In this document: positions 1-64,000 of the stretch, piece after piece | Numbering within the stretch: position 1 is the first letter of the stretch | How the letters are laid out: the number at the start of each line of letters is the position of its first letter | From: an uncultured Candidatus Saccharibacteria bacterium | Lineage (GTDB): Bacteria > Patescibacteriota > Minisyncoccia > Phycocordibacterales > UBA1550 | Assembly (NCBI GenBank): GCA_964457625.1 | Contig: CAYWES010000001.1 | Span: 17,725-81,724 of the forward strand | Length of the DNA stretch: 64,000 nucleotides | Reading direction: 5' to 3' | Made by a program: the position numbers and the translations under genes | The notes under the pieces: model-generated | Database searches by the model: none | Seen by the model: only the letters and a program-made list of their open reading frames with translations | Told to the model about the DNA's origin: nothing

Positions 1-136
1 GTATTATTCTTGTCGCGTTTATTCTTGTTAAATTTATTCTCTATACCTTCCTCAACACCGAATATTACAATTTTGTACAATTTCTTTTTGCTTTCTAAGT
101 TGCGGAAAGGGGAGAGGAGTGTATACTTAAAGATAT

Positions 137-535
137 ATGAAACGATTTATTGCAAGCATAGTTTTTTTAACAGCGCTTATTCTTCCCGGGGCGACGCTTG
201 TGTATGCACAGCCGTCGGGTGGAACTACGAGAGAAGTGGTACTCCAGGATGGAACAAGGAGAACAGTCACCACACTTAAAAACCCCATCCAATACGACAC
301 CTTTCCAAAGTTTGTCTCTGCGGTGATTAAGGCAGTCAATCGTATACTCATGCCGTTTATCGTGCTTGCGTTTATTTGGACGGGATTCCTCTTTGTCCGC
401 GCGCAAGGGAAAGAAGAGGATCTGACGACCGCAAAAAAATCTCTCTATTGGAGCGTTGCAGGCGCGTTCATTCTTCTCGCGGCGGAAGGATTCTCAAATA
501 TTATTGCTACCACAGTGAAGACCATTGCAGGGTAA
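137..535 (+). CDS. small secreted/membrane protein, paralog 1 of 4 (TrbC/VirB2-like pilin topology, tentative)
   Basis: ATG at 137; N-terminal signal-like MKRFIASIVFLTALILPGATLVYAQ; two hydrophobic helices separated by a charged loop (RAQGKEEDLTTAKK); shares architecture with the next three ORFs. Confidence 0.6.
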   Translation: MKRFIASIVFLTALILPGATLVYAQPSGGTTREVVLQDGTRRTVTTLKNPIQYDTFPKFVSAVIKAVNRILMPFIVLAFIWTGFLFVRAQGKEEDLTTAKKSLYWSVAGAFILLAAEGFSNIIATTVKTIAG

Positions 536-544
536 TTTTCAACT

Positions 545-850
545 ATGACATTAAATACACTTGTCCTCTGGGTTTTGCAGATGATTGTTCAGCCTCTCGC
601 GTGGATTATTATTACCCTCGCAGCGGTCTTTTTCATGTGGAATATCTTCAAGATTATCGCAAACAGGGACAGCGCCGAGGCTCTCACGAAGCTTAAAACA
701 CAAACATTCTGGGGAGTGATTGCCCTCTTCGTAATGACCTCCGTATGGGGGCTTGTGGCATGGCTTACCAATACTTTTTTGGGGACTGCGCCGTTTATTC
801 CTCAGCTTGAGACAAATCCACAGAGGATTGATAATGTGCTCATGCGGTAG
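545..850 (+). CDS. small two-TM membrane protein, paralog 2 of 4
   Basis: 101 aa; TM1 ...FFMWNIFKII, charged loop NRDSAEALTKLK, TM2 with MTSVWGLVAWLTNT motif near-identical to paralog 3. Confidence 0.6.
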   Translation: MTLNTLVLWVLQMIVQPLAWIIITLAAVFFMWNIFKIIANRDSAEALTKLKTQTFWGVIALFVMTSVWGLVAWLTNTFLGTAPFIPQLETNPQRIDNVLMR

Positions 851-963
851 GGAATCGAGGGAGACACCTTGCGCTCTGCGGGCGCTTTGCTACAATAGAG
901 TGAAGCTTCATGGGCTTAGAAATGGGTATCGTTAATAGCATTTATTTATATAAGTTAAGAATT

Positions 964-1335
964 ATGAAAAAAATTATTGTAGGATTTGCTCTTTTGGCAA
1001 CACCGGTCGCGGTATTCGCGCAAAATCTTCGCGTAGGAACAGGTCAAGATTTAGGCGCCTTGATAACATTCTTCCAGGCGGTGCTCAGTGCGGCAACAAT
1101 GCTTATCATTGCCGCTGCGGTGGTGTGGTTTTTGTATGGAGTACTTATGTTTGTGGGTGCAAAAGATTCAGAAGCCCGTGATGAAGGGCGCAACAAAATC
1201 ATTGCTGGTATTATCGGTATCGCGGTAATGACCTCCGTATGGGGACTTGTTCGTTGGGTTACTAACACCGCTGGTACGGGAAGCGCGGGAGCTCCTACGG
1301 TAAACCCAGGGCAGCTTCTTCCTGGAGGTTTCTAA
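964..1335 (+). CDS. small two-TM membrane protein, paralog 3 of 4 (signal peptide MKKIIVGFALLATPVAVFAQ)
   Basis: ATG 964 gives a classical signal peptide; the ORF track's alternative start at 910 would add an 18-aa extension. Loop KDSEARDEGRNK; TM2 MTSVWGLVRWVTNT. Confidence 0.6.
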   Translation: MKKIIVGFALLATPVAVFAQNLRVGTGQDLGALITFFQAVLSAATMLIIAAAVVWFLYGVLMFVGAKDSEARDEGRNKIIAGIIGIAVMTSVWGLVRWVTNTAGTGSAGAPTVNPGQLLPGGF

Positions 1336-1363
1336 GTCATAAAATATTATTTCTTAATATACT

Positions 1364-1624
1364 ATGGGGCTTGAACAGGCAGCAGGAGATACCATCGCAG
1401 TCATCAATAGGGAGATTTTGAATCCCCTTATTTTGCTTCTCTTTGGTGCTGCGATAGTGTATTTCTTGTGGGGATTGATGGTCTTTATCAGAAATCAAGA
1501 CAATGAAGAAGCGCAGGGGGATGGGCGCCGACATATGTTTTGGGGTGTAGTGGGAATATTTCTCATGATGGCGGTGGGAGGAATACTCAATGTGCTGACA
1601 AACCTCGCAAGCCAGATCCGATAA
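1364..1624 (+). CDS. small two-TM membrane protein, paralog 4 of 4
   Basis: 86 aa; FLWGLMVFIRNQDNEEAQGDGRRHMFWGVVGIFLMMAV follows the same helix-charged loop-helix pattern. Confidence 0.55.
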   Translation: MGLEQAAGDTIAVINREILNPLILLLFGAAIVYFLWGLMVFIRNQDNEEAQGDGRRHMFWGVVGIFLMMAVGGILNVLTNLASQIR

Positions 1625-1661
1625 GAAAACCTCCGCTGACCTCTAAAATCTAAAAGAAAAA

Positions 1662-1693
1662 ATCGCTCGCTTGGTATATGCCAAGCGAGCGAT
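1662..1693. terminator. rho-independent terminator (bidirectional hairpin)
   Basis: 13-bp perfect stem ATCGCTCGCTTGG/CCAAGCGAGCGAT with 6-nt loop, A-run upstream and TGTGGTTTT downstream. Confidence 0.7.
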
Positions 1694-1708
1694 TGTGGTT
1701 TTCCTAGA

Positions 1709-2334
1709 CTAAGAGATCGGCTTGAACCGCACAGTGACCCATGAGTCGGGCTTTCCAGCCCCGGGTTCAAACCTTGTACGGGCATCCATTACCCATACTT
1801 GTTTGAACGGTTCGTTGTTGCCACACTTGAACCGTGATGTTTTCTGGCCGTCCTCTACAATGATATTAATCGTCGGAGAGTAGCAGTCTACAAACTCCAC
1901 CATACATCCCACGGGAAGTGAGATATATGCATCGGGCGTTCGCTTCTTGCTTGCGGGAAGCTGCTGAATTCCGCATTTTGGCTGTGGTGCCATCGCTTGT
2001 TGTGGGGGAGCGGTAATCTCTCTCACTACGGGTAATACTACCCCGTATATGATAAAGAGTCCTATTCCCACAACGACTCCCACCGCGATGATGGGCTCAA
2101 CCATTTTGGACACCTTGTCCTTTATAGCCCTACTTCCTTTTTTGAAGAGGAGGATGACCCCCCAGATCAAAAACGGAACAATAATGTACCACCACGACCA
2201 CCAATCAGGTGATTCGAGGTTGACGTTCTTTGCCGCCCACCATATTCCTGTGGTGAAAAGGGCCGGGACAATAATTATAACAGCTATGAACCATCTCCAG
2301 GGGAATGACTTTCGCGCTTTTTCTGTGTTCATTC
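1709..2334 (-). CDS. membrane protein with C-terminal soluble domain (possible NfeD-like partner of the SPFH protein)
   Basis: ATG at the complement of 2332-2334, preceded by AAGAGGAATTAAGA (RBS); 3 predicted TM helices then a beta-rich C-terminus; immediately downstream of the SPFH gene on the same strand. Confidence 0.5.
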
Positions 2335-2476
2335 TTAATTCCTCTTGTTTGTGAAAAAACAAATTGAGTTGATTCTTTTGAATCAACCTACCTCTCTTAA
2401 TTGTATCATATTTAGTACAAAAAGTCAAATAAAAACCCCCTGAAAGACTCGCGTCTTTCAGGGGGCTGAAACCAAA

Positions 2477-3642
2477 TCAGTTCTTTTTGTTTTGATTAAC
2501 CAAAATTTCGATTTGGTCTGCCAAAGCATTTTGTCCTTGTTTGATTTGGTCTACGAGGGCAATCTGTCCTTTGGGGATTTCTTTATTATCCCCGAGAACA
2601 TAGACGGCCTTTCCTTGTACACCGGCAACTCGAGCAACTTCCTCTCGGATTGCAAGCTCGGCAACATCGGCGTACTTGTGGAGTTGCTCCATCTTGAGCC
2701 GAGTTGCTTCTGCGGAAGCTTTTCCAACTACTTCAATGGCTTGCGCACGACGCTCTTCATAAGCGAGGTGAGCATCACCTTCCTTTGTTTTCTCGAGGAT
2801 CTTTGCTTCACCATCGCGCTCAGCTCTTGCCTTTGCGGTAAGAGAGTCTTTTACTTCCTTGCTTCCACCAGTGAGTTCAACCCTCACGATGTTGGCATTT
2901 ACGACTTTGACCCCGAGTCTGCCGATGAAACCATCTCCCAATTCATTCCCATTGAACTCTTCTCCATTTTCGTCGGTGATGATAGTTTCAACGGTATCAT
3001 TAGGGTCTTCCTTGTTTATAAGTACAAGATCCTCGAAGTCCTTACCTTTTACGAAAGGATTCATGAGAGCCTTGATCTCCGCTTCCAAGCGGAGAAACCA
3101 GTCTTTGGTTTTGAAGAGGGCAATCCAAGGGAATATAATCCTTACATGAATCACGATGTCAATCGTGACCTCCAGGTTATCCCTTGTTTCAAAGTCGTCG
3201 CAGCGGACAACGTACGCAACTTCCTTTAAGAAAAAGAAGTTTGTAGGTTCCTTCCGTCGGACATACTCCGTTTTTATGCTTTCCCCTTCCTTTGTATCTC
3301 TCATTTCCGCCCAGGTAAAGGAGTCTTCCCTGATTTTGAAGGGGGGAAGCCCAACCCAGTGCACTCCCATGACTTCACGCTGAAAATCAAGATACGCACC
3401 TTGAGCCTCGGCTGACTCGGGAACTACTTGCCATTCTCCATGGATTTGCTTTATTGCGAATTTTGCGGACCCGCAAACAAATCCTTTGAATGCATTTTCC
3501 CGGACAATTACTTGCCCGGTATTTTCTTTCGGAGTAGTGAATAGCCATTCTCTCCTCGCGAGGAGGAGTGGGCCGTATACAAACAATAGTCCTGATAAGA
3601 CCATTGCTATAAGAGTTACAACAATAAGAGTAATAAGCATAA
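2477..3642 (-). CDS. SPFH/band-7 (stomatin/flotillin-like) domain protein
   Basis: ATG at the complement of 3640-3642 with GAGGAGG RBS; N-terminal TM; SPFH-like core and a long Ala/Glu/Lys-rich coiled-coil tail (AKARAERDGEAKILEKTKEG...). Confidence 0.8.
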
Positions 3643-3766
3643 TACACCTCCTCGGTGTTTTGGTTGTTGGATTGATTGCCAAAGATCAGCAATTTCTAAG
3701 GATGATTGTATCAAATTTTATCAAAAAAGTCAAGGTTCCTCGTATGGTACACTCTCAAGTACCCGC

Positions 3767-3851
3767 GAGTATGTGGCGGAATTGGTATACGCGTGCGTCT
3801 CAGAAGCGCATGGAGTAATCCTTGGGGGTTCAAGTCCCCCCATACTCACCA
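3767..3851 (+). tRNA. tRNA-Leu(CAG)
   Basis: Acceptor GAGTATG/CATACTC, anticodon loop CTCAGAA, long variable arm, T-arm GGGGG-TTCAAGT-CCCCC, discriminator A, encoded CCA. Confidence 0.85.
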
Positions 3852-3905
3852 AGGCACGCAAAGCCTGTTATATATTTCGCATTATTGATATAATACGTCT
3901 CATAT

Positions 3906-4619
3906 ATGATTGCACCGGAAAAACAAGGAGGACGAAAAGTTTCCATTGATGAGATTCGCGAGGGATGTATTGTTGTCACGGACAAGGATATGGTGGAGTC
4001 GCGTGTGTGTACTATCAACAACGAGTTTCGTCATGGAATGGAGATTGTAAAGGACATCAAACGCGGAGTGACGTTTTTTGGTTCCGCGCGTACGCCTATT
4101 GATTCACCGCTTTATCAGAAAGCGTATCGTCTCGCCAAGCGCATCAGCGAGGAGCTCGGCTACGCGATTATCACCGGGGGCGGTCCGGGAATCATGGGCG
4201 CGGGAAACCAAGGCGCGTATGAAGCGGGAGGGGAGTCTATCGGCTTTACCATCAAGCTTCCCATGGAGCAGACGACGAATCTCTTTATCACCAAAGAGAC
4301 GCCGTTTTATTATTTCTTTACCCGCAAGGTCGCGCTCTCATTTGCCGCTGATGCGTATGTGGTATTTCCCGGAGGGTACGGCACGCTTGATGAGCTTTCT
4401 GAAATCCTCACGCTCATACAAACAGGGAAGACCGAACGCGTGCCCATCATTCTCGTAGGTGTTGATTTTTGGCAGCCGTTTGTCGACTTTCTCAAGCACA
4501 AGGTGCTTGAAGAAGAGAAAGCCATCGATCCCGAGGACATGGATCTTTTTGTACTCACTGATGATGAAGAAAAAATCATGGAGATTCTCAAAAATACTCC
4601 TCCGCGCAGTAGGGTATAA
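3906..4619 (+). CDS. LOG family protein (cytokinin riboside 5'-monophosphate phosphoribohydrolase-like / TIGR00730)
   Basis: Motifs ITGGGPGIMGAGNQGA and PGGYGTLDEL. Confidence 0.85.
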   Translation: MIAPEKQGGRKVSIDEIREGCIVVTDKDMVESRVCTINNEFRHGMEIVKDIKRGVTFFGSARTPIDSPLYQKAYRLAKRISEELGYAIITGGGPGIMGAGNQGAYEAGGESIGFTIKLPMEQTTNLFITKETPFYYFFTRKVALSFAADAYVVFPGGYGTLDELSEILTLIQTGKTERVPIILVGVDFWQPFVDFLKHKVLEEEKAIDPEDMDLFVLTDDEEKIMEILKNTPPRSRV

Positions 4620-4630
4620 CATAAAGACAT

Positions 4631-4677
4631 AAAAAGAAAACTCCCCAATACTCAACGTACTGAGGAGTTTTCTTTTT
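4631..4677. terminator. rho-independent terminator hairpin
   Basis: GAAAACTCC...GGAGTTTTC 9-bp stem flanked by an A-run and TTTTT. Confidence 0.6.
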
Positions 4678-4680
4678 ATG

Positions 4681-4762
4681 TGCCGAGGAGAGGACTTGAA
4701 CCTCCATGGGTTACCCCGCTTGCTCCTAAGGCAAGTGCGTCTACCAATTTCGCCACCTCGGC
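4681..4762 (-). tRNA. tRNA-Leu(TAG)
   Basis: Reverse complement reads GCCGAGGTGGCGAAATTGGTAGACGCACTTGCCTTAGGAGCAAG...GGTTCAAGTCCTCTCCTCGGCA; anticodon loop CTTAGGA; long variable arm. Confidence 0.85.
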
Positions 4763-4823
4763 AGTATGTATTGCCCTGTTATACCATAAAGGGAAGGGGA
4801 CACAAAACGAGACAACCTTCTCT

Positions 4824-4857
4824 CAAACAAAAAAACACCCCAGTGTGAGCTAGGGTG
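4824..4857 (-). terminator. terminator hairpin overlapping the stop codon of the nucleotidase gene
   Basis: On the minus strand CACCC-UAG-CUCACACU-GGGUG followed by U7. Confidence 0.5.
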
Positions 4858-5434
4858 CTTCAAGTGTTTTTGCTATTCGAGTGATTTTTTCATAAAAATC
4901 ACTCCACGACGCAACACGTGTCGCGATACCCTCTTCTTTGATATGAGAATTGTATTCCCATGAAAAAAGAAAACGATGCGGTACGATGTCCATGAGCGGG
5001 ACGAGTTTGTCCAAGTCGTCATCAATGAACACGTCGAGCCCTTTTGAGGCATCTGCTTTTGAGACCTGACGTCCAACTCCCGTGAAGTTCAGATCAAGAC
5101 CGCGAAGAGCGGTCCACTCTTCCGCAATGGCGAGCATCACCTCGCTTCGCGAGGTGATGACCCTGACCTCGTGTCCTTCTTTGATAAGTCGAGGGAGGAA
5201 ATACAACATCCCGTCGACAGGTTCCATCTGGAGCGCTATATCGCGGTCTCCGTACACGAGTACTTGCACGGCACGGTATTGTTCGAGGGTTAGATATCCT
5301 TCTCCAACCGCAAGCTCTCGTTTGAACCTTTCAGGGGGGATAATGACGCCATATAAGTTCTTTGCCCATAAGCTTTTGAGCTTTAAACAATCGGCAATGA
5401 CACCATCAAAATCAAGACCAATATTGATTTTCAT
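4850..5434 (-). CDS. HAD-superfamily 5'(3')-deoxyribonucleotidase-like (NT5C family)
   Basis: N-terminal MKINIGLDFDGVIAD (DxDGV HAD motif I); GGAGG RBS upstream of the ATG at 5434. Confidence 0.75.
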   Translation of the reverse strand: MKINIGLDFDGVIADCLKLKSLWAKNLYGVIIPPERFKRELAVGEGYLTLEQYRAVQVLVYGDRDIALQMEPVDGMLYFLPRLIKEGHEVRVITSRSEVMLAIAEEWTALRGLDLNFTGVGRQVSKADASKGLDVFIDDDLDKLVPLMDIVPHRFLFSWEYNSHIKEEGIATRVASWSDFYEKITRIAKTLEAP

Positions 5435-5550
5435 AGGATATTCCTCCTAGGGGTGAGTTGAAAGCTATTCAAGGACTTCCTTCCTATGCATAGCATAAAA
5501 GGCTGGAAAGGGGAAATCTTGAAAAAGAGGGGTGGGGGAGAGAAAAGGGG

Positions 5551-5596
5551 CACCAAATCAAAAGCCCGTCATGTATGACGGGCTTTTGATTTGGTG
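5551..5596. repeat. 22-bp perfect palindrome (hairpin) abutting/overlapping the 3' CCA end of tRNA-Lys
   Basis: CACCAAATCAAAAGCCCGTCAT-GT-ATGACGGGCTTTTGATTTGGTG; the right arm includes the tRNA discriminator and CCA. Confidence 0.85.
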
Positions 5597-5667
5597 CCCC
5601 CGGTAGGACTCGAACCTACGACCATCTCGTTAAGAGCGAGCTGCTCTACCAACTGAGCTACGAAGGC
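5592..5667 (-). tRNA. tRNA-Lys(CTT)
   Basis: Reverse complement reads GCCTTCGTAGCTCAGTTGGTAGAGCAGCTCGCTCTTAACGAGATGGTCGTAGGTTCGAGTCCTACCGGGGGCACCA; anticodon loop CTCTTAA. Confidence 0.85.
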
Positions 5668-5768
5668 ATATCTTCATAAAGAAGGTATCACGATATTATA
5701 CATAAAAGAGCCGATTAGGGAATAGTGTCATCGTGAGTACACAATACTCTCCGCCCTGCTTATTCTAG

Positions 5769-5849
5769 TACCTGGAGTGGGACTCGAACCCACAAGCCTT
5801 GCGGCGGGAAATTTTAAGTCTCCTGTGTATACCATTCCACCATCCAGGC
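5769..5849 (-). tRNA. tRNA-Leu(TAA)
   Basis: Reverse complement reads GCCTGGATGGTGGAATGGTATACACAGGAGACTTAAAATTTCC...GTGGGTTCGAGTCCCACTCCAGGTA; anticodon loop CTTAAAA; long variable arm; no encoded CCA. Confidence 0.8.
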
Positions 5850-5904
5850 AAGGGAATACTATGTGACCACTCTAGCAGAAAAAAGGGGGCGGGGGAAGAT
5901 TGAG

Positions 5905-5941
5905 CCCAAAGCGGGTCGGGCTTTGCCCGACCCGCTTTGGG
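5905..5941. repeat. 17-bp perfect palindrome hairpin between tRNA-Leu(TAA) and tRNA-Cys
   Basis: CCCAAAGCGGGTCGGGC-TTT-GCCCGACCCGCTTTGGG, preceded by a G-rich run (GGGGGCGGGGG). Confidence 0.85.
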
Positions 5942-5959
5942 TTTACGGGAGTTTTCTTG

Positions 5960-6031
5960 AGGCGTGGGCGAGAATCGAACTCGCGTATAGAGGTTTTGCA
6001 AACGACTGCCTTACCACTTGGCCACCACGCC
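5960..6031 (-). tRNA. tRNA-Cys(GCA), with two central mismatches in the anticodon stem
   Basis: Reverse complement reads GGCGTGGTGGCCAAGTGGTAAGGCAGTCGTTTGCAAAACCTCTATACGCGAGTTCGATTCTCGCCCACGCC+U discriminator. Acceptor and T-arm are perfect and U73 is typical of tRNA-Cys. Anticodon stem GTCGT/ACCTC gives only 3 of 5 pairs. Confidence 0.55.
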
Positions 6032-6047
6032 TTATTGTTTTGTTATT

Positions 6048-6374
6048 CTACCCTTGAGAGAGTAGGTCGTCAATTCTTTGGCGATTGCGTTCTCCGAGAT
6101 CAAGCTTTACCTCAATGACGGGTGCCATACGCAAACGCCCTTCTTTGCTCAAGTATTCACGGAGATCAGTACGCTTGCGTCGCGCAAATTCAAGCGCGCG
6201 TTCCTCTTCGCTTGTGGGGATTGTGGTGAAGTAGATTGTCGCACGCTTGAAGTCAGGGGAGATTGTTGCGTCTGTCACAGTGATGAGAGAGTGAGGTCCT
6301 GACTCACGATTGAAAAACTCCGCTGCTTTCTCACGGAGCAATTCTCTCATTTTTTGTTGTCGTTCAGACACCAT
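6048..6374 (-). CDS. rbfA: ribosome-binding factor A
   Basis: 108 aa; position immediately downstream of infB; RbfA-like sequence (LITVTDATISPDFKRATIYFT). Confidence 0.85.
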   Translation of the reverse strand: MVSERQQKMRELLREKAAEFFNRESGPHSLITVTDATISPDFKRATIYFTTIPTSEEERALEFARRKRTDLREYLSKEGRLRMAPVIEVKLDLGERNRQRIDDLLSQG

Positions 6375-6380
6375 ATGTTC

Positions 6381-7901
6381 TTATACTTCTTGCATAACAA
6401 ACGCTTCAAGCACGTCGTTTGGTGCGATTTCTATCTTTGACTCAACCATGAGCCCGCATTCACTTCCTTCCTCTACTTTTTTTGTGGCAATTTTTGCTGT
6501 CTGAAGCTCGACAACCTTCCCGCGCCCAATCTCTGTTTCGCGACGCATAATGCGCACCTGAGCATCTTGTTCAAGGAGTCCCGAGACGACTTTTCCTCCA
6601 ATAACTTGTTTTGTCTTTGTCGCACTAAAGGTTTTGATAACCTTGAGCGTTCCCACGACGACTTCGCTCATTACCTTGGGCGTGCGCTCGACCAAGGTAC
6701 TATTGAGCCATTCGGAAAGATCATAGATAATATCAAACGTTTTGATGGTAACTTTTGACCGTTCTGCGATGTCGGCCGCACTTCGTTCAATTGGTGTGTG
6801 AAAGCCCACGATTATTGCTCCGGGAGACCCTGCGGCAAGCTTTGCGTCATTTTCTCCGATTGGTCCCACGCCACGTCCGATAATTTTAAAAGCAATACGC
6901 TCATGCTCTATTTTCCCAAGCTCTTTTTCAAGTGCTTCAAGCGTTCCTCCCACATCAGATTTGAGAAGAAGGGGGACAATGAGCGCGTCGGGTGCAAGGG
7001 GAGTCTTGCGTGAGGCGAGAATCTTTGCCTCTTCTTCAAGAAGAGAGATATTTTCCGCCTGTGCCGTCTCGGCTTCTTTTTTCGTCTCGTACATCTGCCA
7101 CGTTGCTCCCACGGGAGGGAGGGCATCAAAACCGGTGATTTGAACAGGAGAAGAAAAAGACGCTTCAGGGACTTGCTTTCCGAGGAAGTTTTCAATGGCA
7201 CGTACGGGGCTCATGCTTCCTTCCGACACAATGTATGCTCCCTTCTTGAGCGTACCGTTTTTAATGATAAGTGTTGCTGATGTCCCGCGACGCTTGTCTA
7301 TATGTGACTCAATAACAACCCCTGACGCAGGGAGTGTGGCATCTCCTGTGAAATTTTCCATCTCTGCGACAAGGAGCATCATGTCGAGAAGATCAGAAAC
7401 CCCTGTTCCTTCCTTTGCAGAGATGGGAACAAAAGCGACATCACCGCCGTAGCCCTCAAGGTAGATTTCGTTTTCCGCGAGGCTTTGTTTTGTGCGCTCA
7501 ATGTTTGCGCCCGGCTTATCGATTTTATTAATTGCTACGATATACGGAATCTCCGCTTCTATGATTGCGCGGTGGGCTTCCTTTGTCTGTTCTTTTACGC
7601 CATCTTCTGCCGATACGACAAGGATGGCAATGTCCGCAATGCGCGCACCGCGAGAACGCATTTTTGAAAACGCTTCATGTCCCGGGGTGTCGAGAAAGGT
7701 GATATGGTCTGCAAGCCCCGGCTTGGTTGTGTGGGGGACTTCATATGCTGAGAGATGCTGTGTGATACCCCCAGCTTCTTTGTCCACGATGTTCGTCTTG
7801 CGGATATAATCAAGGAGACTTGATTTCCCATGGTCGATATGGCCCATAACGACAACAATAGGCGCGCGCGGTTTGAATTTTTCGGGAGAGAGTGTAGTCA
7901 T
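6381..7901 (-). CDS. infB: translation initiation factor IF-2 (short form lacking N-terminal domains)
   Basis: G-domain motifs GHIDHGKSSLLD, DTPGHEAF, NKID; 506 aa. Confidence 0.95.
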   Translation of the reverse strand: MTTLSPEKFKPRAPIVVVMGHIDHGKSSLLDYIRKTNIVDKEAGGITQHLSAYEVPHTTKPGLADHITFLDTPGHEAFSKMRSRGARIADIAILVVSAEDGVKEQTKEAHRAIIEAEIPYIVAINKIDKPGANIERTKQSLAENEIYLEGYGGDVAFVPISAKEGTGVSDLLDMMLLVAEMENFTGDATLPASGVVIESHIDKRRGTSATLIIKNGTLKKGAYIVSEGSMSPVRAIENFLGKQVPEASFSSPVQITGFDALPPVGATWQMYETKKEAETAQAENISLLEEEAKILASRKTPLAPDALIVPLLLKSDVGGTLEALEKELGKIEHERIAFKIIGRGVGPIGENDAKLAAGSPGAIIVGFHTPIERSAADIAERSKVTIKTFDIIYDLSEWLNSTLVERTPKVMSEVVVGTLKVIKTFSATKTKQVIGGKVVSGLLEQDAQVRIMRRETEIGRGKVVELQTAKIATKKVEEGSECGLMVESKIEIAPNDVLEAFVMQEV

Positions 7902-7916
7902 GATAATAAAGAAAGG

Positions 7917-8384
7917 TTATGCGCGACGTGCACGAGTGACCGCCTCACGTTCTTCTTCGGTCATTTCGATTTCCGAAGAAAACTTTTTAATAGGTTTTGC
8001 AAAAATACTTACGCGATCGCGCGAGTAAAGACTTGAGATTACCGTACCATCGCCATGCTCGGACAAGAGTGCTATCGCAAAGCTCTGATTTCCTCCCTCG
8101 CCGGTGCCTTTGAAGGCATTGAATCGAATAGTCTCAACACTCTGAATGCTTCTCCCTAAACGATCCTCAGCGTGCTCGAGATACTGATTGGTTTCTTTTT
8201 GCCATGTTTCAAGCGCGCGTACATCATTCCCAAGTTCTCCAAGGAGCCCCTCAAGACTCTGCGCGTTTTTCCCGGAAAGAAGTTTCTTTAATCGGCGCTC
8301 AAGAATCACGAGCCACACCCCGAGGGCAATTACAAGGACCACAAGGACGGCGATAGTAAGGGTTAAAGGGGTAAAGGGTATCAT
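7917..8384 (-). CDS. DUF4446-family protein (N-terminal TM helix)
   Basis: The ORF-track start is TTG; first ATG at the complement of 8382-8384. C-terminal motif VETIRFNAFKGTGEGGNQSFAIALLSEHGDGTVISSLYSRDRVSIFAKPI typical of DUF4446. Confidence 0.65.
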   Translation of the reverse strand: MIPFTPLTLTIAVLVVLVIALGVWLVILERRLKKLLSGKNAQSLEGLLGELGNDVRALETWQKETNQYLEHAEDRLGRSIQSVETIRFNAFKGTGEGGNQSFAIALLSEHGDGTVISSLYSRDRVSIFAKPIKKFSSEIEMTEEEREAVTRARRA

Positions 8385-8469
8385 GACAGGTATGGAAATG
8401 GACGATTCCGAGACTATACCGTATTTTTGACGATTTTGCAAAAAATATTCGAGTCTATATGATGGGGCT

Positions 8470-9648
8470 ATGAAGAATATTTATCTTGATTATGCGGCGG
8501 CAACGCCCGTTGACCCCAAGGTACAAAAAATCGTCTCAAAGGTTTTTCGCGATACATATGGGAATCCCAGCGCCCTTCACAGAAAAGGGAAAGAGGCGCA
8601 TGCCCTTTTTGAGAGTGCGCGTCAAACCATCGCAGATGTCTTGAGCGCTCATGCTGATGAAATCGTGATGACGAGCGGGGCGACAGAAGCAAATGCTCTC
8701 GCGCTCCTTGGGACAGTGCACGCGGCACGTGCTCAGGGGGTAAAGGTTCCCCATGTCATCGTCTCGTCCATCGAGCATCCTTCGGTATTGCGTACCGCGG
8801 AGATACTCGCGCATGAAGGTATCGCGCGCGTTGATTACCTTTCGGTGGACGAGAAGGGAATTGTCGACGCTCGTCTCCTCCGCGAACTCATGGGAGATGA
8901 TACGGTACTGGTGTCGGTGATGTATGTGAACAATGAAGTAGGTACGGTGGAGCCTCTTCGCGATATTGCAAAAGAAATCCGCCACTTCAAGACAAAACGA
9001 AACTCTTTCTTCCCGTATTTCCATACTGATGCGGCGCAGGCGCAAAATAGTTATTCGCTCACGGTCCCTGAGTTGGGAGTGGACTTGATGACCCTTTCCT
9101 CAGGAAAGGTATACGGTCCGCGTGGGGTAGGGGCGTTGTTTGTACGGCGAGGCATCACCCTCAAGCCTCTGTTTCAAGGGGGGACACAAGAGCGCGGTCT
9201 TCGCCCCGGGACAGAAAATGTCGCCCTTGCGTGTGGCTTTGCGCACGCGCTCGCGGTGGCACAGGAGAAGAGAGACAAAGAGACTATTCGTTTACGTGCG
9301 TTACAGGAGTATGTGCTCCACGGACTTCAAGGCGCCGTCCCTGATTGTGTCGTGAACGGTGACCCTCTCCACATGGCACCTCATATCGTAAACGTATCCA
9401 TTCCCGGAGTTGAAAGCGAAGTCCTCGTACTGTATTTGGATGCGCAAGGAATATCCGTATCAGGAAAAAGCGCGTGTGAAAGTACTACGAGTGAAGTCTC
9501 TCATGTTATACTTGCACTAGGGGGGAAGGAAAAAGATGCTTACGGAGGGACGCTTCGGTTTTCTTTGGGGAGAAATACAACCCAAAGAGATATTCGTGTC
9601 GCTCTCCGAGCACTCAAAGACGCACTCGCTATTCTCCGAAGCGCGTAA
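8470..9648 (+). CDS. cysteine desulfurase (IscS/NifS family aminotransferase class V)
   Basis: PLP-enzyme motifs: TSGATEANALAL, SSGKVYGPRGVGALFV, SVSGKSACES. Confidence 0.9.
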   Translation: MKNIYLDYAAATPVDPKVQKIVSKVFRDTYGNPSALHRKGKEAHALFESARQTIADVLSAHADEIVMTSGATEANALALLGTVHAARAQGVKVPHVIVSSIEHPSVLRTAEILAHEGIARVDYLSVDEKGIVDARLLRELMGDDTVLVSVMYVNNEVGTVEPLRDIAKEIRHFKTKRNSFFPYFHTDAAQAQNSYSLTVPELGVDLMTLSSGKVYGPRGVGALFVRRGITLKPLFQGGTQERGLRPGTENVALACGFAHALAVAQEKRDKETIRLRALQEYVLHGLQGAVPDCVVNGDPLHMAPHIVNVSIPGVESEVLVLYLDAQGISVSGKSACESTTSEVSHVILALGGKEKDAYGGTLRFSLGRNTTQRDIRVALRALKDALAILRSA

Positions 9649-9681
9649 TTTTTATAAGACTAATTTTTGTTGATATCTTTT

Positions 9682-10248
9682 ATGTACGAAGCAAAACAAT
9701 TTGAACATCTCTTGAGGCTTAAAGGTTTTTCAGATACATTATTGCGTAATCACATTACGTTGTATGAGGGGTACGTATCAAATACCAACAAGCTCGTGGA
9801 TCTTCTCAATGTGGCTGAGCCGGGAACTCCTGCGTACCATGAGCTCAAGCGTCGCTTTGGCTGGGAGTGGAATGGTATGCGTCTTCATGAGCTCTACTTT
9901 GGCAATATGACCAAGGATTCAAAACCGCTCAACCCCGAAGGCGCCCTTGCGCAGGAAATCACAAAAACATTTGGTTCGTTTGATGCGTGGGAAAAAGATT
10001 TTAAAGCAACGGGAGCACTTCGCGGTATCGGCTGGGCGATTCTCGCTCGGGACGAGGAGACAGGTAGACTCTTTAATCTGTGGGTCAACGAACACGACGA
10101 GGGATACCTCGCGGGCGCCGTTTCTCTCCTTGTTATGGATGTTTTTGAGCATGCCTTTATGCTTGATTATGGTATCAAGCGTGCCGACTATATTGCTTCG
10201 TTTTGGGACGCTATTGATTGGACGGTCGTCGAAGGGCGACTCAAATAG
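9682..10248 (+). CDS. Fe/Mn superoxide dismutase
   Basis: The ORF-track start at 9667 is TTG; ATG at 9682. C-terminal metal-binding motif DVFEHAFMLDYG (cf. DVWEHAYY). Confidence 0.85.
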   Translation: MYEAKQFEHLLRLKGFSDTLLRNHITLYEGYVSNTNKLVDLLNVAEPGTPAYHELKRRFGWEWNGMRLHELYFGNMTKDSKPLNPEGALAQEITKTFGSFDAWEKDFKATGALRGIGWAILARDEETGRLFNLWVNEHDEGYLAGAVSLLVMDVFEHAFMLDYGIKRADYIASFWDAIDWTVVEGRLK

Positions 10249-10322
10249 GTCGTTTCTTGAAAGTTGCTCTCAGGGGATTCCTGCGTTAGTATAAAGGAAT
10301 AAGAATTCACAAACGCTCATTT

Positions 10323-11135
10323 ATGGAAGATCTCACAAAATCACAAGTTGTTCTCCTCTGCCTTTTTGTAAGCTTCGTCTCGTCTATGGCAACAGGGATT
10401 GTGACCGTGACGCTCATGCAACAGTCTCCCGAGCCGGTTACGCAAAGCATCACCAGTGTCGTGGAGCGCACGATTGAAAGAATCGCTCCCGCATCTCCTA
10501 CGATTATTGAAAGACAAGGCAACACGGTGGTCGTCAAAGACGAAGATCTCATGGTCTCCGCAATCGAAAAAAATATGAGAAGCGTCGTGTCCTTCCGCAC
10601 GATAGGAGCGGATGGAGAGACGTATCTTGCGGGGATTGGGGTTATCGTGAGCGAGGACGGGCTCGTCGTTACTGATAAACAAAATACCGTAGGAACCCTT
10701 ACTACCACAATTGAAGGAGTGAGGTACACCTTTGATCTCATTCCTTCCAGTGATGAAAAAAATCCTCTTGCCCTCGGGAAACTCACTCCCATCGGAGGAG
10801 CAACAGGTGCACAGACGTTTGCCCCGGCAACACTCGGAGGGGAGGCATTGAAAATCGGGCAGACAGCAATCGTGATAGGGGGTCGTGAGGGCAAGACAAT
10901 CACCCCGGGGCTTGTGAGCAGTCTCGACGTGCGCTCCGAAGGAGAGGGAAGCGGGCAAGCCCTCACTTCCTTTACGGTGTCCCAGCGCCTCGTTGCGTCC
11001 TTGGGAAATGGTGCCCCGGTTGTTCTCTTGGATGGGACGGTCGCAGGATTTTTGAGTATCAATGACGCAGTGGGCACGCAGGTGGGTATTCCCGCAGCCT
11101 TTGCTCGGGGGCTTGTAGAGGAGGCGGTGCGTTAG
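10323..11135 (+). CDS. membrane-anchored trypsin-fold (HtrA-like) protein, apparently catalytically inactive
   Basis: N-terminal TM. Trypsin-fold landmarks AGIGVIVSEDGLVVTDKQ, DLIPSSDEKNPLALGKL and GNGAPVVLLDGTVAGF. GNSGGP is replaced by GNGAP and the His position is not conserved. The opposite-strand ORFs are shadows. Confidence 0.55.
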   Translation: MEDLTKSQVVLLCLFVSFVSSMATGIVTVTLMQQSPEPVTQSITSVVERTIERIAPASPTIIERQGNTVVVKDEDLMVSAIEKNMRSVVSFRTIGADGETYLAGIGVIVSEDGLVVTDKQNTVGTLTTTIEGVRYTFDLIPSSDEKNPLALGKLTPIGGATGAQTFAPATLGGEALKIGQTAIVIGGREGKTITPGLVSSLDVRSEGEGSGQALTSFTVSQRLVASLGNGAPVVLLDGTVAGFLSINDAVGTQVGIPAAFARGLVEEAVR

Positions 11136-11204
11136 GAGTCAGCCCGGGGTCAAAGAGAACGAACGATTGACAAATCACATTAATTGTTGTAAACAGAACT
11201 CATT

Positions 11205-13889
11205 ATGCCACCATTTAATAATTTCACATCAAAAGCTCGAGACGCCATTCGTCGCGCACACGAACTCGCCGTTGAACGGGGGCAAAATCACGTGACCCCC
11301 ATGCATTTGCTTGCCGCTCTTGTCCTTGAAGATGAAAGCATTATTGCGTCCGTGGTGGAGCGCCTTGAAATTGACTCCATGGCGCTCGCCGAGGGGATCC
11401 TCGATAGCATTGAGCCCGATGCGCAACCACAAGGCACGTCACGCGAGTCGTATCAGCTTTATCTTACCCAGGAGCTTGGACAGATCCTTGGTGAGACGGC
11501 TCCGGCCCTTGCTCAAGAAATGAAGGATGAGCATATCTCGTGTGAGCATCTCTTTCTCGCACTCTTTGATGTACCCAGTCAGGCGCGCGATTTTCTCACG
11601 CAGTATGGTATTGAGCGAGACGCGACACTTGCTATCATCAAAGAATTTCATACGCAAAATATTAGCGAGAATAATCTTCCCAAAAAACCAAAAGCGGTCT
11701 ACAAATATACCCGCAATCTCACCGAGCTTGCATCTCAGGACAAGCTTGATCCCGTTATCGGGCGTGACAATGAAATCGGTCGCTTGATTCAGATTCTCTC
11801 ACGTCGTACCAAAAACAATCCCGTACTCATCGGTGAAGCCGGTGTGGGCAAGACCGCGGTTGTTGAAGGGCTCGCCATCCGTATGTCAAAAGGGGATGTA
11901 CCTGAATCCCTCAGGGGGAAAGATCTCCTCTCTCTTGATTTGGGGGCACTCATCGCGGGCACAAAGTATCGTGGTGAATTTGAAGATCGTCTCAAAAAGA
12001 TTATGAAGGAAGTTGAGCGCTCTGAAGGAAAGATTATTCTCTTTATCGACGAGATTCATACCATCGTAGGTGCGGGAGCAACGGAAGGGTCCATGGATGC
12101 TTCAAACATGCTGAAGCCCGCGCTTGCGCGAGGAGAGCTTCGCGCTATCGGTGCCACTACGCTTCGCGAATACCAAAAACACATTGAAAAGGATCCCGCG
12201 CTCACGCGTCGTTTTCAGCCGGTGATGGTTACGGAGCCTTCCCTTGAAGACGCGGTGGCAATTCTCCGCGGACTAAAAGAAAAATACGAAATCTTTCACG
12301 GTGTGCATGTGACCGACGACGCCCTCATCGCCGCGGTAAATCTGAGCAGTCGCTATATCACCGATCGCTTCCTCCCTGACAAGGCGGTAGACCTAATCGA
12401 CGAAGCCGCATCGTCGCTCCGCATTTCCCTTGAAAACAAGCCCGCAGTCCTTGAGGACGCACATCGTCGTATCATGCGCCTTGAAATAGAAAAGGAGTCC
12501 TTGAAAAAAGAAAGCGCGGGTACGGGTGAGGAGAGCAAAAACGCAAAAGCGCGCACGAAAAAGATTGTAAAAGAAATCAGCGATCTTCGTGAAAAGACGC
12601 GCGAGATTGAGCTCAAGTGGACAAACGAGAAAGAACTCGTTGTTGATATTCGTAATATAAAAAAGGGACTTGAAGCCGCGCGCTTGGAATCCGAAAATGC
12701 CGAAGCAAAAGCGGACCTCGCGCTCGCCGCGGAGATTCGCTACGGACGTATTCCGACTCTTGAGAAGGAGCTCGCCACAAAAGTTGCTCGTCTCAAGAAG
12801 CTTCAGTCATCTCGTCGTATTTTGAAAGAAGAGGTTACCGAAACAGACATCGCGCAGGTGGTCGCGCGCTGGACAGGTATTCCTGTTACCAAGATGCTTG
12901 AAGAAGAAGCGGAGAAGTTTTCGCAGATGGACGAGGAGCTTCGCAAGCGCGTGGTAGGGCAGACGGAGGCTATTCAGAAGGTTGCCGACGCGGTAAAACG
13001 CTCTCGTGCGGGCATTGCGGATCCTCATCGTCCTATTGGGTCATTCTTGTTCCTCGGTCCTACGGGTGTGGGCAAGACTGAGCTCTCAAAAGCGCTCGCT
13101 GATTTTATGTTTAACGACGAGAAAGCGCTTGTGCGCATCGATATGTCCGAGTACATGGAAAAGCATGCCGTCTCAAAGATTATCGGCTCACCTCCAGGAT
13201 ATGTGGGGCACGATGAGAGCGGAAATCTTACCGAGATTGTACGCCATCGTCCATACTCAGTACTTCTCTTTGACGAAGTGGAAAAAGCGCACCCGGAAGT
13301 ATTCAATATTCTTCTGCAGGTCCTTGATAATGGTCGCCTCACCGACTCAAAGGGTCGCGTCGTGAACTTCAAAAACACGATTATCATTCTCACCTCAAAC
13401 ATCGGTTCAGAATACATTGATAAGATGCAGGCAATCGGCTTTGGTACGCACGCAAGCGACGAAGGCGACTATGCTGATGCAAAGGAGCGCGTCATGGCAA
13501 GCCTCAAGGATTATTTCCGTCCAGAATTTTTGAATCGTCTCGATGAGATCATTCTCTTTGATATTCTCTCAAAGGATGTCATCAAGAACATCGTGGGACT
13601 TCAGGTGGATATTGTAAAGAAGCGTCTTTTGGAAAAAGAGATTGTCCTTGATCTCCATCCCGATGTGCTCGGGTACCTTGCGGACAAGGGGTACGATCCG
13701 CACTATGGTGCGCGTCCACTCAAGCGCTTGATTCAGACGAAGATTCTCACGCCAGTCGCGTCGCTCATGATTAGCTCCGGCATGCTCAAGGGTGGTCGCG
13801 TGCTCGTATCTCTTGAGAAAGGAGAAGTGGTAATCAAAGTAGAAAAGAAATCGACCGTGAGGACGAGGGTAAAGGCAGGGAAAAAGTAA
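11205..13889 (+). CDS. clpB: ATP-dependent chaperone ClpB
   Basis: Clp N-domain, two AAA+ modules ([10 protein letters not shown]..., [10 protein letters not shown]...), middle coiled-coil; 894 aa. Confidence 0.95.
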
Positions 13890-13891
13890 TC

Positions 13892-13934
13892 AAAAAAAAA
13901 CACGGCTTGGGACTTCCCAAGCCGTGTTTTTTTG
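13892..13934. terminator. rho-independent terminator after clpB
   Basis: A9 - ACACGGCTTGGG-ACTT-CCCAAGCCGTGT - T7. Confidence 0.85.
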
Positions 13935-13980
13935 TTCTTCATAGTGGTACAATAAACAGGTAGCTATTAAAAATAATATT

Positions 13981-14835
13981 ATGAATGAATATACTGAACA
14001 ATCGGTGCCTGTAGCTTCAGGTACCAACACGGCGCTTTTGCCGGTGGGAGCTTTCTTGAAGGAAGTCTGGATGCTTCTCAAAGCTCGGTTCCTCAAACTC
14101 GCGGTGATAGCGCTTATTCCGGCTATTGCTCTATATTTGATGTCCTCTTTGCCAGAGGACGAGGTCATGCTGAGTCTTTTTGAGACTACGCCCGCGATAC
14201 TACTTATTCTTCCAGTCCTTCTTTTCATCGCGATTTGGGTGCTTATGGCGGGAGTTGCCGCGCTTTTTGTTGCTGCGTCTGCTCCTGAAAACACCGTCAC
14301 GATTCGTCATTCTTTAGGAATAGGATTCAAAAAATTATTATCATTGATTTGGATTGGCCTGTTGATGGGGTTCATTATTATGACAGGGGTTCTCTTGTTC
14401 GTTGTTCCGGGAATATTTCTTAGCATCGCTTTTATTTTTGCAGTACTCTTTCTTGTGAATGAAGACGCGCGAGGACTCACCGCACTCACAAAAAGTTACA
14501 ACCTTGTTGCGGGAAGGTGGTGGGCTGTTTTTTTACGATATATGTTAGTGTATGTTCTCCTCGTCGTGATTTCAGGAGCTATTACTTTTGCCTTTAGGTT
14601 TAACGAAGCGCTTGGTGAATCGATAGCTTTCCTCATTAGTATGCCACTCACGGTATCCGCTCTTGCTGTCTTGTACAAAGATTTGAAAAGAGGAGAGACC
14701 CCCGCAACGCCTGAGGTTACGGCAAGAAGAAGGAAGGTTTTCATTGCACTGGCAATCCTTTACCCAGTTCTTCTCATTGCTTTCGTTGCCGTCTTTGTAT
14801 CCTTTATACTCCCAAATCTCCCCGCAACGTTGTAG
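13981..14835 (+). CDS. polytopic membrane protein, function unknown
   Basis: 284 aa, about 6 hydrophobic helices, no recognisable catalytic motif. Confidence 0.6.
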   Translation: MNEYTEQSVPVASGTNTALLPVGAFLKEVWMLLKARFLKLAVIALIPAIALYLMSSLPEDEVMLSLFETTPAILLILPVLLFIAIWVLMAGVAALFVAASAPENTVTIRHSLGIGFKKLLSLIWIGLLMGFIIMTGVLLFVVPGIFLSIAFIFAVLFLVNEDARGLTALTKSYNLVAGRWWAVFLRYMLVYVLLVVISGAITFAFRFNEALGESIAFLISMPLTVSALAVLYKDLKRGETPATPEVTARRRKVFIALAILYPVLLIAFVAVFVSFILPNLPATL

Positions 14836-14889
14836 AGGGCGATGCGCTTAAGGGTATCATTGAACCTATTAGAAGTATGTGTTAGAGTA

Positions 14890-14915
14890 AACAAGTCGCT
14901 TTGAGGCGACTTGTT
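14890..14915 (+). terminator. hairpin immediately upstream of tRNA-Tyr (possible terminator for the membrane protein gene)
   Basis: AACAAGTCGC-TTTGAG-GCGACTTGTT. Confidence 0.45.
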
Positions 14916-14916
14916 T

Positions 14917-15000
14917 GCGTAGGTGGCGGAGTGGTCAATCGCAATTGACTGTAAATCAATCGCCCTTTGGGCTTCGAAGGTTCGAATCCTTCCCTACGCA
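14917..15000 (+). tRNA. tRNA-Tyr(GTA)
   Basis: GCGTAGG...anticodon arm ATTGA-CTGTAAA-TCAAT, long variable arm, T-arm GAAGG-TTCGAAT-CCTTC, acceptor CCTACGC-A. Confidence 0.9.
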
Positions 15001-15013
15001 CAATTCAAAATAG

Positions 15014-15040
15014 CGCCCATCAGGGCGCATATTTTGTTTG
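15014..15040 (+). terminator. terminator hairpin after tRNA-Tyr
   Basis: GCGCCC-ATCA-GGGCGC followed by ATATTTTGTTTG. Confidence 0.6.
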
Positions 15041-15283
15041 TGCGTAGGGAGGAAGCCGTTGGTACGGCTTCCGTAAGGATTCGAACGGCGGAATGTGAAA
15101 TTTTTAGCAAAAAATTTCCATGAGCCGGTGCCTAGACCAAAAGTGAGTGGCGACGAACTTTTGAGTCGAAGGAGAATCCTTCCCCCAACAGACACCACTT
15201 TCCCCAAAACACCCTCCTACCCACGCTTTTCGCTTGAGCTCGCCTCGTTGCTTTTTTTTTGAGGATATAGTAGGATAGGCGAC

Positions 15284-15442
15284 ATGTCACAAGATCAACT
15301 TATCAAACTCGTCTGCAAGGACTGCAAGCGCGTGAACTATTGGTCGCGCAAGAACAAGAAGCTCGTTGAGCGCAAAATCGAGCTCGACAAGTTCTGCAAG
15401 TGGTGCAAGAAGCACACGACGCACAAGGAAGGAAAGAAATAA
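15284..15442 (+). CDS. rpmG: 50S ribosomal protein L33 (52 aa; below the ORF-track cutoff)
   Basis: Own translation gives MSQDQLIKLVCKDCKRVNYWSRKNKKLVERKIELDKFCKWCKKHTTHKEGKK, with the CxxC...CxxC zinc ribbon typical of L33; AGGATAGG upstream. Confidence 0.85.
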   Translation: MSQDQLIKLVCKDCKRVNYWSRKNKKLVERKIELDKFCKWCKKHTTHKEGKK

Positions 15443-15446
15443 TAAA

Positions 15447-15471
15447 AATACCCCCAAGTGGGGGTATTTTG
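15447..15471 (+). terminator. rho-independent terminator after rpmG
   Basis: TACCCCC-AAGT-GGGGGTA followed by TTTT. Confidence 0.8.
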
Positions 15472-15484
15472 CTATTATATATCC

Positions 15485-16618
15485 ATGAATCACGACCTTC
15501 GAAAAGGACTGCGCACTTGGGTGGAAATAGACACCCGGGCAATCGCCAAAAACTATACCGCTTTTAGGAATCATATTCCTCCATCTGTGCGCCTGTGTGG
15601 TGTGGTGAAATCAAACGCGTATGGGCATGGTCTCGTGCAATTCGCGCAGGAGCTTGAAAAGCTCGGCGCTGATATGCTCGCGGTTGATTCGGTGGTGGAG
15701 GCGCTCACCCTTCGCCGTGAAGGGGTACGCACTCCGATTCTTGTCCTCGGATATACGCTTCCCGATATGTATGAAAAGGTTCTTGAAAAAAACATTCATC
15801 TCACGATTTCCAGCAAGGAGAGTTTGGACGAACTTTTCTCGAGAGGGTACCATACGCGCATCCCCATTCATATTAAAGTTGATACCGGCATGCATCGGCA
15901 AGGGTTTCTGGAGGACGAGAGGGAAGTGCTCATGGATTTTCTAGAAAAGAAAGGTTTTTTGATATCGGGGCTCTATACGCATTTTGCAAAATCAAAAGAT
16001 TTCAATGATAGGACCTTTACGGAGTCCAGCATTGAAGTATTTTTGCGCTGGAGAGAGGATTTTAAAAAGAGGGGAAAGGTCGTGATTGCGCACGCGGACG
16101 CCACGGGAGGATTGCTTGTACATCCTGAAGCGCACTTTGATATGGTGCGTATCGGTATCGGTCTCTATGGTATGCCCGCTGCGGATACGTTGGCTACTTT
16201 TCACGAAGAAACCATGCCTCTTCACCCCGTGCTTACCTGGAAGACAATTGTCTCGGAGATAAAAGAAATCCCCGAGGGGTCTTCAATAGGATACGACGGC
16301 ACACATGTGACGAAGCGCCCCACAAAGATGATGGTATGCCCGATAGGGTATTGGCATGGGTATCCTCGCGCGCTTTCAAACAACGCTGAAGTGCTTGTGC
16401 GCGGCAAGCGTGCACCTGTCCTCGGGCGAGTCTCAATGGATATGATAGTCGTAGATGGTACGGATATTCCCGGTGTGCGTGTGAGCGATGAAGTGGTTTT
16501 GGTCGGCGCGCAGGAAGGGGAGGAAATATCGGCAACAGAGCTTGCGCATCGTGCGGGGACGAGCGAGTACGAGCTCCTCACGCGCTTGAATCCTCTGATG
16601 AGAAAGATCTATCGGTAA
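15485..16618 (+). CDS. alr: alanine racemase
   Basis: PLP-lysine motif VVKSNAYGHG; fold-type III racemase length. The ORF-track start at 15458 lies inside the rpmG terminator, so the ATG at 15485 is preferred. Confidence 0.85.
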   Translation: MNHDLRKGLRTWVEIDTRAIAKNYTAFRNHIPPSVRLCGVVKSNAYGHGLVQFAQELEKLGADMLAVDSVVEALTLRREGVRTPILVLGYTLPDMYEKVLEKNIHLTISSKESLDELFSRGYHTRIPIHIKVDTGMHRQGFLEDEREVLMDFLEKKGFLISGLYTHFAKSKDFNDRTFTESSIEVFLRWREDFKKRGKVVIAHADATGGLLVHPEAHFDMVRIGIGLYGMPAADTLATFHEETMPLHPVLTWKTIVSEIKEIPEGSSIGYDGTHVTKRPTKMMVCPIGYWHGYPRALSNNAEVLVRGKRAPVLGRVSMDMIVVDGTDIPGVRVSDEVVLVGAQEGEEISATELAHRAGTSEYELLTRLNPLMRKIYR

Positions 16619-16680
16619 TTCCTTTTCGGACTATTTTTTGGTATAGTGGTCCAGTGTATTAAGACATTTTGTTCTCATTA

Positions 16681-16754
16681 GGGCCTATAGTTCAGTGGTA
16701 GAATAGCGGTCTCCAAAACCGTTGACCGAGGTTCGAGTCCTCGTGGGCCCGCCA
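16681..16754 (+). tRNA. tRNA-Trp(CCA)
   Basis: GGGCCTATAGTTCAGTGGTAGAATAGCGGTCTCCAAAACCGTTGACCGAGGTTCGAGTCCTCGTGGGCCCGCCA. Confidence 0.9.
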
Positions 16755-16765
16755 AGAAATATGAA

Positions 16766-16795
16766 ATAAAAAAGCCCCTTGCATTCGCAAGGGGC
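16766..16795 (-). terminator. terminator for the minus-strand gene ending at 16814
   Basis: GCCCCTTGC-ATTC-GCAAGGGGC with a T-run on the minus strand. Confidence 0.7.
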
Positions 16796-16813
16796 GATTG
16801 GTTGAAGGCATCA

Positions 16814-17323
16814 TCAGACGATTCTCCCCAGGGAATTCGGGTTGGAAAAGTCATCGATGATGAGTACTTTGCCGTTGTTTTCGCCAGACAGAAGCATTTC
16901 TATCGGTGACCGCACGCGGAATACCTTCCCGGGCGGTATCCAGAATCCTTGGCGATCAACGCCACTGGCACAATCCCACCTCAAGCATCCAACGAGGGCT
17001 CGTTCGTCCTCGTCGTACTGTACCGCGTAATCGGGAATGTTGAAGGATTCCTGCGGAACATAAAGCGTGACCGGATCGCCGATGTGGATTGAGTTTGCGC
17101 ACCACGCGCACGTAATCGACATCTTGGCGACACAATCGAGGCAATAGTCGGGTGCTCCGTTTTCGGAGAGAGGCATAGACATCGTAAAGCTTTCGCCATG
17201 CGATGTTATGTTACCCGTCTTCTTTGTCCAGTGTCCGCAGATATTTGCCTTAAATGTCTTGCGAAACGGATACGAGACGGCGAGCCATACGACCCACCAG
17301 TCATGAGACAGTCTTTCATTCAT
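16814..17323 (-). CDS. Cys-rich hypothetical protein (putative Zn-binding)
   Basis: 169 aa; CLDC...CAWC...C...C pattern; no recognisable family. Confidence 0.55.
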   Translation of the reverse strand: MNERLSHDWWVVWLAVSYPFRKTFKANICGHWTKKTGNITSHGESFTMSMPLSENGAPDYCLDCVAKMSITCAWCANSIHIGDPVTLYVPQESFNIPDYAVQYDEDERALVGCLRWDCASGVDRQGFWIPPGKVFRVRSPIEMLLSGENNGKVLIIDDFSNPNSLGRIV

Positions 17324-17525
17324 AAAGTACTCCTTTCAAGTTGAGGTTTTGAAGTTTATCCGGGTCGAATACTACGTGATATTTCGCAATAAGTAAAGGG
17401 TTTTAAAGAAAGGCTTTTCAAGTCTGCGTGCCTAAGCAAAACTTCAAAATGGCAACAAAAAATGTTATTATGTCTTAGTGAAATTGAATTAAGCGACCTA
17501 ACCCCTCGGGATATTTTCTGAGGGT

Positions 17526-18296
17526 ATGGTCAAAAATCTCGCTACAACAAATATGAATACCCTAGGCACACCTCAGCTTCATGAGAAGCCGAAGCACAAG
17601 CTCTCACCATCAACAATAGAGAAGCTTCAATACTATGTTTACACACTTTCCGACCCTCGGACTAATAAAGTTTTCTACGTTGGCAAAGGAAAAGGAAATC
17701 GCATAAATCACCACTTGCTTGGTGCACTTGAAGAGAAAACCAAAGAAACGGAGAAAATAAAAACTATCAGAGATATCCAAAAAGCGGGGCTTGAAGTAAG
17801 CCTCGATATTATTCGTCATGGCTTAACCGAAAAAGAAGCTTTTGAAGTAGAGAGTTCGATTATTGATGTCCTCGATATTAAATCTCTTACAAATCTTGTA
17901 TCCGGGCATCATTCATACTTAAGAGGGAAAAAGACACTTCGGGTTATTGAAATTGAATACCAAGCAAAGCCCGCAAACTTTGACGAACCAGTCGTCCTTA
18001 TCCGTATCAATCAGGAATTCAGGCACGATATGACTGTCGAAGAACTGTATACGGCGACACGAAAAGACTGGAAAGTCGGACAGCGAGTACATGACATCAG
18101 TATTGCTTGCGCCGTATATGCTGGAATTATTCGCGAAGTATATAGTGTCAAAGAATGGGTACCATCTCCCGGAGTTCCCGGACGGCATATGTTCAACGGA
18201 AAAATCGCAGAAGACAGAATTCGTAACAAGTACATCAACAAGTCCGTTGCTCATATCTGGAAGCAAGGAAGCCAAAATCCGATTAAGTATGTTTAA
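17526..18296 (+). CDS. GIY-YIG nuclease-domain protein with an uncharacterised ~150-aa C-terminal domain
   Basis: YYVYTLSDPRTNKVFYVGKGKGNRINHHL matches the GIY-x10-YIG-x-R-x-H core; the C-terminal part (..RKDWKVGQRVHD..ACAVYAGIIREVYSV..) has no recognisable motif. Confidence 0.6.
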   Translation: MVKNLATTNMNTLGTPQLHEKPKHKLSPSTIEKLQYYVYTLSDPRTNKVFYVGKGKGNRINHHLLGALEEKTKETEKIKTIRDIQKAGLEVSLDIIRHGLTEKEAFEVESSIIDVLDIKSLTNLVSGHHSYLRGKKTLRVIEIEYQAKPANFDEPVVLIRINQEFRHDMTVEELYTATRKDWKVGQRVHDISIACAVYAGIIREVYSVKEWVPSPGVPGRHMFNGKIAEDRIRNKYINKSVAHIWKQGSQNPIKYV

Positions 18297-18341
18297 TCGA
18301 GTTTTGCATAACAGTTATTAGATTTAATATTTTTAGACTAT

Positions 18342-18962
18342 ATGTCATATAAACAAAACCTAAAACGATATTTACTCGTTCCACTCGCATACATAGCGAC
18401 AGGTATTATTCTTTTGCTACTTCTTGTCACGCTCAGTGTCTCCTTGGGATACTGGTGGGCTTTGCTTATTGTAAGCGCGCTCATGATTATCAGCACCGCC
18501 ATATTTACCCGAAAGACCACAAAAAAAGAAGCTGCGGAAAAGTTTGGGCACAGAATGACCGTCTTCTTGATTTGTGTTTGGGGTATAAGCGGTGTTGCTA
18601 TCTTTGGAGCATGGTTAATAGGTAGCAATGATTCTTCAAAAACCGAAAAGAGTACTGAGTTAAAATGCGATGAGGGTTCATACGCATATAGACTTACCCA
18701 AGACTTGATGAAGACATACCTTAAATCACCCTCCACCGCAAAATTTTCTCGTTTTCCGACATACAGCAAAGGCAATATTGTTGATTGGGGTAGTAGTTGC
18801 AGATACGCAATCCGCTCATATGTTGATTCTCAAAACTCATTTGGAGCGATGCTTCGAACGGAATATGGAGCTCATCTTGATATTGGTAGGGATGGAACGG
18901 TATCAATTCTTAGGTTGGAGATAAATAGTGAAGAGATCTTCAACAAGCTTTCCACTGATTAG
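18342..18962 (+). CDS. membrane protein (3 N-terminal TM helices plus an extracytoplasmic domain), unknown function
   Basis: 206 aa; hydrophobic N-terminus; C-terminal part has no known motif. Confidence 0.55.
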   Translation: MSYKQNLKRYLLVPLAYIATGIILLLLLVTLSVSLGYWWALLIVSALMIISTAIFTRKTTKKEAAEKFGHRMTVFLICVWGISGVAIFGAWLIGSNDSSKTEKSTELKCDEGSYAYRLTQDLMKTYLKSPSTAKFSRFPTYSKGNIVDWGSSCRYAIRSYVDSQNSFGAMLRTEYGAHLDIGRDGTVSILRLEINSEEIFNKLSTD

Positions 18963-19048
18963 ACGGGGCACACGGCAAAAGACCACGACATAAAAAATGC
19001 CGTGGTCTTTTTCTTAGTCATCCAAACAAATCTCATTGGAGGTAATTC

Positions 19049-19078
19049 TTGTGTGCTACTAAACCCACATGGTATAAT
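19049..19078 (+). promoter_or_regulatory. sigma-70-type promoter with extended -10 upstream of the holin-family gene
   Basis: TTGTGT, 18-nt spacer, TGG-TATAAT at 19070-19078. Confidence 0.55.
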
Positions 19079-19115
19079 ACATGCGTTATAAGCCGTTTTT
19101 TAAAATATGTAATTT

Positions 19116-19457
19116 ATGCAAATAATCATTACTTGGTTGACTGCCGCGGTGGCTATCATGATCTCGGCATACATTTTGCCGGGTGTTGTGCTAGAAGGAT
19201 TGATTGCAGCATTGGTCCTCGCTGTTGTCCTCGGGGCGATCAACGCGTTTATTAAACCTCTCGTTATTGTTTTGACGCTTCCTATCAACGTTCTCACGTT
19301 GGGGCTCTTTACGCTTGTGATTGATGCTGCGCTCATTATGCTCGCAGCAATGATTGTACCGGGATTTGGCGTGACAAGTTTCTGGTGGGCGCTTCTTTTT
19401 GCTGTCGTCCTCTCGCTTGTCAATGCTGTCTTCGCACACTTTGGGGGCAAGAAATAA
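19116..19457 (+). CDS. phage holin family protein (4-TM, Phage_holin_4_2/YvlD-like)
   Basis: MQIIITWLTAAVAIMISAYILPGVVLEGLIAALVLAVVLGAINAFIKPLVIVLTLPINVLTLGLFTLVIDAALIMLAAMIVPGFGV is a characteristic family signature. Confidence 0.75.
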   Translation: MQIIITWLTAAVAIMISAYILPGVVLEGLIAALVLAVVLGAINAFIKPLVIVLTLPINVLTLGLFTLVIDAALIMLAAMIVPGFGVTSFWWALLFAVVLSLVNAVFAHFGGKK

Positions 19458-19503
19458 GTATACATCTCCATACTCTCAAAGCCATCCTTGAAATACGGCT
19501 CAC

Positions 19504-19560
19504 TCAAAACACTCTCACACTGAGGGTGTTTTGAGTTTTGAAATCTTTGTTTTTTCTGCT
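19504..19560 (+). terminator. terminator after the holin-family gene
   Basis: CTCAAAACAC...GTGTTTTGAG long hairpin followed by TTTTGAAATCTTTGTTTTTT. Confidence 0.7.
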
Positions 19561-19597
19561 ATGGTGCCCACAGATACACCACTACGGAGGAGTTCTT

Positions 19598-20107
19598 ATG
19601 ATGAGCAAGGCAACAGAAGATGCGGAGCGTACGATTGAGAACGCACGCAAGAGACTGAAAGACGGCACATGGCCTCAGGTTATGGCAGTCTTTTTTTACC
19701 CAAACCCGAAAGCCCCACGCGTGCAGGATGAAGAGTTCTTACGACTTCAATCTTTCTACGAAAATGCTTCGCTTCCCAATATGGCGCTGTTCATTGAGAT
19801 TGTGCAGTTTATGGAAAAAGAATGCGGGGTAACCATGTCGTTTAACTTCAGTTTGTGCAACCGAAGAAACCAAGGAGACCTCGGAGATTCTGAAATGACT
19901 TCAGGACATGCAACACTCTATTTTGGTACCCGTGATTTACTCGTGGGTACGCGCGGAGGAGTGGAAGGTGCCATGGTATGGTTTAGAAATATCTCTGAAG
20001 GAATTTCCATGATTGCACCGGAGCTTCTCCAGATTTTGGATAAAATCTTTGGTGAGGCGGTGGGCATTGTACGACGTCCTGAAAAGGATAAGTCTCGTGT
20101 ACACTAA
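19598..20107 (+). CDS. hypothetical protein
   Basis: GGAGG RBS before the ATG at 19598; 169 aa; no recognisable motif. Confidence 0.5.
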   Translation: MMSKATEDAERTIENARKRLKDGTWPQVMAVFFYPNPKAPRVQDEEFLRLQSFYENASLPNMALFIEIVQFMEKECGVTMSFNFSLCNRRNQGDLGDSEMTSGHATLYFGTRDLLVGTRGGVEGAMVWFRNISEGISMIAPELLQILDKIFGEAVGIVRRPEKDKSRVH

Positions 20108-20134
20108 AAATATCACCCCTTTGGGCGATATACT

Positions 20135-20170
20135 AAAAGCCCTAACACTATTCGTGTTAGGGCTTTTTTT
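20135..20170. terminator. bidirectional terminator between the hypothetical gene (+) and miaA (-)
   Basis: AAAAGCCCTAACAC-TATTC-GTGTTAGGGCTTTT, with TTTTTTT downstream. Confidence 0.85.
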
Positions 20171-20197
20171 GTGGCAGGTGTGTATGAGACGGAACGT

Positions 20198-21100
20198 TTA
20201 CACCAAAAACTTCTTGACCTCCTTAAAAACTTCTCTCGTTTCTTCTTTTTTAAACCACCTGATTGTCGTATCTCGCTTAAACCACACCATTTGTCGGCGG
20301 GAGAATTGGATAATTTCTTTGAGGAGTTTTTCCTCGGCTTCTTTTTGGGGAAGCGTGTCGGTGAGAACGTCTGCCATCATACGGTATTCGAGTCCGAGCG
20401 AGCGCATACGCTTCCACGAGAGCCCTTCTGCGTGAAGTCTGCGTCCTTCGGCGAGCATGCCTTTTTTCATGCGCGCGGTGAGGCGCTTTGCGATGTTGTC
20501 TGTGAGGATATCTTTGCCGGGGTTAATACCGATTTGAAGGACACGATAGGGAGGTGGTGTGTGGGTGAGGGTGGGGACGGCACCGAGTTTCGTGGCGATT
20601 TCAATCGCGCGAACGAGGCGCCGAGGGTTGTCTTTATCTATTTCTTTTGCGCGACGCGAATCAAGTTTTTTGAGTATTATGAAAAGCTCTTTCGCAGATT
20701 TTTTTTCAAGCTTAGCACGGAGCGATGCGTCAGGAGGTACCTCAGGGATAGTGATTCCAGAGATGACGGCTTGAATATAAAAGCCGGTACCTCCGCAGAG
20801 TATGGGCACCTTGCCACGATGCACGATATCACGAATGGCACGCTCAGCAAGGCGTTTGTACTGCATGACGCTAAATGGTCGTTTCGGGCTTGCGACATCG
20901 AGCAGGTAGTGGGGGATTCCCTTCATTTCACGTTTGGTGATTTTCCCGCTCCCAATATCTAGTCCTCTGTATATTTGGCGCGAATCAGCAGAAATAACCT
21001 CGCCATTGAATCGGCGCGCGATTTCAACAGCGAGGTCGCTTTTCCCCGAGGCGGTGGGTCCCACCACGGCAATAAGGTGTATCTTGGTGTCTCTGGGCAT
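20198..21100 (-). CDS. miaA: tRNA dimethylallyltransferase
   Basis: P-loop VVGPTASGKSDLA; DSRQIYRGLDIGSGK; CGGTGFY. Confidence 0.9.
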   Translation of the reverse strand: MPRDTKIHLIAVVGPTASGKSDLAVEIARRFNGEVISADSRQIYRGLDIGSGKITKREMKGIPHYLLDVASPKRPFSVMQYKRLAERAIRDIVHRGKVPILCGGTGFYIQAVISGITIPEVPPDASLRAKLEKKSAKELFIILKKLDSRRAKEIDKDNPRRLVRAIEIATKLGAVPTLTHTPPPYRVLQIGINPGKDILTDNIAKRLTARMKKGMLAEGRRLHAEGLSWKRMRSLGLEYRMMADVLTDTLPQKEAEEKLLKEIIQFSRRQMVWFKRDTTIRWFKKEETREVFKEVKKFLV

Positions 21101-21186
21101 CTTTGGTATACTCGCACTATATCAATAATTAATAATTTTGTAATTTCATGACAATGAATACCTGTAATGAGTGTGGATGTGAAGAA

Positions 21187-21759
21187 ATGTTCGTCTCCGC
21201 TGAGATTGGGCAAGAAGTTCCTAATATTACCGTAGAAGCCTTTCACAATGAAGAGATAAAGAAAATCAGCCTCGCTGACTATCGTGGGAAGTGGGCGATT
21301 CTTTTCTTCTATCCCGCAGACTTCACCTTTGTATGTCCTACGGAGCTTGAAGAAATGGCGGACAACTACGAGGAGTTTCAAAAATTGAACGCGGAAGTGC
21401 TCGGTGTATCCGGAGATACGGTATTCTCACACAAGGCATGGCATGATACATCAGAAGCCATCAAGAAGGTGAAGTTTCCTCTCCTCGCGGATGTACGTCG
21501 TGAGCTCATGAGCGCGTTTGGTACGTACATTCCTGATGAAGGTATGTCGCTTCGTGGAACATTTGTGATTGACCCTGATGGCATTCTCCGTATCGTTGAA
21601 ATCAACGATAACAACATCGGTCGTAGCGCAAAGGAGCTTCTTCGCAAACTCAAGGCAGCACAGTTTGTGCGCGAGCATGGCGGTAATGTGTGTCCCGCAA
21701 GCTGGGAACCGGGCGATGATACATTGAAGCCGGGTCTTGATTTGGTAGGGAAGATCTAA
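21187..21759 (+). CDS. 2-Cys peroxiredoxin (AhpC/Prx1 type)
   Basis: FTFVCPTE peroxidatic Cys motif. Start uncertain: the ORF-track start at 21148 adds MTMNTCNECGCEE; 21187 gives a 190-aa canonical length. Confidence 0.8.
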   Translation: MFVSAEIGQEVPNITVEAFHNEEIKKISLADYRGKWAILFFYPADFTFVCPTELEEMADNYEEFQKLNAEVLGVSGDTVFSHKAWHDTSEAIKKVKFPLLADVRRELMSAFGTYIPDEGMSLRGTFVIDPDGILRIVEINDNNIGRSAKELLRKLKAAQFVREHGGNVCPASWEPGDDTLKPGLDLVGKI

Positions 21760-21782
21760 GCGGGTAGAGGGTAGGGTTTTTC

Positions 21783-21826
21783 AAAGAAAGCAGGCGGGGG
21801 CGTACGCCCCCGCCTGCTTTCTTTTT
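21783..21826. terminator. bidirectional terminator (20-bp perfect stem)
   Basis: AAAGAAAGCAGGCGGGGGCG-TA-CGCCCCCGCCTGCTTTCTTT. Confidence 0.85.
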
Positions 21827-21855
21827 ACCCCCCATTTTGTTACCATGGCAACATT

Positions 21856-21936
21856 GCCGGAGTGGCGGAATGGTAGACGCGCGCGACTCAAAATCGCGTC
21901 TCGTAAGGGGTGTGGGTTCAAGTCCCACCTCCGGCA
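21856..21936 (+). tRNA. tRNA-Leu(CAA)
   Basis: GCCGGAGTGGCGGAATGGTAGACGCGCGCGACTCAAAATCGCG...GTGGGTTCAAGTCCCACCTCCGGCA; long variable arm. Confidence 0.85.
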
Positions 21937-21967
21937 CAATGAAGACTCGCTCCTCAATGCGCCAGTC

Positions 21968-22711
21968 ATGAAGAAAAACAAACCAACAAAGATAACCGAT
22001 TACTTCGGTGCAAACCTCGCAGAACTTTTGGCGGGTAAAATCAAGTCGGTATACCCGTCGTTTGACGGTGTGGGATTCATAAAAGAGGTGGGCACACGCG
22101 TCCGTGGCAAAACATACACGGAGCGAATTGAGATTATTGCTCAATCGCTGAAAGATTTTTTACCTGCATCCTACCCGAAAGCACTCGCCATTCTTCTCAA
22201 AATCCTTGGACCGGAAAATCCCCACGAGACAGGCATGTTTAAACATTTCTATTGGCTTATGCCGGTCGGTAAGTTTATTGAGAAGTACGGGTTGGAACAC
22301 TTTGATATTTCAATGCAGGCAATCGGTGAAGTAACCAAGCGTAATACCGGTGAGTATGCCGTGCGACCATATATTCGTGAGAATCCCAAGAAAGCGCTCA
22401 CATATCTAAAAAAATGGGCGAAGTCAGATAACTTTCATCTGCGCCGTCTCGCGAGCGAGGGTCTCCGCCCGAAACTTCCGTGGGCGCCGAAACTTGATAC
22501 ATTCATAGATAATCCTAAGCCCGTATTTGAAATCCTGGAAATCCTAAAAGCGGACGATATTATGTTTGTTAAAAAATCAGTCGCCAATCACCTGACCGAC
22601 TATCTCAAAGTTAATCCCGAACCGACGAGGCGACTGCTCAAGGAATGGGGGAAGTTCGACAACTCGCACACACAATGGATTATCAAACACGCCACCAGAA
22701 AAATTTCTTGA
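21968..22711 (+). CDS. DNA alkylation repair enzyme (AlkD-like HEAT-repeat family)
   Basis: The ORF-track start overlaps the tRNA; ATG at 21968 (MKKNKPTK). Family-typical YAVRPYIR...W..S..FHLRRLASEGLRP. Confidence 0.7.
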   Translation: MKKNKPTKITDYFGANLAELLAGKIKSVYPSFDGVGFIKEVGTRVRGKTYTERIEIIAQSLKDFLPASYPKALAILLKILGPENPHETGMFKHFYWLMPVGKFIEKYGLEHFDISMQAIGEVTKRNTGEYAVRPYIRENPKKALTYLKKWAKSDNFHLRRLASEGLRPKLPWAPKLDTFIDNPKPVFEILEILKADDIMFVKKSVANHLTDYLKVNPEPTRRLLKEWGKFDNSHTQWIIKHATRKIS

Positions 22712-22743
22712 GTGCAGTCTATTGCTCATGCTAAAATGTAAGC

Positions 22744-23064
22744 ATGAGCAAAACAAAAACATTAACTCACGCAGGGCTGATAGGATTACTCGTGACACTT
22801 CCGTTTGTAGTGCTTGAGCTGTATAATCGTGACCCCGCGCTCGTAGCTTTTCCGGTCGCACTATTTGTGGGGATGTGGTTTTTCTCCGCCGTTTTCTTTT
22901 ACCTCATGTTTTCAATCGTGCGAATAGTGCGACAGGGGAAGACAAAAGAAAAATGGTCTCCACTTGTTCTTCAAATTATTATTGCTGTTCTTATTGCGCA
23001 TGGCTGGATATACCTCGTGTTTGTTGACCAAATGCCGTGCTTTCTCGGCGCAATGGGATGTTAG
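22744..23064 (+). CDS. small membrane protein (3 TM), unknown
   Basis: 106 aa, hydrophobic. Confidence 0.5.
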   Translation: MSKTKTLTHAGLIGLLVTLPFVVLELYNRDPALVAFPVALFVGMWFFSAVFFYLMFSIVRIVRQGKTKEKWSPLVLQIIIAVLIAHGWIYLVFVDQMPCFLGAMGC

Positions 23065-23119
23065 TGAGAGCCCCCACGTTTTATTTTGAGCACGATTGAA
23101 GAATTGATATAATTTCTCT

Positions 23120-23827
23120 ATGCAAAAAAACACAATTATCCGTGTAGGGTTAATAGTACTCCTGACGGTCCTTTTAGGGGCGTTTGGTGCGTCGTTTTTC
23201 TACTCCGATGGGCAGTACACGGTCTTCAATTCTGTACTGTTTATCGGAACACTGCTTTTGTTCAGAGTTTCTCTAAAGAAAGGTTTTGTCTTACCGGGAG
23301 ATATTATTTCTATAACAGCTGTTTTTGCTTCAGGTTTAGTGTTATTCGTTCTAGCCCTCATTTATCCCACCGAGCCTGCTGCCTTCGAGGGTGCAACTTT
23401 TATGCTCATCTCTGTTGTCTCAGGAACTCTGATTATTAAGGAGTCTCTAGGGTATCTTTTTGGTTCTCGTATAAACAAGTTTCTTGAGGATGCCGGTGAT
23501 CCCTTTCGTCCTAAGCTCCTTCAGGGACAACCTTTCCGCCTGGACCCTACGGGGTTCTCTCTGTTTGATGGGAAGTTTACATTCTTTTTCGCTCTCTTTA
23601 TGATAGGAATCCTCTCTTTGTATGAGGGGGTGCTCGTTAATGGCTGGCGGTTGGCGCTAGCCTTTGGGCTCGGTGGTTTTTTGATCTTGAGGGTATTTTT
23701 AGCGTGGGCATTGCCTGACCATGTTTACAAAAGAGTGCTTTCGAAGGCGATGGTTCTCCAGCTTCTGCTTGGAATCCTCATTATCTGTGCAGGTTTTTCT
23801 CTTCTCCTTGTAGACCCTCATGCTTAA
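23120..23827 (+). CDS. polytopic membrane protein, unknown
   Basis: 235 aa, about 6 TM helices. Confidence 0.55.
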   Translation: MQKNTIIRVGLIVLLTVLLGAFGASFFYSDGQYTVFNSVLFIGTLLLFRVSLKKGFVLPGDIISITAVFASGLVLFVLALIYPTEPAAFEGATFMLISVVSGTLIIKESLGYLFGSRINKFLEDAGDPFRPKLLQGQPFRLDPTGFSLFDGKFTFFFALFMIGILSLYEGVLVNGWRLALAFGLGGFLILRVFLAWALPDHVYKRVLSKAMVLQLLLGILIICAGFSLLLVDPHA

Positions 23828-24008
23828 AAAATACGGAACGACAATAATCTATCTCACCACAGCGATTGCAATAGTCGTTTCAGCCCTTTTGTTCAAAGAC
23901 TCCGAGTACGAGAATGCTTGGGTCTATGTGATGAGTGTCGGGTTTATTCTTGCCGCCGCTCTTGATGTGTATTCACAGGTAAAAGATAAGAATCGGGACA
24001 AGCGCTAA
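23820..24008 (+). CDS. small membrane protein (2 TM), overlaps the previous gene end
   Basis: 62 aa; start overlaps the upstream stop (translational coupling geometry). Confidence 0.4.
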   Translation: MLKKYGTTIIYLTTAIAIVVSALLFKDSEYENAWVYVMSVGFILAAALDVYSQVKDKNRDKR

Positions 24009-24069
24009 CACCAAAGTGCAGGATTAGGGTATTTTGCCTCCATGGCTCTCTTTTGCTACACTTACTCTC

Positions 24070-24702
24070 ATGATTGTTACATATTACGGAAAGCAGTTTT
24101 TCAAGATACAGCTTGGCGAGACGGTTATTGCCTATAACCCTATAGACAAGAGTTCAGCGTTTAAGTGCTCTCGTTTTGGGGCAGATGTCATTCTCTCTTC
24201 ACTTCGTCATCCTGATTTCAACGGTCTCGAGCAGTGCTTTTATGGAGACCGTGAACCGGCGGTCATTAGCGGTCCCGGTGAATATGAGGTAGGAGGTATC
24301 TTTATAAAAGGATTTGGCACACATGCCACGTATGAGGGGGAAGAGAAGATCAACACGGTATACGGCATGATGTTTGAGGGCATCAATCTTTGTTTCCTTG
24401 GGTCTCTGCCATCACCTGAAGCGCTTTCGCGTGAAGTGCGTGAAGGTCTGGGTGAGGTGGACGTACTCTTCATTCCCATTCACAAGAGCGAAACCTTTGA
24501 CCCTGCCGCTGCATACAAGCTCGCGCTTTCTCTCAATGCAAAAGTCGTTATCCCCATGGACTACGAAGGCGCGGAGGACGCGCTCAAGCAGTTTATCAAA
24601 GAGGGAAGTGACACAACCGAGACAATCGATAAGTTCACGTTCAAAAAGAAAGATATTGAAGGAAAGGAAGCAGATATTATTGTATTGAGTAACATCGCGT
24701 AG
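24070..24702 (+). CDS. MBL-fold (metallo-beta-lactamase-like) protein with a degenerate metal motif
   Basis: N-terminus MIVTYYGKQFFKIQLGETVIAY like MKITWLGHS..; SSLRHPDFNG occupies the HxHxDH position; the ORF-track start is TTG. Confidence 0.5.
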   Translation: MIVTYYGKQFFKIQLGETVIAYNPIDKSSAFKCSRFGADVILSSLRHPDFNGLEQCFYGDREPAVISGPGEYEVGGIFIKGFGTHATYEGEEKINTVYGMMFEGINLCFLGSLPSPEALSREVREGLGEVDVLFIPIHKSETFDPAAAYKLALSLNAKVVIPMDYEGAEDALKQFIKEGSDTTETIDKFTFKKKDIEGKEADIIVLSNIA

Positions 24703-24710
24703 AGAACAGT

Positions 24711-25049
24711 ATGCTCAAAAAAATCCGCCAAAAACCAGACCACGTGAAAGCAAGTATCTCACTCGGTCTTTCTTTGGCAATTTTTTCTGTCATTGTGCTT
24801 GTTTGGGTCTCTTCATTTCAAGCACGCGGTCAGGGGGCAATAGTAAAAGAGAAAACCGTGAGCCCTCTTGCCGGGATGTTCTCAGTCCTCCGAGGATTTA
24901 CTGCCGATATAAAGCAAAGCTACCAGGAAATCACCCCCGCAGACTTTCTTGAGCCACGTGAAGAATCAACTCTTCCTGTAGCGTGGGACCCATTTGATAC
25001 AGAAGGAATGGTAATTGTCGATACGACGGTTCCACCCCAAGGAGAATAA
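24711..25049 (+). CDS. membrane-anchored hypothetical protein
   Basis: 112 aa; one N-terminal TM. Confidence 0.45.
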   Translation: MLKKIRQKPDHVKASISLGLSLAIFSVIVLVWVSSFQARGQGAIVKEKTVSPLAGMFSVLRGFTADIKQSYQEITPADFLEPREESTLPVAWDPFDTEGMVIVDTTVPPQGE

Positions 25050-25100
25050 GTTTCCCGTGCCCTCTTGCAAAAGATACACTTATTTGGTACAGTCTCGAGT

Positions 25101-25310
25101 ATGAAAAAAGATATCCACCCACAATATCACGCTGATGCAAAGGTAGCCTGCTCCTGTGGCGCGGCGTTTCCTGTGGGCTCCACGCTCCCTTCGATAGAAA
25201 TCGAAATTTGCAGCAACTGTCATCCCTTTTTCACGGGTGATGAAAAAATCATCGACACCGCAGGACGTGTTGAGCGATTCAAGAAACGACAAGCGGCAAG
25301 CAAAAAATAA
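25101..25310 (+). CDS. rpmE: 50S ribosomal protein L31
   Basis: [41 protein letters not shown]; the ORF-track TTG start is replaced by the ATG at 25101. Confidence 0.9.
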
Positions 25311-25325
25311 CGACTCCGCACAGAA

Positions 25326-25360
25326 ACCCCACGCTCTCTTGCCGTGGGTTTTCTTTTTGC
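25326..25360 (+). terminator. terminator after rpmE
   Basis: CCCACG-CTCTCTTGC-CGTGGG followed by TTTTCTTTTT. Confidence 0.7.
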
Positions 25361-25381
25361 ACTACATCATAAGAAACGCAT

Positions 25382-26350
25382 ATGGATCTCGAAACATTTA
25401 AAACAAATCAGAAGACAAAATATCTCGCCACAGAGTACGAGCGTCTTCTTGGTGAAGAAGCGTCGGTAAGGGCCATGATAGAGAGCGACCCCTCAATGAA
25501 AGAGCTGGGAACTCTTGAGCTTGAGGATTTAAAGACACGTATTGAATCCTTGCGCATTCAGATGACGGAAATTATTGAAGCGGACAGAGAAGAGGCGGAA
25601 AAGCCAAAAGAGGTGCTCCTTGAAATTCGCGCGGGGGCAGGAGGAGAGGAGGCTGCCTTGTTTGCTGAAGATCTTGCGCTTATGTACGAGCGCTATGCGC
25701 AAAAGCAAGGATGGGAAATGACAAAGACAGATGAATCCGCAAGCGACATGGGAGGATACAAGGAAGTGGTTTTTCGGGTGAAAGGACCGACGGCATATGA
25801 TTCACTCTATTTTGAAACAGGAGTACACCGCATACAGCGCATTCCCGCAACAGAAAAATCAGGACGTATTCATACATCAACAGCATCAGTTGTGGTGCTC
25901 CCGGTATTTCCGGAGAAACATTTTGACTACAACCCCGCTGACTTTGAAATGGAATTTTCTCGTTCAGGTGGCGCCGGTGGGCAGAATGTGAACAAGGTGG
26001 AAACCGCGGTACGCATCATTCACATTCCCACGGGACTTGCGGTGCGTTCCTCAACACAGCGAAGCCAGGTAAAAAACCGTGAACAAGCGATGTCGATGCT
26101 CCTCGCGAAACTCGAGGATATGGAGTGCCAAAAGCAATCAGACGCCGTTTTAAAAGATAGGAAACAGCAGATTGGAACAGGGGATCGTTCAGAAAAAATC
26201 CGCACGTACAACATTCTCCAGGACCGTGTGACAGACCATCGAATCAAACAGTCTTGGAGTAATGTCGAAAAGATATTTCTAGGGAATATCGGTCCGATTA
26301 TTGAAGCATGCCAGGCGGGGACGGTGGGGGAGGTGTCCGACGAGGATTAG
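25382..26350 (+). CDS. prfA: peptide chain release factor 1
   Basis: GGQ motif (SGGAGGQNVNK); PAT tripeptide (RIQRIPATEKSGRIHTS) is the RF1 type. Confidence 0.85.
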   Translation: MDLETFKTNQKTKYLATEYERLLGEEASVRAMIESDPSMKELGTLELEDLKTRIESLRIQMTEIIEADREEAEKPKEVLLEIRAGAGGEEAALFAEDLALMYERYAQKQGWEMTKTDESASDMGGYKEVVFRVKGPTAYDSLYFETGVHRIQRIPATEKSGRIHTSTASVVVLPVFPEKHFDYNPADFEMEFSRSGGAGGQNVNKVETAVRIIHIPTGLAVRSSTQRSQVKNREQAMSMLLAKLEDMECQKQSDAVLKDRKQQIGTGDRSEKIRTYNILQDRVTDHRIKQSWSNVEKIFLGNIGPIIEACQAGTVGEVSDED

Positions 26351-26400
26351 AGAGGGAAGCCTTGCAATTCCTGGAGGCTTTTGGTACACTTTCGTAACTT

Positions 26401-27102
26401 ATGAATATGAACAGCACACAAAACGAAGCTCTTATAACCGACATGTTTGCCGCGGGGGCTCATTTCGGCTACACTCGTTCACGTCGTCATCCTTCGGTAA
26501 AGCCGTTTATTTTCGGTGCCAAGAATGGTATCGAAATTCTCGACCTTGAAAAGACAAGCGTTGAGCTCAAGAATGCGGAAGAATTTGTCGCGTCGTTGGC
26601 AAAGTCAGGAAAGCAAGTTCTCTTTGTGGGAACAAAGAATGAAGCACGCAAAGCTGTCGAGGCGGGGGCGTTTTCTATTGAGATGCCATTTGCCGTGGAG
26701 CGTTGGGTGGGCGGTGTCTTGACCAACTTTTCAGAAATCAAAAAGCGCGTTGCCCTTTTGGAAGAACTTCGCGCAAAACGTGAACGAGGTGAACTCTCAA
26801 TGTACACCAAGAAAGAACGTAGCTTGATCGACAAGGATATTGAGCGTCTTGAGCGCAATTTTTCAGGAATTGTCGGCATGAAGGATGTTCCTGCAGCACT
26901 TTTTGTTGTTGACCCTCGCAAAGAATCTATCGCTGTTGAGGAAGCTCGTTTCCTCAAGATTCCTGTTATTGCTCTCGCAAACTCAGATTGCAACCTCGGA
27001 GAAATTGATTTTCCTATTCCCGGAAACGATAGTTCTCTTTCAAGTATCACCTTCTTTGTTAACCGCATCGTTGAGGCGTACAAGGCGGGTCGTACGGCGT
27101 AA
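26401..27102 (+). CDS. rpsB: 30S ribosomal protein S2
   Basis: AGAHFGYTRSRRHPSVKPFIFG..; the start may alternatively be 26407. Confidence 0.9.
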   Translation: MNMNSTQNEALITDMFAAGAHFGYTRSRRHPSVKPFIFGAKNGIEILDLEKTSVELKNAEEFVASLAKSGKQVLFVGTKNEARKAVEAGAFSIEMPFAVERWVGGVLTNFSEIKKRVALLEELRAKRERGELSMYTKKERSLIDKDIERLERNFSGIVGMKDVPAALFVVDPRKESIAVEEARFLKIPVIALANSDCNLGEIDFPIPGNDSSLSSITFFVNRIVEAYKAGRTA

Positions 27103-27180
27103 TGATTTCTGACCCGTTGAGGGTCCTTTCGTCCCTTTTATAACCAACGTTTCTCAATACCATTACTATAATTTCCTATT

Positions 27181-27732
27181 ATGATTACCACCGAGCAAAT
27201 TAAAGAATTACGCGACCTCACAGGAATCTCTGTCATGCAGTGCAAGAAAGCACTTGAGGAAGCAGGAGGAGACAAAGAAAAAGCTCTCGCACTCCTTCGT
27301 GAAAAGTCGGCAGAAATTGCCGCAAAAAAGGGTGATCGTGAGCTCGGCGCGGGGGCTATTGAATCATACATCCACAGCAATAAAAGCATTGGAGCTCTGG
27401 TGCTACTTTCTTGCGAGACGGATTTTGTGGCGCGTAATGAAGACTATGTTGCCATGGCGCGCGACATTGCCGTGCATATCGTAGCAACGGATCCACTCGT
27501 GGTAAGCGCCGAAGACGTCACCGACGAGATTCGCGCACGTGTCAAAGAAACACTCGGAGAAGAAGCAACTCCTGAACAGGTGGAGGCACATATTGCTGAA
27601 AGGGTGTTGCTCGATCAGCCCTTCATCAAAAATCCTGAAGTCACTATAAGGGGATTCATTGATGGTGGTGTGCAGAAGTTTGGAGAAAAAATCGTTCTCA
27701 CTCGCTTTGCGCGCTTCTCTGTAGTAAACTAG
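27181..27732 (+). CDS. tsf: elongation factor Ts (short form)
   Basis: N-terminal UBA-like ITTEQIKELRDLTGISVMQCKKALEEAGGD; position after rpsB. Confidence 0.9.
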   Translation: MITTEQIKELRDLTGISVMQCKKALEEAGGDKEKALALLREKSAEIAAKKGDRELGAGAIESYIHSNKSIGALVLLSCETDFVARNEDYVAMARDIAVHIVATDPLVVSAEDVTDEIRARVKETLGEEATPEQVEAHIAERVLLDQPFIKNPEVTIRGFIDGGVQKFGEKIVLTRFARFSVVN

Positions 27733-27766
27733 AAGAGTTCGCTCTCCTTCTTTGTGGAGGAATCGT

Positions 27767-28162
27767 ATGACTATTATCATCACTCTTTTTTATCTCTCAC
27801 TCCTGGTAGTGGTAGCAATGATTGTAAAGAAGTTTCTTGAGATTCGAACACTCAAGCTTTCTCTGGTTGAGGGGATTGAACAAGAGATTTCTCGCAAAGC
27901 ACACCATTTTATACAAATATTTTGGTACGATTGGTGTTTGGTCCTTATTTCTCGTACTCATGCCGGTGTCGTGCGGGGTTGGTATGTTCTTGAACACGCA
28001 GTGCTCGGACTTATAATTCGTCTTTCTGAGCGCTTGAAACGTCGTCACCACAAGCTCTATGATATGGTGAAAGGGAAGGGAGTTTTAAAAAATAAGGGTT
28101 CTGTTTCCACATTTCTTAAAGAGGTTTCCACCTACAAAGAGGAAGAAAAATCCTCAAAATAA
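27767..28162 (+). CDS. hypothetical membrane protein
   Basis: GGAGG RBS 7 nt before the ATG at 27767; N-terminal TM; 131 aa. Confidence 0.5.
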   Translation: MTIIITLFYLSLLVVVAMIVKKFLEIRTLKLSLVEGIEQEISRKAHHFIQIFWYDWCLVLISRTHAGVVRGWYVLEHAVLGLIIRLSERLKRRHHKLYDMVKGKGVLKNKGSVSTFLKEVSTYKEEEKSSK

Positions 28163-28170
28163 TACCTAGT

Positions 28171-28199
28171 TTGACATAGACAGAGGAGAGGAGTATACT
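28171..28199 (+). promoter_or_regulatory. near-consensus sigma-70 promoter upstream of rpoB
   Basis: TTGACA (28171-28176), 17-nt spacer, TATACT (28194-28199); about 190-nt leader before the rpoB ATG. Confidence 0.65.
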
Positions 28200-28386
28200 C
28201 TGAGTGACGGTATACGATTGAGTTATAGGCGCGCCGTAGAGAGATACAATTTTATTATAAGGTGTTTGGTGTGAATTCTGTCACACCCGAACGTTTCTAA
28301 AACCTCACTTTCCAAAAGGGTAGCTTTGCTTGCCTTTTGTGTTTTGTTTTTCTGGAACGTTCGTCTAATTTTCCTACGCTTCCTTT

Positions 28387-31300
28387 ATGCGAGAGAAGAA
28401 ATATTTTGCGCGCTATAAAAAGCCGCTTGTGCCTATGCCGAATCTTGTGGAGACCCACTTGAAGTCATATGAGTGGCTCATCGAAGAAGGCTTGAAAGAA
28501 GCTTTCAAAGATTTCTCACCTATTAGAGATTATTCCGAGAAAAAATTTGAGCTTGAATTTACCGGTATCGAACTCTCAAAACCAAAGTATGATGAGTACT
28601 TTGCGAAAGAAAATAAGCTTTCCTACGAAGCCCCTCTCAAGGCGCGCGTGAAGCTTATTAATAAAACACTCAAGAGCGAGAAAGAACAGGAAATCTTCAT
28701 GGCAGATTTTCCTATGATGACATCACATGGTACCTTCATCGTAAATGGTGTTGAGCGTGTGGTCGTCCCTCAGATTTCTCGTTCTTTCGGTGTGTCTTTT
28801 ACGGCCGGTGAAATCAAAGGAAAGCGTTACTTCGGATCAAAAATTATTCCCGGACGTGGTGCGTGGATTGAAGTTGAATCAGACCCTGATGGAGCAATCT
28901 ACGTGCGTATAGATAAAAAGCGAAAGTTTCCCGTGACCGTACTCTTGCGCGCTTTGGGAGTGGCGACCGACGATGCTATTCTCAAACTCTTTGCGCACGA
29001 CGAGGACGCAAAGAAGATTGTTGAACACACCTTGAGCAAGGACTCTGCAAAAACTCCCGAAGAGGCGTTTGTGGAGATTCACAAGAAGCTTCGTGATGGT
29101 GATCTCGCGACGCCCGAAAATGCGCGCAGTTTTGTTGACTCTATTTTTGCAAAAGAGAAATATGATCTCTCTGAAGTTGGTCGTTTTAAGTTCAACAAGC
29201 GTTTTGGCAAATCTCTCGACAAGGCGGCGCTCAAAGAACGAACTATCAATGCAGCTGATATTGCAACGATTGTTACTCATATCGTAAAACAAAATCTCAA
29301 CCCTCATGCGCTCCCTGACGATATCGATCATTTGGGCTCACGACGCATTCGCTCTGTGGGAGAAATGCTTCAGCAGAAAATTCGCGTTGGTCTCACGCAA
29401 ATGAAGCGCAATATTCAGGACCGTATGTCGACAATCGATACTGATGCGACGTTGCCGGTTCAGTTTATTTCTCCTCGCCCTCTCCAGGCACGTCTCAAGG
29501 AATTCTTTGCGACAAACCAGCTTTCGCAGTTTATGACGCAGTACAACGTGCTCTCTGAGATTGAAAGCCTCCGTACCTTCTCTGCACTCGGGCCGGGAGG
29601 TCTCACACGAGAGCGTGCGGGTATCGAAGTGCGCGACGTACACCCGTCACACTATGGACGTCTTTGTCCTATCCATACTCCCGAAGGTCCAAACATCGGT
29701 CTTATCCTCCGTCTCTCATGCTATGCGCGTGTGAATGATTTTGGCATGATTGAAACACCCTATGTAAAGGTAAAGGGAGGAAAGCTTACCAAGGAAATTG
29801 ACTATCTCGACGCCCTCGAAGAAGAGCAGTATTACATTGCCCATATGGCAACTGCGCTTGATGGCGACAAGATTGTTGATGAAAAAGTTTCTGTGCGTCA
29901 CGATGGTACTCCTACACTCATTGATCGTGATCGTGTGGACTATATGGATATTGCCGCAAACCAGGCATTTTCTATTGCGACATCAATGGTTCCATTCCTT
30001 GAACACGACAACGCAAACCGCGCGCTCATGGGTTCCAACATGCAAAAGCAGGCTATTCCTTGTGTAATCGCGGAGGCACCCCTTGTTGCGACGGGCATGG
30101 AAGAGCTCGCTGCGCGTGATACAGGTCGTCTCATAGTGGCTGACGTTGATGGTACCATTACTCATGCGGACGCAAGAAAAATCTCGCTAAAGGACGAGAA
30201 AGGGAAAGTCCATGAGTATAAGCTTGTAAACTATGCGCGTACAAACGGCTTTACCGCATTCCACCAGCGCCCAAGCGTGAACGTGGGAGACAAAGTGAAG
30301 AAGGGAGCTATCCTCGCAGATACCTCGTCGTCAGACAAGGGACAAATCGCGATCGGCCAGAATACTCTCGTGGCGTTTATGTCATGGGGCGGTTCAAACT
30401 ACGAAGACGCTATTATTCTTTCAGAACGTCTCGTAAAGGACAGCAAGTTTACCTCAATCCATATGGACGAGTTTGTGGTAAATGTTCGTGACACCAAGCT
30501 TGGGCCCGAAGTGACTACTCATGATATTCCTAATGTCGGCGAAGCAAAGCTCAAGGATCTCGACGAGGATGGTATCATCCGTATTGGTGCGGAGGTGCAT
30601 CCCGGAGATATTCTTGTAGGAAAGATTACGCCAAAGGGGGAGCAAGAGCTTACTCCTGAAGAGCGCCTTCTCCGTTCAATCTTTGGTGAAAAGGCGCGTG
30701 ATGTAAAAGATACATCGCTTCGTATGGAGCACGGTAAGCGCGGGCGCATTGTGGGAGTAAAGGTATTCTCACGCGAAAAAGGTGACTCGCTCGATAGCGG
30801 TATTATCAAGCGCATTCACATTGAGGTTGCCCAGGTGCGTAATATCTCTGTGGGTGACAAGCTCGCGGGCCGTCATGGTAACAAAGGTGTGATTTCAGTC
30901 ATCCTTCCTGAGGAAGATATGCCATACATGGCAGATGGTCGTCCTGTGGACGTTATTTTGACTCCCCTTGGTGTGCCATCTCGTATGAACCTGGGTCAGA
31001 TTTTGGAGCTCCACTTGGGGCTTGCCGCGGATACTTTGAACTATCAAGCGATTGTTCCTCCATTTATGGGTGCGACACCTGACGAAATCAAAGCTGAGCT
31101 TGCGAAGGCAGGGTATCGTGAAGACGGAAAAATGAAACTCTTCGACGGTCGTACCGGAGAGGCGTTTGATCAGGATATTGCCGTAGGGTATATGTATATC
31201 TTGAAATTGAACCACATGGTTGAAGATAAGATTCACATGCGTTCAATCGGACCATACTCACTCATTACTCAGCAACCTCTTGGCGGTAAAGCACAAGGTG

Positions 31301-31545
31301 GTGGTCAGCGTTTTGGAGAAATGGAAGTGTGGGCTCTCGAAGGCTATGGTGCGGCGCACGTGCTCCGTGAGATGCTTACCATCAAGTCAGACGATATTAG
31401 TGGTCGTTCAGGGGCATTTGATGCGATTGTGAAGGGGGAGGAGATTACGCAAAGTAATATCCCCGAGTCCTTCAATGTACTCCTCAATTATCTCCGTGGA
31501 CTCTCTCTTGATATCCAGCTCCTTCGTAAGGACGAGATTAAATAA
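28387..31545 (+). CDS. rpoB: DNA-directed RNA polymerase beta subunit (compact, 1052 aa)
   Basis: Conserved blocks e.g. LGPGGLTRERAG, NMQRQAVP-like region, GDKLAGRHGNKGV. Confidence 0.95.
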   Translation: MREKKYFARYKKPLVPMPNLVETHLKSYEWLIEEGLKEAFKDFSPIRDYSEKKFELEFTGIELSKPKYDEYFAKENKLSYEAPLKARVKLINKTLKSEKEQEIFMADFPMMTSHGTFIVNGVERVVVPQISRSFGVSFTAGEIKGKRYFGSKIIPGRGAWIEVESDPDGAIYVRIDKKRKFPVTVLLRALGVATDDAILKLFAHDEDAKKIVEHTLSKDSAKTPEEAFVEIHKKLRDGDLATPENARSFVDSIFAKEKYDLSEVGRFKFNKRFGKSLDKAALKERTINAADIATIVTHIVKQNLNPHALPDDIDHLGSRRIRSVGEMLQQKIRVGLTQMKRNIQDRMSTIDTDATLPVQFISPRPLQARLKEFFATNQLSQFMTQYNVLSEIESLRTFSALGPGGLTRERAGIEVRDVHPSHYGRLCPIHTPEGPNIGLILRLSCYARVNDFGMIETPYVKVKGGKLTKEIDYLDALEEEQYYIAHMATALDGDKIVDEKVSVRHDGTPTLIDRDRVDYMDIAANQAFSIATSMVPFLEHDNANRALMGSNMQKQAIPCVIAEAPLVATGMEELAARDTGRLIVADVDGTITHADARKISLKDEKGKVHEYKLVNYARTNGFTAFHQRPSVNVGDKVKKGAILADTSSSDKGQIAIGQNTLVAFMSWGGSNYEDAIILSERLVKDSKFTSIHMDEFVVNVRDTKLGPEVTTHDIPNVGEAKLKDLDEDGIIRIGAEVHPGDILVGKITPKGEQELTPEERLLRSIFGEKARDVKDTSLRMEHGKRGRIVGVKVFSREKGDSLDSGIIKRIHIEVAQVRNISVGDKLAGRHGNKGVISVILPEEDMPYMADGRPVDVILTPLGVPSRMNLGQILELHLGLAADTLNYQAIVPPFMGATPDEIKAELAKAGYREDGKMKLFDGRTGEAFDQDIAVGYMYILKLNHMVEDKIHMRSIGPYSLITQQPLGGKAQGGGQRFGEMEVWALEGYGAAHVLREMLTIKSDDISGRSGAFDAIVKGEEITQSNIPESFNVLLNYLRGLSLDIQLLRKDEIK

Positions 31546-31564
31546 CCTTTAGCTGTAACCAATT

Positions 31565-34500
31565 ATGAAAACATTACGCGAACAACAGAATTTCGATTCA
31601 ATTCTTTTGAAGCTTGCATCCCCGGAGCGCATTAAAGAATGGTCTTACGGCGAGGTTACCAAGCCTGAGACAATCAACTACCGCACTCAGCGCAGTGAGC
31701 GCGGAGGTCTCTTTGACGAACGTGTCTTTGGTCCGGAAAAAGACTTCGAGTGTTATTGTGGAAAGTATAAGCGCATTCGTTACAAGGGTATTATTTGTGA
31801 GAAATGTGGTGTTGAGGTGACGCGCTCAATTGTACGTCGCGAGCGCATGGGTCACATTGAGCTTGCGAGCCCGGTAGCTCATATCTGGTTTCTCCGCAAT
31901 ATTTCTTCTCGTATGGGGCTCTTGCTCAACCTTCCCCTCGTTGACCTTGAAAAGGTAATTTACTTCGCGGGCTACATCATTACGAGTGTAAATGAGGCAG
32001 AGCGTGAAAATCTCATGCACGAGCTTGATACGGAGTATAAGACTAAGTCAAAACAGCTTACTGATGACACGGCTAAAGATGCGTTGAAAGAGCTTCTCCT
32101 CACAAGCAAGCGTGAAATTGAAAGTCTTGTGGAAGGAAAAGTTCTCGATGAGGTGTCGTACCACAAGCTTTCTCTCAAGTATGGTACTGCGTTTGAAGCA
32201 GGTATTGGTGCTGAAGCAATTTACAACATCTTTAAGAAATTGGATCTTCCAAAGTTTAAGGAGAAACTTGAGGCTGATTTTGAAAAGGCGGGTGCCGTAG
32301 AGCGTGCGAAGCTTCATAAGCGTCTCGCGCTTGTGAAGTCGATGATTCAGTCGGGCGTTCGTCCTGAATGGATGTTTGTCACCGTCATTCCGGTTATCCC
32401 TCCCGCACTTCGCCCCATGGTCGCCCTTGAAGGAGGTCGCCATGCGACATCTGACTTGAACGATCTCTATCGTCGCGTAATCAACCGCAATAATCGCTTG
32501 AAGAAACTCAAAGAGATTGGAGCACCTGACGTGATTCTTCGCAACGAGAAGCGCATCCTTCAGGAGGCGGTGGATTCGCTCGTCGACAATTCAATTCGTC
32601 GCGTACAATCTGTTTCTATGAATCAGGCACAAAAGCGAAGTCTGAAGTCTCTCGCAGATACGCTCAAAGGAAAGCAAGGTCTCTTCCGACAAAATCTTCT
32701 CGGTAAGCGCGTAGACTATTCAGGTCGTTCGGTGATTATCGTGGGACCAAGACTTCGGTTGAACGAGTGCGGTCTTCCAAAGCACATGGCGCTTGAGCTT
32801 TTCCGCCCATTCATTATTTCAAAGCTCATTGAGCGCGAACTCGCATACAATATTCGTGGTGCAAACAAGCTTGTCGATGACAGCGTTCCCGAGGTGTGGG
32901 CAATTCTTGAAGAGGTAATCCGTGGTAAGTACGTGCTCTTGAACCGCGCGCCGACACTTCACCGTCTCGGTATCCAGGCATTTCACCCAATTCTTGTTGA
33001 AGGAAATGCTATTCAGGTTCATCCGCTCGTATGTACCGCCTTTAACGCAGACTTCGACGGAGACCAAATGGCTGTTCACGTACCACTTTCGACCCCTGCT
33101 CAGTATGAGGCGGGAGAGTTTATGGCTGCCAATAAAAACCTCTTGGGTCCCGGAAACGGCGATCCTATCGTAAACCCTAAGCTTGATATTCCTCTTGGGT
33201 GTTACTCTATGACAAAGATTATCGATGGTGCGAAAGGGGAAGGAAAGATTTTCCCAAATCCAAATAGCGCCATTACCGCATATGACTTTGATGCCGTAAG
33301 TTACCGCGCAAAGATCAAGGTGCTCGGAACGGATACACCAAAGTACACACAGTTTGAAGGGCAGGTCTTTGAGACTACAGTGGGTCGCCTTCTCTTCAAC
33401 TCCGTACTTCCTTCTGATTTCCCTTATGTTAACAAGGAGCTTGGGAAGAAGGAGCTTGAGGTACTCATTGATGAGATTATCAATCGGTATGGTATTGATG
33501 CTACTCCTCCAATCCTCGACAAGATAAAAGATTTCGGATTTAAGTATGTTACCAAGGCCGGTATCACGTGGGGGCTTGATGAAATTAAGACACCCGAGGA
33601 AAAAGCTGACGTTATTGCGCACGCTCGCAAAGAAGCTGATGAGGTTCGCGAAGAATACAATGAAGGACTTTTGTCGGAAGAAGAACGCTATCGTCGCACT
33701 ATTGAAGTGTGGCAAGGCGCTCGTGCTGAAATAGAAAAGTTTATGCCAAGCACGCTCCAAAAAGATGGTTCCGTGGAGGACATGTTGAAGTCAGGAGCTC
33801 GTGGTTCGTATGCTCAGATTCTTATGATGGGTGGTATGACCGGTCTCATTGTGAACACTGCGGGGCGCGTCATCGACTTCCCAATTATTCCCTCAAGTAA
33901 AGAAGGTCTTTCTCCTATTGAGTACTTTATTACGACACACGGTTCACGTAAGGGTCTTGCCGACACGGCGCTCAATACCGCAAAGGCAGGATACCTCACA
34001 CGTCGTATTATTGATGTTGCTCAAGATGCCATCATTACTGAAGAAGATTGTGGCGAGAAGGAGGGCAAGGTTATTCGCAAAGAAAACCTTGTCGGCTTCG
34101 ACATTCCTCTTTCAAAGAACCTTCGTGGTCGTACCCTCGTCCAGGATCTTGTCTTGGAGGATGGAAGTGTTCTCTTTAAGAAGGGACACCTTGTGACAAA
34201 GGTTGATGCGCGTGAAGCTGAATCAAAGGGCATCACCGAAGCAGTTGTGCGCTCACCTCTTACGTGCAAGACACTTCATGGTGTTTGTCGCAAGTGCTAC
34301 GGTCTCGATATTGGGCGCAACGAACTCGTCAGAACTGGTGAAGCGGTGGGTATTGTTGCCGCACAGGCGATCGGTGAGCCGGGAACTCAGCTTACCATGC
34401 GTACCTTCCACGCCGGAGGTATTGCATCAGTTGGTGGTGACATTACCACAGGTCTTCCACGTGTTGAGGAAATCTTTGAACGTCGTATGCCAAAGAGTCT

Positions 34501-35200
34501 TGCGATTGTATCTCATACTAATGGCGTTGTCACAGAAGTGACACGTAATGAAAAAGAGCTCCGCATCGTAGTACTCCCCGAAGCAGGCGAGGGTAAAAAG
34601 AAAGGGGAGGCTATGGAGTATGAGACAACGCGTGCTCGTACGCCGCTTGTGAAGGTGGGGGAGGCAGTACTTAAAGGACAGTTCCTTTCAGACGGCTCCG
34701 CAGATATCGCAGAAGTATTCCAGTACGCAGGCAAAGATGCTGCAGAAAACTACATTATCAATGAAGTACTGAAGATTTACGAACTCCAGGGCGCGTCGAT
34801 CTCTCGCAAGCACATTGAGGTAATTATTCGCCAGATGTTTTCTCGTCGCAAAATTAAAGAAGCAGGAGATACCAAATACAACATTGGAGAGATTGTTGAA
34901 TGTGGTGAGCTTGCTCTTGAAAACGAGCGCGTTGAAAAACTTGGTGGAACAAAAGCTAAGGGCGAAGCACTCGTTCTCGGTATCTCCGAAGTTGCCCTTA
35001 CTACAAAAAGTTGGCTCTCTGCTGCATCCTTTGAGAACACCACGCGTATTCTCATCAACACTGCAATCCGCGGAGAAGTTGACACTCTCCGAGGGCTCAA
35101 GGAAAACGTTATCATCGGTAACTTGATTCCTACAGGTACAGGGTTTGGTGTAAAGAAGGAGGATGGACTTCCTGGCAACGCAGAAGAAGAAAACGCGTAG
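31565..35200 (+). CDS. rpoC: DNA-directed RNA polymerase beta' subunit
   Basis: Zn finger [20 protein letters not shown]; NADFDGD catalytic motif; 1211 aa. Confidence 0.95.
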
Positions 35201-35274
35201 TTCTTTGTGAGTTTTGGCGTATCGTTTTAGAGAAAGAGAGGTGCTTTGTTGCGTCTCTCCCTCACTAACATCCT

Positions 35275-37002
35275 ATGGCTTCATCTGTTGAAGAAATAAA
35301 ATCACGACTCAACATCGTAGATATTGCAGGAGAATACCTCAAACTTGAAAAAGCGGGAGGTAACTTCAAGGCACGATGTCCGTTCCACAATGAACGAACG
35401 CCGTCCTTTGTTGTTTCTTCATCTCGCCAGTCATATCATTGCTTTGGGTGTAATCGCGGAGGAGATATTATTTCTCTCGTGCAAGAAATTGAGGGTATAG
35501 ATTTTCTTGGTGCGTTGAAAATCCTTGCCGACAGAGCGGGTGTTGTTCTTACACGCGAGCACGCTGCTACGCGAGACACAGAGCGTGGTCGAGAGAGTCT
35601 CTACAAGGTTCTCGAGCTCGCAACAAAATTCTACGAAGCCGTTCTCCCCAAGTTTCCGGAAGCTTTGGTATATCTCCATAAGAGGGGCATCACGGACGAA
35701 AGTATAAAAACCTTTCGTATTGGATTTGCTCCCGATGAGTGGAGGAGCCTCTCGGACGTCCTTCTCAAGAAGAATATTCAGGAGACGCTCTCTGATCGAG
35801 CGGGGCTTATTACGCGCTCTCCGAAAGGATTTTATGATCGTTTTCGGGGGCGCATTATGTTCCCTATAGCAGACACTGCAGGGCGTATCATTGCGTTTTC
35901 AGGAAGAGTACTCAAAGACGAACCGGGAAAAACTCTTGGGACGTCATCTCAAGCAAAGTATGTGAATAGCCCTGAGACGGAAGTCTTCCATAAATCTCGA
36001 GCACTTTTTGGATTTCATCAGGCAAAAGACGCGATGCGTCGTCTGGACAGCGCGGTCTTGGTGGAAGGGCAGATTGACCTCGTTATGTCTCATCAAGCGG
36101 GAGTGACAAACACTGTTGCATCTTCCGGCACGGCGTTGACGGCAGAACATCTGGGACTCATCAAGCGCTTTACGCAAAATATTGTGCTAGCGTTTGATGC
36201 CGATGATGCAGGACTTGCTGCAGCTCACAAGGCAATTCTTCTTGCATTAGGAAGCGACATGTCAGTGCGAATTGCCGAGATTCCTCAGGGTCTCGATCCT
36301 GCAGATTTGATACAAAAGAATCCCGATCTCTGGAAGAACGCGATTACGGAGGCGCAGCCGGTTGTTGATTTTTACCTCAAGACTTTCCCTACACGCTTTA
36401 CTGACCAATCTCTTCTGCGCAAGAAGGTGTCTGAGATTATTATTCCTTTCGTGGCTGCGCTAAAGAGCTCTCTTGATCAAGGGCATTATGTAGGAAGGAT
36501 TGCAACACTCTTGGGGATACAGGAAGGACCGGTATGGGATGAGATAAAAAAGGTTGCACTTCCCCAAGAGAACATCCCTCCTGATGCTACTACTCCTTGG
36601 AAACCTCTCTCTCGGCTTGATCGACTCACGAGAAGTATTGAAGGACTTCTCTTGTGGCAGGAGGGGGTGCCGGAGACAAACGTCAGTGGTCTTGGTGAGA
36701 TGCGTAGAACGTTTGACGCCCTTCTCAAGGAACACAATATTGAACACAGTCCTCCAGACCAACACGAAGAAGAAGTCTTTGAAGCTGAGATTAGGTTCGA
36801 AGGAAATGCGAATCTTACTGAAGAACTCAAACTCCTCTTGAAGACACTTGGCGAAGAGATTTTACGGGAACGCTTTACTCGTACAATGAAAGAACTCAAG
36901 CATGCAGAAGCAGAGGGGGACATCGCCAAAGCGCAAGAGCTCCTCAAAGTATGTCAGGAAATTTCAAAAGAATTACACGCCATAACCACCAAAACATCAT
37001 GA
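35275..37002 (+). CDS. dnaG: DNA primase
   Basis: Zn ribbon [20 protein letters not shown]; TOPRIM (VEGQIDL, DADDAG). Confidence 0.9.
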
Positions 37003-38291
37003 AGAAAAAAATCATAAAAAAGATAAAGAAAGTTTCTCCTTCTTCAAAAAAGAAATCCCCAACGAAGAACGTTGCAAAAAAGACAGCAAAGAAAGTTCCC
37101 GCAAAGAAGGCTGTAAAAAAAGCTCTCCCTAAAAAGGTAGTGAAAAAGGCTTCCACAAAAAAGAAGGGATCATCTCAGATGATTATTACTAAAAAGCCTC
37201 CTGTGCGAAGCGCTAAGGCGACCCAAGAATTTGAAGAGAAAGTAATACGCCTCACCGCAAAAGGGCGCGGAAGAGGGTTTGTTACGTTCAATGAAATTCT
37301 TAAGGAATTTCCTGCTGTTGAAAATGATGTATATTTTCTGGATGAGCTGTACGAAAAACTCCACGATGGTGGTGTGGATGTTCTTGCGTCGGGGGGAATG
37401 CTTGATACAGAGCCTGAAGAACTTCTTCAAGACAAAAAGTACATGTACAAAGGAGGAGACTCTTCATATGACTCGGTGCAGATGTATCTCAAGGAAATCG
37501 GGCGTCACTCTCTCATTTCTGCTCAAGAAGAACGCGATCTCGCAAAACTTATTCAACAAGGCGACATGGAAGCAAAAAATCTCCTCGCGCGCGCAAACCT
37601 TCGTCTCGTGGTATCGATTGCAAAGAAATATGTGGGACGCAGCGCTGATCTCACCCTCCTTGACCTCATCCAGGAAGGGAACCTCGGTCTCTTTAAAGCC
37701 GTAGAGAAATTTGAATGGGAAAAAGGTTTCAAGTTTTCCACATATGCGACCTGGTGGATTCGCCAGGCGATTACACGCGCGCTTGCTGATCAATCGCGCA
37801 CCATTCGTATTCCTGTGCACATGGTAGAGACCATTTCAAAATACAAGCAGGTAGTGCGTCGCTTGAGCCAGGATCTCGGGCGTGAGCCACTCTTGGGCGA
37901 GATTGCAACCGAGATGGGACTTGATATTGAGAAGATATATACCATAAAGAATATTGACCAAGATACCGTATCTCTGGAAAAGCCGATTGGAGATGATGAT
38001 GAGAAGTCTACCCTCGGTGAATTTATCGCCGATGATAAAATTCTTTCTCCGGCTCAAGATTCCGCACAGCGAATCCTTTCGGACCAAGTGAAAGAAATTC
38101 TTGGTGACCTTTCGGAAAAGGAGCGCAAAATTCTCGAAATGCGCCATGGCCTCATTGATGGTGTTGTGCACACGCTTGAAGAAGTGGGCAAGGAGTTTGG
38201 TGTCACGCGTGAGCGTATCCGTCAGATTGAAGCAAAATCAATAGAAAAGATTCGTGCGCACGATAAGGTAGATAAGCTCCGAAACTACTAG
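36999..38291 (+). CDS. rpoD: RNA polymerase sigma-70 factor with a lysine-rich N-terminal tail
   Basis: ATG 36999 overlaps the dnaG stop (ATGA). Region 2 ([37 protein letters not shown]), region 4 ([22 protein letters not shown]). N-terminus [40 protein letters not shown]. Confidence 0.9.
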
Positions 38292-38307
38292 GGTCTCCTC
38301 ATAGAAT

Positions 38308-38345
38308 AAAAAAAAATCCCAAGAAATTCTTGGGATTTTTTTTAT
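38308..38345. terminator. bidirectional terminator after rpoD
   Basis: A9-ATCCCAAG-AAATT-CTTGGGAT-T9. Confidence 0.85.
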
Positions 38346-38364
38346 TCTGTATATGAACGTGTTC

Positions 38365-39084
38365 TTAGCGTAGTACTTTTTCTATTTGTGCTTTTACGGT
38401 GAGGTATGATTGCGCTCCTTCAATGATGTCGACAATTTTTCCATTCACGACAATCAAAGAGTGTGGGGTACCGCTTACTCCCGCATTATTGCCACTCATC
38501 ATATCCATCTCAACGAGGGTGCTCATCTCACCGCTCTCTAGACAGGTATTGAAGGCATCCTCGTCAATACCGAGCCCGGAAGCAAAGACAGGAAGGTCTA
38601 GGAGATTAAGACCATCATTTGAAGTGGTTACACGAAAGATAGTGTCAACGTACTGCCAAAATTGTGTATTTCCACCAAGGCGCGCAACACATTCTGTTGC
38701 CTCTGCTTCTTTGAAAGCTTTTACATGGAAGGGGAGAGGGAAGTGGCGATACACCCAAGCAACTTCTCCTTCTGCACCAAACTGAGCCATGATTTGGTTC
38801 ATTGTAGTGTGAAATACTTTACAATACGGACACTCAAGGTCTGAGTATTCTACGATAAATACCTTCGCCTGAGGGTTTCCTCGAATGTGATCCGCTTCTG
38901 TGATAGGCTCAAGCGTTATGTTTGAAGGTATCCCTGGGGCAGAGTTCCGTTCAGTATTTCCAAAAGAGGAGGGAGTAGTACCTCCTCCAAAGATTATTGC
39001 TGCGGCAATGATGAGCCCCGCAACAATAATTGCTCCCGGAATGGCGAATGTATTGCTGGCAGGGGATGTCTTTGTGTCTTCCAT
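38365..39084 (-). CDS. DsbA-family thioredoxin-fold protein, membrane-anchored
   Basis: CPYC active site; N-terminal TM. Start uncertain (39084 MEDTK.., or 39132). Confidence 0.75.
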   Translation of the reverse strand: MEDTKTSPASNTFAIPGAIIVAGLIIAAAIIFGGGTTPSSFGNTERNSAPGIPSNITLEPITEADHIRGNPQAKVFIVEYSDLECPYCKVFHTTMNQIMAQFGAEGEVAWVYRHFPLPFHVKAFKEAEATECVARLGGNTQFWQYVDTIFRVTTSNDGLNLLDLPVFASGLGIDEDAFNTCLESGEMSTLVEMDMMSGNNAGVSGTPHSLIVVNGKIVDIIEGAQSYLTVKAQIEKVLR

Positions 39085-39168
39085 GTGTTTGTATAAACTA
39101 TATGATGAATAATACCAGTAAGTATATATCATCTGGCACAAAATGTCCTAGTATGCTTATAATAGTAT

Positions 39169-39750
39169 ATGGATATTTCTCAAGCTCGATTTATAAAAGG
39201 GATTATTGGGACAGACCCTATCCTCAAAGACGGTAAACGACAGGTTGCCTTTGTGGGTCGATCCAATGCGGGAAAGTCGAGTGTTATCAACTCGCTTCTG
39301 GGGCGCAAGGACTTGGTAAAATCAAGCTCTCTCCCCGGAAAAACAAAAGAGATTAATTTTTTTCTCGTTAACGAATCTTCGTACTTCGTGGATCTCCCCG
39401 GGTATGGGTACGCACGTATGGGTGCTCGTGGTGCGGACAAGATTCGCAAGCTGATTCTCTGGTATCTGGGAAGCGGAGAGGCGCGTCCTCGTCTCGTCGT
39501 CGTGGTAGTGGATGCGGGAGTGCCACCAACTCCATACGATAAAGAGATGGTTGACCTTCTCCGTGCGGAACATCTCGACATGATCATTGTTGCAAACAAG
39601 ATGGATCGTTTGACGCAAGCCGAGCGTGCGCAAAGTATCAAAAATCTTGAAGAAGCATTTCTTGCTCCCGTATTTCCATATTCCGCGCGGACAAAGTTTG
39701 GGAAGGAGGAACTCTTTGAAGCTATCTCAGAGAGCGCGTTTTCCGCGTAA
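39169..39750 (+). CDS. engB: ribosome biogenesis GTP-binding protein YsxC/EngB
   Basis: GRSNAGKSSVINSL; DLPGYGYA. TATAAT sits only 6 nt upstream of the ATG, suggesting a leaderless start. Confidence 0.85.
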   Translation: MDISQARFIKGIIGTDPILKDGKRQVAFVGRSNAGKSSVINSLLGRKDLVKSSSLPGKTKEINFFLVNESSYFVDLPGYGYARMGARGADKIRKLILWYLGSGEARPRLVVVVVDAGVPPTPYDKEMVDLLRAEHLDMIIVANKMDRLTQAERAQSIKNLEEAFLAPVFPYSARTKFGKEELFEAISESAFSA

Positions 39751-39810
39751 GCGTCATAGGATAAACACACGCAATCTGTTTTTCCCAAGGAATTCCTTAC
39801 AAAAAGCCTA

Positions 39811-39821
39811 GGGGGGGGGGG
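39811..39821. repeat. homopolymeric G(11) tract in the intergenic region upstream of the DUF805 gene
   Basis: cctaGGGGGGGGGGGtaaaataaaaaag; about 40 nt upstream of the ATG at 39861. Confidence 0.9.
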
Positions 39822-39860
39822 TAAAATAAAAAAGTTATTACCCATTAACTTCAACCAAAT

Positions 39861-41000
39861 ATGTTTAATCCCGCAGGCAGAATATCGCGACAGCGTTATT
39901 GGGGGGTAGGTATCCCGCTCTCCATACTTTCAATCTGTTTGGCGATATTGTTAATAGTCGCGCTTCCTTTAATAGCTCTTACCAATTTTTTCTCTCCTCC
40001 TCTGGGAACGTTTATACTCATCGCGGGGTATGCACTCTCAATACCCATTGCGTATGTAAACATTGTCCTACATATCCGCCGTTTTCATGACAGAGATAAA
40101 AGTGGTTGGTGGGTGTTGGTTGGCTTTATTCCAATTATTGGTCCTCTCTGGCTTCTCGTTGAATGTGGATTTTTGCGGGGTACGGTAGGGGCAAACAGGT
40201 TTGGTGAAGATCCTGTCATCTCAGATAGAATGGACCCCGTTTTTAAATGGACACTCATTGGATTTGGAGCAATCATCGTAATCTTGATTGTGTGGAGATT
40301 ATTGTGGGCATATACCCAAGTAAAAAACGATCAAGCCCGATACACGAGCCAGGCAACAACTTCTCCTGAAGGAACCATAAACTTAAGTTTGGAACCTACT
40401 GTTTCGTGGGATGGACTTGACGACAGTAACACCATCACACCCCTCGCCCAACCGACAACAGCAGGCTCTTCCCCTGTAACAATAACCGATGTGTCCACAA
40501 ATGTTTCCCAGGTAAATTGTGATGATAATTGGCAATGTCTTATTTTGGCCGCTAGCCAATGCCGACCAGCGACTGGAACTATCAATTATAATAATCTTCC
40601 CACTCCCCCTTTTGGAGAAGTCTTACTGACTTCAGGAAGAACGAAATATGAGGTTAAAAAATCTGGTAATAGTTGTACATTGGTTTATTCCATGATAAGT
40701 GCATCCTTCGCTCTTTCAGCTGAAGGACGCTCAATGGCGGTCGCTCAAGGTCTTACTGATGCGGAAATTGACGACCAAGTGAAAGCTATGAATGACAGTA
40801 CCAACGATGCTATCGGACGACTAGTAACGTGCACGGCTAGCGGTAATGTTATCGCCTCATATCTCTCAGATACAAAGAATGGTATTCGTGGTGAGGTTAC
40901 TTGGATCATGGACTTTACTCCTGGTTCTGTTATGCAATCTAGAGTAACTACGTCTTCGGGAGAGGACTTTATATGCTCACACTCATCCCCATTAGAGTAG
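39861..41000 (+). CDS. DUF805-domain membrane protein with a ~250-aa C-terminal extracytoplasmic extension
   Basis: RISRQRYW...HIRRFHDRDKSGWW...GANRFGEDP is the DUF805 signature; a Thr/Ser-rich linker and C-terminal domain follow. Confidence 0.75.
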   Translation: MFNPAGRISRQRYWGVGIPLSILSICLAILLIVALPLIALTNFFSPPLGTFILIAGYALSIPIAYVNIVLHIRRFHDRDKSGWWVLVGFIPIIGPLWLLVECGFLRGTVGANRFGEDPVISDRMDPVFKWTLIGFGAIIVILIVWRLLWAYTQVKNDQARYTSQATTSPEGTINLSLEPTVSWDGLDDSNTITPLAQPTTAGSSPVTITDVSTNVSQVNCDDNWQCLILAASQCRPATGTINYNNLPTPPFGEVLLTSGRTKYEVKKSGNSCTLVYSMISASFALSAEGRSMAVAQGLTDAEIDDQVKAMNDSTNDAIGRLVTCTASGNVIASYLSDTKNGIRGEVTWIMDFTPGSVMQSRVTTSSGEDFICSHSSPLE

Positions 41001-41050
41001 ACCACATTTTCTTGTAGGCGCTTTGTTCTAAAGTATGCTACTATCCTGGT

Positions 41051-41983
41051 ATGGAGCGTAATCGTATAGTTTTTGCTATTTCTCTCATCGTACTCTTGGT
41101 TCTTGCCACAATCTCCGCAGTCTTTATTTGGAAAGGGGAGGAACGTGAACGTGATGACTTTCGTGTGGAGGTCGTGACAAGCTTTTATCCGCTCGCGTAT
41201 CTCGTGGAGGAAATCGGTGGACCACATGTGCGCGTGGTGAATCTCACCCCTCCCGGTGTGGAGTCCCATGATTTTGAGCCGACACTCAGAGACCTTGCAC
41301 GCATGGAGAAGGTAGATATTTTCTTCTATAATGGGGCAGGCTTGGAACCTTGGGTTCCAAAGTTTCTTTCGGGTGGTTTTGGATATCCTCATAGTATCGT
41401 AAATATGAGTGAAGGAATTGCCCAAGAAGGAACCCTCCTCATTCACGAAGGAAACACGATAGATCCTCATATATGGCTCGACCCCGCAATCTTTTTTCAA
41501 CAAGCCCTTCTTGTGCGTGAGGCGCTCATAAAAGCAGATCCTGAGAGGAAGCCTTATTATGACGAACGAACCAATATTCTTTTAGCAAAGCTCGAAATTC
41601 TTGATGGGGATTTTTTGCAAGGATTGCAAGAGTGTCTCCATAGAGATATTATTGTTTCCCACAAGGCGTTTGGATATATGGCGCGTGCGTACGGTCTCGT
41701 AGCGACATCCATCGCAGGGATTTCTCCTGATGAAGAGCCGTCCGCAAAAGCTCTTGCGGATCTTGTAGCGCTTGCGCGAGAGAAAAATATCAACCATATA
41801 TTTTTTGAATCATCAGAAAATGTACGCCTTTCAGAAACTATCGCGCGCGAAGTAGCTGGCGAAACGCTTGTGCTCCATACGTTGGAAAGTCTCACTCTTG
41901 AAGAGTCAAAGAAAGGAGAAAACTACATAACGATTATGTATAAGAATCTTGCAAATCTTCGCACCGCACTCCAATGTCATTAG
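41051..41983 (+). CDS. metal ABC transporter substrate-binding protein (ZnuA/TroA family)
   Basis: N-terminal anchor; family-typical VVTSFYPLAYLVEEIGG..., HDFEP, DPHIWLDP. Confidence 0.85.
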   Translation: MERNRIVFAISLIVLLVLATISAVFIWKGEERERDDFRVEVVTSFYPLAYLVEEIGGPHVRVVNLTPPGVESHDFEPTLRDLARMEKVDIFFYNGAGLEPWVPKFLSGGFGYPHSIVNMSEGIAQEGTLLIHEGNTIDPHIWLDPAIFFQQALLVREALIKADPERKPYYDERTNILLAKLEILDGDFLQGLQECLHRDIIVSHKAFGYMARAYGLVATSIAGISPDEEPSAKALADLVALAREKNINHIFFESSENVRLSETIAREVAGETLVLHTLESLTLEESKKGENYITIMYKNLANLRTALQCH

Positions 41984-42738
41984 AAAAACCCTTAATAGAG
42001 CTTGATGGCGTAGATTTCTCATATGGGGCAGGAGCCCCCGTGCTTCAGAATTTTTCTGTTTCTATTCGCAAGGGAGAATACTTAGGAATCATTGGACCCA
42101 ATGGAGGAGGTAAAACTACGCTCCTTAAAATAATTCTCGGACTCCTTCATCCTGATCAGGGTACCGTAAAGCTTTTTGGAAAAGATAGCCATGATTTCAA
42201 AGAGCGGCATCGTATTGGGTATGTACCCCAGCGTGCCACACAAGCCGACAAGGGGTTCCCGGCAACGGTATTTGAGGTGGTAAAGAGTGGTCGCACTGCT
42301 CGCTTGGGCTTTTTGCGCCCATTTGGGCAGGAGGACTTAGCTGTCGTCGAGCGTGTGATGGAGCTTGCGGGTATCGCACGATATCGTGATACGCTCGAAG
42401 GCGATTTATCGGGCGGGGAACGTCAGCGTGTGTTCATTGCTCGTGCGCTTGCGGGGGAACCCGAAGTGCTCATCCTCGACGAGCCGACTGTGGGTGTGGA
42501 TATTGGTGTACAAAAAACGTTTTATGATTTTTTGACAACACTCAATCGCGATCACCATATTACGATTATTTTTGTCTCACACGATGTTGATGCGATTTCT
42601 CGTGAAGCAATGACGCTTCTCTGTGTCAACCACAACCTCGTATGCTACGGACCATCAAACGAGCTCTTGAACGACCATGCTATTTTGGAGAGCCTCTATG
42701 GCGAACACAATATGAAGCGCCTTCACGAACATGCTTGA
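41974..42738 (+). CDS. metal ABC transporter ATP-binding protein
   Basis: Walker A GPNGGGKTT; LSGGERQR; Walker B ILDEPT. Confidence 0.9.
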   Translation: MSLEKPLIELDGVDFSYGAGAPVLQNFSVSIRKGEYLGIIGPNGGGKTTLLKIILGLLHPDQGTVKLFGKDSHDFKERHRIGYVPQRATQADKGFPATVFEVVKSGRTARLGFLRPFGQEDLAVVERVMELAGIARYRDTLEGDLSGGERQRVFIARALAGEPEVLILDEPTVGVDIGVQKTFYDFLTTLNRDHHITIIFVSHDVDAISREAMTLLCVNHNLVCYGPSNELLNDHAILESLYGEHNMKRLHEHA

Positions 42739-43558
42739 GATTTTTCAATACGACTTTATCATTCGTGCGTTTAGTGCAGGTATTGCGATTGGTATTATCG
42801 CGCCTCTTATCGGCATGTTTCTCGTGGTGCGTCGGTACTCTCTCATGGCGGACACACTGGCACACGTGTCACTTGCAGGCGTTGCCCTCGGACTTCTTCT
42901 TAAAATTAATCCTATCTTTACCGCGATAGGACTTTCTCTTTTGGCATCATGGGGGATAGAGCACTTGCGCCATTCTCGAAAAATATTTGGAGAATCAGTG
43001 CTCGCACTATTCCTTTCAGGTTCTCTTGCTTTTGCCGTAATCATTCTTTCTTTGGCGAATGGGTTTAATACCAACCTTTTTAGCTATCTCTTTGGAAGTA
43101 TTTCTACCGTCACTCCTCTAGATTTATGGGTTACCCTTGCACTTGCGGTTGTTGTGTTTTTAACAGTCATTCTTTTTTATAAAGAGCTGTTTTCGGTGTC
43201 ATTTGATGCAGATCTTGCGCGTGCACAAGGTCTCCCCGTGAAGCGTCTCAACCTCATTATTGTCATGCTTGCCGCGATTGCTGTTGCGCTCTCTATTCGT
43301 ATTGTGGGCGCGCTCTTGATTGGGGCGCTCATGGTGATTCCTGTTGTCGCAGCACTTCAATATGGGCGAGGATTCCGCACGACACTTCTCTTGTCCGTAT
43401 TTTTCTCGCTTATTTCGGTTCTCTCAGGGCTTTTCATCTCATATTACCTTGGTCTCGCATCTGGAGGTACTATCGTATTGGTTGCGCTCGGTATATTTTT
43501 GGCGAGTTTGTGCCTCTCCGGTTCACGGACTTTAAAGGGGCTCTCTTTTGGCAAATAG
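42731..43558 (+). CDS. metal ABC transporter permease (ABC-3 family)
   Basis: Polytopic; typical ZnuB-like helices; overlaps the upstream gene stop. Confidence 0.85.
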   Translation: MLEIFQYDFIIRAFSAGIAIGIIAPLIGMFLVVRRYSLMADTLAHVSLAGVALGLLLKINPIFTAIGLSLLASWGIEHLRHSRKIFGESVLALFLSGSLAFAVIILSLANGFNTNLFSYLFGSISTVTPLDLWVTLALAVVVFLTVILFYKELFSVSFDADLARAQGLPVKRLNLIIVMLAAIAVALSIRIVGALLIGALMVIPVVAALQYGRGFRTTLLLSVFFSLISVLSGLFISYYLGLASGGTIVLVALGIFLASLCLSGSRTLKGLSFGK

Positions 43559-43584
43559 TCTATTTTCTGTTACACTCCCTCAGT

Positions 43585-43809
43585 ATGTTTAAAGAATATT
43601 TGCTCAAACAAATGATTAAGCGCCAAATGAAGGGCGTCCCTGAAGCGGAAGTTGATCGCATTATTAGCATCGTTTCCAAGAACCCTGATTTTTTCAAAAA
43701 AATTGGTGACGAAATAGAAAAAAAAGTAAAGTCAGGACGATCTCAACAGGCAGCTACTCTGGAGGTAATGCGCGCGCATCAGGCTGAGATTCAGAATCTC
43801 CTTAAATAA
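43585..43809 (+). CDS. small hypothetical protein (75 aa)
   Basis: ATG 43585 (MFKEYLLKQMIKRQMKG..); the upstream ORF-track extension overlaps the permease. Confidence 0.4.
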   Translation: MFKEYLLKQMIKRQMKGVPEAEVDRIISIVSKNPDFFKKIGDEIEKKVKSGRSQQAATLEVMRAHQAEIQNLLK

Positions 43810-43810
43810 C

Positions 43811-44908
43811 ATGTCGCTTGCTATTGGTATTGTAGGGCTTCCCAATGTGGGAAAATCAACACTCTTCAACGCACTTACCAAAAAGTGTGTTGCCGCAGAG
43901 AACTATCCTTTTTGCACCATTGATCCTTCTGTGGGGGTTGTCGCGGTACCTGATGAGCGTCTCCAAAAGCTCGCGGAGTTTTCAGAAACTGCGCGTATCA
44001 TTCCTCCGGCTGTTGAATTTGTGGATATCGCAGGGCTCGTAAAAGGTGCGAGCGAAGGGGAAGGATTGGGGAATAAATTTCTCGCTCACATCCGTGAAGT
44101 GGATGCTATTGCAGAAGTGGTACGTATCTTTGAAGATGACAAGGTGATTCATGTGCATGGTGCCATTGATCCTGTTTCTGATATTGAGACGATTAATCTT
44201 GAGCTCATCATTGCCGACCAGCAGACGGTTGAGAAGCGTCTCGCAAATATCGAGCGTGATGTGAAGCGGGGGGACAAGGATGCACTCAAAGAAAAAGACG
44301 TAATTCAAAAAGTTTCGGGTACGCTTGCTTTGGGTAAGCTTGCGCGTTCAATGGAGCTCTCTCAGGACGAAATCCCCCTTGTAAAAGCACTCCACCTCCT
44401 CACTATGAAGCCCATCCTCTATGTGCTCAACAAGAAGTCCGGAGGCAAGAATCTTGATGAGATGAATGATGAACGGTATACAAGCCTCCTCGCATATATC
44501 AAAGAACAAGGCGCGCATTACGTGATTGTCGACGCCGGTGTTGAGCACGAACTTTCTCAGTTGGAAGGAGAAGACAAAGAAATGTTTCGCACAGAGCTTG
44601 GAGCATCGGATGATGGGGTCAACGATCTCATTCGTGCAAGCTATGCAATGTTAGGACTCATGACATATTTCACAACAGGGAAAGAAGAGACGCGCGGGTG
44701 GACGATAAAAGAGGGAAGTACGGCACCTATTGCAGGCACGGCCATTCATACGGATTTTAAAGATAAGTTCATTCGCGCGGAAGTTATTTTTTGGAGTGAT
44801 CTTCTTGGTGCGGGATCATATGCGAAGGCACGCGAGCAAGGTCTCGTACGCACTGAAGGGAAGGAGTATATTGTCAAAGATGGCGATGTGATTGAGTTTA
44901 AGATTTAG
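43811..44908 (+). CDS. ychF: redox-regulated ATPase YchF (Obg-like)
   Basis: [18 protein letters not shown]; TGS-like C-terminus. Confidence 0.9.
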
Positions 44909-44925
44909 TGTATACTATATACATC

Positions 44926-45852
44926 ATGAATAAACGCATCGTACACACAACAGCAAAAGATTTTTTTATAAACTTGGGAATGGTCGGACTTCTTTACTTT
45001 CTCGTGGTGAATGTCCTCGTGCTTCTCTTTCGCACCATCGACAAAGTATTTTCCAGCGGTCAATTTTCATATTACAATCCTGATATAAGTTTTCCTCTCG
45101 CTGCACTTATCGTAGGATTTCCTCTGCTCCTTATCACCGGATACATCCTCCACGCTGGTGATGCACACCATCCCGGAAAAAAAGATCTCCCTGTGCGTAA
45201 ATGGCTCTCATACACCACACTCTTCATAGCAGGTGCTGTCCTCGTTATAGATCTCGTTATCCTCTTGAGTAAGTTCCTTCGTGGCGATGACCTCACAACA
45301 GCCTTTCTTTTGAAAGTCCTCGCGGTGTTTGCGGTCGCCCTCCTTGTATTTAGTTACTATATTATTGATCTTCGTTACAAAGGAAAACTTCCTCTTCGCG
45401 CGGGAGCAGCGTTTGATGCCACCCTTTTTGTCGTATTTGCAATTGGATTTGGTTTTTGGGGTTTTGGTTCTCCTGCGACACAACGAGCAGAGCGCTTTGA
45501 TACCGTACGTATCAATGATATGCAAAACATCCAATCCCATCTCTTGAGTTATTGGCAAGCAAAAGAAACTCTTCCGGAAACACTTGAGGAAGCAAGCGAT
45601 GCACTCAGGGGCATCAGCATCCCCAAGGATCCTCGCACGGGAGTTGCATATGGGTACGAAAAACGAGGAAATACAGAGTTTACTCTTTGCGCAGACTTTG
45701 AGCGAGCGACAAGAAGTTCATCGCAACAGACTCGTTTGGGAATCTACAACTCGGGATTGGAGTTTTGGGATCACGAAGCAGGGGAGACATGCTTCGACCG
45801 AAGCATTGACCCGGACCGATACCCTCCTTACCCTAAAGGACTTATACAGTAG
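44926..45852 (+). CDS. polytopic membrane protein, unknown
   Basis: The ORF-track start is GTG; ATG at 44926 preceded by TATACT; about 6 TM. Confidence 0.55.
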   Translation: MNKRIVHTTAKDFFINLGMVGLLYFLVVNVLVLLFRTIDKVFSSGQFSYYNPDISFPLAALIVGFPLLLITGYILHAGDAHHPGKKDLPVRKWLSYTTLFIAGAVLVIDLVILLSKFLRGDDLTTAFLLKVLAVFAVALLVFSYYIIDLRYKGKLPLRAGAAFDATLFVVFAIGFGFWGFGSPATQRAERFDTVRINDMQNIQSHLLSYWQAKETLPETLEEASDALRGISIPKDPRTGVAYGYEKRGNTEFTLCADFERATRSSSQQTRLGIYNSGLEFWDHEAGETCFDRSIDPDRYPPYPKGLIQ

Positions 45853-45859
45853 CCCACCT

Positions 45860-45900
45860 AACGCAAAACCGCCTCCTTGTTCAGGGGGCGGTTTTGCGTT
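45860..45900 (+). terminator. terminator upstream of leuS
   Basis: AACGCAAAACCGCCTCC-TTGTTCA-GGGGGCGGTTTTGCGTT. Confidence 0.8.
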
Positions 45901-45925
45901 AGGATGAGGTAATATTTACGACATC

Positions 45926-48829
45926 ATGAAAGCATACGACCACAAGGATCTTGAGGGAAAATGGCAAAAAATCTGGGAGGAGACGGGAGTGTATCGCACG
46001 GATGATTCTTCTGAAAAACCAAAACAATTTATTCTCGATATGTTCCCGTATCCATCAGGAGAGGGTCTTCATGTGGGGCATCCTAAGGGATATATTGCGA
46101 CTGACATCTATGCACGCATGAAGCGTATGAGCGGGTTTAATGTACTCCATCCCATGGGGTGGGATGCGTTTGGTCTCCCCGCGGAACAGTTTGCGATTAA
46201 GCACAAAGTACATCCTCGTGTGGCGGTAGAAAAAAATGTTGCTCGCTACAAAGAGCAACTCTCTGTTATTGGTCTTGATTATGATTGGGCACGCGAGATA
46301 AATACGACAGATCCTGCCTTTTATAAGTGGACGCAGTGGATTTTTTTGAAACTGTTGGAAAAAGGTCTTGCCTATGAGTCATATGAACCGATTAACTGGT
46401 GCCCCACGTGTCAAACGGGTCTTGCTAACGAAGATCTTGATGGAGGGAAGTGTGAGCGATGTGATACTCCCGTCGAGAAAAAGCCCATGCGACAATGGGT
46501 ACTCAAAATTACGGAGTACGCAGACCGCATGCTCAAAGACCTTGATCTCCTTAATTGGCCGGACTCTATCAAGGAAGCCCAACGAAATTGGATTGGGAGG
46601 AGTGAAGGAGCGGAAATAGATTTCAATTTGGTATTCAAATTGCATCCAAAACATAACGATTGGCGCGACCCAAAAGACGAAAAACCTGCGCATATTACGG
46701 TATTCACCACGCGTCCCGATACGCTTTTTGGTGCGACATATCTGGTGCTTGCCCCTGAACATCCTTGGGTAGAGGCTTTGTGGAATACCGAACACGACGA
46801 CAGTGTGGGTAACAAAAGTGAAATAGAGGCATATGTGAAGCATGCCAGGGAAAAGACCGATATAGAACGTGCTGACGCGACGAAAGAAAAAACGGGTGTA
46901 AACGTTGAAGGAGTTGTTGCTCTTAATCCCGTGACGAAAGAAGAGATTCCAATATTTGTTGCGGATTATGTGCTTGGAGGGTACGGTACGGGTGCGGTGA
47001 TGGCTGTCCCGGCACATGACGAGCGAGACTTTCTTTTTGCTCAGAAATTTAGCCTGCCTTTCAGGGAGGTTGTCGTGCCTCATAGGGTTGATTATAAAAA
47101 TCCCCCCGTATCAGAAAAAGAAGTTGTTACACGAAAGAATATTCATGGTCTCGTGCGTAATCCAAAAACAGGCAAGATACTTTGTCTCAAGTGGAAAGAA
47201 CATCCTTGGACAACCCTTGTGGTGGGAGGAGTAGAGGATGGTGAGGATATTATTGAAGCGGCGCGGAGAGAAATTCTAGAAGAGACGGGATATGCACACC
47301 TCAGTGAGGGTCGCATCTTGGGAGGAGAAGTACGTGCCGACTACTTTGCAGCACACAAAGATCAAAATAGAATCGCGTACACTAGTCTTGTTGCATTTGA
47401 TCTTCTTGATGAAGAACAGCAAGACATCTCAGCGGACGAACAGAGTAAACATGAAGTCGTTTGGCTTGATGAGAAGGACGTCACAGTGGAATTGATGACC
47501 CACGCAGAAATGGACATCTGGCTTGAAAGAATGAATGGCGCGACGGGGGCATACACTCATTCAGGTGTTCTTGTGCATTCCGCACAATTTAATGGCAAAA
47601 GTTCTGAAGAGGCAAAAAAAGAGATTACAGAGTTCGCAGGTGGTCGTTGGGTGACAAAGTATCGTCTCAAGGAGTGGGTGTTTTCACGTCAGCGCTACTG
47701 GGGTGAGCCTATCCCGGTTATTCATTGTCCGAAGGATGGTGTTGTTCCCGTTCCCGAGAAGGAACTTCCCGTGCTCCTACCTGATGTGACTTCGTACGAA
47801 CCCACAGGAACGGGGGAGTCACCTCTTGCGGCGATTTCAGATTGGGTCAACACGACATGTCCGCAATGTGGTGGTCCGGGCACGCGCGAGACCAATACGA
47901 TGCCTCAGTGGGCGGGATCATCGTGGTATTACCTTCGTTTCATTGACCCAGAAAATAATGAGGCACTCATTGATCCGAAAAAAGAACATATATGGGATCC
48001 AGTTGACCTTTATGTGGGAGGCGATCATGCGGTGCGCCATCTTATCTACGCGCGTTTTTGGCATAAGTTTTTGTTTGACATAGATGTAGTCCACACTCTT
48101 GAGCCGTTTATGAGACTTGAGTTTCTCGGTTTTATTCTTGCTGAAGATGGTCGTAAAATGAGCAAGCGATGGGGAAATGTCATTAATCCCGATGATGTGG
48201 TAAAAACCTATGGTGCTGACACGCTCCGTCTCTATGAAATGTTCATGGGACCCTTTGAGCAAACTATCGCCTGGAATACCGAGAGTATCATTGGACCACG
48301 AAGGTTCCTTGAGCGTGTATGGCGTTTACGAGAGAATGTTTCATCTTCGGTAAAAGATACCGAAACTCTCGAGACGATTCTTCATAAAACAATCAAAAAA
48401 GTAACGGATGATATTGAAGGGTTTGCCTTTAATACCGCGATTTCTTCGCTCATGGTGCTTTCGAATGAAATGGAGCGTGCCAAAGAATTTTCTCCCCAAG
48501 CCTACGAGACATTCCTGAAACTCCTTGCCCCCTTCGCTCCTCATATTACCGAAGAACTTTGGCATGAATTGGGGCACGAGGACTCAATCCACCTTTCTTC
48601 ATGGCCTACCTACGATCCTCAAAAATGCATCGCTACAGAGGTAACAATTGCCATTCAGATAAATGGGAAGGTCCGCGACACTCTTGTTGTGGCGGCAGAT
48701 ATATCCGAAGACGAAGTTCTCCGTATTGCCCTTGAGCGCCCTCTTGTGTCCAAATGGATGGAAGGGAAGAAGCCCGCAAAAACGATCTTTGTTCCCGGGA
48801 AACTTCTCAGTATTGTCTTAGAAAAATAA
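45926..48829 (+). CDS. leuS: leucyl-tRNA synthetase carrying an inserted Nudix-hydrolase-like domain
   Basis: HIGH (HVGHPKGY), Zn motif CPTCQT..CERC, editing-domain block TTRPDTLFGATYLVLAPEHP...GTGAVMAVPAHDERDF, KMSKS (KMSKRWGN). An inserted block of about 150 aa contains the canonical Nudix box GGVEDGEDIIEAARREILEETGY. Confidence 0.9.
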   Translation: MKAYDHKDLEGKWQKIWEETGVYRTDDSSEKPKQFILDMFPYPSGEGLHVGHPKGYIATDIYARMKRMSGFNVLHPMGWDAFGLPAEQFAIKHKVHPRVAVEKNVARYKEQLSVIGLDYDWAREINTTDPAFYKWTQWIFLKLLEKGLAYESYEPINWCPTCQTGLANEDLDGGKCERCDTPVEKKPMRQWVLKITEYADRMLKDLDLLNWPDSIKEAQRNWIGRSEGAEIDFNLVFKLHPKHNDWRDPKDEKPAHITVFTTRPDTLFGATYLVLAPEHPWVEALWNTEHDDSVGNKSEIEAYVKHAREKTDIERADATKEKTGVNVEGVVALNPVTKEEIPIFVADYVLGGYGTGAVMAVPAHDERDFLFAQKFSLPFREVVVPHRVDYKNPPVSEKEVVTRKNIHGLVRNPKTGKILCLKWKEHPWTTLVVGGVEDGEDIIEAARREILEETGYAHLSEGRILGGEVRADYFAAHKDQNRIAYTSLVAFDLLDEEQQDISADEQSKHEVVWLDEKDVTVELMTHAEMDIWLERMNGATGAYTHSGVLVHSAQFNGKSSEEAKKEITEFAGGRWVTKYRLKEWVFSRQRYWGEPIPVIHCPKDGVVPVPEKELPVLLPDVTSYEPTGTGESPLAAISDWVNTTCPQCGGPGTRETNTMPQWAGSSWYYLRFIDPENNEALIDPKKEHIWDPVDLYVGGDHAVRHLIYARFWHKFLFDIDVVHTLEPFMRLEFLGFILAEDGRKMSKRWGNVINPDDVVKTYGADTLRLYEMFMGPFEQTIAWNTESIIGPRRFLERVWRLRENVSSSVKDTETLETILHKTIKKVTDDIEGFAFNTAISSLMVLSNEMERAKEFSPQAYETFLKLLAPFAPHITEELWHELGHEDSIHLSSWPTYDPQKCIATEVTIAIQINGKVRDTLVVAADISEDEVLRIALERPLVSKWMEGKKPAKTIFVPGKLLSIVLEK

Positions 48830-48964
48830 GCTTTTATTTCAAGAGATTTTTGGTCTTTTGAGGTATACTACGAAACCCTTGACGCTTTAATTCTTTAATG
48901 CTAGTATGTCTTCATATAAAGGTTCTGGGTTCTCATCATTATATTAGATTATCCAAAAATAAGT

Positions 48965-49996
48965 ATGTCAGCACTTACGTTTAAACCAAAGCAGTCTGTC
49001 AAACGCTTGCTTTCGGTATTGTCTCCCCGCGCGCTTGACGTCATTACCAAGCGATATGGCTTGAAGGATGATACCAACCGTATGACCCTTGAAGGAATCG
49101 GTGCCACCTATGATATTACACGCGAGCGCGTGCGCCAGATAGAAAATTTTGCATTGGCCACCATTAAAAAGTCAGATGTCTTTAAAAAAGAGTCTGCCGT
49201 ATTCAAAGAGCTTCACGATGTCATCGTTTCCATGGGGGGTGTCGTTTGTGAAGAGGATTTTCTCATGCACCTATCCCGTGATGAGAGTACTCAGAACCAT
49301 CTTTATTTTCTTCTTGTTCTTGGAGAGGAGTTTAAACGCGAAAAAGGAGACGAACATTTTAAACATCGTTGGATCGTCGATGACAAAACATCAATGCGTG
49401 TACATGATGCGCTCCGCAAACTTTTCGAATCTCTTTCCCACGAAGATCTCGTTCCCGAAGGAGAGATGGTTGAGTTGTTTATCAACCACTTGAAGGAAGT
49501 TGCCGATGGGTACAAGAATGAGGAAATCGTGAAGCGTTGGTTGTCCCTTTCAAAGACAATTGGGAAAAATCCACTTGGTGAATGGGGCATGTCTCGCTCA
49601 CACAATGTAAACGCGCGCGGTATGAGGGACTATGCATATCTCGTGATTAAAAAACACGGTTCCCCGATGCACTTTACAGAGGTTACCAAAGCAATTACAC
49701 AGACCTTCAACAAGAAGGCTCACGTTGCCACCTGTCACAACGAACTCATCAAGGATAGCCGTTTTGTGCTCGTGGGGCGAGGTCTCTACGCACTCTCCTC
49801 ATGGGGGTATGAACGAGGAGTAGTTAAGGACGTGATTGCAAAGATTCTCAAAGAAGAAGGCCCTCTCACCAAAAAAGAAATCATTGACCGCGTCCTCAAA
49901 GAACGATACGTCAAAGAAAATACCGTGTTTGTAAATCTTCAAGACACAAAACTCTTTAAGAAATCAAAAGACAACAAATACTCACTTGCCTCATAA
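48965..49996 (+). CDS. two-HTH protein: N-terminal sigma-70 region-4-like HTH plus C-terminal HARE-HTH-like domain
   Basis: N-terminus LSPRALDVITKRYGL..TLEGIGATYDITRERVRQIENFAL (sigma r4). C-terminal part MHFTEVTKAI...DSRFVLVGRGLYALSSWGY resembles the HARE-HTH (RNA pol delta N-terminal-like) signature. Confidence 0.6.
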   Translation: MSALTFKPKQSVKRLLSVLSPRALDVITKRYGLKDDTNRMTLEGIGATYDITRERVRQIENFALATIKKSDVFKKESAVFKELHDVIVSMGGVVCEEDFLMHLSRDESTQNHLYFLLVLGEEFKREKGDEHFKHRWIVDDKTSMRVHDALRKLFESLSHEDLVPEGEMVELFINHLKEVADGYKNEEIVKRWLSLSKTIGKNPLGEWGMSRSHNVNARGMRDYAYLVIKKHGSPMHFTEVTKAITQTFNKKAHVATCHNELIKDSRFVLVGRGLYALSSWGYERGVVKDVIAKILKEEGPLTKKEIIDRVLKERYVKENTVFVNLQDTKLFKKSKDNKYSLAS

Positions 49997-50067
49997 GGGT
50001 ACATAAAAGCGCGGAAATTCCTTCCGCGCTTTTGTAGTTTTGCGCTTCTTCTTGTACAATAGAGTTC

Positions 50068-51369
50068 ATGGAATTTCTAGAGCACATAGGGCTCATCGAT
50101 CTCTATACGGGGGTCATTGGGTACCTCATTATTTTTATTAAGTGGGCGCCATTTTGGGTGCCCCTGGTACTCCTTGCGTATCTTTGGGGGTTGTGGATGC
50201 ATTATGTCCAGGCGAAGTGGCAGACTGAGGTGAAGTGGATCATGCTTGAGTTGAAGCTTCCCAAAGAGACTCATAAAGGTCCTCTTGCCATGGAGCTTGT
50301 GTTGAATGCGCTCTATCAGACAGGTTCGGGTATCTGGTATGACAAAAAAGTAAAAGGACGCGTCAAGGATAGATTTTCCCTAGAGATGGTTTCTCTGGAA
50401 GGTCAAGTAAAATTTTTTATTCGTACACCCGCCGTACACAAAAATGTAATTGAGGCTCAGCTCTATGCGCAATATCCTGACATAGAGATTTTTGAAGTTC
50501 CCGATTACACGCGCTATGTCGACTACCGAGGAAGAGAAGGAGACTGGTCGTGTGTCGGTATGGATTTTGGCCTCGGAAAGGAAGATGCCTATCCTATAAA
50601 AACGTACATCGATTATGGTCTCGATAAAGAAGGTGTCGACGAGGAATACAAAATTGACCCCCTAAGCTCTGTTATTGAGTATCTTGGATCAGTAGGAAAG
50701 GGCGAGCAAGTCTGGATTCAGATTATTGTACAGGCCGCCACGAAGGCTCACCACTATCCGCACAAAAAGGATGGGTCAATGGGGGACTGGAAGAGTGAGG
50801 GAGAAGCGTTGGTCGACAAACTTACTCAGCGCAAAGAAGAACGCGATGAAGAAGGGAAGGGCGGTCCGCGCACACAGCATATGACAAAGGGTGAGCAAGA
50901 AATTGTCGCTGCCATTGAGCGCAATATCAGCAAGTTTGGTTTTGAGTGCGGGGTCCGAGCGCTCTATGTTTGCAAACGTGATCGTTTTAATCCTTCAAAT
51001 CTCAAGGCAATCGGAGGGCTTTGGCGCGGGTTTAGTACCGCAAATCTAAATGAGTTTAAGTCTACCATTCAGACCTTCGGTGTTGATGCATGGTGGCAAG
51101 ATTATAAAGATGTTCGTATCACGAGCTATCGCAAAGCACAGTTTGAGGCATTCAAGCGTCGGGAGTTTTCATTTGAAGATCAGGTGAGATGGGTTGCAAA
51201 CATCCCCTCTGCCTCGCCAATGGTGATTACGCCGTTCAAACACCCTTTTGTATTGAGCTCTGAAGAGCTTGCAACGATATTCCATCTACCGGGAGGAGTG
51301 GTACAGACGCCAACGTTTGGCCGTCTCTCTTCACGCAAGAGCGAAGCTCCTACCAACTTGCCAATCTAA
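50068..51369 (+). CDS. hypothetical protein with N-terminal TM segment (433 aa)
   Basis: Long ORF with coherent codon usage; no recognisable motif; the ATG lies 7 nt after a TACAAT box. Confidence 0.55.
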   Translation: MEFLEHIGLIDLYTGVIGYLIIFIKWAPFWVPLVLLAYLWGLWMHYVQAKWQTEVKWIMLELKLPKETHKGPLAMELVLNALYQTGSGIWYDKKVKGRVKDRFSLEMVSLEGQVKFFIRTPAVHKNVIEAQLYAQYPDIEIFEVPDYTRYVDYRGREGDWSCVGMDFGLGKEDAYPIKTYIDYGLDKEGVDEEYKIDPLSSVIEYLGSVGKGEQVWIQIIVQAATKAHHYPHKKDGSMGDWKSEGEALVDKLTQRKEERDEEGKGGPRTQHMTKGEQEIVAAIERNISKFGFECGVRALYVCKRDRFNPSNLKAIGGLWRGFSTANLNEFKSTIQTFGVDAWWQDYKDVRITSYRKAQFEAFKRREFSFEDQVRWVANIPSASPMVITPFKHPFVLSSEELATIFHLPGGVVQTPTFGRLSSRKSEAPTNLPI

Positions 51370-51376
51370 TTCAATT

Positions 51377-52399
51377 ATGGAAGAGCTATCCCCTGAATTT
51401 AATAATCCTACAAAGCGGAGCTCGCCATTGTTTGAGTTTTTGGGTATTAAAACACGCATGATGAAAGGGGCATTTTTTGTGGCAGTGGGACTCATTGGTA
51501 TATGTGCATTCTTTTCGTATCTCTTGATAACCCCGCGTCATTTCCCCGAAGGAGAAATGATTATCATTGCAGAGGGTCTCTCTTTGGGTGAAGTGTCTCA
51601 TCTTCTGAAAGAAAAGAAGGTTATTCGTTCCCGCATGCTTTTCGAGGCGTGTATTCTTGGGACGACAGGGGATCGTCATGTCCGCGCGGGGACGTATTTA
51701 CTCACGGAGCCCGAGTCAGTGTGTCGTATCGCCGACCGTATTGCCAGGGGGACGACAGGTCTTTCGGCAATCCGTTTTACCATCCCCGAAGGGTTTACGA
51801 ATCGCGAAATCGCACATACCGCACTCCGCCTCTTAAGAAACTTTGACGAACAGCGTTTTCTTGAAGAAGCAAAGATGTATGAGGGGTTTTTGTTCCCCGA
51901 TACATATTTTTTATCTCCTGACGCCAGTGATGTGAATGTTATTGAAACACTCAGCAAAGAATTTGATAAGAAAATAGAGCCGTTTCTCGAGCGTATTGAG
52001 CGCTCCGCCCACTCTCTTCGCGAGATTGTGATTATGGCGTCTATCCTTGAAAAGGAAGCGCAAACAATCGAAGACCAAAGAATGGTCTCAGGAATTCTTT
52101 GGAAGAGGATTGAAATAAATATGCCACTTCAAGTCGATGCCTCGTTCTTGTACCTGTGGGGCAAGGCTTCTCATGAACTCACACAGGAGGATCTCCGCTT
52201 CGACTCTCTCTACAATACGTACGTTTATCGTGGGCTTCCTCCGGGACCTATTGGCAATCCAGGGCTTAGCGCCATTGAGGCAGCATTAACTCCTGTATCC
52301 TCTCCATATCTTTACTACTTGCACGACAGCAAAGGGGATATTCACTATGCAAGAACATTTGACGAACATAGACAAAACAAAGAAAGACATTTGCGTTGA
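51377..52399 (+). CDS. mltG: endolytic murein transglycosylase MltG (YceG-like)
   Basis: N-terminal TM; family motif LFPDTYF; ATG at 51377. Confidence 0.8.
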   Translation: MEELSPEFNNPTKRSSPLFEFLGIKTRMMKGAFFVAVGLIGICAFFSYLLITPRHFPEGEMIIIAEGLSLGEVSHLLKEKKVIRSRMLFEACILGTTGDRHVRAGTYLLTEPESVCRIADRIARGTTGLSAIRFTIPEGFTNREIAHTALRLLRNFDEQRFLEEAKMYEGFLFPDTYFLSPDASDVNVIETLSKEFDKKIEPFLERIERSAHSLREIVIMASILEKEAQTIEDQRMVSGILWKRIEINMPLQVDASFLYLWGKASHELTQEDLRFDSLYNTYVYRGLPPGPIGNPGLSAIEAALTPVSSPYLYYLHDSKGDIHYARTFDEHRQNKERHLR

Positions 52400-52434
52400 C
52401 GCCCAACACCTTTCCTGCTATACCCTCAGTATCT

Positions 52435-53505
52435 ATGACCGCAACGTCTAAAGGTAGGGTCTATGTCGGCATGTCAGGGGGAGTTGATAGCTCCGTCACC
52501 GCGGCGCTCCTCAAAGAGCAGGGCTACGAAGTCATCGGCGTATTTATGAAGGTGTGGCAACCTGATTTTTTGCCGTGCACATGGGAGGAGGAACGTCTTG
52601 ATGCTATCCGCGTGGCAGCTCATTTGGGTGTTCCTCTCAAAACATGGGATTTTGAAAAGGAATATAGAGAGGAGGTTTTTGAATACATGATTCGTGAGTA
52701 CAAGGCAGGCAGAACACCAAATCCTGATGTCATGTGTAATCGGGAAATAAAATTCGGTGTATTTTTTCGTCGTGCGATGGAGGAGGGTGCTGATGTTGTC
52801 GCGACGGGGCATTACGCGCAGTGTGTGTACAATGAGCACACAGACAAACACGAGCTCCACAAGGGCAATGATCTCGCGAAAGATCAGTCATACTTTCTCT
52901 GGACACTCGGTGAGAAGGAGCTTTCGCGCACACTGTTTCCTGTGGGTGGATTTCAAAAAACAAAGGTACGCAAACTCGCAAAGAAATTTAAGATTCCCGT
53001 TGCGGATAAGAAAGACAGCCAAGGGCTTTGCTTCGTGGGCAAGCTCAATATGAAAGATTTTCTCGCGCACTATATTCCCGAAAAGGAAGGCGAGGTGATC
53101 ACGGAGGAAGGCGAGGTGATCGGTACTCATCGAGGAGTAGCGTTTTATACCTTGGGAGAACGAAGAGGTTTCCTCATTACGAAGAAAACTCCCGAGGAAC
53201 TCCCGTACTATATCGTCGCGAAGGACCTCAAGCGGAATACGCTCACTGTGGCGCACAAAAAGAAAGAAGAAAACACGAGTGAGTATATTACTATCAGCGA
53301 CTGCCTCTTTCGTCGCCCTCCGGAAACGGATAAAGAGTACACCGCACAAGTTCGGTATCATGGAGAACTTTTGTCCTCTCGCGTTGAGTGCCTGGAGGGG
53401 AATCGCGCTCGGGTAATCTTTAGCCATCCGGTAGTGGTTGACCAAGGTCAGTCCATCGTATTATATGAAGGCACTGAGTGTATTGGCGGAGGGGTGCGAG
53501 AATGA
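52435..53505 (+). CDS. mnmA: tRNA-specific 2-thiouridylase
   Basis: PP-loop VGMSGGVDSSV; the ORF-track start is TTG, ATG at 52435. Confidence 0.9.
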   Translation: MTATSKGRVYVGMSGGVDSSVTAALLKEQGYEVIGVFMKVWQPDFLPCTWEEERLDAIRVAAHLGVPLKTWDFEKEYREEVFEYMIREYKAGRTPNPDVMCNREIKFGVFFRRAMEEGADVVATGHYAQCVYNEHTDKHELHKGNDLAKDQSYFLWTLGEKELSRTLFPVGGFQKTKVRKLAKKFKIPVADKKDSQGLCFVGKLNMKDFLAHYIPEKEGEVITEEGEVIGTHRGVAFYTLGERRGFLITKKTPEELPYYIVAKDLKRNTLTVAHKKKEENTSEYITISDCLFRRPPETDKEYTAQVRYHGELLSSRVECLEGNRARVIFSHPVVVDQGQSIVLYEGTECIGGGVRE

Positions 53506-53556
53506 CATTGGGCAGGTTTTGTTTTTCCTCAAAATATGGGATTATAGAGAGACACT

Positions 53557-54417
53557 ATGGTACAAAAAGATTCTCAAAATATTCCCTGGGTTATAAAGAC
53601 ATCGGGTGTCCGTGAGCAGTTTTCTGTAGCCAAGCTCCGTCGCTCACTTGAACGCTCGGGAGCAGACGAAGCGACTGTTCAGCAAATTCTTGACCATATT
53701 CTCCCGGAAGTTACTGATGGTACGAGGACCTCGCTCATTTACAAACACGCATTCGCATTACTCAAAAAGAATCTGTATCCTGCGGCAGTCCGATATAGTC
53801 TCCGCAAGGCGGTTATGGAACTCGGTCCGAGTGGGTTTCCTTTTGAAATCTATGTCTCAGAAGTTCTCCGCCGCAAAGGGTACACTGCCGAGACAGGCGT
53901 GGTGCTTCCGGGGTTCTGTGTCCTTCATGAGGTTGATATTTACCTCCGAAAAAATGACAAACATATTTTTGCCGAGTGTAAATTTCACAATCAGCAAGGG
54001 ATTAAGGTTGATATAAAAGTGGCACTCTATATTCACGCTCGATTCCTTGATCTTAAAAAAGGTCATGAATCAAAAGAGCAATCGGGAACACGGGATATCC
54101 ACGAAGGGTGGCTCATTACTAACACAAAGATGAGTGCGGATGCGATTCAATATGCAAATTGCGTGGGACTCCGCCTCCTTGCGTGGGATTATCCCGAGAA
54201 AGGAAATCTCCAAGATCTTATTTTAGAGACGGGTGTGCATCCTTTGACGTTCCTTTCTTCGCTTTCATCGCGTAACAAAACAGATCTCCTCGCCAAGGGG
54301 ATCGTTATGTGTCGAGAGCTCAAAGAGAATGAGCAAGCCCTTCGTGATATTGGATTTTCCGAAGGAAAGATAAAAGGCGTCCTCCGTGAGGCAGATCGCG
54401 TATGCCAAGAGTTTTAA
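53557..54417 (+). CDS. ATP-cone domain fused to a PD-(D/E)xK restriction-endonuclease-like (Mrr_cat-type) domain
   Basis: N-terminus VIKTSGVREQFSVAKLRRSLERSGAD.. (ATP-cone). Central FEIYVSEVLRRKGY...LHEVDIYL...AECKF (E..D..ExK nuclease core). Confidence 0.6.
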   Translation: MVQKDSQNIPWVIKTSGVREQFSVAKLRRSLERSGADEATVQQILDHILPEVTDGTRTSLIYKHAFALLKKNLYPAAVRYSLRKAVMELGPSGFPFEIYVSEVLRRKGYTAETGVVLPGFCVLHEVDIYLRKNDKHIFAECKFHNQQGIKVDIKVALYIHARFLDLKKGHESKEQSGTRDIHEGWLITNTKMSADAIQYANCVGLRLLAWDYPEKGNLQDLILETGVHPLTFLSSLSSRNKTDLLAKGIVMCRELKENEQALRDIGFSEGKIKGVLREADRVCQEF

Positions 54418-54446
54418 TATTCACAATCGTGTGCTATAATTAAGAG

Positions 54447-54935
54447 ATGGAACACCTCCTTGCGCTCATCGCTATTCCCGAAGTGGAAATGTTTCTCAAG
54501 CTTTTTACCGCTCTCTTTTTGGGCATGTCTCTTGGGCTAGAACGTGCATTAGCCCAAAAAACAGCCGGCATGCGTACCTACGGGCTTGTCTCAATGGGTG
54601 CGGCACTATTTATTATTATTGCGGTTACTGCATTGAAGCATTTTGATGAGTTTACCGCGCTTCACCAGTCTATCCGTATGGCCGCTCAGATTGTGACAGG
54701 TATCGGGTTTATCGGAGCAGGTCTCATATTCTTTAAGGGGGAAACAGTAAGCGGGGTGACTACTGCCGCAGGTATTTGGGTTGCTGCTGGGATAGGTATG
54801 GCTGTCGGGTACGGACTTTTTGGGTTGGCACTCATGGCGACACTTTTGGTACTTATGGCATTTACACTCTTTTGGTTTGCAGAGGAGCGCATCAGAGACA
54901 CCTTTCTCCATCGAGATCATCACGACACAGCCTAG
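54447..54935 (+). CDS. mgtC: MgtC/SapB family membrane protein
   Basis: Family signature LALIAIPE...GLERALAQKTAGMRTYGLVSMGAALF; ATG 7 nt after TGcTATAAT. Confidence 0.8.
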   Translation: MEHLLALIAIPEVEMFLKLFTALFLGMSLGLERALAQKTAGMRTYGLVSMGAALFIIIAVTALKHFDEFTALHQSIRMAAQIVTGIGFIGAGLIFFKGETVSGVTTAAGIWVAAGIGMAVGYGLFGLALMATLLVLMAFTLFWFAEERIRDTFLHRDHHDTA

Positions 54936-54970
54936 GCGACTCTAACGCTTAACGGGCACTCTCAGCAGGT

Positions 54971-56758
54971 ATGAATTCACGAGAATTACGATCACGATTT
55001 TTAAAATTTTTTGAGAAGAGGGGACATGCCGTCATCCCTTCAGCTTCTTTGGTACCGGAGAATGACCCTTCGGTGCTTTTTAATACTGCGGGAATGCAAC
55101 CTCTCGTCCCGTATCTTTTGGGAGCACCGCATCCGGATGGCACGCGCCTCGTGAATGCACAAAAGTGTGTTCGCACGCAAGATATCGACGAGATTGGCGA
55201 CAGCACCCATGCCACATTTTTTGAAATGCTTGGAAATTGGTCTCTTGGAGATTATTTCAAAGAGGATGCGCTTCGCTGGAGCTTTGAATTCCTCACTTCA
55301 AAAGAAGAGGGGCTCGGGCTTGATCCTCGTCGTCTGTATGTGACGGTATTTGCGGGTGATGAAAACGCTCCTCGCGATGAAGAATCAGCGACCATCTGGA
55401 GAAGTATCTTTGTGGAGCACAACATTCCGGGAGAGCGTATCTATTTCCTCAGCGCAAAATCTAATTGGTGGAGCCCCGGAGACAATGGACCATGTGGGCC
55501 CGACTCAGAAATGTTTTATGATGTGAGCGGAAAGCACACCGAAGGAATGACACTTGAAGAGTACCTCGCTGCTGATAACGCACAGGATGTGGTTGAGATC
55601 TGGAACGACGTATTCATGGAATACAAAAAAGAGAACGGTGTTGTCGTCGGGAAGCTCAGCCGAAAGAATGTCGATACGGGTTCGGGACTTGAGCGCGTAC
55701 TCATGACGGTGCAGGGCAAGGATAATATTTTTGATACGGATTTATTTACGCCCATTTTTGACGCCATTCGTGCACATACGGGCGGAGAAATTCGCGATAT
55801 GCGTGCGGCACGTATTGTTGCGGATCACATGCGCGCGTCAACGATGATGATTACGGATGGAGTGCGTCCTTCAAACACGGATCAAGGATATATCGTGCGC
55901 AGGCTTTTGCGTCGCGCGGTGCGATACGCTGATCTCTTGGGACTCCCTCCGCATACACTCTCCAAGATTGTAGAGGTCGTAGTCTCAATATATGATGAGG
56001 CATACCCGGAAGTCTCTGTTCGAAAAAAAGAGACCCAAGAAGCGATTCAGAAAGAAGAGGAGAAGTTTAGAAAAACACTCGAGCGAGGAATGAAAGAGTT
56101 TGCGCGCCTTGCTGAAGAAGGAGCTATTTCTGCCGAGGGAGCATTTCAACTTTTTTCCACGCATGGCTTCCCGCTTGAAATGACTGAGGAGCTCGCCTCT
56201 GAGCGGGGAATTGTGGTAGATAGAGAAGGATTTCAAGAAGCGTTCAAAAAGCACCAAGAGCTTTCTCGCGCAGGAGCTGAACAGAAGTTCAAAGGAGGCC
56301 TTGCTGATACAAGTGTTATGTCGACACGGTATCACACTACGACACATCTTCTCCATCAGGCACTCCGCACAGTCCTTGGAGAAGGAGCAATACAGAAGGG
56401 TTCAAATATTACCGCAGAGCGCTTGAGGTTTGACTTTGCTCATGGTGCAAAAATGACCGATGAAGAAAAGCGTGCCGTTGAAGATTTGGTGAATAAAAAG
56501 ATTTCAGAGGCGCTTCCAGTCTTTTATGAGGATATATCTTTCGAAGAAGCACAAAAACGTGGGGCGATAGGGCTCTTTGGTGAAAAATACGGAGATACCG
56601 TACGCGTATATCAAGTGGGGGAGGGAGATTCTCGGTACAGTCTTGAGTTTTGTGGAGGACCTCATGTGGAAAACACAAGCGAGCTCGGTCACTTCAAGAT
56701 TGTAAAAGAAGAGGCCGTTGCCCAAGGAGTTCGTCGTATAAAAGCGGTACTTGAATAA
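54971..56758 (+). CDS. alaS: alanyl-tRNA synthetase (truncated form lacking the C-terminal C-Ala domain)
   Basis: Class II catalytic core, editing-domain HxxxH (HTTTHLLHQAL) and CGGPHV; 595 aa. Confidence 0.9.
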   Translation: MNSRELRSRFLKFFEKRGHAVIPSASLVPENDPSVLFNTAGMQPLVPYLLGAPHPDGTRLVNAQKCVRTQDIDEIGDSTHATFFEMLGNWSLGDYFKEDALRWSFEFLTSKEEGLGLDPRRLYVTVFAGDENAPRDEESATIWRSIFVEHNIPGERIYFLSAKSNWWSPGDNGPCGPDSEMFYDVSGKHTEGMTLEEYLAADNAQDVVEIWNDVFMEYKKENGVVVGKLSRKNVDTGSGLERVLMTVQGKDNIFDTDLFTPIFDAIRAHTGGEIRDMRAARIVADHMRASTMMITDGVRPSNTDQGYIVRRLLRRAVRYADLLGLPPHTLSKIVEVVVSIYDEAYPEVSVRKKETQEAIQKEEEKFRKTLERGMKEFARLAEEGAISAEGAFQLFSTHGFPLEMTEELASERGIVVDREGFQEAFKKHQELSRAGAEQKFKGGLADTSVMSTRYHTTTHLLHQALRTVLGEGAIQKGSNITAERLRFDFAHGAKMTDEEKRAVEDLVNKKISEALPVFYEDISFEEAQKRGAIGLFGEKYGDTVRVYQVGEGDSRYSLEFCGGPHVENTSELGHFKIVKEEAVAQGVRRIKAVLE

Positions 56759-56770
56759 TTCTCTTTAGGG

Positions 56771-56810
56771 AAAAGGGGCGATGCTGCTTTTCAGCATCGC
56801 CCCTTTTCCC
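56771..56810 (+). terminator. terminator after alaS
   Basis: AAAAGGGGCGATGCTG-CTTTT-CAGCATCGCCCCTTTT. Confidence 0.85.
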
Positions 56811-56848
56811 TTGTTCCTCCGCACCAGAAAAGATATACTGATAGAGTA

Positions 56849-58030
56849 ATGGCATTTTCTTTTTCATTGCGTTCAAAACATAAAGAAAAAACTATTCTCG
56901 TCGTTGATATTGGTTCAGCGAGTGTGGGTGTTGCGCTCGTCGCTCTTTCTCCTAAAAAAAATCCCCACATCCTTCTTTCAGAGAGGGAAGAGATTCCTTC
57001 CCAACCCGAGCTTTCCGCCCCAAAACTCCGACGTGCTATGGAGGGTGCGTTGGGGCGAGCCTTGCGAACTATTGGGAAAAACCTCAGGAAGCATCATTAT
57101 TCTCTCCCTGCGCGTGTTGTGTGTACGCTTTCCGCGCCGTGGTCTCTCGAAAAAACACGCCACATTATTACCGAATCCGAATCCCTCTTTGTGGTCACAG
57201 AACGCATGGTCGATGATATCTTAGAAGTAGATATGGGGAATCTCAAACAGGAGCTTTCCGGTACTCTGCCCACAGAAGATATTTTTGTCTTTGAGCGCCG
57301 CGTGTTGGGAGCTTCGCTTGATGGGTATCAAGTGAGCTCTCCCTTTGGACGCAAAACAACACGCCTCGACACCATAGCGCTTTTCGGAGTGTCTTCGAAA
57401 AAGGTTATGGATGGGATTGTCTCTTATATTGGGAGAGTATTTCATACGAAACAGATAGAGTGGAGCTCTTTTTCTCTTGCCTCGTTCAGTGCGATACGAG
57501 ATATTTTTCCTCACGAAAAAGATTTTCTTCTCCTCGATATTACAGGGGAGGCGACCACGGTGTCTCTTATCAAAAACGACCTTTTAGACCAAAGCCTCTT
57601 CTTCCCTCGGGGTAGAAATACGCTTATTCGAGAACTTTCTCTAGGAATGAATGTTCCCCATGAAGCGGCTGGAAGCCTGTTCAAAATGTATCTTCGTGGT
57701 ACACTAAATGAGCAGAAGCATGAACAGGTAAAGCGTATTTTGAAAGAATCGAGCCAAGGGTGGGTGAGTCGTCTTGAAAAGACGCTCACGGCGCTCCACA
57801 AGGAAGGAAACCTTCCCCACACGGTGTTTTTTAACGCAGACAAAGAAGTAGCTCAGTTCTACCATGAGATATTGAGCGAAATTGGTACGGGGTTTGGGGG
57901 AGCGTTCTTTTTCCCTCGATATGTGGACCCACAAGTGTTTCGAGGATTTATAACATCAGAAGAAGGTATATCTCGCGATCCATTTTTGGTCATCGGAGCA
58001 TTATTAGCAAGTAAATTGAATACACAATAA
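56849..58030 (+). CDS. actin-fold (ASKHA) ATPase-like protein, FtsA/PilM-like
   Basis: Phosphate-1-like ILVVDIGSASVGVAL and phosphate-2-like LLLDITGEATTVSLI; C-terminal amphipathic tail. Confidence 0.5.
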   Translation: MAFSFSLRSKHKEKTILVVDIGSASVGVALVALSPKKNPHILLSEREEIPSQPELSAPKLRRAMEGALGRALRTIGKNLRKHHYSLPARVVCTLSAPWSLEKTRHIITESESLFVVTERMVDDILEVDMGNLKQELSGTLPTEDIFVFERRVLGASLDGYQVSSPFGRKTTRLDTIALFGVSSKKVMDGIVSYIGRVFHTKQIEWSSFSLASFSAIRDIFPHEKDFLLLDITGEATTVSLIKNDLLDQSLFFPRGRNTLIRELSLGMNVPHEAAGSLFKMYLRGTLNEQKHEQVKRILKESSQGWVSRLEKTLTALHKEGNLPHTVFFNADKEVAQFYHEILSEIGTGFGGAFFFPRYVDPQVFRGFITSEEGISRDPFLVIGALLASKLNTQ

Positions 58031-58037
58031 TATCACC

Positions 58038-59411
58038 ATGGATAACATCAAGCGAAAAGCAACAGCACATAAAAGTGCCCCTAGCCCTGAACACAGCACG
58101 ACACATCATCGTGTACCCCACAAAAATGATTCGCATGACGGTGCAGACAAGGTTTCTCCGCATGATCGTATTCAAAGCAGCCCCTTTTTCCAAAAGAGCT
58201 CCTCTCCTGTTTCCGTCGTTCCTCCTGTTCGTCACCATCGCGCAAAAAAGAAGAAAATCCCCAGCGGTAAAGTATTCTTCTTCTTTGTCCTCCTCGCTCT
58301 CTTGTTTGCAGGGGTATTTTTTGGGGCAGGGCGTTTTGCAAGCGCTACGGTCCGCCTCACGCCAGTCGTCGAGACTGCTCCTCTCGATAAAAATATAAGC
58401 GCTTCTCTTGAAGGAGAGGGTAGCGGACTTGCATTTCATGTAATGACGTTCTCGGAGGAGAAGATTAAAGATGTTCCTGCTACCATTGAACAAGATGTAC
58501 AACGGAAGGCATCAGGAACGATTGTCATCTACAATGCTCACAACGGAAACGCACAGCGACTTATCGTAAATACGCGCTTTGAAACTCCTGATGGAAAAAT
58601 ATTCCGTATCGGTGAATCTGTCGAGGTGCCGGGCGCAGTCATGTCCGAAGGCAAGGTGGTGACACCGGGCGCTCTTGAGGTGACGGTATATGCAGATGCT
58701 CCCGGAAGAGAATACAACATCGGTCTCTCAGACTTTACCATTCCTGGATTTAAGGGGGATCCGCGCTACACAACCTTCACCGCTCGCTCCAAGAGCGACA
58801 GTCCCATGACAGGAGGTTTTTCTGGGGTGGTCAAAGTTCCTTCTCCTGAAGCTATCGCTATCGCACAGAGAGAGTTAAAGGACGATCTTAAAATCCTCGC
58901 AATCGAGAAAGCTCGCGCGCAAGTTCCTGAAGGGACAATATTTTTCCCGGGAAGCGTACTCCTTAAATACGAAGAGATTCCTGTTGATTTCACAAACAAC
59001 GATAGAGCAGCTGTGGGTATCCGCGCAACAACATCCGTCTTTTTCTTCAATTCCAAAGACTTGGTAAGTATGTTGGCGTCCGAAGCACTTCCGCACTATG
59101 ACCCAAGTGCTTCTTTCTCGCTCCTTAAAAGAGAAAACCTTACGTTCACATTTCTTGATTCTGTTGAGCAGGTAGTCGTTGAAGATATCGACGATATTCG
59201 CTTCAACATACGAGGGGAGGGCGTATTTATAGGGCTCCTCAACGTCGAAGAAATGAGTAATACTCTTGCAGGGAAACAAAAAACCGCATTTGCTGAAATC
59301 GTCAACACCGACCCTCTCATCGAAAAAGCTGAACTCTCCATATTCCCTCCATGGCGCTCTGCGTTCCCTGAAGATTCTCGCAAAATTGCCATTGATATTA
59401 TTAATCAGTAG
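58038..59411 (+). CDS. bitopic membrane protein: basic His/Ser-rich cytoplasmic N-terminus, one TM, large external domain
   Basis: 457 aa; TM VFFFFVLLALLFAGVFFG; no known motif; immediately follows the actin-like gene. Confidence 0.5.
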   Translation: MDNIKRKATAHKSAPSPEHSTTHHRVPHKNDSHDGADKVSPHDRIQSSPFFQKSSSPVSVVPPVRHHRAKKKKIPSGKVFFFFVLLALLFAGVFFGAGRFASATVRLTPVVETAPLDKNISASLEGEGSGLAFHVMTFSEEKIKDVPATIEQDVQRKASGTIVIYNAHNGNAQRLIVNTRFETPDGKIFRIGESVEVPGAVMSEGKVVTPGALEVTVYADAPGREYNIGLSDFTIPGFKGDPRYTTFTARSKSDSPMTGGFSGVVKVPSPEAIAIAQRELKDDLKILAIEKARAQVPEGTIFFPGSVLLKYEEIPVDFTNNDRAAVGIRATTSVFFFNSKDLVSMLASEALPHYDPSASFSLLKRENLTFTFLDSVEQVVVEDIDDIRFNIRGEGVFIGLLNVEEMSNTLAGKQKTAFAEIVNTDPLIEKAELSIFPPWRSAFPEDSRKIAIDIINQ

Positions 59412-59421
59412 GTACCGTTGT

Positions 59422-59450
59422 TTGACGGCAGAAGAGAGATCTGGTATCAT
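59422..59450 (+). promoter_or_regulatory. sigma-70-type promoter for infA
   Basis: TTGACG, 17 nt, TGg-TATCAT; ATG 11 nt downstream. Confidence 0.55.
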
Positions 59451-59461
59451 CTAAGACCACA

Positions 59462-59677
59462 ATGGGAGAGTCAGAAAAAGAAGAGCTTATTCAAGGAGAA
59501 GTCATCGAGGCATTACCAAGCGCCATGTTTCGCGTGGAATTTGAAGATGGAGTAGTCTCTATCTGCTACCTTGCGGGTAAAATGCGTCTTCACAGGATTA
59601 AAGTTCTTATTGGTGACAAGGTTATGGTCAAAGTCGATCCCTATGGAGGCAAGGGGAGAATCCTTAAACGTCTCTAA
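59462..59677 (+). CDS. infA: translation initiation factor IF-1
   Basis: S1-like OB fold; GEVIEALPSAMFRVEFEDG..LAGKMR..IKVLIGDKV. Confidence 0.9.
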   Translation: MGESEKEELIQGEVIEALPSAMFRVEFEDGVVSICYLAGKMRLHRIKVLIGDKVMVKVDPYGGKGRILKRL

Positions 59678-59852
59678 GGGGGTGTTTTTGGAGAAACAAC
59701 TGGAAATTATGCCTAAAACTCTTGCATTTAATTTAAAAATGCGATAGAATGGCAAAATCGTTTCATTTCGGAACGGTTGGTTCCGATTTGCCCTTGTTTT
59801 GCAAAGGTTTTCTCACAAACTGAGCATTACTCTAAAGAGGCATTTATTTTTT

Positions 59853-59966
59853 ATGAAAGTACGAGCATCAGTGAAAAAGATTTGCGTAAAATGCAAAATG
59901 GTCAAGCGAGGAGATCGTATTCGTGTTATTTGTGCAAATCCAAAACATAAACAGCGACAAGGCTAA
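59853..59966 (+). CDS. rpmJ: 50S ribosomal protein L36 (37 aa; below the ORF-track cutoff)
   Basis: Own translation gives [37 protein letters not shown]; AAAGAGG RBS. Confidence 0.85.
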
Positions 59967-59979
59967 ATATATTTAGAAC

Positions 59980-60360
59980 ATGCGTATTTTAGGAGTTACT
60001 ATACCAGACGAAAAGCGATTAGAAATTGGACTCACTGCGGTCTACGGTATCGGTCGTCCCGTGGCAAAGAAAATTCTCAACAATGCGGGAATTGACGGCG
60101 GAGTCCGTGCGAAAGAATTGTCTGCTGATGATGAAGCAAAGATTCGCAAGGAAATAGAAGGCATGACCCTAGAAGGGGACCTCAAGCGCTCCGTTGCTTC
60201 ATCTATCAAGCGTTTGAAAGATATAAAGACATACCGAGGAAGTCGTCATGCAAAGAAGCTTCCTGCGCGCGGACAGCGCACAAAGACCAACTCGCGCACG
60301 GTCCGAGGTAATGTTCGCAAGACTATGGGTTCAGGGCGTCGTAAGGCTGACAAGAAATAA
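59980..60360 (+). CDS. rpsM: 30S ribosomal protein S13
   Basis: MRILGVTIPDEKRLEIGLTAVYGIG. Confidence 0.95.
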   Translation: MRILGVTIPDEKRLEIGLTAVYGIGRPVAKKILNNAGIDGGVRAKELSADDEAKIRKEIEGMTLEGDLKRSVASSIKRLKDIKTYRGSRHAKKLPARGQRTKTNSRTVRGNVRKTMGSGRRKADKK

Positions 60361-60366
60361 TATAGT

Positions 60367-60801
60367 ATGGGAAAGAAACGAATCATCAAGAAAGAAGGAC
60401 AGACTGCGGACCAAGGATTGGTCTCACGTGCTCTCGCGCGTACCGCAAAGAAGAAGCATGCTACAGGTACCTTGTATGTACAGTCAACATACAACAATAC
60501 TAAGCTTATGCTTGCCGACAAGAATGGCGGAGCCCTCCTTGCTTCCTCATCTGGTGCGCTCGGTTTCAAAGGAGCAAAAAAGGGGACTCCGTTTGCTGCC
60601 GCAAAGGTAGGAGAACTTTTGGGGGAGCGCGCACTCATCATTGGTATCAAGGAAGTTGATGTGGTGGTGAAAGGAGTCGGATCAGGTCGTGAAAGCTCGA
60701 TTCGCGCGTTTAACTCAAAAGGAATCGATATCACCAAGATTCGTGATGTCACCCCGGTTCCTCACAATGGACCAAAGCCTAAGAAACCTCGAAGGATTTA
60801 A
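60367..60801 (+). CDS. rpsK: 30S ribosomal protein S11
   Basis: Typical S11 sequence; gene order. Confidence 0.9.
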   Translation: MGKKRIIKKEGQTADQGLVSRALARTAKKKHATGTLYVQSTYNNTKLMLADKNGGALLASSSGALGFKGAKKGTPFAAAKVGELLGERALIIGIKEVDVVVKGVGSGRESSIRAFNSKGIDITKIRDVTPVPHNGPKPKKPRRI

Positions 60802-60819
60802 TCTTCTTAACGTAATCAT

Positions 60820-61431
60820 ATGAGTAGAATTCCATGTAAAGTTTGTCGTCGTCTCGGAGAGTCAATTTGCGGACGAGAAAAATGTGCTTTCAAGCGCCGT
60901 CCGTACCCTCCTGGTCGTACGATGGCGGAACGCAAGCACCGTTCTTCGGTGACTGACTACGGTCATCAGATGCGCGAGAAGCAGAAGGTTCGCAACACAT
61001 ACGGTCTTCGTGAAAAGCAGTTCGCTTCATATATTAAAGAGGCGACAAACATTAAGGGCGTTAATCCCGCAGAAGCTCTTTTTGAGGTTCTCGAGTCTCG
61101 TCTCGACAGCGCGGTACTTCGCGCGGGGTTTGCCCCTTCTCGTTCTCTTGCGCGCCAGATGGTTGCGCACGGACATATTACGGTAAATGGACGCCGTACC
61201 TACATTCCTTCGCGTCGCCTTAAAGTGGGAGATGTCCTTGCGGTGCGTGAGGGAAGCAAGGGTACCGCATTGTTTTTGGGGATTGCAGAGAAGCTTGCTT
61301 CACACACTGCGCCGACGTGGCTCAGTGTTGACGCACAGAAGGTTTCCGCAACGTTTCAAGGAAAGCCAAAAGCTATCCAAGGTGAGTACACGTTTAATCT
61401 CACCACGGTTATCGAGTTCTATAGTCGTTAG
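60820..61431 (+). CDS. rpsD: 30S ribosomal protein S4 (Zn-ribbon type)
   Basis: CKVCRRLGESICGREKC; S4 domain. Confidence 0.9.
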   Translation: MSRIPCKVCRRLGESICGREKCAFKRRPYPPGRTMAERKHRSSVTDYGHQMREKQKVRNTYGLREKQFASYIKEATNIKGVNPAEALFEVLESRLDSAVLRAGFAPSRSLARQMVAHGHITVNGRRTYIPSRRLKVGDVLAVREGSKGTALFLGIAEKLASHTAPTWLSVDAQKVSATFQGKPKAIQGEYTFNLTTVIEFYSR

Positions 61432-61471
61432 TCCTATTACCGGATAGACCAAACATATTTTTAATATCATC

Positions 61472-62446
61472 ATGCTCGACTACAACATCACATTGCCATC
61501 AAAACCAAAGATCATCTCCGAAGATGGTTTTAAGGGTACTTACGAGATTGAAAGTCTTTATCCGGGATACGGTCATACCCTCGGAAATTCATTGCGTCGC
61601 ATTGTCCTCTCATCACTTCTCGGCGCTGCCATTACCTCGGTAAAAATCGAAGGCGCTCCTCATGAGTTTTCAACGTTGGACGGAGTCAAAGAAGACGTTA
61701 TCACCATTCTCCTTAACCTTAAAAAAGTTCGCTTCAAGCTTGCTACCGAGGGTGAGCACGTAGTAACCCTTTCTGTAAAGGGGGCAAAAGACGTCACCGC
61801 GGGGGACATCAAGCTCTCTGGACAGGTGGAGGTTTTGAATCCTGAGATTTCTGTTGCGACACTTACGAGCAAGAATGCTTCTCTTGAGATAGAAATGACA
61901 CTCATGAATGGCTTCGGATACGTTGCGAAGGAGATTCACCAGAAGGACAAAGTAGAAATTGGCACGATTGCCGTTGACGCCATCTTTACTCCTATTCGCC
62001 GTGTAAACTACGAAGTTGATAACATGCGCGTCGGTGATCGTACGGACTACAATCGCTTGCGTATGACGATTGAGACCGACGGTACCATTACGCCACGTCG
62101 TGCGCTCGAAGCATCTATCGAGATTATGACAAAACAACTCAAGGCAATCATCGGATTTTCCGAAGCGGAGGAAGAGGTTGTCGAAGCACCTTCTCTAGAC
62201 ACTATCGAAGAAGAGGGTTCTTCAAAGAAGGAAGTTGCCGACACAGAGTTCCTCAAGACGCGTATTGAGCAGCTTGATCTTTCTACGCGCACGACAAACG
62301 CTTTGAACAATGCGAACATCCGCACGGTGGGAGGGCTTGCGCGAAAGACAGAAGAAGACCTTCTTGAGATTGACGGTCTAGGAGACAAGGGAATTCAGGA
62401 GATTAAGCGCGTGCTTGCGCAGTACAACATTATCCTCAAGGATTAA
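61472..62446 (+). CDS. rpoA: DNA-directed RNA polymerase alpha subunit
   Basis: N-terminal dimerisation domain and C-terminal alphaCTD; gene order. Confidence 0.9.
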   Translation: MLDYNITLPSKPKIISEDGFKGTYEIESLYPGYGHTLGNSLRRIVLSSLLGAAITSVKIEGAPHEFSTLDGVKEDVITILLNLKKVRFKLATEGEHVVTLSVKGAKDVTAGDIKLSGQVEVLNPEISVATLTSKNASLEIEMTLMNGFGYVAKEIHQKDKVEIGTIAVDAIFTPIRRVNYEVDNMRVGDRTDYNRLRMTIETDGTITPRRALEASIEIMTKQLKAIIGFSEAEEEVVEAPSLDTIEEEGSSKKEVADTEFLKTRIEQLDLSTRTTNALNNANIRTVGGLARKTEEDLLEIDGLGDKGIQEIKRVLAQYNIILKD

Positions 62447-62474
62447 TGTATCTTAGTAAATTAGAAGTAGTATT

Positions 62475-62834
62475 ATGAAACATCACAAGGCACTCAGAAA
62501 ATTTGGACGCGACCACGCAGGACGTTTGGCGCTTATGCGATCCCTTGCGTTGTCATTGATTATGGAAGAGCATATCAAGACAACAGAGGCTCGCGCGAAG
62601 GAGCTCCGTCCTTTTATTGAGAGCCTCGTCACAAAAGGTCGTACACCAGACCTTAACTCACGTCGCTTGATTGTTGCGCGTCTCGGCGGTACGCTCGGAG
62701 AAACTGGCGCAAAGAAGCTTATTGAAGACATCGCGCCTCGCTACAAGGAGCGCCCAGGCGGGTACACGCGCATTGTGAAGCTTCCTCGCCGAGGAGGTGA
62801 CGCAAGTAAAATGGCGGTTATTGAGTTTGTATAG
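62475..62834 (+). CDS. rplQ: 50S ribosomal protein L17
   Basis: MKHHKALRKFGRDHAGRLALMRSL. Confidence 0.9.
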   Translation: MKHHKALRKFGRDHAGRLALMRSLALSLIMEEHIKTTEARAKELRPFIESLVTKGRTPDLNSRRLIVARLGGTLGETGAKKLIEDIAPRYKERPGGYTRIVKLPRRGGDASKMAVIEFV

Positions 62835-62845
62835 AAAATATTACC

Positions 62846-63199
62846 ATGGCTACGAAATCATATACTATTGATGCAAAGGGAAAGGCGATTGGTCGCGTGG
62901 CGACCGAGGCGGCTATGATTCTCATGGGGAAAAATACCCCCGCATTTCAGAACAACAAGGTTGCTGATGTTTCAGTGACTATTGAGAATGCTTCTCAAGC
63001 CGCTATCCCTGTAAGTAAGCTTGGGCAGGTTCGTCACAAGCTCTACAGCGGGTATCCCGGTGGGTTGAAACAGCGCACCCTCGCGTACGTTCTCGAAAAG
63101 AAGGGATACACACAGGCGTTCACGCTTGCCGTAGGGAGAATGATTCCTCGTAATCGTCTCCATAAAGAGCGCATGAAGCGTTTAGTGGTTATTGATTAA
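62846..63199 (+). CDS. rplM: 50S ribosomal protein L13
   Basis: Sequence and position before rpsI. Confidence 0.85.
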   Translation: MATKSYTIDAKGKAIGRVATEAAMILMGKNTPAFQNNKVADVSVTIENASQAAIPVSKLGQVRHKLYSGYPGGLKQRTLAYVLEKKGYTQAFTLAVGRMIPRNRLHKERMKRLVVID

Positions 63200-63210
63200 C
63201 AATATATTTT

Positions 63211-63681
63211 ATGACAACGAAGGATATCACAACAGAAAAGGTACCGACTTCAGAGGAGCATGCTCCGAAGAAGGCTTCTCGTGGAAAGGAGAGCCCTTAC
63301 ATCGAAGCGGTAGGCCGTCGAAAGACTTCAACCGCACGCGTACGTATCTCAGAGTCTTCAAAGTCAACGATTGTTGTTAACGGCAAAGAGCTCAAAACAT
63401 ACTTTGTAACCCCCGAACTTCAGAAGATTATTTTGGACGTTTTTGAAAAATCAAAAGTTCCAGGAAAGTACACTACGAGTGTCGTGGTAAAGGGAGGTGG
63501 TATTCATTCTCAGGCCGAGGCAGTACGTCACGGACTTTCTCGAGCATTGGTGACGGAGGATACCGAGCTCCGCCCACGCTTAAAGAAAATGGGCTTCTTG
63601 AAACGAGATCCTCGTATGAAAGAGCGTCGCAAGTTTGGACTCAAAAAAGCACGCAAAGGTCCAAAATGGAGTAAGCGCTAG
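63211..63681 (+). CDS. rpsI: 30S ribosomal protein S9
   Basis: C-terminal ...RRKFGLKKARKGPKWSKR. Confidence 0.9.
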   Translation: MTTKDITTEKVPTSEEHAPKKASRGKESPYIEAVGRRKTSTARVRISESSKSTIVVNGKELKTYFVTPELQKIILDVFEKSKVPGKYTTSVVVKGGGIHSQAEAVRHGLSRALVTEDTELRPRLKKMGFLKRDPRMKERRKFGLKKARKGPKWSKR

Positions 63682-63817
63682 AGAAGTTTATTCACCACGG
63701 GCAGTGGTAAAAAAGAACGTTTTCAAAAAAGAGGATATTATTCAAATAATTTCCTCTTTTTGTTCAAAATTTTTTCAATGTGAGTTTATGTGATACGATA
63801 AAAATCTAATTGAGTAT

Positions 63818-64000
63818 ATGCGTATGAATAAGAATACACATCATGAAGAAAATGAGAAAGTTGAAAATATTGACAGCAAAAACGATGATATGTATAGTGA
63901 TGAAATCCAGATTGAAGACATCACGTCTGAGGAGACTATAGAGGCTCTCCAGAAAAAAATGCGCGAAAAACTTCGCGTCTGCGAACAAGAAAAAAAGGAA
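63818..64000 (+). CDS. partial ORF (5' end only) encoding an acidic N-terminus; continues past the window
   Basis: ATG 63818; MRMNKNTHHEENEKVENIDSKNDD...; identity undetermined. Confidence 0.3.
   Translation, partial: MRMNKNTHHEENEKVENIDSKNDDMYSDEIQIEDITSEETIEALQKKMREKLRVCEQEKKE

Follow-up and report, generated by a model that had tools for sequence, protein, structure and literature searches.

The window analyzed here, the whole 64-kb stretch of DNA, opens inside a conserved operon, with its base 1 corresponding to position 9865 of L001. The operon runs from a class-I SAM methyltransferase gene to a gene for a membrane-anchored SBP_bac_1-like protein (SBP), then to five PF18895 paralogs, here called P0 to P4, and finally to a strong terminator hairpin. 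The original prediction described four same-strand ORFs of 132, 101, 123 and 86 aa, and all of these are present on the plus strand as P1 (137-535, 132 aa), P2 (545-850, 101 aa), P3 (964-1335, 123 aa) and P4 (1364-1624, 86 aa). The count of four omitted a fifth paralog, P0, whose gene is cut by the left edge of the window so that its 3' end, ending at base 98, occupies bases 1-98 of the plus strand; the full gene (L001:9564-9962) encodes 132 aa. The array is flanked upstream by gyrA and the methyltransferase and SBP genes, and downstream by SPFH-like genes, tRNAs and infB. The host is a Paceibacteria-class Patescibacterium, and the related loci were all found in Paceibacteria-type MAGs (locus comparison; Table S1 of PMC12102498).

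Gaps between the genes span 4-113 nt, and in relatives stops and starts overlap. Since the genes are so closely packed and a terminator follows P4, the array is predicted to form one transcription unit. The terminator-like hairpin (1661-1694, L001 11525-11558) lies between P4 and a convergent minus-strand gene and appears bidirectional, with a 15-17 bp stem (15 pairs in the L001 coordinates) and T-rich tails on both strands; it coincides with inverted repeat I1, which is 94% complementary, and likely marks the 3' end of the operon. The promoter-like boxes that the original prediction placed between the genes do occur. One hexamer pair, TCAACA-18-TACAAT (52-81, plus strand, L001 9916-9945), sits within the end of P0 upstream of P1, and another, TTGAGA-17-GATAAT (807-835, plus strand, L001 10671-10699), lies upstream of P3, both being consensus matches only. 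The region is AT-rich and sites of this kind abound in it (13 found against 5.6 +/- 2.5 expected), so that any single one is weak evidence of a promoter.

We assigned the proteins to families using the gathering score of PF18895 (T4SS_pilin, 26.6 bits) and the whole-protein threshold of PF04956 (TrbC, 27.9 bits). P1 (35.7 bits, E 9.5e-9), P2 (27.4 bits), P3 (28.4 bits) and P4 (36.3 bits, E 5.9e-9) each exceeded the PF18895 gathering score over nearly the whole 71-position model. P0 fell just below both thresholds, with 22.8 bits for PF18895 and 23.4 bits (E 7.2e-5) for PF04956, and most P0 orthologs carry the PF18895 annotation, several of them together with PF04956. P1-P4 also matched the NCBIfam model NF045849 ('pilin-like conjugal transfer protein') weakly, at 18-22 bits (E 7.5e-5 to 1.8e-3). 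The proposed assignment to VirB2/TrbC-like T4SS pilins is thus borne out through PF18895; the specific family PF04956, suggested for each ORF, gave no match to P1-P4 at E <= 1 and reached P0 at a sub-threshold score. When a family HMM was run against all stop-to-stop ORFs of at least 40 aa in the window, it recovered P1-P4 only (E 1e-25 to 5e-32), and no further pilin genes elsewhere in the window. The family profile collected 38,552 cluster representatives at E <= 1e-3. When the PDB was searched with P0-, P1- and P3-type profiles, neither VirB2 nor TraA chains were recovered, and a Foldseek search with the P3 model against the same database returned nothing at E <= 0.001. Profile matches to PsaF and GPCRs were dismissed as chance, and weak matches to NADH-dehydrogenase chain 6 were treated as compositional.

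All five paralogs are membrane hairpins of two helices. The proposed shared plan of two hydrophobic helices with a short charged loop between them, typical of small VirB2-type proteins, was seen in the hydropathy peaks of each protein, and AF2 models took the form of long helical hairpins (P3, pLDDT 79, signal-peptide helix 3-21 and hairpin H30-65/H69-102; P0, hairpin H42-78/H82-118). The four loop sequences given in the original prediction are all present, although they were listed out of gene order: RAQGKEEDLTTAKK belongs to P1, NRDSAEALTKLK to P2, KDSEARDEGRNK to P3 and RNQDNEEAQGDGRR to P4. The motif MTSVWGLV.W.TNT is common to P2 and P3 as described; its generalization to a V-W-G-L-V-x-W-x-T-N ending of the second helix holds for these two paralogs only, with P4 reading VGGILNVLTN and P1 AEGFSNIIAT. 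P3 and P4 carry the F-x-W/Y-G motif exactly, P1 and P2 in approximate form. Signal-peptide-like N-termini with an A-x-A site were found in P0, P1 and P3, those of P1 (VYA/QP) and P3 (VFA/QN) appearing cleavable. P2 and P4 show no such N-terminus, so that the 'hydrophobic or signal N-terminus' ascribed to all four is signal-like in P1 and P3 alone, and this pattern of presence and absence is kept in the orthologs. Identity by BLASTP was 35-38% among P2, P3 and P4 and 21-31% for P1 against P2 and P4, while the match between P1 and P3 was not significant (E 1.5).

Beyond the common hairpin, the paralogs have individual features. P0 is the most divergent, with a predicted signal peptide, a putative LVPC...C disulfide loop whose Cys pair is invariant in 30 orthologs, and two TM helices; proteins at this position elsewhere carry variable Cys-loop inserts and adhesin-type domains (FN3, PKD or DUF5018). 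P1 has an N-terminal extension of variable sequence that ends in an invariant N-P motif ahead of the hairpin. Across 38 P1 orthologs N49-P50 is invariant, and the G/S/T-rich linker is very variable in length. P2 has a long C-terminal tail, and its orthologs begin with MDF... directly before the first helix. P3 has the best-conserved core (AAAVVWFLYG ... GIAVMxSVWGLV), with 48-59% identity to seven orthologs and invariant D68, R72 and R76 in the charged loop of its group; an alternative upstream ATG at 910 gives a mechanical ORF of 141 aa, but the orthologs start at an MKK matching 964. P4 is the shortest, and its ortholog group (INPLILLLFALAxVYFLYG...) always stands last, at the 3' end of every array.

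The order of these types is fixed across relatives. In 52 of 52 related loci that were fetched, P0-type and P1-type genes are followed by one to four P2/P3-type genes, a P3-type gene and a final P4-type gene, and further metagenome contigs show the same arrangement. The middle P2/P3-type genes, which vary between species from one to four or more copies and are sometimes fused, are the only position of the array that varies in copy number; single polypeptides with 2-8 pilin domains also exist. Each paralog finds its best match in its positional counterpart in other species (in L003, for example, at 89/95/60/99/89 bits), P1 having positional orthologs in about 50 loci, and the paralogs are therefore old, specialized subunits, since recent antigenic variants would look different. 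Paralogs of the same genome co-vary in their TM segments and not in their loops. For the second TM helix of P2 against that of P3, the value was 0.628 within genomes and 0.559 between genomes (permutation p 2e-4, in a test that ignores phylogeny). Gene conversion between P2 and P3 is not demonstrated by a 44-nt stretch that is 82% identical (20 nt exact), as unrelated cross-genome P2-P3 pairs reach 19 nt.

A skeptical reading of these data would hold that the five are membrane proteins with some unrelated function whose likeness to pilins is compositional only. Two hydrophobic helices around a charged loop make a simple pattern, the Pfam name is itself a prediction, the PF18895 scores lie just 1-10 bits above threshold, the fold and PDB-sequence searches gave no specific pilin match, and a few homologs bear unrelated names in the sources, such as 'succinate dehydrogenase cytochrome b subunit'. 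However, one curated model is matched independently by four adjacent genes, P0-type members provide a bridge to PF04956 TrbC, and PF18895 genes lie beside VirB4, TrsD and VirB3 in other classes of Patescibacteria (Table S3), so that we regard a purely compositional resemblance as very unlikely. The antigenic diversification put forward in the original prediction, also suggested in the literature (PMC12102498), would make the copies interchangeable major pilins that diverged to evade recognition or to bind different hosts. Low pairwise identity (21-38%), the varying number of middle genes, and exposed N-terminal parts of P0 and P1 that differ greatly in length and sequence would all fit such a role. 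Yet every paralog has a positional ortholog, one to one and in fixed order, in more than 50 species, which places the divergence before speciation, and the paralogs differ in conserved qualitative features, namely the signal peptide, the Cys pair and the NP motif. The charged loop retains conserved residues, and divergence is no quicker in the pilins, at identities of about 31-61%, than in the neighboring SBP at about 49% (GyrA retains about 80%). Two independent assemblies of the population were identical over the stretches compared (one comparison covering bases 1-300), and we found neither switching machinery nor silent cassettes. Recent, lineage-specific, interchangeable duplicates varying in their exposed parts, the pattern of Trw-type systems, were thus not what the array contained; we judge antigenic or host-range variation to be improbable, and the functional diversification offered alongside it fits the pattern of the paralogs better.

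The main rival to a T4SS pilin reading arises from the company that the genes keep. Our search for the T4SS components named in the original prediction covered the interval between 10 kb upstream and 62 kb downstream of the array and revealed no gene for VirB4, VirB6 or VirD4, and no T4SS gene lay within +/-10 kb of any of 52 related arrays. Within these ranges, neither this array nor its relatives are co-encoded with VirB4 and other mating-pair-formation genes, and no virB4 was seen over the -10 to +62 kb interval within the distance of about 20 genes that defines published arrays. In two Nomurabacteria genomes (Table S3), a single PF18895 gene belongs to the virB4 locus itself, so that in these two the machine has no obvious need of the array. 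What does accompany the array is the pair of SAM methyltransferase and SBP_bac_1-like genes, which in 50 of 52 loci stands directly upstream, its gene junctions very short or overlapping, and in L061 this unit is intact even though rpsB-tsf stands in for gyrA. The five hairpins, with ten TM helices, could on this basis form a T4SS-independent envelope complex coupled to the SBP, a membrane pore or short conduit that captures or imports a host-derived compound while the methyltransferase modifies a component or the cargo. Fusions with up to eight hairpins resemble polytopic membrane proteins more than pilus monomers, and P1 has a sub-threshold match to the TRAP small subunit DctQ (15.3 bits) that we treat as probably compositional. 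Tight gene packing is common in the streamlined genomes of Patescibacteria (candidate phyla radiation), and co-transcription alone is therefore a weak argument for a shared function. The usual docking partners of SBP_bac_1 proteins are ABC permeases; this operon has no ATPase, permease or other energizing component. In Saccharibacteria, moreover, homologous arrays form part of the T4SS cluster, and array and cluster are essential together (PMC10633639, PMC12857230). We consider an SBP-coupled complex unlikely. A bolder version is more doubtful still: the methyltransferase-SBP-five-pilin operon might encode an envelope apparatus of Paceibacteria that is complete in itself and has not been described before, with a heteromeric VirB2-like filament or pore that is joined physically to the SBP and draws in host-surface metabolites, either without a T4SS or with one used for assembly only. 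If it were true, VirB2-type proteins, currently known from secretion and conjugation pili, would also be part of a nutrient-acquisition device.

We favor, with a probability of roughly 55%, the reading that P0-P4 are pilin subunits of a heteromeric structure and serve a T4SS whose genes lie elsewhere in the genome. The N- and C-termini of each hairpin would lie outside and the charged loop inside, a topology that P0, P1 and P3 would reach via a signal peptide and into which P2 and P4 would insert without one. Exposure of the N-termini is supported by the variable inserts and adhesin domains of P0-type proteins, by the P1 linker and by a DsbA-like protein encoded in the window. The five proteins may then be division-of-labor subunits of one heteromeric pilus-like or conduit structure, assembled by a monoderm-type T4SS (VirB4/TrsD/VirB3/VirB6) that in Paceibacteria would be encoded elsewhere, typically near dnaA. 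P2/P3-type proteins would likely be the bulk subunits, because their copy number varies and they are sometimes fused. P0 and P1 would likely be exposed minor or tip subunits, given the disulfide loop of P0, the FN3, PKD or DUF5018 domains at its position in other species, and the long variable linker of P1, and P4 could be a conserved terminal or base subunit. Co-assembly is hinted at by the multi-domain polypeptides and by the TM co-variation within genomes, and the whole structure may serve epibiotic contact with a host cell. Against the heteromeric pilin reading count the apparent lack in P2 and P4 of the leader peptide typical of VirB2-type pilins, the lack of a T4SS gene near the array, the lack of PF04956 matches for P1-P4, and the lack of a PDB pilin match. 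Among array-bearing genomes, L015 and L036 have VirB4, and the MAG L007, a draft assembly, is listed without it (Table S1, PMC12102498).

Much of the diversity of uncultured bacteria belongs to the Patescibacteria, which live attached to host cells. To our knowledge, a pilus has never been seen for any Patescibacterial T4SS, a further point against the pilin reading. The basic finding of tandem VirB2-like pilins in this group is already known (Wang 2023; Quinonero-Coronel 2025): 441 arrays of 2-11 genes have been described (PMC12102498), and known cases include the 'Sec-secreted array' of TM7x and the cluster SEML1_0006-0019 of S. epibionticum ML1, an essential T4SS cluster with a series of pilins inside it (PMC10633639). 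The pilins of the latter number six, are VirB2-like and divergent in sequence, and the array is essential (PMC12857230); epibiotic growth depended on the unusual Patescibacterial T4SS with its pilin array in the single species where this was tested. The present locus resembles these arrays in its PF18895 membership, phylum, tandem same-strand small genes and monoderm host, with five PF18895/PF04956 genes where an array is defined by at least two, in tandem or one gene apart and of low identity (21-38%; the published values average 25% and reach 54%). Unlike the published arrays, which are described as lying inside or near a virB4 cluster, it has no T4SS gene within 10 kb and shares its operon with a methyltransferase and an SBP-like protein, and its five ordered ortholog groups can be demonstrated and are conserved across the class. 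New here are this fixed five-type order in Paceibacteria, the detachment of the array from virB4, and its junction to the SBP-like and methyltransferase genes (50/52 loci). Because the pilin set is a fixed five-type operon across Paceibacteria, the five different subunits are probably needed together there. Heteromeric assembly, a tip role of P0 and P1 and a partnership with the SBP become testable hypotheses, and the operon itself provides a clean genomic marker for the lineage.

Resemblances to more distant systems are partial. With diderm TrbC/VirB2/TraA pilins (PF04956; Agrobacterium VirB2, RP4 TrbC, F TraA) the proteins share small size, two long hydrophobic helices and a short charged loop, a putative leader peptide in P0, P1 and P3, and the E value of 7e-5 of P0 to PF04956. 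They differ in that P1-P4 do not match PF04956, sequence searches of the PDB return no pilin, P2 and P4 appear leaderless, the host has no outer membrane, no VirB5, VirB6 or VirB4 gene is linked, and maturation genes of the TraF or TraX type were not seen. For NF045849, the Mbov_0395 family of Mycoplasma ICE, P1-P4 align over about 65-70 of 80 model positions, at scores of 18-22 bits that are far below the 40-bit cut-off. The archaeal Ced/Ted pilins (PDB 8dfu, 8dft) share 8-12% sequence identity, and their scores are equaled or exceeded by those of hundreds of unrelated helical hairpins, so that we speak of a resemblance and not of an established membership. The Trw system of Bartonella, with multiple trwL/VirB2 and trwJ/VirB5 genes, likewise has divergent tandem VirB2-type genes and is thought to have lost DNA transfer (PMC12857230). 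Its copies are variable in sequence and have been proposed to form antigenically variable pili for host-specific adhesion, whereas the copies described here are ancient, ordered and qualitatively different.

The four same-strand ORFs of the original prediction were all found on the + strand: P1 (137-535, 132 aa), P2 (545-850, 101 aa), P3 (964-1335, 123 aa) and P4 (1364-1624, 86 aa). For P3 we adopted the MKK start of its orthologs, which corresponds to 964, the mechanical ORF start being 910. In hydropathy profiles each protein had two strong hydrophobic segments with a charged loop between them, and P1 and P3 carried an additional signal-peptide-like N-terminal segment that P2 and P4 lacked. 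The loop sequences quoted for these proteins were all present, though in an order other than that of the genes, and the VWGLVxWxTN ending ascribed to all four was true of P2 and P3 but not of P1 and P4. Pairwise identity was 35-38% among P2, P3 and P4; P1 was 21% identical to P2 and 31% to P4, and its match to P3 was not significant. The genes of P2 and P3 (proteins ~38% identical over their whole length) share a 44-nt stretch (731-774 versus 1225-1268) that is 82% identical, with 20 nt exact. This stretch could be a micro gene-conversion tract, which is unproven since P2-P3 pairs taken across genomes reach 19-nt exact matches.

The array comprises five genes rather than four, and extends upstream into solute-binding-protein (SBP) and methyltransferase (MTase) genes beyond the window. 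A contig from an independent assembly, L001, was identical to the window base for base across the first 300 bases compared, and it encodes a fifth paralog, P0 (L001:9564-9962, 132 aa), whose last 98 nt are window positions 1-98. P0 combines a signal peptide and an LVPC...C motif with a two-helix core like that of P1-P4. The 10 kb upstream encode UDG, ApbE, GyrA, a class-I SAM methyltransferase (179 aa) and a membrane-anchored SBP_bac_1/SBP_bac_8 protein (437 aa), and the gaps between MTase, SBP and P0 are 3-4 nt. Promoter-like hexamers lie before the MTase gene and, as had been claimed, within the array, though their frequency in this region weakens them as evidence. A hairpin of 15-17 bp, flanked on either side by a T-rich tail, lies 3' of P4 (1661-1694). 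Directly after the array lie two convergent membrane-protein genes with no Pfam hit (1709-2428 and 2477-3682, both on the - strand). The 401-aa protein downstream of the array is probably a divergent SPFH protein, since its positional counterparts in the related loci L006, L020 and L056 are SPFH/Band_7 proteins.

P1-P4 all scored above the Pfam gathering score for PF18895, 'Type IV secretion system pilin', which supports the predicted assignment to a T4SS pilin-type family. They also weakly matched NCBIfam NF045849, whose pilin-like conjugal-transfer proteins take their family name from a Mycoplasma ICE protein, while P0 gave sub-threshold matches to PF04956 TrbC (23.4 bits) and PF18895 (22.8 bits). 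Profile searches found no VirB2 or TraA among PDB sequences. Membership of PF18895 is established, and that of TrbC/VirB2 proper is not; what links these proteins to conjugative pilins is the Pfam family, the bridge from P0 to TrbC, and the literature. Searched against 1.84 billion cluster representatives, the family profile matched 38,552 of them (E <= 1e-3), and a family HMM search of the 64-kb window returned no members besides these genes.

Scanning one genome per species with a P3-type alignment gave 52 loci. Every one belongs to a Patescibacteria MAG, the labels being Nomura-, Yonath-, Taylor- and Wolfebacteria, Paceibacterota and Minisyncoccia; three are listed in Table S1 of PMC12102498 (Quinonero-Coronel et al. 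2025), all three in GTDB class Paceibacteria. When P0-P4 were searched against all ORFs of these loci, essentially the same ordered array was seen everywhere: a P0-type gene, a P1-type, one to four P2/P3-type genes (in some cases fused to encode two-domain proteins), a P3-type, and a P4-type last. Each array member scored best against its positional counterpart, so the paralogs are older than the divergence of these lineages. P1 orthologs have a G/S/T-rich linker that varies but always closes with N-P, those of P2 and P4 lack a signal peptide as in the window, and in those of P0 the Cys pair is invariant and its insert variable. The window encodes a membrane-anchored DsbA/thioredoxin-like protein (38365-39141, -), which is consistent with disulfide formation in P0 at this Cys pair. 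MTase and SBP genes directly precede the array in 50 of the 52 loci, with gyrA further upstream in 44 and infB downstream in 24, and additional contigs carried the same block. In one locus, L061, rpsB-tsf stands in place of gyrA upstream, and the MTase, SBP and five pilin genes are still contiguous, with overlapping junctions. A large serine recombinase gene (L061:15139-16788) lies there between the array and rbfA-infB, in the same locus in which the gyrA-side synteny is replaced.

In other species, proteins at the P0 position have further domains besides the pilin module: FN3, PKD, DUF5018, Cys-rich or peptidase M15 (L006:7280-9133; the homologous proteins P0175, P0165, P0159 and P0192; and one further P0-position gene). 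Judged by their domains, these fusions are pilin-anchored adhesin- or enzyme-like proteins, and they fit an exposed, adhesin-like role. Single polypeptides with two to eight tandem PF18895 hairpins also occur (homologs P0203, P0212, P0237 and P0265), for example an 820-aa chain with eight. In a comparison uncorrected for phylogeny, P2, P3 and P4 of one genome resemble each other more closely in their TM segments than do those of different genomes, but the loops show no such effect; together with the multi-domain fusions this suggests that the paralogs are adjacent to one another in the structure. Where GyrA is ~80% identical, the pilins are roughly 31-61% and SBP 49% identical, so that by this measure the pilins do not appear hypervariable relative to another envelope protein. 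Antigenic diversification, as originally proposed, is weakened by this SBP-like divergence and by the ordered, ancient paralogs, which favour five specialised subunits.

The original prediction had named secretion-system components as a search target. Among the ORFs from -10 kb to +62 kb, all of which were scanned except the two largest (28387-35200), none was recognised as a VirB4, VirB6, VirB3, VirD4 or PilB/PilC-like gene, and no T4SS gene was found within 10 kb of the related arrays. The chief rival explanation, which we consider unlikely, is a T4SS-independent complex acting with the co-transcribed SBP, the gene that accompanies the array so regularly. VirB4 is present in two of the three array-bearing genomes listed in Table S1 of PMC12102498, the third, a draft, being without it. 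The most likely mechanism, to which we assign a probability of about 0.55, is that a T4SS with its genes elsewhere in the genome would assemble five specialised subunits into a heteromeric structure, either pilus-like or a conduit; that PF18895 members build a T4SS-assembled filament is inferred.

Tandem VirB2-like pilins in Patescibacteria are of a kind already known, because pilin arrays have been published (Wang et al. 2023; Quinonero-Coronel et al. 2025). A succession of pilins is encoded within the essential T4SS cluster of S. epibionticum (PMC10633639). Of 1,948 assemblies reported to carry VirB2-like pilins, 1,135 have them near virB4; 441 arrays of 2-11 genes, at a mean identity of 25%, were described as well, and antigenic or host-range versatility was proposed (PMC12102498). 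The T4SS cluster of S. epibionticum includes six sequence-divergent VirB2-like pilins, called the only pilins of a monoderm T4SS, and an uptake conduit was speculated (PMC12857230, 2025 review). In the accessible part of Table S3 of PMC12102498, all PF18895 rows are labelled 'near virB4' and the virB4 locus of two Nomurabacteria genomes contains just one pilin gene; Figure S9 likewise speaks of arrays 'near virB4'. Since these rows and this figure concern arrays 'near virB4', those parts of that paper appear not to describe the detached, SBP-linked operon of Paceibacteria. We regard the organisational features of the array as moderately interesting.

The remaining window genes have housekeeping functions (IF-2, ClpB, DnaG, sigma-70, LeuRS, AlaRS, RF, S2, EF-Ts, ZnuA, tRNAs and others). 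Just downstream of the array, at 3767-6031, five tRNA genes, of which three are for Leu and one each for Lys and Cys, are interspersed with LOG-family and 5'-nucleotidase genes. In the LeuRS ORF (45926-48829, +, 967 aa), residues 405-529 form a NUDIX domain that separates the editing domain from the remainder of the enzyme and looks like an unusual insertion. In the protein encoded at 48965-49996 (+), a sigma-70 region 4 helix-turn-helix occurs together with a HARE-HTH domain and a DUF3320-like segment, an uncommon architecture.

Follow-up and report, generated by a model that had tools for sequence, protein, structure and literature searches.

A family of structured elements downstream of tRNA genes

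The non-coding DNA between tRNA-Tyr and rpmG in the window (the whole 64,000-nucleotide stretch of DNA analysed) is, on balance, best regarded as one copy of a large and apparently undescribed family of structured RNAs that lie 3′ of tRNA genes in Parcubacteria (Patescibacteria). A covariance model of this tRNA-3′-flank element (R1, core type 1a), built from 23 homologues on other contigs with the window left out, matches positions 15041–15193 of the forward strand over its full length (model positions 1–153) with a score of 113 bits (E = 4.8e-26). In 80 related Parcubacteria loci chosen only for rpmG, the model finds 24 matches, 23 of which follow a tRNA on their own strand or belong to an array headed by one. 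The core pattern is also present in at least 120 metagenome contigs; this set was gathered with a sequence pattern, which inflates the apparent invariance of the core motifs. Family units are about 130–190 nt long, with a core of 90–130 nt; the interval bounded by the repeats is constant at ~130–150 nt and contains no ORFs. Their distribution is patchy: about 35 of about 158 tRNAs in the rpmG-selected loci and one of eight tRNAs in the window carry a unit, and about one-fifth of sampled tRNA genes bear 150–600 nt of the conserved non-coding structure. Stand-alone units with tRNA-like N73-CCA ends and no adjacent tRNA also exist. A second, weak model match in the window (19976–20112, E = 0.1) is noise, located where a coding region ends.

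Searches of RNA catalogues support the judgement of the original prediction that the region holds neither a canonical tRNA nor a tmRNA, SRP RNA or RNase P RNA, none of which is matched by ARAGORN or Rfam. Rfam 15, searched with all families, returned nothing above noise for the window region at E ≤ 10 or for 12 loci with four core types at E ≤ 0.1; across gathering and permissive thresholds the scans gave only tRNAs and chance miRNA-like hairpin matches. ARAGORN and the Rfam tRNA models report only tRNA-Tyr (14917–15001), the tRNA models have no match at 15041–15230 even at E ≤ 10, and ARAGORN finds no tmRNA. The Rfam 15 covariance models likewise eliminate 6S RNA, riboswitches and known ribozymes alongside tmRNA, SRP RNA and RNase P RNA. 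A tRNA intron, self-splicing or enzyme-spliced, was rejected, as the upstream tRNA is complete and no intron model matches. Full-text literature searches found no description of this architecture, the nearest paper concerning group I introns at tRNA position 35/36. The original prediction of an unexplained structured region between tRNA-Tyr and rpmG is real, with all of its listed sequence features present after small corrections. It had held that an Rfam hit or a lack of conservation among relatives would speak against it; the scan gave no Rfam match and the comparison with relatives revealed strong conservation.

Architecture of the window copy

The interval originally flagged (15001–15283) is composite, made up of the tRNA-Tyr trailer and terminator (15002–15039), the element and the rpmG promoter, all on the forward strand. 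tRNA-Tyr(GTA) at 14917–15001 (ARAGORN; Rfam tRNA, 63.2 bits) is followed by its trailer with a bidirectional terminator-like hairpin (GCGCCC-ATCA-GGGCGC, 15013–15028) and T-tract (together 15002–15040), by the element at 15041 to about 15193 with a decayed tail to about 15229, and by the putative rpmG promoter at 15248–15276. The last ~20 nt of tRNA-Tyr, comprising the 3′ part of the T loop, the 3′ strands of the T stem and acceptor stem and the discriminator, are the source of the element's arms. An inverted repeat centred on the terminator loop (14991–15018/15023–15050) joins the tRNA 3′ end to the first of these arms, A′, through 28-nt arms.

The A′ arm TGCGTAGGGA (15041–15050; model positions 1–10) is the complement of tRNA positions 14991–15000, the acceptor 3′ strand plus discriminator, and forms the 5′ strand of stalk helix P1. 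Within it, TGCGTAGG (15041–15048) equals the tRNA 5′ acceptor string at 14916–14923 and at the same time complements the tRNA 3′ end; this repeat had been recognized from the outset, one nucleotide away from its true position. The P2 hairpin GGAAGCCGT-TGGT-ACGGCTTCC (15051–15072) occupies the position where the tRNA body would branch off, and is the perfect hairpin first described as 8 bp; its stem has 9 bp (15051–15059/15064–15072) around a 4-nt loop. The T′ arm AAGGATTCGAAC (15075–15086), rightly identified as an inverted copy of the tRNA-Tyr T-arm core, is 100% complementary to 14980–14991 and is the reverse complement of tRNA positions ~54–65; its AAGGATTC segment pairs with 15174–15181 to form stalk helix P3.

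Fold, model and covariation define two core domains. Core domain 1 (15086–15127) comprises helix P4a (CGGC, 15086–15089, with GCCG, 15124–15127), a conserved internal loop of GGA (15090–15092) opposite GA (15122–15123), and a hairpin at 15093–15121. The perfect stem of this hairpin (15097–15105/15110–15118, loop AGCA) is the further hairpin noted earlier, GAAATTTTT-AGCA-AAAAATTTC (15097–15118), with 9 bp and a 4-nt loop. Core domain 2 (15131–15172) comprises P5 (CCU, 15131–15133, with AGG, 15170–15172) and the P6 hairpin (15135–15167; stem CAAAAGU/ACUUUUG), whose tip at 15145–15156 consists of tandem G-A pairs, 2 bp and then a 4-nt loop.

Downstream of the core lies a feature missing from the original prediction, the 3′ arm DR2, GAATCCTTCCC (15174–15184), an exact 11-nt direct repeat of tRNA 14984–14994 that covers the 3′ part of the T loop and the 3′ strand of the T stem and forms the 3′ strand of P3. 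In the window DR2 is truncated to this T part; the acceptor part is absent, with 4 of 15 positions mismatched at the canonical offset. The following C/A-rich tail (15185–15229) holds a possible decayed acceptor-strand remnant, CTCCTACCCAC (15215–15226), which the minimum-energy fold pairs with A′; other family members do not conserve it, and it lacks significance relative to the control. Among copies with a truncated DR2, a downstream acceptor remnant occurs in 5 of 26 compared with 1 of 26 in the control. The window copy keeps its core, P2 and P3 intact and has lost the acceptor part of DR2; given the good terminator upstream and the truncated DR2, it may be poorly expressed or decaying.

Covariation and strand of the fold

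On the forward strand the window region folds to −98.3 kcal/mol (z = −5.66), as good a fold being reached by 0 of 200 shuffles. In the family alignment 91.3% of cells are paired, compared with 67.2% in shuffles, and the covariation score is 0.658 compared with 0.201 for shuffled alignments (0 of 500 shuffles reach it) and 0.085–0.14 when the pairing partners are slid. Double changes occur in 34 of the 44 pairs, and every helix shows covariation. Among the matches listed, at least 8 of the 9 P2 base pairs form in 76 of 123 units through 72 different stem sequences, and all nine P2 pairs covary. In core domain 1 a G/C swap in P4a covaries, as do the pairs of the hairpin, and in core domain 2 the CCY/RGG pairing of P5 covaries, with U-G variants and no A-C at alignment columns 98/149. 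A kissing interaction of the P2 loop (CUGC) with the AGCAG loop of P4 has no support from association across units (p ~0.2).

The ratio of G-U to A-C variants places the fold on the sense strand of the tRNA, as G-U far exceeds A-C: 60:1 in P2 among the matches listed, 25:0 at one pair of core domain 2 (the base of P6) and 13:4 in P4. An excess of G-T on the sense strand would also come from a fold in single-stranded DNA of the lagging-strand template. A minus-strand gene convergent with tRNA-Tyr, which folds similarly (z = −4.93), is ruled out by these counts and by the model matches, all of which lie on the tRNA strand. Protein coding is also improbable: ORFs of 55 (+) and 83 (−) amino acids overlap the region, and homologues differ by hairpin-compensating changes and indels. 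The original prediction of a non-coding structured element with genuine tRNA-fragment mimicry is borne out.

Arms copied from the local tRNA

Linkage of the units to tRNA genes is strand-specific. Among the 128 pattern matches listed, a same-strand tRNA lies 25–94 nt upstream of 85, and none has a tRNA on the opposite strand; these 85 tRNAs represent 32 anticodons and 16 amino acids. The window conforms, with tRNA-Tyr ending at 15001 and the unit starting at 15041 on the same strand. Across the family, the 5′ arm (A′, an optional P2 and T′) is the reverse complement of the last ~17–20 nt of the local tRNA, and the 3′ arm DR2 is a direct copy that runs from about position 57 to the discriminator and usually continues with C or CCA. 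A copy of the final 15 nt of the local tRNA, at a constant offset and with at most two mismatches, is present in 53 of the 85 matches listed (exact in 42), compared with 0 of 85 when the tRNA end of another locus serves as control. Among the matches listed, the T-part copy is present in 78 of 83 units and the acceptor copy is absent from 26 of 78, about a third, the window among them; the position after DR2 is C in 44 of 53 and CCA follows in 12 of 53. DR2 is exact while the adjoining trailers are 15–25% diverged, and in orthologous units behind tRNA-Arg(CCG) the cores have diverged with compensatory changes while DR2 remains exact, which points to DR2 being under selection.

Once paired, the arms make up a stalk that reproduces the acceptor and T stems of the adjacent tRNA, the inner 9–10 bp of the arms (GGAWTCGAA/CGAWTCC) being the universal T-arm sequence. 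In place of the T loop this stalk bears the two-hairpin core, with P4 and its GGA/GA internal loop, and P5/P6 with the tandem-GA tip. In its geometry the stalk departs from a tRNA minihelix: P3 lengthens the T stem by 4–5 bp, the T loop is absent and P1 is often shortened or mismatched, which makes it uncertain whether RNase P, RNase Z or the CCA-adding enzyme would recognize it. The acceptor part of DR2 is kept exactly even without a partner in the unit, which the stalk model alone does not explain.

Proposed relocation and multiplication

All 12 pairs of cores at 80–90% identity adjoin different tRNAs, as exemplified by the tRNA-Tyr core of the window and a tRNA-Glu core in a related locus (L107), with an identity of 0.83; the arms of closely related cores in every case match the tRNA beside them. 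Such similarity beside different tRNAs suggests that cores relocate and that the arms are copied again from the local tRNA. Arrays of 2–4 units and tandem duplications also occur. No recurring transposase, integrase or reverse transcriptase was found in the loci. A search for autonomous versions with an ORF between the repeats yielded a single locus (L184), where the ORF is an inserted, unrelated serine-recombinase fragment between tRNA and unit, the sole recombinase case. BLAST searches of phage and plasmid collections gave no match, and two IMG/VR pattern matches that lack the T′ arm look like chance, leading us to reject a phage or plasmid origin.

Proposed mechanism and alternative explanations

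We favour, with slightly better than even confidence, the reading of the family as co-transcribed, duplicative RNA elements that mimic the tail of a tRNA. The tRNA promoter would drive transcription of the element as a 3′ extension, as suggested by the lack of a terminator between tRNA and unit in most copies (a terminator-like hairpin is present in only 14 of the 53 copies listed); the window copy would need read-through of the terminator at 15013–15028. The unit would then fold on its own into the stalk-plus-core form and be cut out and trimmed by tRNA end-processing enzymes, a step suggested by the resemblance of the stalk and N73-C(CA) tail to a tRNA end. We infer transcription, the processing sites and CCA addition from sequence. 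The family would multiply by duplicating next to other tRNA genes, with the arms copied again from the target tRNA gene, most simply through fold-back or template switching followed by palindrome correction; the palindromic T-loop TTCGAA and the terminator palindrome are the proposed switching sites. As to function, a hitch-hiker, selfish or neutral, that rides along with tRNA transcription units is marginally preferred over a host regulator.

More tentatively, with the balance of probability against it, the units may represent a new class of genetic element, either a small structured RNA module that resides behind tRNA genes and, on colonizing each new one, gains one inverted and one direct arm templated by the 3′ end of its target tRNA, or a bistable device whose guide arm can take up either of two identical tRNA 3′ ends. 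Every copy of such a module could be a tRNA-specific 'shadow' of its neighbour, produced by a target-templated copying mechanism; the bistable alternative could act as a decoy for one particular tRNA, or as an intervening sequence in the T loop that comes with a spare 3′ exon.

A host-serving, tRNA-matched small RNA, in which the stalk must equal the acceptor and T stems of one particular tRNA, is an unlikely explanation of the family with a number of observations on its side. Its partner is proposed to be the cognate aminoacyl-tRNA synthetase, EF-Tu (for tuning) or a nuclease or toxin that targets tRNA ends (for which it would be a decoy), and the conserved core would be the effector or protein-binding part. 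The exactness of the DR2 acceptor part and discriminator even where A′ is short or absent and trailers drift, the frequent C and occasional CCA after DR2, the persistence of orthologous units with compensatory changes, the stand-alone units with N73-CCA ends and the retention of the family in very small, gene-dense genomes all fit such a role. Against it stand the patchy distribution among tRNAs, the third of units without an acceptor copy, the arrays, truncated units and relocation between tRNAs, the common mismatches in P1 and the absence of the anticodon, which most synthetases need. More doubtful is a repeat element acting as single-stranded DNA, whose sense strand folds as lagging-strand template and is recognized by an enzyme acting in trans, in the manner of REP/RAYT, IS200/IS605-type miniature elements or integron attC sites, the universal T-loop/T-stem sequence being both element end and target. 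Inverted repeats with the universal T-arm sequence flank a two-hairpin core here, the target is directly repeated, units form tandem arrays and cores relocate, a GCGAAGC-type mini-hairpin, very stable in DNA, recurs, and the G-T excess is compatible with folding of single-stranded DNA. By contrast, no locus inspected holds a HUH/Y1 transposase, RAYT or integron integrase, the orientation always equals that of the tRNA transcript, DR2 is followed by N73-C(CA)-like tails, the conserved tandem-GA internal loop is typical of RNA, and the repeat of 17–20 nt or longer is unlike the target duplications of REP/RAYT, IS200/IS605-type and attC families.

We consider it quite improbable that the unit is an intervening sequence with a spare 3′ end, in which DR2 closes the 5′ strands of the tRNA in read-through transcripts, the proximal copy pairs with the X′ arm, and the segment that opens near position 57 of the proximal copy and takes in the whole core becomes a T-loop insertion that is removed or tolerated. 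Distal closure is predicted to be more stable in 40 of 40 loci (median −7.4 kcal/mol) and equals the unconstrained minimum, yet this energy gap is a nearly automatic consequence of the palindrome, and folding during transcription favours proximal closure. The X′ arm is complementary to the proximal trailer as well, and the model would explain why DR2 is exact including its unpaired outer acceptor bases and discriminator; however, the proximal copy already completes the tRNA and makes splicing needless, neither signals nor an enzyme for splicing can be seen, the acceptor part of DR2 is missing from a third of units, that in the window included, and stand-alone units exist. Very little probability attaches to an integration scar, an attL/attR island remnant or a decayed tandem tRNA duplicate. 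Starting in the T loop, the directly repeated tRNA 3′ end is a genuine and defining trait of the family and the classic mark of tRNA-targeted integration, and in L184 a recombinase fragment lies between tRNA and unit. These readings nevertheless conflict with a single covarying core with strand-specific G-U excess behind tRNAs of 16 amino acids, with the constant size and lack of cargo, with D and anticodon arms that are never seen, and with the absence of any match in the unit to ARAGORN or Rfam tRNA models. Of the candidates offered originally, a small non-coding RNA is the closest, and the others fall away: a simple decayed tRNA duplicate through the missing D and anticodon arms and the conserved core behind so many tRNA species, and a passive integration scar through helices with compensatory changes and the strand-specific G-U excess.

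Comparison with known systems

Several tRNA-like RNAs are shaped and released by tRNA-processing enzymes, including the tRNA-like domain of tmRNA, the bacterial Y-RNA-like YrlA, the mascRNA of MALAT1 and tRNA-linked viral miRNAs, and 3′ETS-leuZ is an RNA from the spacer of a tRNA operon. Like these tRNA-like RNAs, family units have an acceptor-stem-like helix and a tRNA-like 3′ end, lie in or near tRNA transcription units and are plausibly co-transcribed and cut out. Whereas tRNA-like RNAs have one fixed module, the stalk of the family copies the adjacent tRNA across 16 amino acids, its T loop is replaced by the core, and the end of the upstream tRNA has a complement in the 5′ arm as well; Rfam models of tRNA-like RNA families match none of the units.

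Integrative elements that target tRNA genes (genomic islands or prophages), which Williams is said to have described in 2002, reportedly leave a direct repeat of the tRNA 3′ end with a T-loop sublocation. The family resembles them in directly repeating the tRNA 3′ end, beginning within the T loop and continuing to the gene end, sometimes through the trailer and terminator, and in that several insertions may pile up behind one tRNA. It differs in its small unit of ~150 nt, the lack of integrase or cargo, the extra inverted copy of the tRNA end and the RNA-type covarying core, and the presence of a single core type at many tRNA species is unlike a site-specific integrase. REP/BIME sequences with RAYT, MITEs, IS200/IS605-derived PATEs and integron attC sites are likewise short, non-coding and multi-copy, lie after genes, and combine inverted-repeat arms around hairpins with strand-specific folding and arrays; unlike them, the family has arms copied from the neighbouring tRNA, strict and co-oriented linkage to tRNAs, and N73-C(CA) ends. 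The two hairpins and flank-derived 3′ segment are compatible with an IS200/IS605-type element or a TnpB guide (omega) RNA; long copies of the target in direct and inverted form are unusual for either.

Non-canonical tRNA introns and split or permuted tRNA genes, known from Archaea and some algae, share with the family a structured insertion at a tRNA loop whose complementary flanks join the ends, and the T loop is one known site of archaeal tRNA introns. In the intervening sequences excised from bacterial 23S rRNA by RNase III, complementary flanks likewise bring the ends together. Unlike in these systems, the upstream tRNA of the family is complete, no bulge-helix-bulge or splicing enzyme is evident and the host is bacterial; the duplicated 3′ end is a trait of the family and not of the intron, split or permuted systems. 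The group I introns that sit within tRNA genes of the same phylum are likewise RNA elements, selfish or persistent, that are linked to tRNA genes within genomes of very small size. Those introns are ribozymes of more than 200 nt in the anticodon loop (position 35/36) that Rfam models find, whereas family units are smaller, adjoin intact tRNAs on the 3′ side and are hit by no intron model.

The genomes of Parcubacteria are among the smallest and most gene-dense of any bacteria, yet they carry this non-coding structure. If the stalk is rewritten for each tRNA, this would point to either a copying mechanism templated on the target tRNA gene or a set of tRNA-specific mimic RNAs, the latter with one RNA per tRNA and a shared effector core. 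We know of no bacterial repeat for which copying with the target tRNA gene as template has been described. Either outcome, if true, would add something new to the biology of tRNA genes, to the evolution of mobile RNA and to the RNA world of the Candidate Phyla Radiation, which is still little understood. The covariance model is ready for annotating a common, unexplained intergenic feature in Patescibacteria metagenome-assembled genomes, and the family is a natural example of RNA displayed on a tRNA-derived scaffold.

The putative rpmG promoter lies outside the element

The position of the window element upstream of rpmG had raised the possibility of a leader or autoregulatory site for this gene, which encodes ribosomal protein L33. 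We find this reading barely credible: homologues track tRNAs whatever the downstream gene (23 of the 24 model matches in the 80 related Parcubacteria loci), in some relatives the 58 nt that separate tRNA-Tyr from rpmG contain no element (L004), and a conserved rpmG promoter lies 3′ of the element. A search for the exact L33 protein of the window, made in seeking a closer relative, found no record. The 'CCTCGTTGC-T9-GAGG' sequence before rpmG, originally assigned to the structured region, is present and, judged by its sequence, belongs to the rpmG promoter outside the element, which accounts for the T9 feature. The putative promoter consists of a −35 box TTGCTT (15248–15253), a 17-nt T-rich spacer and a −10 box TAGGAT (15271–15276), to which a simple promoter scan gave no score. 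The rpmG ATG follows at 15284, 7 nt past the −10 box, such that the mRNA would be nearly leaderless. In relatives without an element at this position, the promoter is conserved directly before rpmG as TTGCCTTTTT..TATAGTAGGATAGG.

A tRNA-linked structured RNA family

The flagged spacer lies between tRNA-Tyr (14917–15001, + strand), which follows a membrane protein gene (13981–14835), and rpmG (15284–15442), with an alanine racemase gene and then tRNA-Trp 3′ of rpmG. The host genome belongs to Parcubacteria (Patescibacteria/CPR), and its L33 protein is 73–87% identical to homologues from Nomurabacteria, Yonathbacteria, Kaiserbacteria, Campbellbacteria and other Paceibacterota metagenome-assembled genomes (MAGs). 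Rather than a one-off oddity before rpmG, the flagged region belongs to a large and conserved family of structured RNAs that are linked to tRNAs in Parcubacteria. All sequence features named in the original prediction occur in the window, with slight corrections to coordinates and lengths, and the structured region reported there is real and goes beyond what had been supposed. The repeat TGCGTAGG sits at 15041–15048, slightly shifted from where it was first placed, and the hairpin after it has a 9-bp stem (15051–15059/15064–15072) in place of the 8 bp originally assigned. AAGGATTCGAAC (15075–15086), described as an inverted T-arm copy, is a perfect complement of the tRNA T loop and T-stem 3′ strand (14980–14991), and the A/T hairpin is likewise present at 15097–15118. 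Two features had been overlooked: GAATCCTTCCC (15174–15184) is an exact direct repeat of tRNA positions 14984–14994, and a palindrome with 28-nt arms, centred at the terminator loop, sets the tRNA 3′ end and trailer against 15023–15050. The predicted fold of the + strand is −98.3 kcal/mol (z = −5.66), and an Rfam search of the region returned tRNA only, with no other match even at E ≤ 10.

Eighty related loci, chosen for no other reason than that they encode L33, were searched with nhmmer and gave weak yet consistent matches, each directly 3′ of a Tyr, Trp, Leu, Thr or Lys tRNA. These loci follow a common plan, from 5′ to 3′. The tRNA is followed by a trailer, in many cases with a terminator-like hairpin; then come A′, complementary to the tRNA acceptor 3′ strand; an optional hairpin, P2; T′, complementary to the T loop and the 3′ strand of the T stem (...GGAWTCGAA); a structured core; and DR2, which directly repeats the tRNA sequence between about position 57 and the discriminator. 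A covariance model from whose alignment the window sequence was left out matches 15041–15193 (+) over its full length (113 bits, E = 4.8e-26). The window copy keeps A′, P2, the T′/DR2 stalk helix P3 and both core domains intact; its DR2 ends after the T part, with a C-rich stretch in place of the acceptor part, and an acceptor-like remnant at 15215–15226 is weak and not significant.

The original prediction had also offered an r-protein leader as a candidate, which is not supported: none of the first matches in the 80 loci lies upstream of rpmG. The CCTCGTTGC-T9-GAGG string is present but is the rpmG promoter and no part of the structured element. As read from the sequence, this promoter comprises a −35 box TTGCTT (15248–15253), a 17-nt spacer and TAGGAT (15271–15276), and because just 7 nt separate the −10 box from the ATG, the rpmG mRNA would be leaderless or nearly so. 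The TTGCCTTTTT..TATAGTAGGATAGG promoter block precedes rpmG in many relatives, including some that lack the element and have tRNA-Tyr only about 58 nt from the gene; this rules out the reading of the element as an rpmG leader.

The arms are copied from the adjacent tRNA

Across the rpmG-selected loci and the window, 35 of about 158 tRNAs have their own last 17 nt again 100–350 nt downstream (≤3 mismatches, mostly 0–1). In the same 80 L33 loci, which were not selected for the element, the covariance model found 24 matches with E < 0.01; 23 of these follow a tRNA on the same strand or sit in an array that begins at such a tRNA. There are at least four core sequence types, and it is common for a single tRNA to be followed by an array of 2–4 units. 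The window copy has a type-1 core, and a degenerate pattern for this type occurs in at least 120 metagenome contigs; two viral contigs carrying it look like chance matches. Among the matches listed, a same-strand tRNA ends 25–94 nt upstream in 85 of 128 type-1 instances, representing 32 anticodons and 16 amino acids, and an opposite-strand tRNA in none. Several instances with no called tRNA have an uncalled T arm and acceptor end upstream or sit deeper in an array, and about 15% of those listed apparently stand alone, yet with tRNA-like N73-CCA ends. In 53 of the 85 listed instances the 15-nt 3′ end of the local tRNA reappears with ≤2 mismatches (exactly in 42) at a fixed offset about 43 nt past the pattern, as against 0/85 when another locus's tRNA end is used. 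The plan of the element, its tRNA linkage and the local templating of its arms are thus firmly established. The acceptor part of DR2 is bimodal among the matches listed (exact in 47/78, absent in 26/78), independently of P2 or A′, and a cut DR2 like that of the window copy is a common state in the family.

Four loci (L093, L174, L136 and L183) have clear T-arm and acceptor 3′ ends (for example, ...CATCTCCA) 100–200 nt upstream of their units, at places without an ARAGORN tRNA call; the tRNA genes there may contain introns or be unusual in some other way. Arrays of 2–4 units with differing core types follow single tRNAs at L001 3988–4620, L018 2918–3290, L049 3021–3400, L008 3925–4400 (−), L071, L076 and L136, and their internal repeats often end after the T-stem part. 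In L122, a partial second unit has the trailer, A′ and half of P2 in common with the first and departs from it within the CUGC loop.

Covariation supports a sense-strand fold

In an alignment of 23 full-form type-1a units, 91.3% of paired cells can pair (67.2% in shuffles), both sides have changed in 34 of 44 pairs, and the covariation score is 0.658, as against 0.201 in shuffles (0/500 as high) and 0.085–0.14 with slid partners. The cleanest case is P2: among the matches listed, a hairpin of at least 8/9 bp lies just 5′ of T′ in 76 of 123 distinct units; the stems take 72 different sequences, 35 have a CUGC loop, and G–U pairs outnumber A–C by 60 to 1. A control 60 nt upstream reached at most 8/9 pairs, in 5 of 122 listed instances. 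The outer helix of the second core domain begins, at the base of P6, with a pair (A1 columns 98/149) that is GC 78, GU 25, AU 8 and AC 0 among the listed matches. The P5 CCY/RGG pair covaries (CG 17, UA 4, UG 1, one non-pair), and P4 has 13 G–U versus 4 A–C. With G–U far above A–C, the fold belongs to the tRNA sense strand; covariation and strand are both firmly supported. RNA is the simplest reading, and single-stranded DNA of the sense strand would be compatible with the same counts. Two unpaired features are conserved, a GGA/GA internal loop by P4a and the tandem-GA tip of P6, and the search pattern itself partly forces how invariant they look. A mini-hairpin, GAGCGNAGCGA(G), with GCGAAGC and tandem G–A closing pairs, recurs in trailers (L007, L022, L027, L002, L005 and L122) and at P4/P6 tips in many units.

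Cores relocate between tRNAs

All 12 core pairs of 80–90% identity lie beside different tRNAs, each with locally matched arms (Lys/Asp, Ser/Leu, Leu/Pro, Arg/Tyr, Trp/Arg, and window Tyr versus Glu at 0.83). Cores therefore move and arms are re-copied from the new neighbour, a relocation that the data firmly support. On five contigs, orthologous units behind tRNA-Arg(CCG) combine an exact DR2 with cores that have diverged strongly and carry compensatory changes, and trailers adjoining exact DR2 copies are 15–25% diverged; this indicates long persistence together with selection, or homogenisation, on DR2. Ongoing duplication and recombination are shown by tandem duplications whose extended repeats are 27–46 nt long and by second units that are hybrid or partial. 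The lifestyle of the element is probably duplicative and selfish. The loci examined have no recurring transposase, integrase or reverse transcriptase, the sole recombinase being an unrelated fragment inserted in L184. There (268–1850), about 1.4 kb with a fragment of a serine-recombinase-like ORF (Zn_ribbon_recom) separates tRNA-Gly from its type-1 unit, whose DR2 is still exact to tRNA-Gly; it looks as if another mobile element had inserted into the junction.

Expression and alternative explanations

Among the matches listed, only 14 of 53 units have a terminator-like hairpin between tRNA and unit, and A′ or T′ directly after the trailer leaves no space for a promoter, so the unit would likely, as a rule, be transcribed together with its tRNA. 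The window copy has a good bidirectional terminator in front, and its transcription would therefore need read-through. The base after DR2 is C in 44 of 53 listed units (CCA in 12 of 53), so stalk and tail resemble a tRNA end, and tRNA-end processing enzymes would offer a reasonable route to release. We infer both steps, transcription with the tRNA and release by these enzymes.

A rival fold has the distal copy, DR2, closing the tRNA 5′ acceptor strand while the proximal copy, the tRNA's own 3′ end, pairs with the inverted arm X′. It is favoured by the complementarity of X′ to the proximal trailer too, and could account for the exactness of the whole DR2 even with no partner inside the unit. 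The distal-closed precursor is predicted to be more stable in 40 of 40 loci (median 7.4 kcal/mol) and is the unconstrained minimum, but this is an almost automatic consequence of the palindrome; stand-alone units and those with no acceptor copy show that distal closure is not the full explanation, and we keep it as a rival.

Compared with known systems, the element has a 3′-end direct repeat in common with tRNA-targeted integrative islands, inverted arms and arrays with REP/MITE/attC-type repeats, and a single trait each with archaeal T-loop introns and tRNA-like RNAs processed by tRNA enzymes, but lacks what defines each class. No core type matches Rfam 15, and full-text literature searches did not find the architecture described; the nearest paper concerns group I introns that interrupt Patescibacteria tRNAs at position 35/36, which are unlike the 3′ element. 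We know of no other case in which a shared RNA core goes together with arms copied from the neighbouring tRNA across many tRNA species.

Other features of the window

An 11-bp hairpin (AAACAAGTCGC/GCGACTTGTTT, 14889–14916) is flush with the tRNA-Tyr 5′ end, with a plausible promoter (TTGAAC-17-TAGAGT) upstream; this genome may commonly have hairpins directly against the 5′ ends of its tRNAs. An ORF at 17526–18296 (+), 2.2 kb downstream of the element and seen as a neighbour only, encodes a LEM-3-like GIY-YIG nuclease domain (Pfam PF22945, E 6e-19). Downstream of tRNA-Lys (5592–5667), at about 5547–5591 (−), the acceptor-end complement TGGTGCCCC reappears past the terminator and carries the terminator palindrome on into the tRNA, giving an A′-like arm with no core, which may be either a relic or a forerunner of such an element.

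Follow-up and report, generated by a model that had tools for sequence, protein, structure and literature searches.

In the Patescibacteria (Paceibacterota) genome studied here, is the block of genes that separates tRNA-Trp from miaA a single defence or addiction island acquired by lateral transfer, as an earlier note had proposed, or a site at which unrelated genes lie side by side? The number of defence systems recognised in Patescibacteria is small (PMC12366544). In the window, that is, the whole stretch of 64,000 nucleotides analysed, the block is quite probably a variable gap holding five functionally unconnected genes (g1 to g5), among them a solitary PD-T4-3/CMoRE-type nuclease, g2, and not one mobile island. 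The direct basis of this reading is family membership, motif conservation, base composition, and the distribution and context of homologues, while enzymatic specificity, lateral origin and co-transcription of g2 with g3 are what we infer.

Organization of the interval

The left boundary of the variable interval is tRNA-Trp (anticodon CCA; 16681-16754, plus strand), detected by ARAGORN and matched by Rfam RF00005 with 68.9 bits. The right boundary is miaA (20198-21100, minus strand), which encodes tRNA dimethylallyltransferase (PF01715, 2.9e-62). The window is dense in tRNA genes, with 8 in 64 kb. Between these boundaries lie g1 (16814-17323, minus strand, 169 aa with 7 Cys), g2 (17526-18296, 256 aa), g3 (18342-18962, 206 aa), g4 (19116-19457, 113 aa) and g5 (19598-20107, 169 aa), the last four on the plus strand; all five ORFs, as well as tRNA-Trp and miaA, were found where they had been placed previously. 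The divergent gap between g1 and g2 (17324-17525), which had been described as AT-rich and about 200 nt long, measures 202 nt with a GC of 0.366. It contains a promoter-like site for g2 at 17443-17471 (TTCAAA-17-TGnTATTAT); no Rfam family was matched in the gap, and its folding z-score is only -1.8.

It had also been claimed that each gene possesses its own terminator, and this holds for all but one boundary. On the minus strand, a G+C-rich hairpin followed by a T-run at 16774-16795 (9 pairs, 7 of them G-C, in the terminator scan) is the terminator of g1 and, in the opposite reading direction, of tRNA-Trp. Two plus-strand hairpins with T-runs follow g3 (18977-19011; inverted repeat I9 with 15-nt arms, 93% complementary) and g4 (19502-19536; I4 with 16-nt arms, 94% complementary), and a perfect hairpin between A- and T-runs at 20135-20167 (I5, 14-nt arms, 100% complementary) is a bidirectional terminator common to the convergent g5 and miaA. 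By contrast, neither the terminator scan nor the inverted-repeat scan found a hairpin in the 45-nt spacer between g2 and g3. For this reason g2 and g3 may be co-transcribed, and the hairpin at 18977-19011 is likely the terminator of their joint transcript.

Base composition and the interval in relatives

The whole block has a GC of 0.437 compared with 0.468 for the window, and the stretch 17324-19115 falls to 0.398. The genes g2 (GC 0.412, z -2.3) and g3 (GC 0.409, z -2.5) rank second and third lowest among the 59 ORFs of the window, and the segment from 17 to 19 kb is its lowest-GC 2-kb bin (0.420), by a narrow margin over other bins at 0.438-0.440. The block had been called AT-rich; this applies to g2, g3 and the spacers, but not to g1, which is GC-rich (0.520, z +1.8; GC3 0.618, z +3.1), nor to g4 (0.458) and g5 (0.460), which are average with z of about -0.5. 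Gene z-scores running from +1.8 in g1 to -2.5 in g3 do not describe a uniform foreign composition.

For the comparison with relatives, 80 miaA loci were retrieved, the best miaA match being 60% identical. By tblastn, g1, g2, g3 and g5 were missing from every one of these loci, which bears out the view that the content is accessory and not core. About 20 relatives have the same anchors, and in these the interval is between 8 bp and 8.5 kb long; the near-empty cases (8 bp in L040, 26 bp in L049) come from genomes whose miaA is only about 50% identical. The content of the interval was scanned in eight relatives and consists of aaRS, mur, ABC-transporter, aldehyde-dehydrogenase and similar genes with the GC of their surroundings. 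The tRNA-Trp/miaA site is a junction prone to rearrangement and no hotspot of defence genes, and would correspond to a gap of variable gene order between the conserved anchors tRNA-Trp-rpmG-alr and miaA-tRNA-Leu.

The marks of an integrated element were also sought. Pfam revealed no integrase or recombinase domain among the five ORFs, in agreement with the earlier note, and recombinases were seen only beside homologues in other genomes. The direct repeat of the tRNA-Trp 3' end that had been suggested near 20.1 kb was not found: the 25-nt 3' end occurs once in the window with up to 3 mismatches allowed, and the best partial repeat, 13 nt at 85%, lies inside g5. The proposed PADLOC check succeeded for g2 but returned no other match in the block, so that two or more adjacent systems, as in a defence island, were not seen; among ten flanking ORFs, PADLOC matched only a lone cysteine desulfurase (SspA/DndA-like) without partners.

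g2, a nuclease of the PD-T4-3/CMoRE family

The expectation of a defence gene in the block was borne out by g2, through both a PADLOC profile and solved structures. By homology, g2 is an ordinary full-length member of the PD-T4-3/CMoRE family of single-gene anti-phage nucleases: residues 25-255 match positions 5-252 of 256 in the PADLOC profile PDLC04031 PD-T4-3 (1.1e-47), and residues 29-255 match residues 14-258 of 262 in the CMoRE structures PDB 9U75/9U7U across both domains (3.7e-31), with further matches to PF22945 (6e-19) and phrog_5356 (1.8e-55). The family was first found in E. coli ECOR68 (PMC12923530). CMoRE itself has been characterised as a single-gene type IV endonuclease that cuts phage DNA containing 5hmC or glucosyl-hmC (Liu et al. 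2026, PDB 9U75/9U7U; PMC12923530). The family is single-component and modification-dependent, with 274 of 274 surveyed systems consisting of a single gene (PMC12923530), and modification dependence is retained in PD-T4-3Capno, from another phylum, at 48% identity (PMC12366544).

The N-terminal GIY-YIG domain of g2 spans about residues 29-129 and is followed by a predicted modification-sensing domain (about residues 130-255), with residues 127-255 aligning in sequence with residues 114-258 of 9U75/9U7U. The true start is probably M10 (17553), since the closest homologues begin with MNTL. All of the GIYxY-YIG motif is preserved, as Y37-V-Y39 and F50-Y51-V-G-K-G at the 12-residue spacing of 9U75, and Y37, Y39 and Y51 reproduce the spacing of Y17, Y19 and Y31 in E. 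coli CMoRE. Among 27 homologues of g2, the invariant residues are Y37-V-Y39, F50-Y51-x-G-K-G, R59, E109, N123 and Y145, and in the alignment the segments GKGKGNR (with R59) and EVE (with E109) match the 9U75 sequence exactly. In the GIY-YIG fold, R59 and E109 would be the catalytic arginine and glutamate. Residue Y145 aligns with CMoRE Y127, whose backbone contacts 5hmC (PMC12923530), and would be its equivalent.

Thus, g2 resembles the characterised enzymes in being one polypeptide with two domains over its full length, in the GIYxY-YIG spacing, in the conserved GKGxGNR and E109, in standing alone without a methylase partner, and in having homologues in defence islands and mobile elements. 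It also departs from them. The alpha2-alpha3 lid of g2, GALEEKTKETEK versus GEVAAADDDDLLSNK, is 3 residues shorter than that of E. coli CMoRE. In the latter, as in "most" members, the lid autoinhibits the enzyme via four consecutive acidic residues, DDDD, whereas the lid of g2 (EEKTKETEK) is zwitterionic; its four Glu are interspersed with Lys instead of forming an acidic run, and this form is maintained throughout its subfamily. Moreover, g2 belongs to a Paceibacterota bacterium, whereas the characterised enzymes come from E. coli and Capnocytophaga; it is distant from the solved structures, the match at 3.7e-31 being the sole measured link, and its substrate is a prediction by homology.

By analogy with the E. 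coli and Capnocytophaga enzymes, the C-terminal domain of g2 would bind hypermodified bases of phage DNA entering the cell (5-hydroxymethyl- or glucosyl-hydroxymethyl-cytosine in the case of the characterised enzymes), and the N-terminal GIYxY-YIG domain would then cleave the modified DNA. Unmodified host DNA would be spared, so that g2 should need no methylase or immunity partner.

Neighbourhoods and origin of g2

The g2 subfamily has 1269 database matches; among the few with a named source are Nomurabacteria, Komeilibacteria and a Bacteroidetes MAG. Next to the closest homologues (73-78% identity) lie large serine recombinases and DNA methylases, as well as an AAA_15/21 ATPase and an OLD-TOPRIM plus UvrD pair, and the neighbourhood includes Gabija-like genes. 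The two homologue loci that were measured (L174 and L175/L176), one of which was recovered from the sample that also yielded the window organism, have a GC of 0.36-0.40 and share no neighbour with the window; none of 80 metagenomic g2-homologue loci carries any homologue of g1, g3, g4 or g5. The low GC of g2, together with the matching low GC of the serine-recombinase elements and defence islands that carry its closest homologues, makes a lateral origin of g2 probable; g3 perhaps came alongside it. The claim of lateral acquisition can thus be kept for g2, and perhaps for g3, but not for the block as a unit. The source was probably a lower-GC integrative element whose recombinase has since been lost, and g2 would have arrived together with the AT-rich g3 or beside it.

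The other four genes

In the earlier note, g4 was described as a holin-family protein and taken as a membrane-disrupting sign of defence. Its family assignment stands: g4 matches the whole model of PF04020 ("Phage_holin_4_2", 2.4e-30), described by Pfam as the mycobacterial 4 TMS phage holin of superfamily IV, and like that family it has four TM helices within 113 aa, being hydrophobic nearly throughout. The phage or lysis context does not: profile searches found no endolysin or phage genes near g4, PADLOC did not match it, and only 4 of 50,697 phage records match PF04020, all partially. Furthermore, homologues 54-58% identical lie directly 3' of miaA in two Paceibacterota (L060 and L068), and PF04020 proteins of this kind tend to lie near miaA. 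On these grounds g4 does not look like the holin of a lysis cassette; it probably belongs to the resident membrane proteins of the cell and not to the effectors of lysis or defence. An extended -10 element (TGgTATAAT, 19070-19078), read by eye, precedes the gene.

From their homologues, g1 and g5 appear as Patescibacteria-restricted orphans, found in varied and unrelated housekeeping neighbourhoods. The invariant residues of g1 (C29, H31, C61, C64, C72, C75, C113 and C118; seven Cys and one His) would be enough for two putative 4-ligand metal sites; its predicted model is confident and corresponds to no known fold, and g1 is not linked to g2. The product of g5 is an alpha/beta protein whose ATG start was confirmed by homologue alignment, and the gene stands alone elsewhere.

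The description of g3 as a 3-TM protein with an external domain agrees with its hydrophobic stretches (aa 9-58 and 70-95), which would accommodate three TM helices, and with a predicted C-terminal extracytoplasmic domain of about 100 aa. This unnamed domain occurs in 2460 representative proteins, also after zinc ribbons, and about 10 of the 150 matches listed are full-length. Residues 65-194 match phrog_13160 (9.6e-12). The best full-length homologue, 39% identical by tblastn, has no GIY-YIG gene as a neighbour.

Competing explanations

Like tRNA-associated genomic or defence islands, the block adjoins a tRNA, holds a defence gene, deviates in composition at g2 and g3, where the lowest-GC 2-kb bin falls, and has content (g1, g2, g3 and g5) absent from the interval in 80 relatives. 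These features would suit a single defence or addiction island that came by lateral transfer into a tRNA target and later lost its integrase, and in which the g2 nuclease and the g4 "holin" cooperate. Such an island would, however, be expected to carry an integrase, an att direct repeat and a second defence system, all of which the block lacks, and its composition is heterogeneous, with z of +1.8 in g1, about -2.4 in g2 and g3 and about -0.5 in g4 and g5. The five genes are never found together elsewhere; four separate terminators divide them into independent units; the interval of the eight relatives scanned carries housekeeping genes; g4 homologues neighbour miaA in two other Paceibacterota and hardly occur in phages; and the CMoRE family needs a single component (PMC12923530). 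As the 8 tRNA genes are scattered over the 64 kb, tRNA adjacency is weak evidence. With compositions that differ and distributions that are disjoint, this explanation is largely refuted and very unlikely to be correct. A smaller unit, a two-gene operon in which the g2 nuclease works with g3 as a membrane-anchored partner, such as a superinfection-exclusion or externally exposed sensor protein, is unlikely. The common strand, the hairpin-free spacer, the single terminator 3' of g3, the nearly equal GC and the resemblance of the g3 C-terminal domain to phage families of unknown function all fit it, but unrelated neighbours are often co-transcribed, the surveyed CMoRE systems are without exception single-gene (PMC12923530), and g3 is not a conserved partner of g2, being absent from the 80 metagenomic g2-homologue loci and from L174-L176.

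It is highly improbable that g2 is a selfish, free-standing homing endonuclease and not a host defence gene. GIY-YIG is a classic homing-endonuclease fold, g2 matches phrog_314 "homing endonuclease" (3.3e-07), and homologues 36-45% identical in jumbo phages of Serratia, Klebsiella and Pseudomonas are labelled "homing nuclease" or "endonuclease"; these annotations are, however, untested labels, whereas the match of g2 to an experimentally validated CMoRE is full-length and extends over the sensing domain, which is not a nuclease. There is no intron, intein or split-gene context, and the closest homologues lie beside methylases, Gabija-like genes and recombinases, not in or next to a target gene. 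It is also quite unlikely that the block is what decay has left of the core of a Patescibacteria defence locus, in which g1, g3 and/or g5 would be uncharacterised anti-phage genes and the short-lid g2 subfamily would read a non-hmC modification. For these orphans, a comparison is offered by LdgA and DdgA, which are reportedly Patescibacteria-only defences obtained by functional selection. If true, this would be a pointer to hypermodified genomes in the phages of Patescibacteria, of which very little is known.

Significance

With five unconnected genes in a variable gap as the preferred reading, the locus is an example of a Paceibacterota genome carrying a PD-T4-3/CMoRE-type modification-dependent nuclease on its own; the family is already known, and the practical value is modest. 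A false lead is removed, placing the "holin" g4, together with g1, g3 and g5, outside any defence module. The altered lid of the g2 subfamily could inform the evolution of autoinhibition and specificity in CMoRE, and the existence of this subfamily suggests that these bacteria are prey to phages whose DNA is hypermodified.

The nuclease gene and its family

On sequence grounds, g2 (17526-18296, plus strand), a gene within the block between tRNA-Trp and miaA (16755-20197), is assigned to an already characterised single-gene defence system, PD-T4-3/CMoRE. Its product is a full-length match to the PADLOC PD-T4-3 model (1.1e-47) and also matches PF22945 and phrog_5356, and its residues 29-255 align with residues 14-258 of 262 in the CMoRE structures 9U75/9U7U across both domains (3.7e-31). 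PD-T4-3/CMoRE is a single-component type IV restriction endonuclease, active as a tetramer, in which the C-terminal domain serves as a sensor of 5hmC/5ghmC, the N-terminal GIY-YIG domain carries the diagnostic GIYxY-YIG motif (Y17, Y19 and Y31), and autoinhibition is exerted by an acidic alpha2-alpha3 lid (Liu et al., PMC12923530). A Capnocytophaga homologue, 48% identical, is likewise modification-dependent and shows some plasticity, as phage Mu DNA is cut too (Rodriguez-Rodriguez et al., PMC12366544).

In the protein encoded by g2, Y37, Y39 and Y51 form the GIYxY-YIG motif, spaced exactly as in CMoRE, GKGKGNR and E109 are kept, and Y145 aligns with the 5hmC-contacting Y127 of CMoRE; all of these positions are invariant across the 27 homologues aligned. 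The sole departure from CMoRE concerns the alpha2-alpha3 lid, which is three residues shorter and zwitterionic (EEKTKETEK) where that of CMoRE is acidic (DDDD). This loop, GALEEKTKETEK, lies at 17700-17740 of the window (amino acids 66-79), and its form is kept in 27/27 aligned homologues. The family is large, with 1269 matches, the named ones belonging to Nomurabacteria, Komeilibacteria and one Bacteroidetes MAG, and the subfamily with the shortened lid includes Patescibacteria members.

Genomic context of the nuclease

The closest homologues of g2 sit in genuine defence islands. They adjoin large serine recombinases and DNA methylases (locus L094); the CMoRE-like nuclease at L174:1775-9198 is grouped with a large serine recombinase, an N6/N4 DNA methylase and a Gabija-like pair made up of an OLD-TOPRIM ATPase and a UvrD helicase, and at L175/L176:1-8285 a serine recombinase occurs together with an AAA_15/21 ATPase and several methylases. 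L176 and the organism of the window come from a shared metagenome sample, SRR16797977. The GC content of L174 and L175/L176 (0.36-0.40) resembles that of g2, and tRNA genes abut several homologues. Taken together, the recombinase and methylase neighbours, the low GC and the tRNA-abutting homologues support the view that g2 was acquired laterally, from an integrative element of lower GC.

The composition of the block was described in the earlier note as AT-rich, and this holds only in part. Against the 59 long ORFs of the window (mean GC 0.472, sd 0.026), only one ORF has a lower GC than g2 (0.412) and g3 (0.409), and the segment 17324-19115 has a GC of 0.398; however, g1 is GC-rich (0.520), with the GC3 maximum of the window (0.618), and g4 and g5, at about 0.46, are unremarkable. 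The block as a whole has a GC of 0.437, compared with 0.468 for the window. The lowest-GC ORF of the window, 27752-28162 (plus strand; GC 0.401, z -2.8), is located outside the block.

The proposal that all five genes form one laterally acquired island beside the tRNA found no support. Homologues of g1, g3, g4, g5, miaA and alr were absent from all 80 metagenomic g2-homologue loci, where identity to g2 reached 78%, and the window holds no recombinase. A second copy of the tRNA-Trp 3' end was not found in a search allowing up to 3 mismatches, and among all direct and inverted repeats listed over 16500-20400 none rose above chance. Reading a nuclease beside a tRNA as defence is borne out for g2 but not for the rest of the block, and the idea of an addiction module is likewise unsupported. 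Nor did a wider defence island emerge from PADLOC applied to the block and ten flanking ORFs, which matched g2 and one lone cysteine desulfurase. The latter (Aminotran_5; 8470-9648, plus strand) scored 7e-116 against the SspA/DndA models; no Ssp/Dnd partner genes lie nearby, and it most probably serves a housekeeping role as an IscS/NifS-type enzyme that defence-finding tools could easily flag in error.

The tRNA-Trp/miaA interval in relatives

The earlier annotation of the tRNA, the five ORFs and miaA proved correct on ARAGORN, Rfam, ORF and Pfam checks. By ARAGORN and Rfam, tRNA-Trp(CCA) occupies 16681-16754, and miaA (PF01715, 2.9e-62) lies at 20198-21100 on the minus strand. Both flanks are housekeeping DNA, with rpmG and alr upstream and a peroxiredoxin, tRNA-Leu and a DNA-alkylation-repair-like gene downstream. 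The longest ORF of this last gene, 21845-22711 (plus strand), overlaps the same-strand tRNA-Leu(CAA) at 21856-21937, so its true start codon must be 3' of 21937.

The window comes from a genome of the Patescibacteria (Paceibacterota/Parcubacteria). DNA identical to it was found in two Logan assemblies only, and species representatives offer no miaA closer than 60% identity (80 miaA loci retrieved), so that no strain-level empty site is available for an insertion test. The order tRNA-Leu(CAA)-miaA-[interval]-tRNA-Trp-rpmG-(alr)-tRNA-Tyr, spanning 14917-21937 in the window, recurs in about 20 of the 80 loci (among them L004, L009, L015, L017, L026, L040, L047, L049, L055, L058, L060, L066-L068, L070 and L071), and many Paceibacterota keep this framework. 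The interval itself can be as short as 8 bp (L040) or 26 bp (L049) and as long as 6-8.5 kb (L004, L070, L005). In the scanned relatives its cargo consists of housekeeping genes of local GC, including a class-Ib aminoacyl-tRNA synthetase, chorismate-mutase/methyltransferase, murB, murA-like and Mur ligase genes, Vut_1, an aldehyde dehydrogenase, a TPP enzyme, a HIT protein, a MacAB-type ABC transporter and MgsA. The only gene of the block to recur there is g4, at L060 and L068 (54-58% identity), directly 3' of miaA. A conserved defence hotspot was therefore rejected on account of the housekeeping cargo in the relatives scanned; the interval is a recurrent breakpoint at which gene order is unconserved at this divergence.

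The other genes of the block

Each gene had been credited with its own terminator, which applies to four of the five: hairpins followed by T-runs occur at 16774-16795, 18977-19011, 19502-19536 and 20135-20167, but the 45-nt spacer between g2 and g3 has none, and these two genes may form a single transcript. The 202-nt gap between the divergent g1 and g2 matched no known RNA in Rfam, and its predicted folding is not unusual.

The Cys-rich product of g1 (16814-17323, minus strand) has 37 homologues, none of them named, with invariant C29, H31, C61, C64, C72, C75, C113 and C118; their genes lie beside a ComF-like gene and pilM, in the smpB/infC gap, or beside ychF. Its AF2 model is confident (pLDDT 94.3) and has no matching fold in PDB or the viral BFVD. 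For g5 (169 aa; ATG at 19598, set by homologue alignment), 14 homologues were found in unrelated contexts, the named ones from Kaiserbacteria and Paceibacterota, and the only structures that its model (pLDDT 85) resembles are generic helical designs, which is uninformative.

The product of g3 (18342-18962, plus strand) is predicted to cross the membrane with three TM helices and carries an extracytoplasmic domain of about 80-100 residues at its C-terminus (window 18640-18940, amino acids 100-200). This domain occurs in about 2460 representative proteins, often behind one TM helix or behind zinc ribbons on the cytoplasmic side, and also in several phage proteins; few full-length homologues were among the matches listed. 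It has no Pfam model, and Pfam fusions in the representative search were uninformative. No relatives were found in viral_contigs, phage hypotheticals gave only weak matches to the C-terminal domain, and the best homologue has no g2-like neighbour. As for g4 (19116-19457, plus strand), a full-length PF04020 protein, the suggested holin role lacks support, as no lysis context surrounds it and the family is almost absent from phage genomes.

In essence, g2 is a further member of a known defence family in an under-studied phylum, and the remaining interest resides in three orphan proteins without known fold or function and in the changed lid loop of the g2 subfamily, which is rich in Patescibacteria.
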